A DNA stretch of 31,943 nucleotides, taken from NCBI RefSeq assembly GCF_900552465.1, contig NZ_URZO01000047.1; one strand, given 5' to 3'. Below are positions 1 to 31,943 of the stretch, in pieces. Under the pieces are notes generated by a model. It saw only the letters and a list, made by a program, of their open reading frames with translations, did no database searches and had not been told where the DNA came from. Both the position numbers and the translations under genes were made by a program. The first letter of the stretch is position 1. Each line of letters opens with the position of its first letter. This DNA comes from an uncultured Parabacteroides sp. GTDB taxonomy: Bacteria; Bacteroidota; Bacteroidia; Bacteroidales; Tannerellaceae.

Positions 1-59
1 GCGCAAAAGTACAAAACTTTTCTCACTTATCGGCTAAATGTGGGTGGTAGTTTGCTTAA

Positions 60-659
60 TTATATATTAGAAAAGCACTTATGGTTTCGTATCGCTTCCG
101 GCAGAAAGAAACGCACATCCTTCCCGGCTTTCAATGATTCGCGGATGAACGTAGAGGAGATCTCCATTAAAGGAGCATCCACTTTGCGGATGGAGGGAAT
201 ATCGGACGGGATCTGTATCTCGTATCCTTTACGCGGATAGACAAGGATTGGATAGTTAGAGATCAGCTGGTCAGACTCTTTCCACCGTTTTATGAAAGCC
301 CAGTTATCGGCACCCATGATGAAATGGAACTGACGGTCGGGATATGTTTTTTCAAGTGCACGTAGCGTGTCGATGGTGTAAGTAGGCTGGGGGAGGGAAA
401 ACTCGAAATCACTTGCCTTGAATTTAGGATATCCGGCAATGGCAGCTTCGACCAGTTCTAGCCGGAGCCGGTCATCCATCAGGTCGTCGCGTTTCTTCAG
501 CGGGTTATGAGGCGTGATAACAAACCAGAGTTCGTCCAACCCCGCAAACTCACACAGCCAGTTGGCCAGGGCCAAATGACCGATGTGAACCGGGTTGAAA
601 GAACCGGAAAAGATTCCGGTTTTCAGCTTGTTGTTTTCCTTTACCGTTGTTTCTTCCAC
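60..659 (-). CDS. nadD: Nicotinate-nucleotide adenylyltransferase (NadD)
   Basis: 199-aa [17 protein letters not shown] contains the HxGH nucleotidyltransferase motif and the overall sequence is NadD-like. It lies on the same strand, tightly spaced with gmk and the yicC-family gene. Confidence 0.85.
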
Positions 660-660
660 A

Positions 661-820
661 TTATAAAGTTGAATGCCTGTACGCCGAATACGAGTCCGGT
701 TGCAAATGCAATGAGATATTCTTTATAAATGAGGCCTGCAATGCAGGTTCCCAATGCCGCGATTCCGGTCAGTGCGAAAATATATCCCCATTTACGTGAT
801 AATTGTCTGTTGTTATTCAT
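661..820 (-). CDS. Small hydrophobic protein (53 aa) between gmk and nadD
   Basis: Hand-translated ORF below the ORF-track cutoff: [53 protein letters not shown], predicted to span the membrane once or twice. Its ATG (818-820) overlaps the gmk stop (817-819) as ATGA, and its stop is 1 nt from the nadD start, which suggests translational coupling. Confidence 0.35.
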
Positions 821-1386
821 TCTTTAGACAGAAAATCTTTTATAACTTCCACTGCTTCGGCCTGTGCTGTCGCAAGGTCGTCGTTTACGATGCAGACATC
901 GAAATGAGGAATAAATCCCAGTTCGAATTCCGCTTTTGCGATACGGCTGTCGATCACTTCGGGAGCATCCGTTCCACGTCCTTCCAGACGTTCACGCAGA
1001 TGGGCGATGCTGGGCGGCTGGATGAATACTGAAAGAGCACGGTCACCATAAAACTTTTTGATGTTGCATCCGCCGACAACGTCCACATCGAATATGACGT
1101 TGTTGCCTTCATTCAGTTGGCGTTCCACTTCACTTTTCAATGTGCCGTAGTATTTATCGGTATATACTTCCTCATATTCCAGAAAATCACCGGCAGCGAT
1201 ACGGGCCCGGAATTCGTCGGGAGTCAGGAAATAATATTCCACACCGTTCTGCTCTGTTCCGCGTGGTGCACGGCTTGTTGCCGAGATAGAGAAATGCAGG
1301 TTCAGGTTCTGTTTTAACAGATGGTTGATGATGGTTGATTTACCTGAGCCTGACGGGGCAGAGAATATAATTAATTTACCAGCCAT
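817..1386 (-). CDS. gmk: Guanylate kinase
   Basis: 189 aa. It has the P-loop FSAPSGSGKST and the region between the P-loop and the EVERQL... C-terminal part reads like Gmk. The gap to the upstream yicC-family gene is 1 nt. Confidence 0.9.
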   Translation of the reverse strand: MAGKLIIFSAPSGSGKSTIINHLLKQNLNLHFSISATSRAPRGTEQNGVEYYFLTPDEFRARIAAGDFLEYEEVYTDKYYGTLKSEVERQLNEGNNVIFDVDVVGGCNIKKFYGDRALSVFIQPPSIAHLRERLEGRGTDAPEVIDSRIAKAEFELGFIPHFDVCIVNDDLATAQAEAVEVIKDFLSKE

Positions 1387-1387
1387 A

Positions 1388-2260
1388 TTATAATACGTTT
1401 AGTACCTGTTCCTTGATCTGTTCCAGTTCGTCTTTCATCTGAACGACAATTTTCTGCATTTCCGCATGGTTGCTTTTCGAACCGAGCGTATTGATTTCAC
1501 GTCCCATTTCCTGGGCGATGAAACCGAGCTTTTTGCCTTGTCCGTGCCCGTTATCCATTGTGCTGAGATAATATTTCAGATGGTTGTCCAGGCGGTTCTT
1601 TTCTTCGTTTACATCCAACTTTTCGATGTAGTAGATCATTTCCTGTTCGAAACGGTTCTTGTCGTAATCCTGTCCGGCAATCTTTTCGAGGTTGTCCATG
1701 ATGCGGGTTTTTACTTTTTCGATCCGTTCTTTTTCATAAAGTTCCACTTCCGAAAGCAGGCGTGCGATGTTGGCTATCTTTTGTTCAAACAATTTTTGTA
1801 GCATGGCGCCTTCCTGGATACGGAAATCGCAAAGATGTTTGATTGCCTCTTTGATTGCATTTTCAACGACGGTCCATTCTTCTTCATTCACTTCCTGAGC
1901 CTCTGTCTTGATCACGTCCGGCATGCGGAGCAATGTCTGGAACCAGTCCGAAGGGAGCGAGATGTTCAGGCGGTCGGCAATATCTTTGATCTGATTATAG
2001 TAGTTTTCCACCGCAGGCAGGTTGATTTGCGTGGGGGTGTCTTTACCTATATATTCGATGAATATATTAAATTCGACTTTTCCACGTTCCAGCGACTGGA
2101 GTAACAGGCTACGTATCTGCATCTCTTTGTCTTTGTAAATGGAAGGAATGCGCGTAGATAAATCTAGTTGCTTGCTGTTCAGAGCCTTAATCTCTACGGT
2201 TACTTTTTTTGAAGGAAGTTCGGCCGTAACCTTGCCGAATCCTGTCATTGATTGTATCAT
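1388..2260 (-). CDS. yicC: YicC/YloC-family protein (DUF1732 C-terminal domain)
   Basis: The N-terminus MIQSMTGFGK and the C-terminal ...FIAQEMGREINTLGSKSN... are typical of the YicC family. The start is placed at the internal Met (MIQSM) rather than the track start at 2317, because a Bacteroides -7-like motif (2280-2287) would otherwise fall inside the ORF. Confidence 0.75.
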   Translation of the reverse strand: MIQSMTGFGKVTAELPSKKVTVEIKALNSKQLDLSTRIPSIYKDKEMQIRSLLLQSLERGKVEFNIFIEYIGKDTPTQINLPAVENYYNQIKDIADRLNISLPSDWFQTLLRMPDVIKTEAQEVNEEEWTVVENAIKEAIKHLCDFRIQEGAMLQKLFEQKIANIARLLSEVELYEKERIEKVKTRIMDNLEKIAGQDYDKNRFEQEMIYYIEKLDVNEEKNRLDNHLKYYLSTMDNGHGQGKKLGFIAQEMGREINTLGSKSNHAEMQKIVVQMKDELEQIKEQVLNVL

Positions 2261-2279
2261 TATTCTGAAAATTAGATTG

Positions 2280-2287
2280 CAAAGATA
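2280..2287 (-). promoter_or_regulatory. Candidate Bacteroides sigma-A -7 element (TAtcTTTG on the minus strand) for the yicC-gmk-nadD unit
   Basis: The plus strand reads CAAAgaTA, which is TAnnTTTG on the minus strand, about 20 nt upstream of the proposed yicC start. No clear -33 TTTG was seen. Confidence 0.3.
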
Positions 2288-2363
2288 CTCAATCAATTGA
2301 CAATAGGCAATTGGCAATTGATAATTATTGGAAAAAGTCGCCTGTGTATTTCAGACGGATCTT

Positions 2364-2420
2364 AAACCATAGCTTTACACCACCTAAAGCTATGTGTTAG
2401 GAGGTGTAAAGCTATGGTTT
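2364..2420. repeat. 57-nt near-perfect palindrome in the divergent yicC/tsaB intergenic region
   Basis: Left arm aaaccatagctttacaccacctaa (2364-2387), centre agctatgtg, right arm ttaggaggtgtaaagctatggttt (2397-2420). The arms are reverse complements with one mismatch. The unit taaagctatgGt/taaagctatgTg also recurs directly. Confidence 0.6.
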
Positions 2421-2469
2421 AGGAGGTATATCCCAGCATTTGTCGTTTGCCGGTCTTAATAAAATAGGT

Positions 2470-2507
2470 TTTGATCATGCGATTACAATTATGTTTTTAT
2501 ACTTTTG
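2470..2507 (+). promoter_or_regulatory. Candidate Bacteroides-type promoter for tsaB (TTTG ... TActTTTG)
   Basis: TActTTTG sits at 2500-2507, about 29 nt upstream of the tsaB ATG (2536). A TTTG lies at 2470-2473, but the spacing of about 26 nt is longer than the usual 19-21. Confidence 0.3.
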
Positions 2508-2535
2508 CATCCGTAATCAAGATTGGCAATTAATC

Positions 2536-3234
2536 ATGTCCTGTATATTAAGTATCGAAACATCGACTTCTGTTTGTTCTGTAGCGTTGTCTATGGACGG
2601 GGAAATCCTTTTTGAGAAGGCCTCTTTCGAAGGTCCTTCGCATGCTGCTCTGTTAGGTGTATTTGTAGAAGAGGCTCTTTCCGCTTTGAAAAAAAAGGAA
2701 GGTAAGCTGGATGCGGTTGCGGTTAGTAGTGGTCCGGGTTCTTATACCGGGTTGCGTATCGGGGTATCTGTCGCGAAAGGTCTTTGTTTTGGTTTCGGTA
2801 TTCCTCTAATAGGTATTCATACATTAGATATAATGGCTGCTACTGCTATCAAGCAAAATAAGGGGGTAACGGATTGCCTTTATTGTGCGATGTTGGATGC
2901 CCGTCGGATGGAAGTGTATGCGGCGATCTATGATGCTTCTTTAAAACTTGTTCGCGAGACGACGGCCGATATTGTTGATGAGGGAACGTATGCTTCCTAT
3001 CTGGAAAAGGGAAAAGTATGCTTCTTTGGTAACGGGGCAGAGAAATGTAAACTGGTCATTACTTCTCCGAATGCTCTGTTTATGGAAGATGTCCATCCAT
3101 TGGCGGTTAATATGATCCTATTGGCGGAGCAGGCTTTTGCCGCCGGCAAGTTTGAGGATACCGCCTACTTCGAACCGTTCTACCTGAAGGAATTCCAAGC
3201 GACAATAGCCAAGAATAAGGTGTTAGGTAATTAA
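2536..3234 (+). CDS. tsaB: tRNA threonylcarbamoyladenosine biosynthesis protein TsaB (YeaZ-like)
   Basis: ILSIETSTSVCSVAL and GPGSYTGLRIGVSVAKGL are hallmark TsaB/Kae1-fold segments. The start is at Met33 of the track ORF (MSCILSIETS), downstream of the candidate promoter. Confidence 0.8.
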   Translation: MSCILSIETSTSVCSVALSMDGEILFEKASFEGPSHAALLGVFVEEALSALKKKEGKLDAVAVSSGPGSYTGLRIGVSVAKGLCFGFGIPLIGIHTLDIMAATAIKQNKGVTDCLYCAMLDARRMEVYAAIYDASLKLVRETTADIVDEGTYASYLEKGKVCFFGNGAEKCKLVITSPNALFMEDVHPLAVNMILLAEQAFAAGKFEDTAYFEPFYLKEFQATIAKNKVLGN

Positions 3235-3262
3235 AAGAATTGTTATCCATACATAGTATAAT

Positions 3263-3306
3263 AACCACTCTAAGATTGTTAAGAAAGAATATATCTTAGA
3301 GTGGTT
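3263..3306. terminator. Bidirectional rho-independent-type hairpin between convergent tsaB and the operon ending at 3316
   Basis: The arm aaccactctaagat (3263-3276) pairs with atcttagagtggtt (3293-3306), a 14-bp perfect stem with a 16-nt loop. It is flanked by A/T runs on both sides (ataata ... aatttt). Confidence 0.6.
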
Positions 3307-3315
3307 AATTTTGTA

Positions 3316-4287
3316 TCAAATAAACTTTTCGGCAACTTCTTCGATAGTGAAATTCCCGTCTATTTCCGGAATCTCGATATTTCCGTTTAGGATACGGAAA
3401 AAGAAATCTGCCGTTTTTTCCGGAGTCACTTCGCAAGGTTGATTGTCTTTATCCGGTCCAAGGTTATATTTTTGTTGAAGTTGGTTGTAAAGGCTGGTCG
3501 AACCGATGATGAAATGATTTTGTAGTTTCTCCGTATCGAGTAGTTCGGTGGCCAGGACTTTTCCGACAACGCTATAGCAAAGTAGCAATTGTTGTTCATT
3601 GTCGGCCGCCAAAACGCTTTTTAGCTCGTCGGAGTCAAGATCCATTCGGATAACACCGCTATTTTCTTCAACCGCCAAACCACGATACAGATGTCCCAAG
3701 TCTGCTAAACTTAAGTTGTAGAGGGTGGTTGTAGGTAGCGTTTTTATTTTTTGTACGGTAAAAGCACTGGGGAGCAATAAATAATTAGTCCCGTCCATAG
3801 AAACATCCGGAGCATTGAAGGTCCCGATCACACAACTCTTCAGGTCAGCCGATTGGGTCGTAAATATACCACCTAAGACAACACAATTTTCCAGGTATAC
3901 GTCATCCGCAAAGATGCTACCGGCGACGAATGCATTGCTAAGTTTAACCTGCTTTCCGTTAATATCAGCCATAAACATCAGCTTGCAATCTTTCGCATAA
4001 GAAACAATTGCGTCGGATGAGGCAACCGTTTTATGAAGTACTATTTTCCCGGTGGCGGAGGAGCTGACATGAAATTCCAGTTGGGTATAAACGGCTCCCT
4101 GGATTTCTATTTCGCCTTGTAGCATTTCCAGTTTACGGGCATAAACGGCACCTTCGATTATTGTATCGCTCTGGATTGTGATATCTCGTTCCAGTTCGGC
4201 TACCACTTTAGGCAGGATAGCACCTTTTACACGATTGTCTTTTAATATAATGTCTCCGTTGAAATTGATATCTTTCAGTTCTTTCAT
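3316..4287 (-). CDS. Hypothetical protein with an N-terminal beta-strand repeat (bactofilin-like beta-helix?) domain; last gene of the SPFH operon
   Basis: 323 aa with no signal peptide. The first ~170 aa are short G/V/I-rich beta-strand repeats (IQGAVYTQLEF, GKIVLHKTV, VAGSIFADDVYLENCVVLGGIF) followed by an unrelated ~150-aa C-terminal domain. It lies 13 nt downstream of the preceding gene. Confidence 0.6.
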   Translation of the reverse strand: MKELKDINFNGDIILKDNRVKGAILPKVVAELERDITIQSDTIIEGAVYARKLEMLQGEIEIQGAVYTQLEFHVSSSATGKIVLHKTVASSDAIVSYAKDCKLMFMADINGKQVKLSNAFVAGSIFADDVYLENCVVLGGIFTTQSADLKSCVIGTFNAPDVSMDGTNYLLLPSAFTVQKIKTLPTTTLYNLSLADLGHLYRGLAVEENSGVIRMDLDSDELKSVLAADNEQQLLLCYSVVGKVLATELLDTEKLQNHFIIGSTSLYNQLQQKYNLGPDKDNQPCEVTPEKTADFFFRILNGNIEIPEIDGNFTIEEVAEKFI

Positions 4288-4300
4288 GATGGATTGTCTT

Positions 4301-5362
4301 TTATTTGATTGATAATGTTAACGGTTGCTCTTTTTTCCATAGCGACCGTATCATGTTCGATACGCGTTGTTCGTGGGTATCGTTAACTCCATATACGGCA
4401 AGTTCTTTTTCTATATATGAAGTGATGCGTTCAGTTGTTTCAGCATCCATTTGTTTCCAGGTGAGAGGAGACGATTGGATGTTCTGTTTCAGCATCTGTT
4501 TGTCCACTTGCAGGCTTTTTAATAGTTCGTTGTTATAAAGTTCGGACATGATTCCTGATTGCTCGTCTGTTGTTTCACAATACAGGACGGGAATCATTTC
4601 AACTTTTCGTTCCGTTGCATGCTCATAAGTCAGACGTGTCTGTATCTGACGGCTTAAGCCGATCGTACCCGAAATGTAATCGTAAGCACATTGAATGAGT
4701 TGTTGTGCTTTCTGCTTTATGGAAGAGGCATATAATGCGGCCTGAAGTTGTGTATTCTCTTTATGGCCGACGAGTGCCGTTGCCATCAATACTGTTTCCG
4801 TATTACGGAAAAGGGTTTGAGTACTTTGTTTGATAAGCCCGAATGTCTCTTTGTGTAAAGCATGGATTCGGTTTTTCAGCTCTTTATTCAAATCCTGGAA
4901 TATGCTTGTATACCGTTGTTTGATACGGTTGTAATCGCCTTCCATGGTGGCTTTCTTCTTTAGCAAATCGTCTGATTGGGCCTTCAGGGCCATCAATAGT
5001 GCTTCGGCTTTCGCTCTTTCTTCGCTGACCTGTATTTCTATGTTTGAAGTTATCAGCTGGACAAAGCCGCTTCCCAAGGTATGTCCCAATTTGATGGAAT
5101 TTGTCGCTTTACTGGCTACTTCGGCGGCCTCGGCGGTGATAACCGCTTTTTTCAGGTTACCGACTTTGGCACTACACGTATCGACACTATTGTCAAACGG
5201 GTTGGTATTGACATTTATGTCGAAGTATAAATCTTCCGAGAGTTCTACCGGGACGTTTTTCGTAACAGTATGGCTATTTCCGTCTGCTCCCGTGTAACTA
5301 AAAGATACGGATTTCGTGTCTCTTAACGTGATTCTTTCTTTATATCGTCGTGTGTAACTCAT
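4301..5362 (-). CDS. Hypothetical helix-rich protein, paralog B of the pair (353 aa)
   Basis: It shares blocks with the upstream ORF 5364-6290. The N-terminal ...SFSYTGADGNSHTVTKNV.. matches SYSFNVDTQPMAEQ..., and DYNRIKQRYTSIFQDLNKELKNRIHALHK matches DFHMIATRYTSLFNSLNKALHNRIYELDK. It is K/E/Q-rich and predicted to be alpha-helical or coiled-coil, with no TM segment. The gap to the upstream gene is 1 nt. Confidence 0.65.
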   Translation of the reverse strand: MSYTRRYKERITLRDTKSVSFSYTGADGNSHTVTKNVPVELSEDLYFDINVNTNPFDNSVDTCSAKVGNLKKAVITAEAAEVASKATNSIKLGHTLGSGFVQLITSNIEIQVSEERAKAEALLMALKAQSDDLLKKKATMEGDYNRIKQRYTSIFQDLNKELKNRIHALHKETFGLIKQSTQTLFRNTETVLMATALVGHKENTQLQAALYASSIKQKAQQLIQCAYDYISGTIGLSRQIQTRLTYEHATERKVEMIPVLYCETTDEQSGIMSELYNNELLKSLQVDKQMLKQNIQSSPLTWKQMDAETTERITSYIEKELAVYGVNDTHEQRVSNMIRSLWKKEQPLTLSIK

Positions 5363-5363
5363 A

Positions 5364-6290
5364 TCATACCTCCCCGGGCGTTTGCCATTTTTGTTGTTGG
5401 TATAGTTTCTTTATCAGGTTTGTAACCCGCTCTGATGTTCCGGATGTGGCGACATATCGGTTAAACTCGCCGGTAATCCGTTGGTAGGCGATTTCGTCTA
5501 CCTCTTTCCATTTCAACTCGCCTTGTTTATCGCTCACGCCTTTAAGGATGGGAGCTTCCATATAGTTTTTAAGTCGTATGTCATTGGAGTCTGCAATGAA
5601 ACAATTAGGGGTGGAGCTATTTTCCTGCCTGCTTTGCGAAATAATGATCGGCACGTATGTTGTCCCCGTCTGGTCGACCGCTTCGTTCAACATGATCTGT
5701 TCGGACAATCTTCGTTGGAAATTGAAGAATTTCAGGTAATGTTTCATGTAGTCGATCAGTATGCTTGCGTTATGTTTGATCTTGCCGGCGGCAATGGCCT
5801 GGCTGACGGAAAGCGATTCGGACTGGTTTACGGGAACCCGGGCTATTAATCCGTTTATCCGGTTTTCAGATGTCTGAATATCTTTGGATACGAAATTGAT
5901 AGTCGGTTTATCGAGCTCGTAAATACGATTGTGCAAGGCTTTATTCAAGGAGTTGAATAAGGAGGTATAGCGGGTCGCAATCATGTGGAAATCTTTTCCC
6001 ATGCGTGTTTTCAGTGCGGTGAGTGCCATACTTTGTTGGGAAAGTTCCATGACGAGGGCTTTGGCTTCGCTTTCGGCGATGGCACTTTTTTGTGCGATCT
6101 GTGAAAGCATGAGTTTATAGAAGCCATTGTTCACTTTGTTGCAAAGCATACTTGTAGCCTTTGTTTCGGCGGCAATTACGGCCGTTTGCATAGTCACAAC
6201 AGCCGTACTGACCCCATTTACGTTTTCAGATACTTTGTCTATCTGCTCTGCCATTGGCTGAGTATCCACATTAAAACTATATGATGCCAT
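5364..6290 (-). CDS. Hypothetical helix-rich protein, paralog A of the pair (308 aa)
   Basis: It shows the same conserved blocks as 4301-5362 (the RYTSLF..LNK.L.NRI..L motif) and lies 29 nt downstream of the 639-aa membrane protein gene. Confidence 0.65.
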   Translation of the reverse strand: MASYSFNVDTQPMAEQIDKVSENVNGVSTAVVTMQTAVIAAETKATSMLCNKVNNGFYKLMLSQIAQKSAIAESEAKALVMELSQQSMALTALKTRMGKDFHMIATRYTSLFNSLNKALHNRIYELDKPTINFVSKDIQTSENRINGLIARVPVNQSESLSVSQAIAAGKIKHNASILIDYMKHYLKFFNFQRRLSEQIMLNEAVDQTGTTYVPIIISQSRQENSSTPNCFIADSNDIRLKNYMEAPILKGVSDKQGELKWKEVDEIAYQRITGEFNRYVATSGTSERVTNLIKKLYQQQKWQTPGEV

Positions 6291-6319
6291 AATGTAATTG
6301 TCTATTGTTGATTGTGTTA

Positions 6320-8239
6320 TTACCCATTCGTTAATGCGCTCTTATCTTCTTCCAGTTCTTTCAGGGAGGACATCGCTACTGCATTCAGATTCAGGGACAG
6401 ATGTTCATTCATAATGCTTTCGACATTTGGCTCGGGAGGTATTTCCGAGACTTTGGCATAAAGCGGATTGATGACGACAAGGGGCTTACGGCGTTCATCC
6501 AATGAAGCGACGTTGTCGCAGGCATCAACCAGGTCTTTGGCATTTCTGTCCCGTAGGGAACCGTCGTAATATTCTACATGGCCGAAGGCTGTTGCACGAT
6601 CGTTGATGTCGTCTTTCAAGCGGTTCATATACTCTTCAAAGTCTGTCTGTACATTCTCGAACTGGTCGCTTTGCAATTTGAATGCGGCCAGCATCTCTGC
6701 TCCTCCGTCATCGATTTTTTCTATTTCTTCATCGTTCCGGATACTCTTTTTCATGTTTTCCATAGAGGCAAGAGTCGCTTGGGAAGCCATGAATTGCGTC
6801 AGGTTGCTTCTCATCAGGTTACGTAGATCATCGCTTGAAGTACGGTTGCGTCCGTAAAAATCTTCCGTATCCTGGTGCCATTGGTTCAGATAATTGATTT
6901 TCTGATCTTTGATGTTATTATATATTTTAAGACGTTCCACACGGCTCTCCATCAGTAAATTCTGGACGATTGGCGCAACAATTTCTTCTTGTATCTGGCT
7001 GATGCCAAACGGCATTGTTGTTTTGGAACCATCTTCTGCTACCCAAGAGTCTGATATTATGTCATACCGTACACGCGAGCTTTCTTTTAGTCTGAAAGGG
7101 GTATAATGCTCTACCGAATCACTGAAATTGAAGTTCTCGTGTCTCATTTTTTCAATCTCATCTTGTTCGAGCAGGGGGGAATAATGGTTGTAGGATGCTT
7201 TTAATATATGGAAAAGCAGCTGATTCGAATCTTCCACCAAGGTATGGCTTGAAGCAACTTTCAGCATGGCAATTGTCTGTATGGCGGTCCCGACGTTTGA
7301 TATTAACCTTTTCAGGACATCTTCGAACTGCTCGCTCTCGCGCGACAATGATTGGCGCATGGCATTCAGTTTATTGAAATCATCGATCTCTTTATCATAT
7401 TTGTGAATATTGAATATGTTCAGGATAGGGGCACCGCTCGCATCGTTTGTCGCATATCCTTTCAGGTAGTCGGCATACTTGCTTTGTGGAAGTATGACTG
7501 GTAGGGAAACCGTTGACAGGGTGACGTCTTCCAGGCAACGGGCGGCGATGCGCAAACAACGGTCCATCTTGCTGAAATAATCGTGATAGGTGACTTTCTG
7601 GATAGATCGTGAATAATTGTCTGTATCGATTTCTTCAGTATCATCGGAACTTTCGACTAAAGGAGCTTTAGTTGAAAGAGTTTCCAGTTGGTTGATCTTC
7701 TCCGTTAACAACTCTTGGTTGTTAACCAATTGGAGTTGAAATTTCTCTTCTTGCATGGAACCCGTATGGTCAACTAAAAAACTTTTGTTTTCGTATGGTA
7801 TCTGGCTGGCTACCGGAATATAGACGACTCCTAACTTTTCGACTTTATAGTCCCTGAATATATTCTGGTAATTTTCTTCCTGCTCGGCAATGTGTTCCTG
7901 GGTCTGCTCTATTTCTTTTTCAAATGCTCTCTTTTTTAGAAAGATGGCTATGGACCCTCCGAGGCTGGCAATGGCGATGATTATTCCTACAATAGGTGAG
8001 AAGCAAAAATAGAGGACCAGCCCGACAACAATACCCGCAAGGCATGCAATAGCCTGGTTCTGTTTTCTGTCAATTATTATTGCCTGATTCTTTTCTGCAT
8101 TTTTCCATGCCTCGATTTTTTTCTCGATTGCTTCTTCTTGCGAGACAATTTTTTCGGCCGCCTGTCTGTAATAATCGAATAAAATATGCGCCTGGTCCTG
8201 ATAGAGATCTTGCGATGAATCAAATACTTTACCTTTCAT
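6320..8239 (-). CDS. Large membrane-anchored protein (639 aa) with an N-terminal coiled coil and a hydrophobic hairpin
   Basis: The first ~60 residues are helical (...EEAIEKKIEAWKNAEKNQ). The hydrophobic stretch IACLAGIVVGLVLYFCFSPIVGIIIAIASLGGSIAIFL is long enough for two TM helices. It is followed by a ~530-aa domain I cannot assign to a family. The gene is 12 nt downstream of the 4-TM gene. Confidence 0.65.
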   Translation of the reverse strand: MKGKVFDSSQDLYQDQAHILFDYYRQAAEKIVSQEEAIEKKIEAWKNAEKNQAIIIDRKQNQAIACLAGIVVGLVLYFCFSPIVGIIIAIASLGGSIAIFLKKRAFEKEIEQTQEHIAEQEENYQNIFRDYKVEKLGVVYIPVASQIPYENKSFLVDHTGSMQEEKFQLQLVNNQELLTEKINQLETLSTKAPLVESSDDTEEIDTDNYSRSIQKVTYHDYFSKMDRCLRIAARCLEDVTLSTVSLPVILPQSKYADYLKGYATNDASGAPILNIFNIHKYDKEIDDFNKLNAMRQSLSRESEQFEDVLKRLISNVGTAIQTIAMLKVASSHTLVEDSNQLLFHILKASYNHYSPLLEQDEIEKMRHENFNFSDSVEHYTPFRLKESSRVRYDIISDSWVAEDGSKTTMPFGISQIQEEIVAPIVQNLLMESRVERLKIYNNIKDQKINYLNQWHQDTEDFYGRNRTSSDDLRNLMRSNLTQFMASQATLASMENMKKSIRNDEEIEKIDDGGAEMLAAFKLQSDQFENVQTDFEEYMNRLKDDINDRATAFGHVEYYDGSLRDRNAKDLVDACDNVASLDERRKPLVVINPLYAKVSEIPPEPNVESIMNEHLSLNLNAVAMSSLKELEEDKSALTNG

Positions 8240-8251
8240 GATATTGTCTTG

Positions 8252-8641
8252 TTAATTATTATTTATTTTGCTGTTTGCTATGTTCGCTATATATACACCG
8301 AATAGATATATTAAGAAGAAGGATAATTGATATAGAAGTTGCCATTCGAAAGAAATTGTAAAATAGATTCCGCCGACTATTCCGCCAATTCCCAATATCG
8401 TGTATATCCAAGTGAAAAAGATTGAAATGCCTAATCCAGCTATGTGATTGCTGAACTCACGGGAGGATGAGTATAGTATGGGATAAGCAAAAATATTGGC
8501 AAAATAGATCATACAGCATACGATCATATCAAAAGCCAGGTTCTTTTCTGCGATCCGTTCGTGCAGAAGCAGGTATGAACCGGTTAAAAGCACAATCATT
8601 CCTATCAGGATCAGGACGTATTTTAATAGTTGGTTTCCCAT
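8252..8641 (-). CDS. Small integral membrane protein (129 aa, about four TM helices)
   Basis: Four hydrophobic segments (LILIGMIVLLTGSYLLL; MIVCCMIYFANIFAYPIL; GLGISIFFTWIYTILGIGGIVGGIYF; LSFFLIYLFGVYIANI). It is 23 nt downstream of the SPFH gene and matches the position and size of the small membrane partner (YdjH-like) in SPFH operons. That correspondence is an inference. Confidence 0.6.
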   Translation of the reverse strand: MGNQLLKYVLILIGMIVLLTGSYLLLHERIAEKNLAFDMIVCCMIYFANIFAYPILYSSSREFSNHIAGLGISIFFTWIYTILGIGGIVGGIYFTISFEWQLLYQLSFFLIYLFGVYIANIANSKINNN

Positions 8642-8664
8642 GATATATAAGATTTGAATGAAAA

Positions 8665-9879
8665 TTATTTATTTTTACTACCGCAATTAGGACAGAAAGT
8701 CGCTCCGTGTAATGGTGTATTACATTGACTACATCTATCTTCGTTGAGAGGACGTCCGCAACTGGGACAAAATGTACTACCTGGCGGAACCATATTTTTA
8801 CAATTTGGACAGATTTCGATGTTTTCCTGTAATAGCGGACTACCACAATTGACACAACGTTTTGCCGTTGGAGAATTGTCGGAACTACAGGATGGACAGG
8901 GCCTGTATTGGTTCCCACATTTGGGGCAAAATTTCATATTGGAGGGATATTTATTGGCACAATTAGAACAATAGACATCATGGATCAAAACACCTTTCGT
9001 TGGTGATTGGGCAGGTGCGGAAGAAGGTTGTGCAACGGATGAGGCCGTATAGACTGGGGAACCTGGCCGCATATTGTTCATCATGCTCATGGCAACGAAG
9101 GCTCCCATTAGCCCACCGGAGCCGGAGGCTATATTTTCAAGTGCTTTCTCTTGTATATCCAGCATACGGTTCTGGCTATAGGTATTCGGGTCGAAGCCAA
9201 AACCGCTGGCTGCTTTCATGCCATCATCGCTTGTGTCTATCCGGATATCGGCAATATTCAAGTCTACAACCTCAATTCCGTATTTATCGACGAAAGATGT
9301 CAATACTCCCTTCATCTCTCCGGTGAGCAAGCTCCTTCTTGCATTTATTTCAGCCAGTGAAAGATTATGGGCATCCGCATATTGTGCTATCTTGGATGAT
9401 ATCTCATGCTGGATACGTCCACTTAAACTGGCATTGATATGACTGGCATAGTATGGAGATTGATAATTTACCAGATGTGTAAAGAATTTTTCTGCATTGG
9501 CGACATGTAGCCCGTAGTTGACAAGTGCAATTGTCGGACACCCGTGAGGGAAAGAGGTATCTTTTACCAGAAACATATTCGTCTGGCAGTTAATCTGGAG
9601 AATATCCGATTTATTGATAAACCAAAGAGAAGCCATTAACGGGTTTTTCCCTCCGAAGGGTATTCCGAATAATTTGCGAAATATGGGAATGTTCGGCGTG
9701 TCCAACGTATATCGTCCTTCCTGGTAAATTTTTTGTATTTTACCATCTACCAGAAAGATCGCTTCTTGCGAGTGAGTGACATTCAGTACTGCATTCGAAG
9801 ATAGATTCTTTTCTGGATATAGGTAAGCAAAAACTTTCTCACCATTTATATCCCAACTGGGTGCATCGATTATTGCCAT
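8665..9879 (-). CDS. SPFH/Band-7 family protein (Band_7_1, YdjI-like or 'virion core protein'-like) fused to four C-terminal zinc ribbons
   Basis: The N-terminal ~270 aa (MAIIDAPSWDINGEKVF...FLVDGKI...GRYTLDT...IPFGG...) match my recollection of the PF13421-type SPFH proteins. A low-complexity linker (SSVAQPSSAPAQSPT) follows. Then come four CxxC-x(9-15)-CxxC ribbons (CSNCAN..CPKCG; CPSCSS..CVNCG; CPNCKN..CPSCG; CSQCNT..CPNCG). It is the first gene of a six-gene unit. Confidence 0.75.
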   Translation of the reverse strand: MAIIDAPSWDINGEKVFAYLYPEKNLSSNAVLNVTHSQEAIFLVDGKIQKIYQEGRYTLDTPNIPIFRKLFGIPFGGKNPLMASLWFINKSDILQINCQTNMFLVKDTSFPHGCPTIALVNYGLHVANAEKFFTHLVNYQSPYYASHINASLSGRIQHEISSKIAQYADAHNLSLAEINARRSLLTGEMKGVLTSFVDKYGIEVVDLNIADIRIDTSDDGMKAASGFGFDPNTYSQNRMLDIQEKALENIASGSGGLMGAFVAMSMMNNMRPGSPVYTASSVAQPSSAPAQSPTKGVLIHDVYCSNCANKYPSNMKFCPKCGNQYRPCPSCSSDNSPTAKRCVNCGSPLLQENIEICPNCKNMVPPGSTFCPSCGRPLNEDRCSQCNTPLHGATFCPNCGSKNK

Positions 9880-9901
9880 AATGATATTAGATAAATAAAG
9901 T

Positions 9902-9927
9902 GGCTATAAATGTAGGGGTTTATAGCC
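9902..9927. promoter_or_regulatory. 9-bp perfect inverted repeat (GGCTATAAA-N8-TTTATAGCC) just upstream of the SPFH operon start
   Basis: ggctataaa (9902-9910), spacer tgtagggg, tttatagcc (9919-9927). It lies 23-48 nt upstream of the SPFH gene ATG (9879), so it is a candidate operator or a 5'UTR hairpin. Confidence 0.35.
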
Positions 9928-9950
9928 TTAATAAAGTTGATGTAGAATAA

Positions 9951-10003
9951 GAAATGAGGGTGCTAAAGGTTATATGCATAAGAACCTGATGCACCCTCAT
10001 TTC
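9951..10003 (-). terminator. Long hairpin downstream of the lipoprotein gene 10021-11775 (terminator candidate)
   Basis: The 13-nt arm gaaatgagggtgc (9951-9963) pairs with gcaccctcatttc (9991-10003). The loop holds a nested aggtt/aacct pair and the palindromic atgcat. It is flanked by T-rich sequence and separates the lipoprotein genes from the SPFH operon. Confidence 0.5.
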
Positions 10004-10020
10004 TCATTTTATTTGATGGA

Positions 10021-11775
10021 TTATAATTCTTTGCCGACTGCATTCATTTCTGTTCCAGGCATGCCGTTGACATAACCTCCATAAGTACAGCCGGATATAC
10101 TCCCTGTTCTCTCCAATTTTCCTGTAATGTTTCCGATGAATAATGTAGAACCGTTGATCCGCCCTTTGTTTGTACAGTTTATAATGTACCCGTTTCCTTC
10201 TTCTTCCGTATCATTACCTGTCTGAGCGCTTATACCTCCGATATCACCAGAATATCCATATGGATTCTCTGTTAATGTGATATTACCTTCATTAATACAG
10301 TTCTTGACTGTTCCGTCTGGGATTGATGCGGATATTCCTCCGATAGATGTAAATCCTTTTACTTCGCCCATATTATGACAGTTGGATATAATACTTTTTT
10401 GCGAACAATCACCGATGCCGGAGAGATAGGCTCCTTCTCCTTCTATTGTTCCGTAATTTGTACAGTCTTCAATTGTTCCATTAAACGAATATGAAATACC
10501 GGCAGCTCCGTCACCGCTCGGTCTTGAATAGGTATGATTGCGTATATTCCCGTGATTTATACATTTAGAAATCACGCCTCCTTCATTAAAACCGGATATG
10601 CCTCCGGCTTGCCAGTCGGATGAGATCGTTCCATGGTTTGAACATCCTTCTATACTCCCTGCATCGTTCCATCCGGATATACCTCCAATATTCGAAAATA
10701 TATGAACACGGTTGTCTATGAGGTTACAATAATTATGGCAGTTTATGATTTTACCGAAATTCATAGCGCAAATAGATCCTATATTGTTTCCTGTATTGTC
10801 GGCTACAGCGGTAGTAACAAAAGTTGAATTTTTCCCGATGGTGAGATTACGGATTTCACCGATATTGGAAATATATTCGAATAAACCGCAATTCCCGTTC
10901 TCATTGATGGTGAAATGGATATTGTCGATAGTATGATTGTTCCCATCTAAAATAAAGTGGCATGTTTGGAATGGAACCCAATTTTTTTCAGAAGATAAGT
11001 CTATGTCGTTATCAATGTAGACAACACCGTTTTCCATGAAAGAGGAAATGTCTTCACCTCTGTTAACCAGGTCACGGAAGAGGATAAAGTCTCCGGTGGT
11101 GTAAATACCGCGTTTTCTTCCAATATTGATTTTTAGCTCCGGCCCATAAGCTAAGTAAGAACTGTCATTTTGGGCAAAAGCGCGAACATAATAATCCGTA
11201 TTGCTTTGTATGCCGGAGAGGGTTGCTTCGAAAGAAATGCTGTCTACTACTACTTTTTGATCGAAGACAGTAGGACGTCCGGTCGTATTCCAACAAAAAC
11301 CTTTGGCTACAATGTGTTTGCCGGTTTCATCGATACCATCGTCATTGATTGTGGCGCGTACTGTCTTATCACTGATCAATTCGACTTTTGAAACAAGCGG
11401 AGCGCCTACTGTCGGTGTCTGGAAACTTTTCGTATCTGCCATCATCCGGTTGATGCCGTTGCCTACGTATAAACAGTATAGATAGGATTCTCCTGTTTCC
11501 AGGCCATCTACCACTGCGTTTAGATGGGAAGAGATGTCTTCGCAGGTGACCTCTGCCGCATATTCCTTTTCTCCAGTTTTCCAAAAGAGGAATCCGGCTT
11601 CTTTAATCGTTTCAATATTGGAGATCGTTCCGTTGAGCGTGATAGACTTACGTCCGTAATCAGTCGGATCGTCCGTCCGGATTTCCAATACGGTCGTTTC
11701 CGGAGCCGTATCTTTCTCACAGGCACTGAATAGCAGTGCCGGCAGGATAAGTATGATGTATTTCAGTTTGTTCAT
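10021..11775 (-). CDS. Surface lipoprotein with a C-terminal parallel beta-helix-like repeat domain (584 aa)
   Basis: Signal peptide with lipobox LLFSAC. The N-terminal ~220 aa are paralogous to the upstream gene. The C-terminal region is G/N/I-rich with recurring GGISG, GNI.N, CxNxG and N.G.I motifs (for example CINHGNIRNHTYSRPSGDGAAGISYSFNGTIEDCTNYGTIEG), consistent with a right-handed beta-helix repeat. Confidence 0.7.
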   Translation of the reverse strand: MNKLKYIILILPALLFSACEKDTAPETTVLEIRTDDPTDYGRKSITLNGTISNIETIKEAGFLFWKTGEKEYAAEVTCEDISSHLNAVVDGLETGESYLYCLYVGNGINRMMADTKSFQTPTVGAPLVSKVELISDKTVRATINDDGIDETGKHIVAKGFCWNTTGRPTVFDQKVVVDSISFEATLSGIQSNTDYYVRAFAQNDSSYLAYGPELKINIGRKRGIYTTGDFILFRDLVNRGEDISSFMENGVVYIDNDIDLSSEKNWVPFQTCHFILDGNNHTIDNIHFTINENGNCGLFEYISNIGEIRNLTIGKNSTFVTTAVADNTGNNIGSICAMNFGKIINCHNYCNLIDNRVHIFSNIGGISGWNDAGSIEGCSNHGTISSDWQAGGISGFNEGGVISKCINHGNIRNHTYSRPSGDGAAGISYSFNGTIEDCTNYGTIEGEGAYLSGIGDCSQKSIISNCHNMGEVKGFTSIGGISASIPDGTVKNCINEGNITLTENPYGYSGDIGGISAQTGNDTEEEGNGYIINCTNKGRINGSTLFIGNITGKLERTGSISGCTYGGYVNGMPGTEMNAVGKEL

Positions 11776-11777
11776 AA

Positions 11778-13412
11778 TTATTTTTCTTTATAAGTGGCAT
11801 GGGCTGGTTTGGTAAACATTGCATCGTTAGCCTTATCAAATCCTTTCCATACCCATATTATTTGTAAATTTGGATTTTCTCCATTAATACCAGTTCTAAA
11901 GGCTGAAAACTCGACTAAATTCTTATTTTGAGATATATCTAACTCTGGCCCAATATAATTCCCGTCACAACGTAATTGAGTTAACTTTGTGTTTTTAGTC
12001 ACGTCCAGAGATGTTAATTTGTTCATATCACAATTAAGAACATTCAGTTCTAAGTTATTACTTACATCCAGTGATGTTAGTTGGTTATCCCAACATGATA
12101 GATAAGTAAGTTCTTTATTTTGGCTAACATCTATTTCTTTCAATTGATTCCAGTCACAAGCCAAATTGCTTAGTTTCTTATTTTTACTAATATCCAATGC
12201 CTGGAGTTTGTTTTGCTGACAAACAAGAGAGTTTAAATTTAGATTGTTACTCACATCTAAAGATGTGACCTTGTTGTCATAAAAACCTAAATTGATTAAA
12301 TTGCTGTTTTTGCTGACATCTAATGCCTTTAATAGATTGTAATTGGCAAAAACACTCTGTAAATCAATGTTGTTACTTAAATTTAAATCTGTTATAGAGT
12401 TTCCGTATATAGTGATTTCTACTAACTTAGTGTTTGTAGCTGTGTTGATTTTGGTTAGTTTGTTACTAGAGCAATCTAAGTATTTTAGATTTATATTTTT
12501 ACTAATATCCAAAGAAGTTAATTTACCTGTTCCTAACCAACGATTTTGTTCTTTATTATAGACTAAATCGCCCCCGATACATTGTAGATCTTCTAAGTTG
12601 ATAAAAAATTCTATCCCTTTGAGAGAACTAATATTGATTGTACTGACTTCTATTTTCTTTACGGCTAATACTTCCAAGGTAGATAGTACCCCGTTTTTGT
12701 CTGTATCGAAATTGTCAAGTAGATATTTCTTAAAGACAGAATCTTCTATTTCTACTTTTATTTCAGCTTTATGTTTTAGTTCTGCTCCATACGCCAAATA
12801 TCCTTCTTCGTTTTGGGCAAAGGCACGGATTGAATAGGAACCGGCTGAGGCCAGTTCAGGTATGACGGCAGTGATGTCTGTTCCCGTATTCTCTATCAAG
12901 ACCGTATTGTCAAAGATCGATGCTTTGCCCGTAGTGCTCCAACAGAAACCTTTAGTGGTGATGTTGCTACCACCGGTATCTTCGATTTGTGCGGAATATG
13001 TATTGCCGTTAACGCTGGTTGCGCTGACCAGGGCTGCAGACGTTTTAGGAGTTGTGAAATCCTGTTCTTCCGTCATTTTCGTATTGATGTCGTTGCTGAC
13101 ATACATGTAATACGAATAAGTAGTACCGGCTTTCAGATTTTTAATATTGGCTGTGATACGGTTACTTGAAAAGTTGTCGATTTTGTAGGTTGTCTCACCT
13201 CCTTCTGTTCCTGTTTGCCATACGACAAAACCAACCTCTTTGATCTGGTCGGATGCGGATACGGAACCGTTCAAGGTAATAAATGAACGGCCACGGTCTG
13301 ATGGGGCTTCCAGAAACAGATCGGGAGCTGTGGCTTCGGGTGCCGTATCTTCTTTGCAAGAGAAGAGCGCAAGAACCATAAGCAACAGGTTTATATAAAT
13401 TGATTTGTTCAT
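11778..13412 (-). CDS. Surface lipoprotein with about ten 21-22-aa leucine-rich repeats (544 aa)
   Basis: Lipobox ALFSC. The N-terminal module (DTAPEATAP...KGFCWSTTGKASIFDNTV...IRAFAQNEEGYLAYGAELK) is paralogous to 10021-11775. Residues ~265-505 are tandem LRRs (LTSLDVSNNLNLNSLVCQQNK / LQALDISKNKKLSNLACDWNQ / LKEIDVSQNKELTYLSCWDNQ ...). The gap to the downstream gene is 2 nt. Confidence 0.75.
   Translation of the reverse strand: MNKSIYINLLLMVLALFSCKEDTAPEATAPDLFLEAPSDRGRSFITLNGSVSASDQIKEVGFVVWQTGTEGGETTYKIDNFSSNRITANIKNLKAGTTYSYYMYVSNDINTKMTEEQDFTTPKTSAALVSATSVNGNTYSAQIEDTGGSNITTKGFCWSTTGKASIFDNTVLIENTGTDITAVIPELASAGSYSIRAFAQNEEGYLAYGAELKHKAEIKVEIEDSVFKKYLLDNFDTDKNGVLSTLEVLAVKKIEVSTINISSLKGIEFFINLEDLQCIGGDLVYNKEQNRWLGTGKLTSLDISKNINLKYLDCSSNKLTKINTATNTKLVEITIYGNSITDLNLSNNIDLQSVFANYNLLKALDVSKNSNLINLGFYDNKVTSLDVSNNLNLNSLVCQQNKLQALDISKNKKLSNLACDWNQLKEIDVSQNKELTYLSCWDNQLTSLDVSNNLELNVLNCDMNKLTSLDVTKNTKLTQLRCDGNYIGPELDISQNKNLVEFSAFRTGINGENPNLQIIWVWKGFDKANDAMFTKPAHATYKEK
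11900..12620 (-). repeat. Tandem 63-66-nt coding repeats (LRR units) inside the lipoprotein gene
   Basis: Periodic L..LD.S.N..L..L.C..N. units are visible in the translation. The DNA shows recurring ...tccag/tgatgt.../ttacttacatc... motifs. Confidence 0.6.
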
Positions 13413-13438
13413 TTTGTTGTTTTTTATTTGTTAGTGAA

Positions 13439-14293
13439 TTAGAACATGATGCCGATTCCCACATTGGCTTCTGCATATTTGAACTGGTTGGTTTGTGCGC
13501 CTGCTGAAATTGCAAAACCGCCAAAACGGATGATCAAGCCGATTTCCGCTTCTACGCCTTTGTAGGAATGATCTGTGTTCTTTACCCATAGTCCGTCGGT
13601 CGTTTCCCATCCTAATGTACGGAAGCCGTATCCCGCACCGGCATAAACATATCCGGTTTTCCAGATACGCTGCAGGACACCGCCGGTAATAGCTAAACGG
13701 CTTTTTTCCGTATTGCCGGAGTACCACGGCAGACTGCCTTCCGTACCAGTCAGGACTCCGCTATCGTCGCATTCCATGTTATCCGTGGATACGTTTTTAA
13801 AACTATACTTAGCTTTGATGTACCCTCCGGTTCGTTTAACAAGACCGACCATAATACCGTATGAAAATTGTTCGGGATTGATACCGGCAACAGGCATCAC
13901 TAATGTGCGGAGCTTATTGTTTTTGTCTTCGATGAGTTTTAAGGCGAGCTCATAAACCGTTTGCTTCTTAACCCGTTCAGGCAGTTCATACCGCAATACC
14001 CCATACTTGGCATGACGTATGGTAAGACGGCGGGTCCCTTCGGTGATGTAAATCATTGTTTCTCCGTTTTTGACAACCGGATCGCCGATTACGTTTCCCT
14101 CGAATGAGAAATCTTTGCCGGAGGATACGATTTTAATGACCGAACAGGGATTGTCATTCCGGTCCAGACGTTCCTGCGTACGTGCCGTGAGGTCGCGTTC
14201 TAATGCTTTATACGATTTTACACGGATCTCCTGTGCAAAAACAGATGAACTTACAGCCATAAACAGGCTTAAGAATAAAATTAGTTTCTTCAT
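13439..14293 (-). CDS. Predicted outer-membrane (beta-barrel-like C-terminus) protein, paralog 1
   Basis: Signal peptide MKKLILFLSLFMAVSSSVFAQ, with the start placed at Met12 after the NNNNNN leader. The C-terminus ...AEANVGIGIMF ends in an aromatic residue, with alternating hydrophobic residues in G/Y/A-rich strands. It is a clear paralog of 19542-20384 (ECDDSGV, KSRLAITGGVL, AGAGYGFR, GVEAEIG blocks). Confidence 0.65.
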   Translation of the reverse strand: MKKLILFLSLFMAVSSSVFAQEIRVKSYKALERDLTARTQERLDRNDNPCSVIKIVSSGKDFSFEGNVIGDPVVKNGETMIYITEGTRRLTIRHAKYGVLRYELPERVKKQTVYELALKLIEDKNNKLRTLVMPVAGINPEQFSYGIMVGLVKRTGGYIKAKYSFKNVSTDNMECDDSGVLTGTEGSLPWYSGNTEKSRLAITGGVLQRIWKTGYVYAGAGYGFRTLGWETTDGLWVKNTDHSYKGVEAEIGLIIRFGGFAISAGAQTNQFKYAEANVGIGIMF

Positions 14294-14309
14294 GTTGTTA
14301 TTATTATTA

Positions 14310-15305
14310 TTAAATTTCAAAATCATCTACGCTGAATATTTCATCTAAAGGAAGAGGGGTGTTGGCATCGATTTTTTCCGGCTGCCAGGTACGGACATGG
14401 ATTTTCGGTCCGGCTTCATTGTTGAAGTCCCATAATAAAAACAAGTAACCGATATCGCTGTAGCTGTCCGAGGAGTATCCCTGTTTCAGCAGTACGCCGT
14501 AATAGTTTTCCTTAGCGGGATGTGCATACACTTTGATTTCGTCGAACACAACATGGATACGTCTGTTGTTACGAAATACGTTGGAGAGACGTCCCAAATA
14601 TTGTTTTTTGCTTTGCACGCTGTATTCCACTTTCGCTTTGTCTCCCATGAATCCAAAGCCTTTTTCTACAGACTGGCGTTTAACGACTTTCCCCGTAATA
14701 ATTAACGCATCTTCACTGAATATCTGTTCCAGGAATTCCATATCCTTTGTGTTATAGGCTGTACGGAATTGTTCTACATAGTCCAGGATCATTTGCCGGC
14801 ATCGCATGTCTTTTACGGAAGCATTCTTTTTAATGACCTGTGTATACAGGTTATTACTGATGGCTAACTGGAAATTAGTAATTTCTCCCTGTGTATTGAA
14901 GTTGATGACAGCTTCCTGGTAGCGGTCTTCTCCGAATGTGTCCGGGTTGTCCGGCATCATCCATAGTGATATATTACGTACCTGATATCCGTCAATAGAG
15001 TTCAGGCATTTTTGAGTAAAACTTGTTTCCGAACATCTGAACGGTGTATTTTCCCATAAAGAAAGGATAGACGATTTCGCCCGTTCGCTTATGATGCAAT
15101 CGTTAAAAGCCGGGAGCTTACCATTGGCTTGTGCCGTATTAAACTCACTCAGTAATGAGGTGATGTTTTTTTCGATTTTCCCTTTTAGTCCGGCATTATC
15201 CAGATCCGTAATGGTTAATGTCGTCGCATATTGTGCGGAAGCGGATAAAAACATACAGAATGCAGGCAGCATGCATAAAAGAAGTTTGTAGATTATCTTT
15301 CTCAT
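14310..15305 (-). CDS. Secreted hypothetical protein (331 aa)
   Basis: N-terminal signal peptide MRKIIYKLLLCMLPAFCMFLSASAQ. It is on the same strand and tightly spaced within the secreted-protein cluster. I recognise no family. Confidence 0.6.
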   Translation of the reverse strand: MRKIIYKLLLCMLPAFCMFLSASAQYATTLTITDLDNAGLKGKIEKNITSLLSEFNTAQANGKLPAFNDCIISERAKSSILSLWENTPFRCSETSFTQKCLNSIDGYQVRNISLWMMPDNPDTFGEDRYQEAVINFNTQGEITNFQLAISNNLYTQVIKKNASVKDMRCRQMILDYVEQFRTAYNTKDMEFLEQIFSEDALIITGKVVKRQSVEKGFGFMGDKAKVEYSVQSKKQYLGRLSNVFRNNRRIHVVFDEIKVYAHPAKENYYGVLLKQGYSSDSYSDIGYLFLLWDFNNEAGPKIHVRTWQPEKIDANTPLPLDEIFSVDDFEI

Positions 15306-15319
15306 GTGTGTAGATATAT

Positions 15320-16339
15320 TTAATTGTTATTAGCTTGATTATTAATTCTGTATTTCGGTTTGCGGTCTCTCAGGCGAATATTGTAGTCGTCAAACAAATT
15401 CTCCAAGTTATGTACCGGCACATAAGCATACAGAGTCGCATCTATTTCACCTTTTTTGTCATGGAGTAGCTGCAGGGGAAAGTTGAAAAAGAAAATATGG
15501 ATATACCCTAACCTTCTGTTTACCATGATAACTGTTGCCCGGACAATATCTTTATCGTAGTATTCCGTGCCGAAATAGGGAATACACCCTTCTGACCGGC
15601 ATACTGATATCCATCGATTCAGCGGGACTTGGATATGCTCTTGTTTATTATTATATTTTTTTTGTGTGATATTTGCCTGTATGTTGTTTTCGATAAGACC
15701 AGAAGTCATCAGGTTGGATAATGTTTCCAGCGGATAACCGGTATCGTCCAACAGGCAGAATGAATTTCCTTTTTTTACATAGTATTGATCTGAACGCATA
15801 ATCTCTACCTGATAAAATCCGGGTGTCGCAATAAAAAAGTTCTTCGGTCCGGCCGGAACCAAATCTTCTTCTTTGGCCGGTTCGGGCATATATTCTGTGG
15901 AATGTTGGAGCAGTTTATCTTTCAGCAGGTTTTCAATTTCGATTTTATTCAACCCTAAAATGAGTTCATACTGGATAGGAAAAGAAATAGAGAGCAATTC
16001 ATCTTCTTTATCCCACCAAGTCATAAAACAACGTTTTTCATCCCGGATGGCTATCCGTACATCCTTTGAAGCATCCAGGAAAGATATAATAGTCGGATTC
16101 CCGTATTCAATGATGAATTTATCAGTTTTCATCTGTTCACGGGCTTCTTCCGGTTTGCTGTTTGACAGTTTATATAAATATCTTTCAACAAAAGAGCATA
16201 AGGGAGCATCCAAAGACTTTTTGATCTCCGGACTGAAAAGGACTGGATATTTTGGCGGTGCTGCCTCCGTTTGGGAAGACACTCTTTGTGCCGGTAATAC
16301 CAGAAAAAGGGGGATAATATAATAGAGAACGCATTTCAT
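15320..16339 (-). CDS. Secreted hypothetical protein (339 aa)
   Basis: Signal peptide MKCVLYYIIPLFLVLPAQRVSSQ. It is 6 nt downstream of the preceding gene, and I recognise no family. Confidence 0.6.
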   Translation of the reverse strand: MKCVLYYIIPLFLVLPAQRVSSQTEAAPPKYPVLFSPEIKKSLDAPLCSFVERYLYKLSNSKPEEAREQMKTDKFIIEYGNPTIISFLDASKDVRIAIRDEKRCFMTWWDKEDELLSISFPIQYELILGLNKIEIENLLKDKLLQHSTEYMPEPAKEEDLVPAGPKNFFIATPGFYQVEIMRSDQYYVKKGNSFCLLDDTGYPLETLSNLMTSGLIENNIQANITQKKYNNKQEHIQVPLNRWISVCRSEGCIPYFGTEYYDKDIVRATVIMVNRRLGYIHIFFFNFPLQLLHDKKGEIDATLYAYVPVHNLENLFDDYNIRLRDRKPKYRINNQANNN

Positions 16340-16345
16340 TCTATT

Positions 16346-17074
16346 CTATTTTTGAGGTAATCCGATAAGCAGGCTGCCTTTATATTTCCCCTTTGCGTCA
16401 TACCAGCGCCCTTGCACCAAATGGCCTTCATTATATTCGCCAATGATATAATCGCCTTTCTCCGCTTCCCGCTTTTTCTCATCGCGGGATTCAATAATAT
16501 GACGGCAGGTGAATGTCATTTTTCCTTTCGTATCGTGTGGCAGGTTGTATAAAATTTTACCATTCCAGATGGCATATCCGATGTTTATTTCCTGCGGCGT
16601 ATAATCTTCTTCATTCAATACGCAGATATCGTTTTCAGCCATAGGCTCTTCATCTTCGATATTCGCTTCCAATATAGGCTCTTCGGCTTGAACCTGAACC
16701 GGTTCCTGTACGGATATTTCTGGTTGTCTCTCTTCCTGCCGGGTTGCTTCGGGGAGAGTTATTTCCTCTTTTCCCTGTTCGGTTTCCTGTTCAACGGCAA
16801 GCACCTTTTCTGTCGCCACTTCCGGCTTGCGGGTGAATAAGGTATCCCGGAAGAAATAAACAGCAGCGCACCCTCCGCCAACTATAAGAATGGCTAAAAG
16901 GATGACAATTGTTTTGCGGGAGATTGCCATTTCTTTTCCATCCAGGATCGGGATGAGTGGCAGACCGCATTCTTGACAGACGAATTGTTCTTTTTTGTCG
17001 AGAATCTGTTCTTCCTGTTTTTCGGCTTTTGAACAATTGTCAATGTTACTGCATATACCTTTTCGTGTAGCCAT
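16346..17074 (-). CDS. Single-pass membrane protein with an N-terminal Cys-rich (zinc-ribbon-like) segment and a C-terminal MORN-like repeat region (242 aa)
   Basis: CSNIDNCS...CQECG gives two Cys pairs. A TM helix IVILLAILIVGGGCAAVYFF follows, then an acidic low-complexity stretch (EQETEQGKEE...QEERQPE). The C-terminal ...GDYIIGEYNEGHLVQGRWYDAKGKYKGSLLIG resembles MORN or YD-type repeats. Confidence 0.55.
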   Translation of the reverse strand: MATRKGICSNIDNCSKAEKQEEQILDKKEQFVCQECGLPLIPILDGKEMAISRKTIVILLAILIVGGGCAAVYFFRDTLFTRKPEVATEKVLAVEQETEQGKEEITLPEATRQEERQPEISVQEPVQVQAEEPILEANIEDEEPMAENDICVLNEEDYTPQEINIGYAIWNGKILYNLPHDTKGKMTFTCRHIIESRDEKKREAEKGDYIIGEYNEGHLVQGRWYDAKGKYKGSLLIGLPQK

Positions 17075-17101
17075 TTTTGTTATATTTTGAATGATTAGTG
17101 T

Positions 17102-17626
17102 CTATTTCTGATTGTATTTGATTGTATCGAATATCCTGCTGACCAGATAGGTCTGCTTTTTCCATTTTCTCTCTTTTAGCGTATAATGGATCTCTTTCCG
17201 GCTGGTATACAGGCAGATGTCATAAGGCTGTTGCATAGCATAAAAAGAAACGAATAGGTTATAAGGTATCTTGACCGTAGCACGATGTATCCAGGTTGCC
17301 TTTTTAGGCTGGACGAAAAGCATTTCGGCTTTACCTTTGTATAGGGTTTGTCCGTCTGCCGATAAAAAGAATATTGTTTCGGTTTTGCATAGCTCCTTAT
17401 TAATATATGTGTAGGAAAAGAGGATGGAATCGTTTGCCGTGAAATAGGTCAGGTCGTACTCCAGTCCTTTTTTTGCCGTATTGTCCGTACTGCTGAAACC
17501 CTTCTGTGGAAAAATGAAATAGAGGATTCCATTTTCCTGGGGGAGGAAAGAATAGTCTTTGTTTAGCTTCTGTGCCGATATAGGTATTGCAAATAGCAAA
17601 CCGATGATGAAAATGATATATTTCAT
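17102..17626 (-). CDS. Secreted hypothetical protein (174 aa)
   Basis: Signal peptide MKYIIFIIGLLFAIPISAQ. Y/F-rich and predicted to be beta-rich. I recognise no family. Confidence 0.55.
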   Translation of the reverse strand: MKYIIFIIGLLFAIPISAQKLNKDYSFLPQENGILYFIFPQKGFSSTDNTAKKGLEYDLTYFTANDSILFSYTYINKELCKTETIFFLSADGQTLYKGKAEMLFVQPKKATWIHRATVKIPYNLFVSFYAMQQPYDICLYTSRKEIHYTLKERKWKKQTYLVSRIFDTIKYNQK

Positions 17627-17650
17627 TTTTTGCAGATAATGTTATATATA

Positions 17651-17684
17651 AAGGATATCCGCTTAGTGAAAAGCAGATATCCTT
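17651..17684 (-). terminator. Hairpin downstream of the TRL-like lipoprotein gene
   Basis: aaggatatccgctt (17651-17664) pairs with aagcagatatcctt (17671-17684), a 14-bp stem with one G-U pair and loop agtgaa. It begins 13 nt after the stop of gene 17697-18005 on the minus strand. Confidence 0.45.
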
Positions 17685-17696
17685 TCGTTTGGGTGA

Positions 17697-18005
17697 TTAT
17701 TCTCCGTAGACAATTGTCTCGTAAGTAGTGTAAATACCTAAGATGGTATAATCCCGTTTGTCTACGTGGCTAACTCGTGTGATACCTGCATTTTTTGCCG
17801 CAGTCTGGTAGCTTGCATCACCAATCGCAACCAATCCTAGAATACCCATGGCTGACGAACGTCCTACTTTCTGAGCAACTCTATTACCCGTAACATCTTG
17901 TCCTGAAGTTACATCAGTGTAAGCAACTCCCATAACAGGTGAGGAGGTTACGCCACAACTTGTCAGCATGGCGCATGCACATAGTGCTAAAAACAACTTT
18001 TTCAT
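17697..18005 (-). CDS. TRL-like family lipoprotein (102 aa)
   Basis: Lipobox LTSCG. The size and sequence (...MGILGLVAIGDASYQTAAKNAGITRVSHVD...) resemble the Bacteroides TRL-like protein family as I recall it. Confidence 0.6.
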   Translation of the reverse strand: MKKLFLALCACAMLTSCGVTSSPVMGVAYTDVTSGQDVTGNRVAQKVGRSSAMGILGLVAIGDASYQTAAKNAGITRVSHVDKRDYTILGIYTTYETIVYGE

Positions 18006-18076
18006 TGTAGTGTGTATGTTTTACTGTTACCCTTCTCTTAACAGTTTTGTTTATGATTAACCGGAGAGGCGGTTCT

Positions 18077-18982
18077 TTATTCGAATAGTTGGAACCAGAT
18101 CGCTTTCATTCCCGTGTAGTTGCCTATGCGGTCGTCTGTCTTTCCCGTAAGCAGATTTCTCCTTTCTGTTTTACCTTTGTCAAGGATCGCTATTATCTGC
18201 CGGTCATTATTGAAAACGAGGATGTATGAACGTTCGGGAGCAGTCATGCTTTTTATTGTTCCATATATGATTTTATTATTTTCTTTGAGCTGTGCCAGCG
18301 AGTTGTTTAGCTCGTCTGAATTTTTGCATTGGATAATTTGTTGTATGGGCTGAGGATATCCGGCGGCATCGGCAACAGTTGTTTGGGGGTGTGTCGCCGG
18401 TTTTTCAGGTGTACTGCTGCTTTCAACCGGCTTGTTTTCAGCCGGCTTTGATATTACAGCCGATTCTTCTTCTGTCTTCTTTTCTTCTTCAGCCTTTTCT
18501 TCTTTCTTTAAATTGAAAGACCGTTCAAATCCTTCTTGTGCATAATTTTTGGTGGCTTCTGCATCAATCGGAGGATTAGATGAAATGGAAGGTGTATTTG
18601 TGTTTTCTTCCTTCTTCACTACTTCTTCCGTGATCAGGAAGTCCGCGGCAAGTTCCTTTGTATGTATATAGCAGAATATGCGTGGCTTATCGCCATCTAA
18701 CTCTATGATATCGGCATTATATACCGTGTTTTCAATAGAGACAGGATCTATTATCTGTTTTTTCTCCTTTAGCCAAGCTGTCGCTTTTGACAGTAAAGCC
18801 TTTTTTGCAGCATCTTCGGCATCTCCCCATGATTGGGCTTCACTTTCCGTATAAATATATTCGGCATTGTTTTTTATGCTTTTGATTTGCTCGCTCTCTG
18901 GTTGTTGGGCGAAAAGAGGGTTTGCTGAAAAAAGTAAATAAAGCAAAAGTCCCAGTAATGTGTTCGATTTAATCGTTTTCAT
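18077..18982 (-). CDS. Secreted protein with an acidic/lysine-rich low-complexity central region (301 aa)
   Basis: Signal peptide MKTIKSNTLLGLLLYLLFSANPLFAQQ. The central region KKEEKAEEEKKTEEESAVISKPAENKPVESSSTPEKPATHPQT is low-complexity. It is the first gene of the minus-strand cluster, next to the 560-bp divergent intergenic region. Confidence 0.6.
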   Translation of the reverse strand: MKTIKSNTLLGLLLYLLFSANPLFAQQPESEQIKSIKNNAEYIYTESEAQSWGDAEDAAKKALLSKATAWLKEKKQIIDPVSIENTVYNADIIELDGDKPRIFCYIHTKELAADFLITEEVVKKEENTNTPSISSNPPIDAEATKNYAQEGFERSFNLKKEEKAEEEKKTEEESAVISKPAENKPVESSSTPEKPATHPQTTVADAAGYPQPIQQIIQCKNSDELNNSLAQLKENNKIIYGTIKSMTAPERSYILVFNNDRQIIAILDKGKTERRNLLTGKTDDRIGNYTGMKAIWFQLFE

Positions 18983-19059
18983 ATATGCTTATTGTGTATG
19001 TTTTATATAAATACAATTTGTTTCTGTAATAGTATTTGTCGTATACCCTTTGTTTGTGA

Positions 19060-19067
19060 CAAAAGTA
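19060..19067 (-). promoter_or_regulatory. Candidate -7 element (TActTTTG on the minus strand) for the minus-strand secreted-protein cluster
   Basis: The plus strand reads CAAAagTA at 19060-19067, about 75 nt upstream of the 18982 start codon. No clean -33 TTTG was seen. Confidence 0.3.
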
Positions 19068-19307
19068 TTGTCTTAATTTTAGAAAAAACTTGTTCTATAT
19101 TAAGACTTTTCTGGAGACGTAGAAGAATCAGACTTACCGTTATGGTTTTGTGACATCATAAGTATGATTTGCCAAAACCATACTTATGGCTATAATCTTC
19201 AATCAGCATAACGCTACAGCCTTTCTTATCTATTATTGAATTGCCAGTATTTGGCTGAATCGATACTTAGAATCAGACAAATGATTGTCTGACTCTTTTT
19301 AAGTTTT

Positions 19308-19339
19308 TTTGTAAACTTCATTTATTTGCACTATTTTTG
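19308..19339 (+). promoter_or_regulatory. Candidate Bacteroides sigma-A promoter (TTTG-N20-TAttTTTG) for the plus-strand sigma/caspase operon
   Basis: TTTG at 19308-19311 and TATTTTTG at 19332-19339 are separated by 20 nt, which matches the Bacteroides -33/-7 consensus geometry. The 5'UTR to the 19542 ATG would be about 195 nt. Confidence 0.4.
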
Positions 19340-19541
19340 TCACCTGAATAAACCGTAAAAGCGGAATATGAAAATACTGCACTATTTGATATCCTTTTTT
19401 GCAAATAAATAGGGGATGTACAGTTACTGATCCGGAGACTTCGGGAGGCAAACGTTCCCCACGTAAGCTTTCCTTTGTTACGGTATCGATTCCGACCATC
19501 CGGATACGACCGGATTGAAAATCGATTTAAGATAGATAGAA

Positions 19542-20384
19542 ATGATTAAAAGAGTTATATTTATATTGACTGTATTCTTTTTAATAGGAGTTCGACTTCA
19601 TGCACAGCGTATTACAAACGTTCGTTTTGAGCCTTTCGGGCGGGCGGTACGAGTTCATTATACACTGAGCCGCCTGCCGTTTGATTCGTTTGCGGCTTTG
19701 AACCTGTATGTCAGTACCAATGGAGGGGAGAGTTTTACCGATCCTTTGATACAGGTACAGGGAGACATCGGGAAGGTTGGGACGAATGGGGAGAAGACGG
19801 TTATCTGGCAGGCGGTGGACGAGATGGGGCAATTGGACGGGCAAATTGTCTTTGAGCTGCGGGGAGAAGTGGTGAAGGAAAAACAGGAGATGGAAAACCT
19901 GCTGATGTATAATGTTTCCGGCTCGTCTTGTTTTGGCCTGATGTATGGACGTGTGGCCCGCTGGGGCGGTTATGTGAGGGGGAAGACGAATTTCTCGTTT
20001 GAGGATGCTCCTTATACTTGTGATGACTCTGGCGTTTTCAATTATAAAGGAGAAACTGATTATTATGTAGTAGACAAGACCGTGAAACGGAGCCGGCTGG
20101 GAATAACGGGCGGAGTACTGTACCGGCCTGCCGGTTTTCTTTATTTGTATGTCGGAGCCGGTTACGGATATCGGCGTTTGATGTGGCACGCGGAAACGTT
20201 TGACTATTCGGACGGGCAACGGACTGGTGATTTGTGGGCTGTCAATACGCAAAACAGTGCTGATGGTGTTGAGGCTGAGTTAGGAGGTATTTTCCGGTAT
20301 AAGAAACTTGCTGTATCTTTGGGTATGAATACAGTCGGATTCTCTTTCTTTGAAGTAAACGGCGCAGTCGGATTCTTTTTTTAA
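19542..20384 (+). CDS. Predicted outer-membrane (beta-barrel-like C-terminus) protein, paralog 2
   Basis: Signal peptide MIKRVIFILTVFFLIGVRLHAQ. The C-terminus ...VNGAVGFFF is aromatic. It is a paralog of 13439-14293 (TCDDSGV, RSRLGITGGVL, VGAGYGYR, GVEAELG). The gap to the sigma-factor gene is 10 nt. Confidence 0.65.
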   Translation: MIKRVIFILTVFFLIGVRLHAQRITNVRFEPFGRAVRVHYTLSRLPFDSFAALNLYVSTNGGESFTDPLIQVQGDIGKVGTNGEKTVIWQAVDEMGQLDGQIVFELRGEVVKEKQEMENLLMYNVSGSSCFGLMYGRVARWGGYVRGKTNFSFEDAPYTCDDSGVFNYKGETDYYVVDKTVKRSRLGITGGVLYRPAGFLYLYVGAGYGYRRLMWHAETFDYSDGQRTGDLWAVNTQNSADGVEAELGGIFRYKKLAVSLGMNTVGFSFFEVNGAVGFFF

Positions 20385-20394
20385 TACGGGGTAA

Positions 20395-21570
20395 ATGACG
20401 GTACGGGAAGTGATAACAGAATTGATCCGGAAGGAGTGTGAAGCATATCAACTGATAAGGCTCGGTTTGATTTCTTCTGTCGAAGAGGGGGTAGAACGGT
20501 TATTGCCATTATTCGGGACGGTCGATTCTTCTGTCTTTAACGATTTTACCCGGTTTTCAGCCTGGCGTAAAGAGATTCTATTCTCCTTTTATAAACAACT
20601 GGACTATGCCGGTTTTATTCGTAGGGAAGGATCGGATGCACCTTTCAGACGTTTTCTGTTTTATTTAAAGAAGCGGATTACAGGATCTCTGCGTGAACAG
20701 TGTAAAGAGCCTACTATTGACAAAGATCTGGCTGTCCCGCCGGAGACGCTTGCTTTTAAGCTGTCGGTAATGCTGGAAGAAGAACTGTTCGCGAATGAGA
20801 AACTCCGGTTCTTCTCGGCCGACAGTCCGGCACAGGTGGAAGAACTATGCCGGGAGTCGTGCCGGAATTGCTTTCCGGTCGGTTTGCAAGATTTACTTGT
20901 CCGGTTAAAGAAAGATGATCCGGAGTTTTGGGATAGTTTATATCTGAAAATAAAAAAGATAGCCCAAAATGTCACATCTTGGCAATCTGTATCAATACAA
21001 TATAGAAAGGAGATTTTACAGGATACTTGGAGTGATACTTCTCTGTTGTTGCACGATAAGGTGACGGTAGATGATATTCCGGTGTTTGAAACCTCTCTGC
21101 ATTTTCGTAATTATATAGCCCGTATTTGTCTGAATAAGTGCAGGGAAGCGGTCCGGAAACATAATCTTCCGGATATTTCGCTGACTGCTACGGGAGAGAT
21201 ACCTGCCGATACGTTTCTGTCTCCGGAAGAGGATATTCCGGAGATTTGTTTGCAGGAAAATGGTCTTGTGGATATCGATTGTGAAAATGAAGAAGAAGTC
21301 GGGCGTAGTCTTACTCTTATTTTGTGGGACAAACTCGAACCCTGGTATACAGAGCTAACCAGCGGGATAGAGGAAAAGACGGAGCTGATATTCCTCCATT
21401 ATGTCGAAGGATTATCGTATGAGGCGATTGCTGCGGCAAAGGGGGCGGATTTGTCAAGTGAAGAACGGAACCGGCTGGCAGGTAAGCTGAGGCAGGATGC
21501 GGTTCGTGCTCGTCGTATTTTAAGGCAGCGTTTTGTCGTACTTTTGAAAAACAATAAAAGGCATGGGTGA
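20395..21570 (+). CDS. ECF-type sigma-70 family protein with a ~190-aa N-terminal extension
   Basis: Region-2-like segment ...YRKEILQDTWSDTSLLL...LHFRNYIARICLNKCREAVRK. Region-4 HTH TELIFLHYVEGLSYEAIAAAKGADLSSEERNRLAGKLRQDAVRARRIL. The N-terminal extension has no family I recognise. Its 3' end overlaps the next gene by 8 nt. Confidence 0.6.
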   Translation: MTVREVITELIRKECEAYQLIRLGLISSVEEGVERLLPLFGTVDSSVFNDFTRFSAWRKEILFSFYKQLDYAGFIRREGSDAPFRRFLFYLKKRITGSLREQCKEPTIDKDLAVPPETLAFKLSVMLEEELFANEKLRFFSADSPAQVEELCRESCRNCFPVGLQDLLVRLKKDDPEFWDSLYLKIKKIAQNVTSWQSVSIQYRKEILQDTWSDTSLLLHDKVTVDDIPVFETSLHFRNYIARICLNKCREAVRKHNLPDISLTATGEIPADTFLSPEEDIPEICLQENGLVDIDCENEEEVGRSLTLILWDKLEPWYTELTSGIEEKTELIFLHYVEGLSYEAIAAAKGADLSSEERNRLAGKLRQDAVRARRILRQRFVVLLKNNKRHG

Positions 21571-21991
21571 TTGTAAAGAACATAAAGATAGGCAGTTGCG
21601 GGATTATTTCCTGAACAGGCTGAGTCTGGAAGAAACGGAAATCTTCCAGTTTCATCTGCTCCATTGTGAGGCTTGCCGGATAAAGCTGGAACGTATGCGG
21701 CGGCTGGCGCATGAAGAAGAGACAGAATCTGTTTCCGCATTCGATGCGGAAAAGTCAAACGCTAAAAAACATCGTTTGACTTTCTCCGTCTTTACCCGTG
21801 TGGCTGCGGTTGCCGGCTTGCTTGTGTTACTGGCGGGTGGTGGTTATTATTTTACACATATTCCATCGGATGAAGGCTTGCATTTGGAGATGAATGAGCC
21901 GCCTGTTTTTCATTCGGGCGATTCCGTAGTGATTGACACGGACAGTACGGTTGTCGACAAGAAAGAGAAGGAGGTACAAGATGCGGAGTAA
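21563..21991 (+). CDS. Zinc-finger (zf-HC2 / ZAS-type) anti-sigma factor, single-pass membrane protein
   Basis: FQFHLLHCEACR carries the H-x3-C-x2-C motif. A TM helix VFTRVAAVAGLLVLLAGGGYYF and a short extracytoplasmic tail follow. Its start overlaps the sigma gene (ATGGGTGA) and its end overlaps the next gene by 11 nt. Confidence 0.6.
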   Translation: MGDCKEHKDRQLRDYFLNRLSLEETEIFQFHLLHCEACRIKLERMRRLAHEEETESVSAFDAEKSNAKKHRLTFSVFTRVAAVAGLLVLLAGGGYYFTHIPSDEGLHLEMNEPPVFHSGDSVVIDTDSTVVDKKEKEVQDAE

Positions 21992-22955
21992 ATGGATTTT
22001 CCTGTTCGTTTTGTTATGCCTGTTTGCCTGTAAGTCCCGGCAACCGGAAAATGGAACTGTACGGATTGCGAAAGACGAGCAATTGCAGGAAGCAAGCCGC
22101 CAGTTGCTAACCGAAGGTTACCGGACACTGGCCGGAAAGCTGCCATTGGAAGAACAGCTTGCTGAATCCTGGCGTTATCAGCGGGAAAAAGATGCCGGGG
22201 GAGAAGCTCGTTTTTTTGTTGTCTCGGTCCGGTCGAAAGGTGATAGTTTTGATGCGGCCCGTATGCAGGCGGAAAGTCTGGCGAAAGTACAATTGGCCGG
22301 GTTGATGGAAACGCGTGTCGGGCAGCTTGTGACGAACCGGATGGAAACTTCGGACGGGAATACGGTGATGCAGACTATTGCAAGTAGCAAGAATCTGGTT
22401 ACGACACGGCTATCCAATCTTTACCCTCTGATGGAAGTGTATAAGGATTGTCCGGACGGAAGCGTTGAAGTCCAGCTGGTAATGGGATGCGACCGGAGAT
22501 GGGCAAGCGAGATTGCCTGGGCTGTCATTTCGGCCGAGGCAGCGCAACATTCTTCCAGGTCCGGTTCATTTAGCTTTACTCTGACAGGATTGAATAATAC
22601 GTATCGCGCGGGTGAATCATTACGTTTTTCCCTGACGGCGGGACAGGATTGCTATTATCATCTGTTTATATTTGATGCTGCAGGTGTTGACCTGTTGTAT
22701 CCGGGTGAATATGAAGAACGTTCTCTTTTTCTAAAAGGTGTGGAGTATTCCTTTCCGCGAAGCCAGTGGGTTGCCTATAGTGTAGAGAAAGGGAATCGTC
22801 CGGCCCGTTATGAGCAGAATATATTGTTGGTAGTCGCTACGCGGGATGATATTCCTTATACCGGTGAAATGACAGTCAGCAGTGTCCTGGGATGGTTGCG
22901 CCGTGTTCCGGAAGGGCAGAAGAGCGAGCAGTATTTTTCTTTTCTTTCTGAATAG
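21981..22955 (+). CDS. Lipoprotein with an LPP20-like region and a C-terminal DUF4384-like domain
   Basis: Start at MRSKWIFLFVLLCLFACKS with lipobox LFAC. The middle region (AESLAKVQLAGLMETRVGQLV...) is LPP20-like. The C-terminal GESLRFSLTAGQDCYYHLFIFDAAGVDLLYPGEYEERSLFLKGVEYSFP resembles the DUF4384 domain, which commonly sits next to caspase-domain proteins. This is a recollection, not a search result. Confidence 0.5.
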   Translation: MRSKWIFLFVLLCLFACKSRQPENGTVRIAKDEQLQEASRQLLTEGYRTLAGKLPLEEQLAESWRYQREKDAGGEARFFVVSVRSKGDSFDAARMQAESLAKVQLAGLMETRVGQLVTNRMETSDGNTVMQTIASSKNLVTTRLSNLYPLMEVYKDCPDGSVEVQLVMGCDRRWASEIAWAVISAEAAQHSSRSGSFSFTLTGLNNTYRAGESLRFSLTAGQDCYYHLFIFDAAGVDLLYPGEYEERSLFLKGVEYSFPRSQWVAYSVEKGNRPARYEQNILLVVATRDDIPYTGEMTVSSVLGWLRRVPEGQKSEQYFSFLSE

Positions 22956-22963
22956 ATGCGGGT

Positions 22964-24301
22964 ATGAAGAAAAGTCTGTCCTTATATGGTTGGTTGCTGA
23001 TCGTTTGCCTGTGGAGTGCCGGGCATACGGAAGCGGTCATTGCCCAAGTAAGTGCGGATGACGATTTTGAAAATTATTTATCTGCTATAGAAGAAGATTT
23101 TTATACTTTTCAAGATAGCATAAACCGTGATTTTGCCGATTATCTGGAACAGGCATGGCAGGAGTTTACGGTGTATGAAGGAACGGAACCTCCCGTGTAT
23201 GCAGGGGGTGGTGATCCTGCTCCGGCACCCGCCCGGACGGTACGGAGTCATGCGGCGGGCAGTCTTCATGACACCTTTTTCGGGTGCACCTTGCAACTGC
23301 CGGTTTTACCGGCGAAGTCTTTGTCTCTGTCCGGATCGTCTGAAAAGGTGGTGGCAGACGGGTGGCGGAAGTTGGCTACTGAAGATTTTACTTCTTTTTT
23401 CGGCGCTTACCGGAAGTATTCCCGGAAGCTACATCTGAATGACTGGGGTAATTATCAGTTGCTAAAGTATATCAGCCAACAGCAATATGCATCATTTTCT
23501 CAGCAGGAACAGATCTTGTTCTTATTCTATGTATTAAGTAACGCCGGTTACAGGGTGAAAATCGGTAGGGCGGGGGAAACATCTCTGGTTTTGCTGCTCC
23601 CTTTTATCGAAGAGGTTTACAGGCTTCCGTTTATTCGGGTGGGAGAAGAGAAATATTATGTGTTGGATACTGGTTCGGAACGTTTGAAGAAACTTTATTC
23701 TATTGCTTCCGATTATCCGAAGGCGGAGAATATTATATCTTTGAAGATACGGGAGGCATTAGTGTTTCCGGAAAATAACGTAAAGCATATAAACCGGAAT
23801 CTGCTTGATTTCTATGCAACGTATCCGCTTTGTGATTTATCGGTTTATTTCTGTTCGCTCCCTTCCGCGGCTTTTGCCGGATATATGGATACGGTTGTAA
23901 AGAAGAATCTGGAAGGCAGGTCAAGCCCGGAGCAGATCGCGTGGCTGCTGGATTTTGTTCAACAGAAGTTTACTCATAAACCAGATGTAGAGGTACATGG
24001 TTCTGAGGTCTATTATTTTCCGGAAGAAACGGCTTTTTATCCGTATGCGGATTGTGAAGATTTATCTGTATTTTTGTCTTGGTTGGTGAGACGGTATGTG
24101 ACCGGTGAAGTGTTGACCTTGTATTATCCTGCTCATGTGGCTCTTGCTGTTGAAAGTGGTGACGGATATAAAGGTGAGGTTCTGAAGTTCCGGAATAAAG
24201 AATACGTGATTTGCGATCCGTCTTATAGAGGAGCAGCACCGGGAAAAGTGATACCGGCTTGTGCTTCTTTGAAGCCTGTTATTGTTTCGTATTTCAAATA
24301 A
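22964..24301 (+). CDS. Secreted protein with a C-terminal transglutaminase-like (papain-fold Cys-His-Asp) signature
   Basis: Signal peptide MKKSLSLYGWLLIVCLWSAGHTEA. The C-terminal ...YPYADCEDLSVFLSWLVRRYVTGEVLTLYYPAHVALAV...EYVICDPSY has Cys, His and Asp in the order and spacing of transglutaminase-like cysteine peptidase cores. This rests on motif-level inference only. Confidence 0.5.
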   Translation: MKKSLSLYGWLLIVCLWSAGHTEAVIAQVSADDDFENYLSAIEEDFYTFQDSINRDFADYLEQAWQEFTVYEGTEPPVYAGGGDPAPAPARTVRSHAAGSLHDTFFGCTLQLPVLPAKSLSLSGSSEKVVADGWRKLATEDFTSFFGAYRKYSRKLHLNDWGNYQLLKYISQQQYASFSQQEQILFLFYVLSNAGYRVKIGRAGETSLVLLLPFIEEVYRLPFIRVGEEKYYVLDTGSERLKKLYSIASDYPKAENIISLKIREALVFPENNVKHINRNLLDFYATYPLCDLSVYFCSLPSAAFAGYMDTVVKKNLEGRSSPEQIAWLLDFVQQKFTHKPDVEVHGSEVYYFPEETAFYPYADCEDLSVFLSWLVRRYVTGEVLTLYYPAHVALAVESGDGYKGEVLKFRNKEYVICDPSYRGAAPGKVIPACASLKPVIVSYFK

Positions 24302-24314
24302 AGGAAGGAGAAGA

Positions 24315-25298
24315 ATGGATAAATTGATATTGTCATTGATACTGTTGTTCGGCTTTGGGGGACTATCGGAAGTCGCAGCGCAAAAGAAGATATCCGGACG
24401 TTCTGTCCCGATCCAGTTCAGCATGATTGAATCGTCTGTAAAGCAGAATGTTCAGGAAAGCTCATTGAAGAGTAATTATGTATCGTCTCTTCAGGTTACA
24501 GATCTGGATTCATTGCCGGATGAGGTGGCTGTACGTCCTTATTCTGTGGCTGTTATAATAGGAGTGGAACAATATGACTTTATTCCGTTTGCGCCCTATG
24601 CTGCTCATGATGCGGAGTTGGTTTCCCGCTATTTTAAGGCCTTATTAGGTGTGGACAGGGTGATTGTTCATAAAAATAAAGAAGTATCCGGATTCTTTTT
24701 TGAGAACTTATTCAATGCAGAAGAAGGTGAATTATCCCGGATAATAGAAAAGGGAAAGACCGACTTATTTGTTTATTATTCAGGGCATGGGGTCTCGGCT
24801 GCCGATGGAAAAGATGTTTATATGCTTCCTGCTGACAGTAAGTTGAGGCTGATAGAAAAACAAGGTTATAGCCTGAATTCCCTGTTTGAACAGCTGGATA
24901 AACTGCCGACGAAGAGTACTACAGTCTTTATAGATGCTTGTTTCAGCGGATTAGGTAAATTTTCACAAACAGGTTCTCCACTAAATCTAATGCAGACCAA
25001 AGGGGTCAAAGTAAAACCTCTGCTTTTCCAGCCCTGGCTCCGGAATCCGAATTTCAGGGTGTTTACTTCGTCTGCAACGAATCAGGCTTCATTAGTGCTG
25101 GATGAAGCACGTACCGGATTGTTTACCTATTTCCTGGCAATGGGGTTACGTGGAAGGGCTGATATGAATCAAGACGGGCATGTGACTGCCGATGAATTGT
25201 ACCGGTATATTTACTCAAATGTTTCTGAAAACTCTAAAAAGATCTATCAAGAGCAGACTCCTTGCTTTTACGGGGATGGATCTTTTGTCCTTTATTAG
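24315..25298 (+). CDS. Secreted caspase-fold peptidase (peptidase C14 / metacaspase-orthocaspase-like)
   Basis: Start at MDKLILSLILLFGFGGLSEVAAQ, preceded by aaggaaggagaagaATG. The catalytic dyad context reads FVYYSGHGV (His) and TVFIDACFSGLG (Cys), typical of caspase/metacaspase p20 cores. A signal peptide implies a periplasmic or surface location. Confidence 0.7.
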   Translation: MDKLILSLILLFGFGGLSEVAAQKKISGRSVPIQFSMIESSVKQNVQESSLKSNYVSSLQVTDLDSLPDEVAVRPYSVAVIIGVEQYDFIPFAPYAAHDAELVSRYFKALLGVDRVIVHKNKEVSGFFFENLFNAEEGELSRIIEKGKTDLFVYYSGHGVSAADGKDVYMLPADSKLRLIEKQGYSLNSLFEQLDKLPTKSTTVFIDACFSGLGKFSQTGSPLNLMQTKGVKVKPLLFQPWLRNPNFRVFTSSATNQASLVLDEARTGLFTYFLAMGLRGRADMNQDGHVTADELYRYIYSNVSENSKKIYQEQTPCFYGDGSFVLY

Positions 25299-25441
25299 CA
25301 TTTCTTATTTTACATCAATAGAAATTAGTACAGACTTTTTTAGCTTCGCGTAAAAAAATAGCAAGGTTTTTCTGTCACAAAAAGTCTTTTTATCTCAAGT
25401 AAAAGAGATAAGATTTTTATTGAACTAAAATAAGAAAACAA

Positions 25442-26062
25442 ATGGAAGATAGTAGGAAGATGCTATATGATATAGCTTATGAGAAAATGTTTACTGCGAT
25501 GAATCGTTATCATCCGGTTTCCGAAAGTCTTCGTGAGATGATTTATGACAATAGTGTCTCATCTCAATTTTCTAAAGGCGAATTATTACTGACTGAAAGT
25601 AGAGAGTGTAATATGTTGTTTTTCATAGCAAGCGGATTTTGTTCCTGCTTCTATAATAAAGATGGTAAAGAATGTATTATGCGGTTTGCCGGAGAAGGAA
25701 ACTTTTGTACATCGTGGCATAGCTTTTTTGGAAAACAACGTTCTTTGATTAATATTAAAGCGACGGAAGATACGATGACCGTTTACTTTACGCGGGAGCA
25801 TTTTGACAAGCTGTGGGACGAGAGTACAGAGTTCGTAGCTGTTATATGCAGGATACTTGAAATGTATGCTATCGAAAGTGAAGAAAAGATATTCCGGATG
25901 CGTAGCAACCAGGCTGAAGGAAGAGTCCGGCATTATATGGATACGCATGAGATACATTATTTGATGAAACATGTCCCCCGTTATAATATTGCTTCTTATC
26001 TGGACATGACGCAGGAAACCTTTTCTAAGATATTTACTCAGTTGAACAAAGAACAAAAGTAA
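25442..26062 (+). CDS. Crp/Fnr-family transcriptional regulator
   Basis: 206 aa. The N-terminal part resembles a cNMP-binding beta-barrel (FSKGELLLTESRECNMLFFIASGF...) and the C-terminal part an HTH (IASYLDMTQETFSKIFTQL). The size and architecture are typical of Bacteroides Crp/Fnr-like regulators. Confidence 0.65.
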   Translation: MEDSRKMLYDIAYEKMFTAMNRYHPVSESLREMIYDNSVSSQFSKGELLLTESRECNMLFFIASGFCSCFYNKDGKECIMRFAGEGNFCTSWHSFFGKQRSLINIKATEDTMTVYFTREHFDKLWDESTEFVAVICRILEMYAIESEEKIFRMRSNQAEGRVRHYMDTHEIHYLMKHVPRYNIASYLDMTQETFSKIFTQLNKEQK

Positions 26063-26127
26063 AGGAGAACAAAACTAAAGTAGGGTATGTCTTGTTCTAT
26101 TCCCAAATTAATATGGAATGAATGGAT

Positions 26128-26274
26128 ATGAGACGGAAGAACGTAAATGCATTGTTGATCTTCGGGGTTGTGATAGCAATTATATTGTTGATGATCTGGT
26201 TGTTCTTAGGGACAACATTGGAACAGGAAGCTAATCCGGAAACGGACCCGATGACAATTGAACAAAATATCTGA
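26128..26274 (+). CDS. Small single-TM protein (49 aa; an alternative start at 26123 gives 51 aa)
   Basis: Hand-translated: MRRKNVNALLIFGVVIAIILLMIWLFLGTTLEQEANPETDPMTIEQNI. It is positively charged before the TM helix and is followed 16 nt later by a strong terminator. It lies below the ORF-track cutoff. Confidence 0.3.
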   Translation: MRRKNVNALLIFGVVIAIILLMIWLFLGTTLEQEANPETDPMTIEQNI

Positions 26275-26289
26275 AAAAGCCGGATATAA

Positions 26290-26325
26290 AAAGCCTCCGT
26301 ATCGACGATGCGGAGGCTTTTTTAT
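26290..26325. terminator. Bidirectional rho-independent terminator between convergent transcription units
   Basis: The sequence aaaaagcctccgtatcgacgatgcggaggctttttta forms a GC-rich stem GCCTCCG/CGGAGGC, extendable to about 12 bp with one mismatch. A-run and T-run flanks give U-tracts on both strands. It lies 23 nt from the mmdB stop. Confidence 0.75.
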
Positions 26326-26347
26326 GTAGAATAAATCGATTATTCGA

Positions 26348-27544
26348 TTATCCGAGGAATCCCAGCAAGATACCGGCTGCTACGGCAGAACCGATTACAC
26401 CGGCTACGTTCGGACCCATAGCGTGCATCAACAGGTAGTTGGTCGGATCATATTCCAAACCTACATTCTGAGATATACGGGCCGAGTCAGGAACGGCGGA
26501 TACACCGGAGTTACCGATAAGCGGGTTGATCTTGTTGCCTTCTTTCAGGAACAGGTTGAAGAACTTCACGAACAGGATACCTGCACAAGTCGCAATCACG
26601 AACGACAGAGCTCCCAGACCGAAAATCTTGATAGAGTTCAGTGTCAGGAACTGAGTTGCCTGAGTGGAAGCACCAACTGTTACACCCAGCAGGATCGTGA
26701 TCGTATCGATCAGCGGACCACGGGCTGTTTCAGCCAAACGACGTGTCACACCACTTTCTTTCAACAGGTTTCCGAAGAACAGCATACCTAACAGAGGCAG
26801 ACCGGAAGGAACCAGGAAACAAGTCAGCAACAAACCGACGATCGGGAAAACAATCTTTTCCGTAGAAGAAACAGCTCTCGGCGGTTTCATACGGATCAGA
26901 CGTTCTTTCTGAGTGGTCAGCAAACGCATGAACGGCGGCTGGATGATAGGTACCAATGCCATATAAGAATAGGCTGATACCGCAATCGCACCCATCAGGT
27001 TCGGTGCCAGCTTGGAAGAAAGGAAGATAGCCGTAGGGCCGTCAGCACCACCGATAATACCGATAGCACCAGCCTGGTTCGGTTCGAATCCCATCTGAAG
27101 AGCAATGATATAAGCACCGAAGATACCGAACTGGGCGGCAGCACCGATCAGCATCAGCTTTGGATTGGATATCAAAGCGGAGAAGTCGGTCATGGCCCCG
27201 ATGCCGAGGAAGATCAACGGCGGATACCATCCGGAGGTTACACCCTGGTAGAGGATGTTGAGCACAGAGCCTTGCTCGTAAATACCTACTTGCAATCCGG
27301 CATCTTTGAAAGGAATGTTACCGATCAGAATACCGAATCCGATAGGGATAAGGAGCATAGGTTCAAATTCATATTTAATAGCCAGGAAGATAAACAACAG
27401 ACCGATAAGGATCATAACGATATGACCCGGTGTCGCGTTGTAAACCCCTGTATAAGTGAGGAACAACTGCAGGTTTTCTCCCAGAAACTGGAGGAAACTT
27501 TCCTGCGCTGCGCCTGCTGCCTGTAATAATACTGATCCTAACAT
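26348..27544 (-). CDS. mmdB: Na+-translocating decarboxylase beta subunit (OadB/MmdB family)
   Basis: 398-aa polytopic membrane protein with a G/A/I-rich OadB-like sequence. It is the last gene of the operon after the biotin carrier. Confidence 0.85.
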   Translation of the reverse strand: MLGSVLLQAAGAAQESFLQFLGENLQLFLTYTGVYNATPGHIVMILIGLLFIFLAIKYEFEPMLLIPIGFGILIGNIPFKDAGLQVGIYEQGSVLNILYQGVTSGWYPPLIFLGIGAMTDFSALISNPKLMLIGAAAQFGIFGAYIIALQMGFEPNQAGAIGIIGGADGPTAIFLSSKLAPNLMGAIAVSAYSYMALVPIIQPPFMRLLTTQKERLIRMKPPRAVSSTEKIVFPIVGLLLTCFLVPSGLPLLGMLFFGNLLKESGVTRRLAETARGPLIDTITILLGVTVGASTQATQFLTLNSIKIFGLGALSFVIATCAGILFVKFFNLFLKEGNKINPLIGNSGVSAVPDSARISQNVGLEYDPTNYLLMHAMGPNVAGVIGSAVAAGILLGFLG

Positions 27545-27548
27545 AATA

Positions 27549-27980
27549 TTATCCTATTACGACGAGGTCAGCACCTTCCAGTACGGAATCCCCTTTGTTT
27601 ACTTTTATTTCAATGATCTTACCGTCACGATCGGCGTTGATGTTGTTCTCCATCTTCATGGCTTCGAGGACAAGCAGATTCTGACCTCTCTTTACAGCAT
27701 CGCCGACTTTACAGTTAACCTGCAGGATTACACCTGGCAGCGGAGATTTAACCGCTCCTTTGGTAGTCGAAGCAGCCGGACGGGATACGACCGGTTCGCC
27801 GCTTGCTGTCGTTGGAGCCTGGGCCGGACGCTTCAGTGTGACCATCTGTTTTTTTGCCGGTTTCTCCATCTTTACCTGATAGGGAGTACCGTTTACTTCC
27901 ACTTCAGCAATATCGTCTACTACTGAGTTGATATGTACTTTATATACGTTACCGTTAATAGTATATTTGAAACTTTTCAT
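27549..27980 (-). CDS. mmdC: Biotin carboxyl carrier protein subunit of the decarboxylase (MmdC-like)
   Basis: It carries the C-terminal biotinyl-lysine motif LVLEAMKMENNI and a Pro/Ala-rich linker (RPAQAPTTASGEPVVSRPAASTT). Confidence 0.85.
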   Translation of the reverse strand: MKSFKYTINGNVYKVHINSVVDDIAEVEVNGTPYQVKMEKPAKKQMVTLKRPAQAPTTASGEPVVSRPAASTTKGAVKSPLPGVILQVNCKVGDAVKRGQNLLVLEAMKMENNINADRDGKIIEIKVNKGDSVLEGADLVVIG

Positions 27981-28002
27981 TCTTGTTTGTTTTTAAAGAT
28001 AA

Positions 28003-28896
28003 TTACTTTTTGGGTACTTCACGCAGACCATAAATCTTGGAACTCCACGGAGAGTAAGTTCTTTGTACCTTGCGGATCGTAAGAACCGTATTTTCGATAT
28101 CGTGGTTGTCGTCGCTCATTTCATACAGAGCAGCACCGATAGCCGCGAAGATCTCTCCAGATTCCTGACCGGCATTAGCTGCAACAGATGTAGAACCTGC
28201 TGCTTTCTGGGCATTGCGTTTGCTGGCTGCAATAGAGAATTTACCGATTTGTTTAAAGATAAAGAACAACAGGAAAAGTCCGGTAAACACAACAGCCATA
28301 GCTGTCAGTGTCATACCGATACCCCAAGCGTCATTCGCCTTGAAGTTGTCGATCTTTTCGTTTGAGTCCAGTGTCTTATTGTTCGTACTGGGAGTCACTT
28401 TCGCCAATTGCGCCCATTCTTCCTTTCCGTCAATAACACGACCGTAACTGATATCTGCTTTTTGTGAGGCAGGGATAACGATCTCATCGATCAGTGTTTT
28501 CCCGTCGGCATCATAAAGCGCCACGTAATTTTCTTTAGACGGGTCAAGAGTGAAGTTAACATGGAATGTACCACGATCAGGTTCTCCGTCCGCCCAAAAC
28601 AATGTATGCTGGCGCGGAGGGATAATAGTCAGGACGTCACCCTTTGGGATCGGATACTTTTTCGGGTTGTTTTTGTCATTTGTCAAAAAGCATCCCGCAA
28701 TGTTTACCGAACCGGCCGAATTATTGAATAATTCGATCCAGGCATGACGCTTGTCGTATTCATCAACGAAGTTGTCTTCGTTGATGACCAACACTTCATT
28801 TATTCGCATGGAGGTTGCACGCTGTGCTTTTGCCCCGAATGAAACGAGCAAAGCAAACAACAGCAAGACCCCTATTTTCTTATTCATCATATTCAT
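28003..28896 (-). CDS. Lamin-tail-domain (LTD)-like exported domain fused to an OadG-like membrane segment (decarboxylase gamma-like subunit)
   Basis: Signal peptide MNMMNKKIGVLLLFALLVSFGAKAQ. MRINEVLVINED...AWIELFNNSAGSVNIAGCFL resembles the LTD signature. The C-terminal TM helix plus tail (MTLTAMAVVFTGLFLLFFIFKQIGK...) resembles OadG. The gene sits between mmdA and mmdC. Confidence 0.6.
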   Translation of the reverse strand: MNMMNKKIGVLLLFALLVSFGAKAQRATSMRINEVLVINEDNFVDEYDKRHAWIELFNNSAGSVNIAGCFLTNDKNNPKKYPIPKGDVLTIIPPRQHTLFWADGEPDRGTFHVNFTLDPSKENYVALYDADGKTLIDEIVIPASQKADISYGRVIDGKEEWAQLAKVTPSTNNKTLDSNEKIDNFKANDAWGIGMTLTAMAVVFTGLFLLFFIFKQIGKFSIAASKRNAQKAAGSTSVAANAGQESGEIFAAIGAALYEMSDDNHDIENTVLTIRKVQRTYSPWSSKIYGLREVPKK

Positions 28897-28911
28897 TTCC
28901 TGTTTTAAGAA

Positions 28912-30465
28912 TTATAGAGGCAGATTGTCATGTTTCTTAGCAGGATTGCTTAACTTTTTAGTCTGCAACTGTTGTAAAGCGCGAATAATACGGAAACGGG
29001 TGTTACGCGGTTCGATAACATCGTCGATATAACCGTATTGAGCGGCATTGTACGGGTTGGCAAATGCTTTTTTGTATTCGGCTTCTTTTTCTGTAGCGCA
29101 GGCTTTCGGATCTTCTGCGGCAGCCACTTCTTTTGCAAAGATAACTTCTACTGCACCGCTCGGGCCCATAACTGCGATTTCGGCTGTCGGCCAAGCATAG
29201 TTCATATCGCCGCGCAGGTGTTTGGAGCTCATCACACAGTAAGCGCCACCGTAAGACTTACGCAGTGTAACGGTTACTTTAGGCACTGTAGCCTCACCGT
29301 AAGCGTAAAGCAATTTAGCACCGTGCAGGATCACACCGTTGTATTCCTGGCCTGTGCCTGGCAAGAATCCCGGTACGTCTACCAATGTTACCAACGGAAT
29401 GTTGAATGCGTCGCAGAAACGGACGAAACGGCCTGCCTTGCGGGAAGCATTGCTATCCAGACATCCTGCCATTACTTTCGGCTGGTTGGCTACGATACCG
29501 ACAGTCTGACCGTTGAAGCGGGCGAAACCTACTATAATGTTCTTAGCATAGTCTGCATGTACTTCCAGGAATTCGCCGTTGTCGATGATCGTACCGATAA
29601 CTTCGTACATATCGTAAGCCTGGTTAGGATTGTCTGGGATGATGTCGTTCAGGTTGTCATCCAGACGGTCGATCGGATCTTTACATTCGATCAGCGGAGT
29701 TTCTTCCAGGTTGTTCTGAGGCAGGAAGCTGATCAATTTGCGGATCAACTGCAAACCGTCTTCTTCTGTGTCTACAGCGAAGTGAGCCACACCGGATTTT
29801 GTCGTGTGTACGCTTGCACCACCCAGTTGTTCCTGGGTTACGTCTTCACCAGTAACAGTCTTTACAACTTTCGGACCTGTCAGGAACATGTAGCTTGTTC
29901 CGCGAGTCATGATGTTGAAGTCTGTCAGGGCCGGAGAATAAACAGCACCGCCGGCGCAGGGGCCGAAGATACCGGAAATCTGAGGAATAACACCTGAAGC
30001 CAGGATGTTACGCTGGAAAATTTCAGCATATCCGGCCAAAGCGTTTACACCTTCCTGGATACGTGCACCACCTGAATCGTTCAATCCGATAACAGGAGCA
30101 CCCATTTTCATGGCCTGATCCATTACTTTACAGATCTTCATGGCCAAAGCCTCAGACAAAGCACCGCCGAATACGGTGAAGTCCTGTGCATAAATATATA
30201 CCAGGCGTCCGTCGATCGTACCGTAACCTGTTACGATACCGTCACCCAGATACTTAGTTTTTTCAATACCGAAGTTTGTACAACGGTGTTGTACGAACAT
30301 ATCGAATTCTTCAAAACTTCCTTCATCCAGCAACATGGCAATACGTTCGCGTGCTGTGTATTTACCTTTTTTGTGCTGAGATTCAATTCTTTTCTCTCCA
30401 CCACCTAAACGAGCTGTTTCGCGAAGGGCGATAAGCTCCTTTACTTTTTCAAGTTGGTTACTCAT
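28912..30465 (-). CDS. mmdA: Methylmalonyl-CoA decarboxylase alpha subunit (carboxyltransferase, propionyl-CoA carboxylase beta-like)
   Basis: 517 aa. The sequence is carboxyltransferase/crotonase-fold (...[20 protein letters not shown]...[14 protein letters not shown]...), and it lies next to the epimerase, biotin carrier and beta subunit. Confidence 0.85.
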
Positions 30466-30505
30466 TGTATTTTTGATTTGTTGTTAGAAATGAACTAATG
30501 TGTTT

Positions 30506-30913
30506 TTATTTTCCCGGCATGCAAAGCTCTGTTAAAACGCTGCATGTAGATTTCGGGTGAAGGAAAGCAATGTTTAAGCCTTCAGCACCTCCGCGGGGAG
30601 CTTTGTCGATCAGTTTAACACCTTTTGATTCAGCTTCGTCAAGGGCTGCCTGCACATCGGGTACTGCAAATGCGATATGGTGGATGCCTTCCCCTTTCTT
30701 CTCAATGAATTTAGCGATTGTGCTGTCTTCACTGGTCGGTTCCAGTAATTCGATCTTAGTCTGACCTACTTTGAAGAATGCGGTCTTAACTTTTTGATCG
30801 GCTACTTCTTCGATGTTGTAGCATTTCAAACCCAATACTTCTTCGTAATACGGCAAGCAAGCTTCAATACTCTTCACTGCGATACCCAGATGTTCGATAT
30901 GTGTAAGTTCCAT
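30506..30913 (-). CDS. mce: Methylmalonyl-CoA epimerase (glyoxalase/VOC family)
   Basis: 135 aa. MELTHIEHLGIAVKSIEACLPYY...GIHHIAF reads as VOC-fold epimerase-like. It is the first gene of the mmd operon. Confidence 0.8.
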   Translation of the reverse strand: MELTHIEHLGIAVKSIEACLPYYEEVLGLKCYNIEEVADQKVKTAFFKVGQTKIELLEPTSEDSTIAKFIEKKGEGIHHIAFAVPDVQAALDEAESKGVKLIDKAPRGGAEGLNIAFLHPKSTCSVLTELCMPGK

Positions 30914-30959
30914 GTCAATAATAATTTAGTAATTTAATATTGTTTTTTGTTCTATGCGG

Positions 30960-30967
30960 GCAAAGGT
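30960..30967 (-). promoter_or_regulatory. Candidate -7 element (TAccTTTG on the minus strand) for the mce-mmd operon
   Basis: The plus strand reads CAAAggTA at 30960-30967, 47 nt upstream of the mce ATG. It is a perfect TAnnTTTG. Confidence 0.4.
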
Positions 30968-31163
30968 ACACTCTTTTTGTGAATAGAGAAATAATTCGTT
31001 AATATTTATCAGCATGATTTCAATATGTTTAAAAGCTTTATTGGGGTCAGAAGCGGAATTTGAAATATAAAAGAACCCTAAATGTTGTGCGTCTTCGATA
31101 AATCATTATCTTTACCGCACCATCCAGTATTGGATGGCAACTTAACTAATACCTATATAACTA

Positions 31164-31593
31164 TGGGAAAGTTCTTAAATCCGTTTACGGACGTCGGCTA
31201 CAGTTGCCTTATTTCACCTTGGAGGCAGAGGACTGCCATACCGATTTTGAGTGTTGGATTTATTTATTAAAGCATATGGAAACGTTGGACAGAATGCCTT
31301 TTGAAGCAAAGAAAGCTGTTTTCAAGAAACTGCTCGAAGTGGCGGATGTTGAAAACATGACTCTTGACGAACGCGAATGCTACGAAGAATCGCTGAAAGC
31401 CTACCGCGATTACGTCAACACTATCGCCACGGCTGAACGTATCAGCCGCGAAAAAGGTCTTGCAGAAGGAAAAGCAGAAGGAGAAGCTGAAGGAAAGCGT
31501 CAGATGGCAGCTCGTATGAAAAAGGAGGGGCTTCCCACCGAGATGATCGCCCGTTGTTCCGACTTGTCGATAGAGGAAATAGAGAAGCTTTGA
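31164..31593 (+). pseudogene. Degraded Rpn-family (PD-(D/E)XK nuclease / putative transposase, YhgA-like) gene: N-terminal stub fused out of frame to the C-terminal region
   Basis: MGKFLNPFTDVGYS at 31164 matches the characteristic N-terminus (..INPFTDFGFKK..) of this Bacteroides family but stops after 35 codons. Another frame then encodes ...WIYLLKHMETLDRMPFEAKKAVFKKLLEVADVENMTLDERECYEESLKAYRDY...GLAEGKAEGEAEGKRQMAARMKKEGLPTEMIARCSDLSIEEIEKL, the typical C-terminal tail. The nuclease core is missing. Confidence 0.6.
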
Positions 31594-31689
31594 TTGGTGC
31601 AAGGATTACTTGTGCCGCTGTACATTGTTCGGTGTGTGGCGTTAATGCCTGCAGCGAAACCAGTTCTCTTCTACGTCACCCCAGGAACG

Positions 31690-31908
31690 TCTTGTCTACG
31701 ACCGGCATCTTGATGACATCATAATTCAGAACGACACGATTGACACCGCCAAACAGGAAGGACGTGTTGAAGGAAAACAGAGGGCCTCGCCGAAGGAAAA
31801 GCGGAAGGTATGCACCAAGTGGCTGTAAACATGAAACGTATGGGAATGGATATGGAATCCATTATCAATTGCACCGGCCTGACCGAAGAAGAAATAGTTT
31901 CTTTATAA
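31690..31908 (+). pseudogene. Second Rpn-family C-terminal remnant, frameshifted
   Basis: One frame gives ...DTIDTAKQEGRVEGK. After a frameshift another gives GLAEGKAEGMHQVAVNMKRMGMDMESIINCTGLTEEEIVSL* (stop at 31906-31908). This is the same tail as the 31164-31593 copy. Confidence 0.5.
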
Positions 31909-31943
31909 GAATATTTGAATCAAAAGAGCAGGCTTCGTAGGGG

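Follow-up and report, generated by a model that had tools for sequence, protein, structure and literature searches.

A conserved Bacteroidales gene set linking a putative ECF-type sigma/anti-sigma pair to exported proteases, a candidate trans-envelope signalling module

The DNA analysed here (the window, 31,943 nucleotides from an uncultured Parabacteroides sp., contig NZ_URZO01000047.1) carries six co-directional, tightly packed plus-strand open reading frames (19542-25298; Table 1), and their six functions travel together over deep divergence. Because far-removed relatives carry the same gene set, in one case with caspase and anti-sigma factor joined in a single protein, the module is probably a new protease-driven route of signalling across the cell envelope. 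We put at about even odds the specific reading that the region encodes a conserved module for signalling across the envelope in Bacteroidales of the gut and elsewhere, in which cleavage of the anti-sigma factor by the caspase, possibly with the LapG-like enzyme, frees the sigma factor.

In this scheme, an envelope or surface signal would be received through the outer-membrane protein g1, the DUF4384 lipoprotein g4 and variable FN3/BACON-Kelch/LRR/Glug surface proteins. The signal would activate the caspase g6, possibly in a Ca2+-dependent manner, and the LapG-like protease g5 may act jointly with the caspase or upstream of it. Site-1 cleavage of the periplasmic part of the anti-sigma factor g3 would be followed by removal of its membrane stub by an RseP-type site-2 protease, and the freed sigma factor g2 would then transcribe its regulon.

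Table 1. Features of the operon and its surroundings in the window
Feature	Position	Strand	Basis
g1, exported protein, 280 aa	19542-20384	+	signal peptide, orthologue alignment A4
g2, predicted ECF-type sigma factor, 391 aa	20395-21570	+	fold and profile evidence
g3, predicted zinc-binding (ZAS-type) anti-sigma factor, 142 aa	21563-21991	+	zf-HC2
g4, lipoprotein	21981-22955	+	lipobox, DUF4384 (Pfam)
g5, secreted protein, 445 aa, predicted C-terminal transglutaminase-like/LapG-like cysteine protease domain	22964-24301	+	fold
g6, secreted Peptidase C14 (caspase/orthocaspase-type), 327 aa	24315-25298	+	Pfam
Promoter block upstream of g1, Bacteroides-type	19305..19343	+	read from sequence
Crp/Fnr-like regulator (cNMP_binding and HTH_Crp_2)	25442..26062	+	Pfam
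Divergent promoter	19060..19104	-	read from sequence
Divergent nine-gene cluster, eight genes encoding exported proteins	10021..18982	-	Pfam; N-terminal signal peptides, lipoboxes
FN3+LRR lipoprotein in divergent cluster	11778-13412	-	Pfam
FN3+Glug lipoprotein in divergent cluster	10021-11775	-	Pfam

Predicted functions of the six genes

All six reading frames and their spacings are as originally predicted: from g1 to g6, a 10-nt gap, an 8-nt overlap, an 11-nt overlap, an 8-nt gap and a 13-nt gap. The ATG starts of g4 and g6 are each internal to a longer TTG-initiated reading frame, and the motifs of g3-g6 were confirmed codon by codon. The caspase, DUF4384 and zf-HC2 calls of that prediction are borne out by Pfam matches above gathering scores; its sigma factor with an N-terminal extension and its transglutaminase-like protein fall below Pfam thresholds and are supported by fold and profile evidence.

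The g2 product is predicted to be an ECF-type sigma factor from a separate family in which a helical N-terminal domain is always present. This extension spans aa 1 to about 165-190, includes the hallmark motif ELIRKECEAYQL (20413-20460), is kept across ~107 family representatives and is followed by sigma2 (about aa 196-257; 20980-21165), a disordered linker (aa 259-289) and sigma4 (aa 296-391; 21280-21567). The protein aligns collinearly with RpoE across both domains, ECF sigma factors dominate both fold searches (region-4 structures 26-30% identical), and a search of 1.84 billion proteins with the family profile recovers a canonical ECF sigma factor (E=1.5e-4). These results make it very improbable that g2 is a sigma-like decoy or other regulator, in the manner of PhyR, which would make the pair something other than an ordinary ECF transcription switch. 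That idea draws on the lack of a Sigma70_r2 match in Pfam, a Sigma70_r4_2 match below the Pfam threshold (E=0.014), a TIGR02937 score of 21 bits (cut-off 42.9), the absence of sigma factors among the PDB sequences matched in a profile search, and a large N-terminal domain with no match in the fold search. Residue conservation also speaks for a working sigma factor: R366 and R371, in a basic helix where the region-4 recognition helix falls, are invariant in the family-wide alignment (A7), Q367 and R373 are additionally invariant in the closer set (A1), and the region-2 motif HFRNY..C.NK is conserved within A1. A cognate zinc-binding anti-sigma gene is adjacent in all cases.

That partner, g3, is predicted from its motifs to be the single-pass ZAS-type anti-sigma factor of g2 (zf-HC2, E=9.5e-5). 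Its putative zinc site, C4 plus H31-x3-C35-x2-C38 (HLLHCEAC at 21653-21676), is invariant in 12 orthologues, and H31, C35 and C38 are invariant in the distant clade too. One transmembrane helix (about aa 78-98, within 21788-21862; a single hydrophobic peak, KD19=2.09) precedes a 42-aa periplasmic tail (21863-21988) with the conserved motif EMNEPPVFHSGDSV..DS.

By profile and motifs, the g6 product is an exported C14 caspase with an intact His/Cys dyad. Its Peptidase_C14 match is strong (E=2.4e-15), and it scores 70.6 bits against NF047832, below the cut-off of 140. The predicted dyad comprises His158 in YYSGHG (24774-24791) and Cys209 in DACFSG (24933-24950), and an EF-hand-like loop, DMNQDGHVTADE, lies within 25152-25202. 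Across 18 homologues, H158, C209, D207, A282, D283 and E294 do not vary.

For g5, an AF2 model (pLDDT 83, pTM 0.80) supports a LapG-like Cys-His-Asp protease of transglutaminase fold. Its best Foldseek matches are LapG structures (4u65_E, E=1.4e-4; 4fgp, 4fgq, 4fgo), followed by 3isr, menin, 3kd4, PNGase and TglA. The predicted catalytic residues, Cys364 (24053-24055; ADCED, 24047-24061), His391 (24134-24136; PAHVA, 24128-24142) and Asp418 (24215-24217; ICDPS, 24209-24223), do not vary among 28 homologues, nor in distant orthologues and paralogues. The window copy has no Pfam match, and Transglut_core is found in only 2 of the 28 homologues (best E=0.062).

The g4 lipoprotein has the lipobox LFAC (within 22020-22037) with a nearly invariant Cys17 (alignment A6), an alpha/beta domain at its N-terminus and DUF4384 at its C-terminus (aa 207-263; 22599-22769; E=4.3e-8); in three Tannerellaceae MAGs it is split into two genes. 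The g1 product combines a beta-rich N-terminal domain (about aa 22-110) with a predicted small C-terminal beta-barrel of about 160 aa ending ...GAVGFFF. That it is OMP-like, as proposed, is weakly supported by OMP_b-brl matches in 4/9 orthologues (best E=9.5e-5) and by the C-terminal ...GFFF, although the window copy has no Pfam match.

Conservation, distant loci and the anti-sigma-caspase fusion

The six genes are kept in identical order in 8 of 11 Tannerellaceae species, in which the sigma factor is only 35-81% identical, and the gene set recurs beside distant-clade sigma genes; the arrangement is thus far beyond chance. Shared contigs carry sigma, g5 and g6 homologues. Sigma factors of the distant clade share about 22-26% identity with that of the window and have the same partner genes on metagenome contigs. 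Pfam-confirmed sets include sigma, anti-sigma, g1-like, caspase and g5-like genes in L033/L034, these together with two DUF4384 genes in L027, and sigma, anti-sigma, DUF4384 and caspase genes in L030. DUF4384 genes lie 3' of the anti-sigma gene in distant loci, and g1 homologues are found both in distant sigma loci (hhalign 98.4%) and, at full length, directly 3' of outgroup caspases.

FN3/BACON proteins with Kelch, LRR, Glug or FGE-sulfatase domains are encoded within or adjoining most full-set related loci; in L027, L033 and L034, BACON/Glug, BACON/LRR and FGE-sulfatase proteins lie between the g1-like and caspase genes. The six-gene unit first described holds as a gene set, but the unit is larger and more modular, with these proteins and, in Tannerellaceae, a Crp-like neighbour.

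In one lineage, seen in three independent assemblies, the caspase is predicted to be the periplasmic domain of the anti-sigma factor itself. Immediately 3' of the sigma gene, L031:3848-5098 encodes an HxxxCxxC anti-sigma domain, a transmembrane segment and a Peptidase_C14 domain (E=1.9e-25) with YYSGHG and LDAC intact. Its cytoplasmic domain is nearly identical to those of the L030 and L032 anti-sigma factors, whose periplasmic domain differs. In L035 no further gene follows the sigma and fusion genes, so that the two appear to form a self-sufficient unit. The co-localisation that the original prediction proposed to check in other genomes holds over deep divergence, and a natural fusion exists. 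Whether the proteases are trigger or output of the switch had been left open; the fusion and the two-gene unit, together with analogy, favour a trigger without proving it.

A less likely alternative is that the sigma/anti-sigma pair senses another cue, such as thiol or redox stress via the zinc site or envelope stress via the short tail, and that its only link to the exported proteins is control of their expression from the shared transcript. On this reading, the caspase and g5 would process or release FN3/BACON-LRR/Glug/Kelch lipoproteins anchored through the outer-membrane protein and the DUF4384 lipoprotein, in the way that the LapA adhesin is released by LapG. The layout predicts that the exported-protein and regulator genes are co-transcribed, the closest fold to g5 is that of a periplasmic adhesin-releasing protease, and large surface repeat proteins are encoded within or beside the operons. 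Three Parabacteroides genomes (leei, gordonii and one uncultured) point the same way: they retain the sigma factor and an anti-sigma factor whose tail has the same motif, but not the caspase, DUF4384 or g1 genes, and in place of these a divergent operon encodes distant g5 paralogues, so the caspase is not an obligatory partner of that tail. Two-gene pairs of caspase and g1 also occur without a sigma gene, which suggests a sigma-independent role for the protease as well. Such a model has difficulty explaining the fusion and a two-gene unit with no adjacent target, and the visible operon promoter is housekeeping-type rather than sigma-specific. The output and trigger models are compatible, since proteases that act as the trigger could also belong to the regulon, giving positive feedback.

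Promoters and genomic setting

The promoter block upstream of g1 has a -33 TTTG (19308-19311) and a -7 TAnnTTTG (19332-19339) separated by 20 nt, and this ~35-nt block also precedes the operon in two other loci (L011 and L012) despite non-aligning flanks. It looks like a housekeeping-type promoter with no obvious ECF-type element, and a search for an ECF-type autoregulatory motif found none, which weighs against the proposed signalling module. A homologue of the Crp-like gene is adjacent or within about 3 kb in 9/11 Tannerellaceae loci, the exceptions being the incomplete locus L014 and L020, with none in the stretch searched. As a constant neighbour of the sigma/anti-sigma pair in Tannerellaceae, this regulator is possibly part of the system.

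The divergent promoter has the -7 box TACTTTTG (reverse complement of 19060-19067) and an FNR/CRP-like palindrome, TTGTT-CTAT-ATTAA (19090-19103), then G (pattern match 19090-19104), centred about -41.5. The identical palindrome is found at identical spacing between the sigma gene and the divergent operon in L016-L018, and upstream of the Crp-like gene in L021. The FN3+LRR and FN3+Glug lipoproteins of the divergent cluster belong to classes also present within distant operons, and L011, L019 and L020 have homologues of its u4-u6 close to the operon; the cluster's proteins are possible accessory or sensor components. Mobile-element-type HU-HIG and VapE-like primase genes flank several loci.

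In a narrower version of the trigger model, the switch would detect phages or competitors attacking the envelope and turn on a defence regulon, as in DdvA-DdvS. We consider this unlikely, even though both known couplings of a caspase-fold protein to an ECF sigma factor (DdvA-DdvS and Craspase) serve anti-phage defence, the variable LRR, Kelch and Glug partners fit pattern-recognition components, an Abi_2 gene adjoins the fusion locus L035, and there are the mobile-element-type flanking genes. PADLOC returned only a weak partial caspase match (E=7.9e-6) for the six proteins and nothing significant for the upstream cluster, and no CRISPR or RNA family matches were found within the window. The operon occupies a conserved chromosomal site beside a methylmalonyl-CoA decarboxylase operon, not an obvious defence island.

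Comparison with known systems

The original prediction did not know the combination with two exported papain-fold or caspase-fold enzymes as a described ECF group. The idea does have precedents, the closest being Myxococcus DdvA-DdvS, with a periplasmic CHAT domain on a zinc-binding anti-sigma factor, and type III-E Craspase, which cleaves the RpoE-binding Csx30. In Myxococcus xanthus, the ECF sigma factor DdvS pairs with DdvA, a transmembrane zinc-binding anti-sigma factor with a periplasmic TPR-CHAT caspase-fold domain, and the pair switches on a CBASS/CRISPR island; CHAT-mediated cleavage is a proposal only, and DdvA-like proteins are reported from Myxococcota and one Comamonas only (PMC6061681, PMC11506125). 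The module described here shares an ECF-type sigma factor predicted to be held by a single-pass anti-sigma factor whose zinc-binding domain is in the cytoplasm, a periplasmic protease domain of caspase fold with His and Cys, and the proposed logic of site-1 cleavage followed by RseP; the L031 relative, like DdvA, unites anti-sigma domain, transmembrane segment and caspase in one protein. Unlike DdvA, the protease is of Peptidase C14 (orthocaspase) type rather than CHAT, without TPR, and the window's copy is secreted as a protein of its own beside an anti-sigma tail of only 42 aa. Further differences from DdvS/DdvA are the conserved extra partners (LapG-like protease, DUF4384 lipoprotein, small outer-membrane protein and variable surface repeat proteins), a sigma factor from another family, whose N-terminal domain measures about 165-190 aa, and Bacteroidales hosts with no adjacent defence island.

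In type III-E systems, the TPR-CHAT protease Csx29 cuts Csx30, a binding partner of Csx31 and of the ECF sigma factor RpoE (PMC9825189, PMC10028731, bioRxiv 10.1101/2022.08.17.504292). Cleavage of the sigma-binding protein is there a demonstrated signalling step, and in some Csx30 groups the C-terminal domain is DUF4384 (PMC9825189, PMC10028731). A caspase-fold protease, an ECF sigma factor with a sigma-binding inhibitor and a linked DUF4384 are thus common to both. Craspase is cytoplasmic, RNA-guided (Cas7-11) and of CHAT type, whereas the present module has no CRISPR component, exports its proteases, has a membrane-bound, zinc-binding anti-sigma factor and carries DUF4384 on a lipoprotein of its own.

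Other likenesses are partial. As in LapG/LapD/LapA, g5 is exported, with a predicted fold closest to LapG and an invariant Cys-His-Asp triad, and large surface proteins are encoded nearby; unlike LapG, g5 is below threshold for Transglut_core (PF01841) and has an extra N-terminal domain in its 445 aa, and the window shows no LapD-like c-di-GMP receptor, LapA-type RTX adhesin or type I secretion genes. FecA/FecR/FecI likewise encodes an outer-membrane protein with a domain N-terminal to the barrel together with a sigma/anti-sigma pair, activated by regulated proteolysis of the anti-sigma factor (as proposed here), whereas g1 is a small barrel and not a TonB-dependent transducer, g3 has no FecR domain and the sigma family differs. 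BldN (ECF121), a pro-sigma factor with an N-terminal extension, is among the fold matches of g2 and is also under anti-sigma control. The ECF classification paper describes such extensions as rare and mostly short (PMC7826278); that of g2 differs in its length, its conservation across the family and its lack of a fold match. Finally, g6 resembles orthocaspases/metacaspases (Peptidase C14) in its above-threshold Pfam match and its dyad in SGHG and D-x-C-x-S-G motifs. An association of bacterial caspase homologues with DUF4384 has been described. What sets g6 apart is that it is exported, single-domain and genetically tied to an outer-membrane protein and a sigma switch.

The six-gene operon and its protein families

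The operon was proposed to comprise six plus-strand ORFs (g1 to g6) with overlaps or short gaps, and these were recovered at exactly the predicted coordinates and spacings. A codon-by-codon check reproduced all of the quoted sequence motifs, and the g1-g6 start codons are identical in public gene calls for identical contigs. The host is close to P. acidifaciens, whose proteins are 80-95% identical. The operon adjoins a methylmalonyl-CoA decarboxylase operon; the OAD_gamma subunit of the decarboxylase operon (28003-28896, minus strand) has a Lamin Tail Domain (LTD) at its N-terminus, which is an uncommon fusion.

Features of the operon, its surroundings and related loci (coordinates with an L number belong to other loci, all others to the window)
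Feature	Coordinates	Strand	Remarks
g1	19542-20384	+	ORF; junction to g2 +10 nt
g2	20395-21570	+	ORF; junction to g3 -8 nt
g3	21563-21991	+	ORF; junction to g4 -11 nt
g4	21981-22955	+	ORF; junction to g5 +8 nt
g5	22964-24301	+	ORF; junction to g6 +13 nt
g6	24315-25298	+	ORF
Promoter block	19305-19343		Bacteroides-type -33 TTTG and -7 TAnnTTTG boxes
Leader	19344-19541		about 200 nt between promoter block and g1 start codon
FNR/CRP-like palindrome TTGTT-CTAT-ATTAA	19060-19104 region (palindrome 19090-19103)		divergent minus-strand promoter
Divergent cluster	10021-18982	-	nine genes: eight exported proteins, one zinc-ribbon/TM protein
FN3+LRR lipoprotein	11778-13412	-	divergent cluster
FN3+Glug lipoprotein	10021-11775	-	divergent cluster
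SPFH/Band-7 protein	8665-9879	-	several C-terminal zinc ribbons
639-aa protein	6320-8239	-	no Pfam match
Bactofilin-like protein	3316-4287	-	
Caspase/OMP pair	L022:1-1517, L023:4506-6115, L024:4667-6790		278-280-aa g1 homologue directly 3' of caspase
Reduced variant	L018:2955-9802 (P. gordonii), likewise L016		sigma and anti-sigma genes facing divergent operon; two distant g5 paralogues
L027			sigma, anti-sigma, g1-like, BACON/Glug protein, caspase, g5-like, two DUF4384 genes
L033/L034			sigma, anti-sigma, g1-like, BACON/LRR protein, FN3/BACON/FGE-sulfatase protein, caspase, g5-like
L030			sigma, anti-sigma, DUF4384, CARDB-caspase
L028, L032			sigma, anti-sigma, DUF4384

The caspase, DUF4384 and zf-HC2 assignments of the original prediction all stand, with PF00656, PF14326 and PF13490 above their Pfam cut-offs. 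Judged from its sequence, g6 is a Peptidase C14 caspase/orthocaspase homologue with intact catalytic residues: it matches Peptidase_C14 (PF00656) at 57.3 bits (cut-off 21.4, E=2.4e-15), all 18 aligned homologues have H158 and C209, and the protein carries a signal peptide. The model for the EACC1-associated type of caspase (NF047832) scored 70.6 bits, below its cut-off of 140. Residues 280-296 (25152-25202) form an EF-hand-like loop, GRADMNQDGHVTADELY, which occurs in all aligned homologues with A282, D283 and E294 invariant, and which may point to regulation by Ca2+, as seen with metacaspases and LapG.

The sigma factor g2 is more divergent. No Pfam match to Sigma70_r2 was found in it, Sigma70_r4_2 fell below the Pfam threshold (E=0.014), and the region-2 family model TIGR02937 reached 21.2 bits against a cut-off of 42.9 (E=1.8e-4); PDB sequences searched with a profile of the closer sigma-family alignment (A1) yielded nothing relevant. 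However, g2 is collinear with E. coli RpoE over both domains (hhalign, probability 70%, E=4e-5), and its AF2 model (pLDDT 80) has AlgU, sigmaE, CnrH, SigL and SigW as top Foldseek matches, with marginal single fold E-values. The fold consists of sigma2 and sigma4, collinear with known ECF sigmas, and has no sigma3. When run against 1.84e9 proteins, the A1 profile also retrieves P0232 (E=1.5e-4), a canonical ECF sigma that passes the Pfam models Sigma70_r2, r4_2 and Sigma70_ECF and so links g2 by sequence to bona fide members. Together, the RpoE alignment, the structural matches and this family-profile link make g2 a predicted ECF-type sigma despite the missed Pfam and NCBIfam cut-offs.

The first ~165-190 residues of g2 are an N-terminal extension that is all-helical in the AF2 model and had no match in the fold search. 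It is common to the whole sigma family (~107 representatives, nearly all 360-430 aa), in which its hallmark motif is E-I-[IV]-x-K-E-x-E-[RK]-[YH]-x-L. In the published ECF classification, by contrast, N-terminal extensions are described as rare and short, and the main text contains neither caspase nor transglutaminase (PMC7826278). Full-text literature searches found no paper describing this gene combination.

The product of g3 is, by its conserved motifs, a zinc-binding (ZAS-type) anti-sigma. It matches PF13490 (zf-HC2) at 22.9 bits against a cut-off of 22.2, and its N-terminal anti-sigma domain contains the zinc motif H-x3-C-x2-C, with C4, H31, C35 and C38 invariant in the homologue alignment. 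One hydrophobic segment (aa ~78-98, KD19=2.09) gives a predicted topology of a single TM helix with a cytoplasmic N-terminus, followed by a periplasmic tail of 42 aa with a conserved EMNEPPVFHSGDSV..DS motif.

The transglutaminase-like call for g5 holds for its fold and its Cys-His-Asp triad, but found no Pfam counterpart: there is no Transglut_core (PF01841) match at E<=1, and the same model matches 2/28 g5 homologues (best E=0.062). Searching PDB sequences with a g5-family profile (A2) also gave nothing relevant. The AF2 model of g5 (pLDDT 83, pTM 0.80) shows a papain/transglutaminase core fold, for which Foldseek places LapG best (E=1.4e-4 to 9e-3, probability 1.0), with further matches to the transglutaminase-fold proteins 3isr, menin, 3kd4, PNGase and TglA. 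All 28 homologues keep Cys364, His391 and Asp418, as do distant orthologues and paralogues. The scanned window proteins contained no LapD-type receptor or LapA-type adhesin domains.

The g4 product is a lipoprotein (lipobox LFAC) with DUF4384 (PF14326) at aa 207-263 (33.6 bits, cut-off 27), and its gene is split in two in three Tannerellaceae MAGs. An LPP20-like identity for its N-terminal domain lacked Pfam support and was dropped; this domain has no significant similarity to the 180-aa gene product that follows the L030 anti-sigma. In the g1 product, a signal peptide and a beta-rich N-domain are followed by a C-terminal part that ends in GFFF. Its assignment as an OMP-like protein is weakly supported by family matches: OMP_b-brl (PF13505) matches 4/9 orthologues (best E=9.5e-5), but not the window copy.

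Conservation of the module and a natural fusion

In a scan that covered one genome per species, the sigma gene turned up in 11 species, all of them Tannerellaceae. The order g1-g6 is kept in eight of the 11 (one cut by a contig end), with sigmas 35-81% identical. Three Parabacteroides (leei, gordonii and one uncultured) have a reduced variant in which only sigma, anti-sigma and Crp-like genes are kept, and in their loci a divergent operon encodes one or two distant paralogues of g5. In P. gordonii (L018), which was the locus scanned, the two distant g5 paralogues (26% identity) keep the catalytic triad, and the divergent operon also encodes DUF5683, a CarboxypepD_reg/BACON/Laminin_G_3 (LamG) protein and a small OMP without similarity to g1; no caspase, DUF4384 or g1 gene was found at this locus.

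The broad sigma alignments A7 and A8 were too divergent for locus finding. The subfamily alignment A9, which covers a clade ~22-26% identical to the window sigma, led to eight metagenome loci; the neighbourhoods inspected are a sample of the sigma family. The same partner genes reappear at these distant loci, and a zf-HC2 anti-sigma lies directly 3' of the sigma in 11/11 Tannerellaceae and 8/8 distant loci. The predicted co-localisation in other genomes was therefore borne out, and this synteny rules out chance adjacency of g1-g6.

At one distant locus (L031), the single ORF after the sigma joins a HxxxCxxC zinc-binding domain, a TM helix and Peptidase_C14 (E=1.9e-25) with YYSGHG and LDAC intact. 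The same anti-sigma::caspase protein occurs in three assemblies (L031, L035 and L036), always after the sigma gene, and in L035 no further module gene follows it. The cytoplasmic domain of the L031 fusion is near-identical to those of the L030 and L032 anti-sigmas, whose periplasmic domain differs, marking a recent domain swap. The window g3 itself has only its 42-aa tail and no caspase domain, the caspase being a separate gene, and so does not have the one-polypeptide architecture of DdvA. Close to the minimal unit of sigma and anti-sigma::caspase in L035 there is an Abi_2 (abortive infection) gene (L035:790-1716).

The nearest outgroup caspases, from other Bacteroidales, are 44-55% identical, and some of these nearest relatives have CARDB-like N-terminal domains. 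Each is followed by a full-length g1 homologue, and no sigma gene was seen among the neighbouring genes readable on these short contigs. Because the outgroup caspases directly precede g1 homologues with no sigma among the readable neighbours, the caspase and g1 appear to be an older two-gene unit. More distant caspases (P0112, P0127) have unrelated gene contexts, CsgG-like and others.

Conserved gene order and the natural fusion link the caspase both to the membrane anti-sigma as a candidate substrate and to sigma-dependent transcription as a read-out. The caspase-free loci of the P. gordonii type and the sigma-free caspase/g1 pairs support the main rival model, in which the proteases would act on surface proteins as outputs of the switch. 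We consider this model rather unlikely, and it may also be true together with one in which a protease triggers the sigma.

Promoters and neighbouring genes

Two other species also have the promoter block 5' of the operon, although its flanks do not align. Among 15 upstream regions compared, only Bacteroides housekeeping-type -33/-7 boxes were recognisable and no ECF-type promoter motif was found; generic sigma-70 and terminator scans performed no better than shuffles. A hairpin with a T-run lies just upstream of the block (19273-19292). Rfam had no matches across the whole window, so the g1 leader corresponds to no known RNA. P. acidifaciens (L011) lacks this leader, and there only a few bases separate the block from the start codon.

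A Crp-like gene (25442-26062 in the window) is adjacent or within ~3 kb in 9/11 Tannerellaceae loci. The window palindrome is ~29 nt from the divergent -7 box and so at about -41.5; in other loci it has the form TTGAT-N4-ATTAA, with the same spacing in L016-L018, and it also occurs upstream of the Crp-like gene in L021. The Crp-like regulator may drive the divergent operon. The divergent cluster includes a TRL lipoprotein and an OMP-like protein ending GIGIMF. In its FN3+LRR and FN3+Glug lipoproteins the Cys is followed by EKDTAPE or KEDTAPE, which resembles the Bacteroidetes surface-export signal. Protein classes of this cluster are also found inside distant operons (L027, L033), and an FN3-Kelch gene lies directly upstream of g1 in 6/8 complete loci. 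Elsewhere in the window, 3316-9879 (minus strand) is a run of poorly characterised genes.

In a Tannerellaceae MAG (L007/L019:1-9000), two Ser/Thr protein kinase genes and two Kelch beta-propeller genes precede the operon on the same strand, as do homologues of the window genes at 14310-16339. Mobile-element-type genes for HU-HIG and BT4734-like/VapE-like primase lie a few kb upstream of the operon in several species (L012:2556-5140, L013:5109-7585, L018:711-2792). The operon neighbourhood seems to be an insertion hot spot.

A candidate caspase-controlled sigma switch

The analysis establishes what the domains are, that export signals are present and catalytic residues intact, and that the genes are co-conserved over deep divergence and fused in one lineage. 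We are highly confident that this is a genuine co-functional envelope module built around the sigma/anti-sigma pair. In the mechanism that we propose, the role of sensor or adaptor would fall to the OMP, to the DUF4384 lipoprotein and to variable surface repeat proteins, and the caspase, alone or with the LapG-like enzyme, would cleave the anti-sigma on its periplasmic side. A site-2 protease would then complete removal of the anti-sigma, and the sigma would be released. The specific step in which a protease triggers the sigma is put forward tentatively, as a realistic possibility. It is unlikely, and we offer it as speculation, that the module is a wholly extracytoplasmic caspase pathway of gut commensals, in which variable LRR/Kelch/Glug/BACON lipoprotein sensors would act on a periplasmic C14 caspase (with LapG-like protease, DUF4384 and OMP adaptors) as site-1 protease of the zinc-binding anti-sigma, freeing an unclassified ECF sigma family.

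C14 caspase homologues and DUF4384 domains are common in bacteria, but to our knowledge hardly any has been assigned a substrate or role. The role of this caspase could be tested directly in culturable Parabacteroides, for example P. acidifaciens. If a protease does trigger the sigma, sigma switches under caspase control, of which Myxococcus DdvA and type III-E CRISPR are the examples to date, would also be present in gut Bacteroidales and involve a second protease family, and regulated intramembrane proteolysis would gain a new type of site-1 protease. It would also define a sigma family that is missed by standard models and probably by the ECF classifications built on them. The full extracytoplasmic pathway, if true, would be a bacterial cascade from sensor to caspase to transcription, with a logic analogous to eukaryotic innate-immune caspase activation, and would assign the first physiological substrate to a bacterial C14 caspase in Bacteroidota.

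PADLOC, run on the six proteins and the upstream cluster, gave one weak partial caspase match and one marginal PDC-S14 match, and thus no support for a known defence system. The data support the coupling of a caspase-fold protease with an ECF sigma/anti-sigma switch, for which the closest known system is DdvA-DdvS. DdvA of M. xanthus combines a zinc-binding anti-sigma with a periplasmic TPR-CHAT caspase-fold module (PMC11506125; PMC6061681); signal-induced autoproteolysis followed by RseP has been proposed, and the authors state that this mechanism 'would be unprecedented' and describe a narrow distribution (PMC11506125). Craspase acts through Csx29, which cuts Csx30, a binding partner of the ECF sigma RpoE; DUF4384 is the C-terminal domain of some Csx30 (PMC9825189, PMC10028731). 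Of the type III-E Craspase components (Cas7-11, a CRISPR array and the TPR-CHAT protein Csx29) there was no sign: Rfam gave no CRISPR-DR match in the window, and the scanned window proteins gave no Cas-like Pfam matches. The one-protein architecture of DdvA is matched by the fusions in L031, L035 and L036, with C14 instead of TPR-CHAT. Compared with both DdvA-DdvS and Craspase, the module differs in its C14 protease family, its split architecture, its LapG-like, DUF4384 and OMP partners, its distinct sigma family and the phylum of its host.
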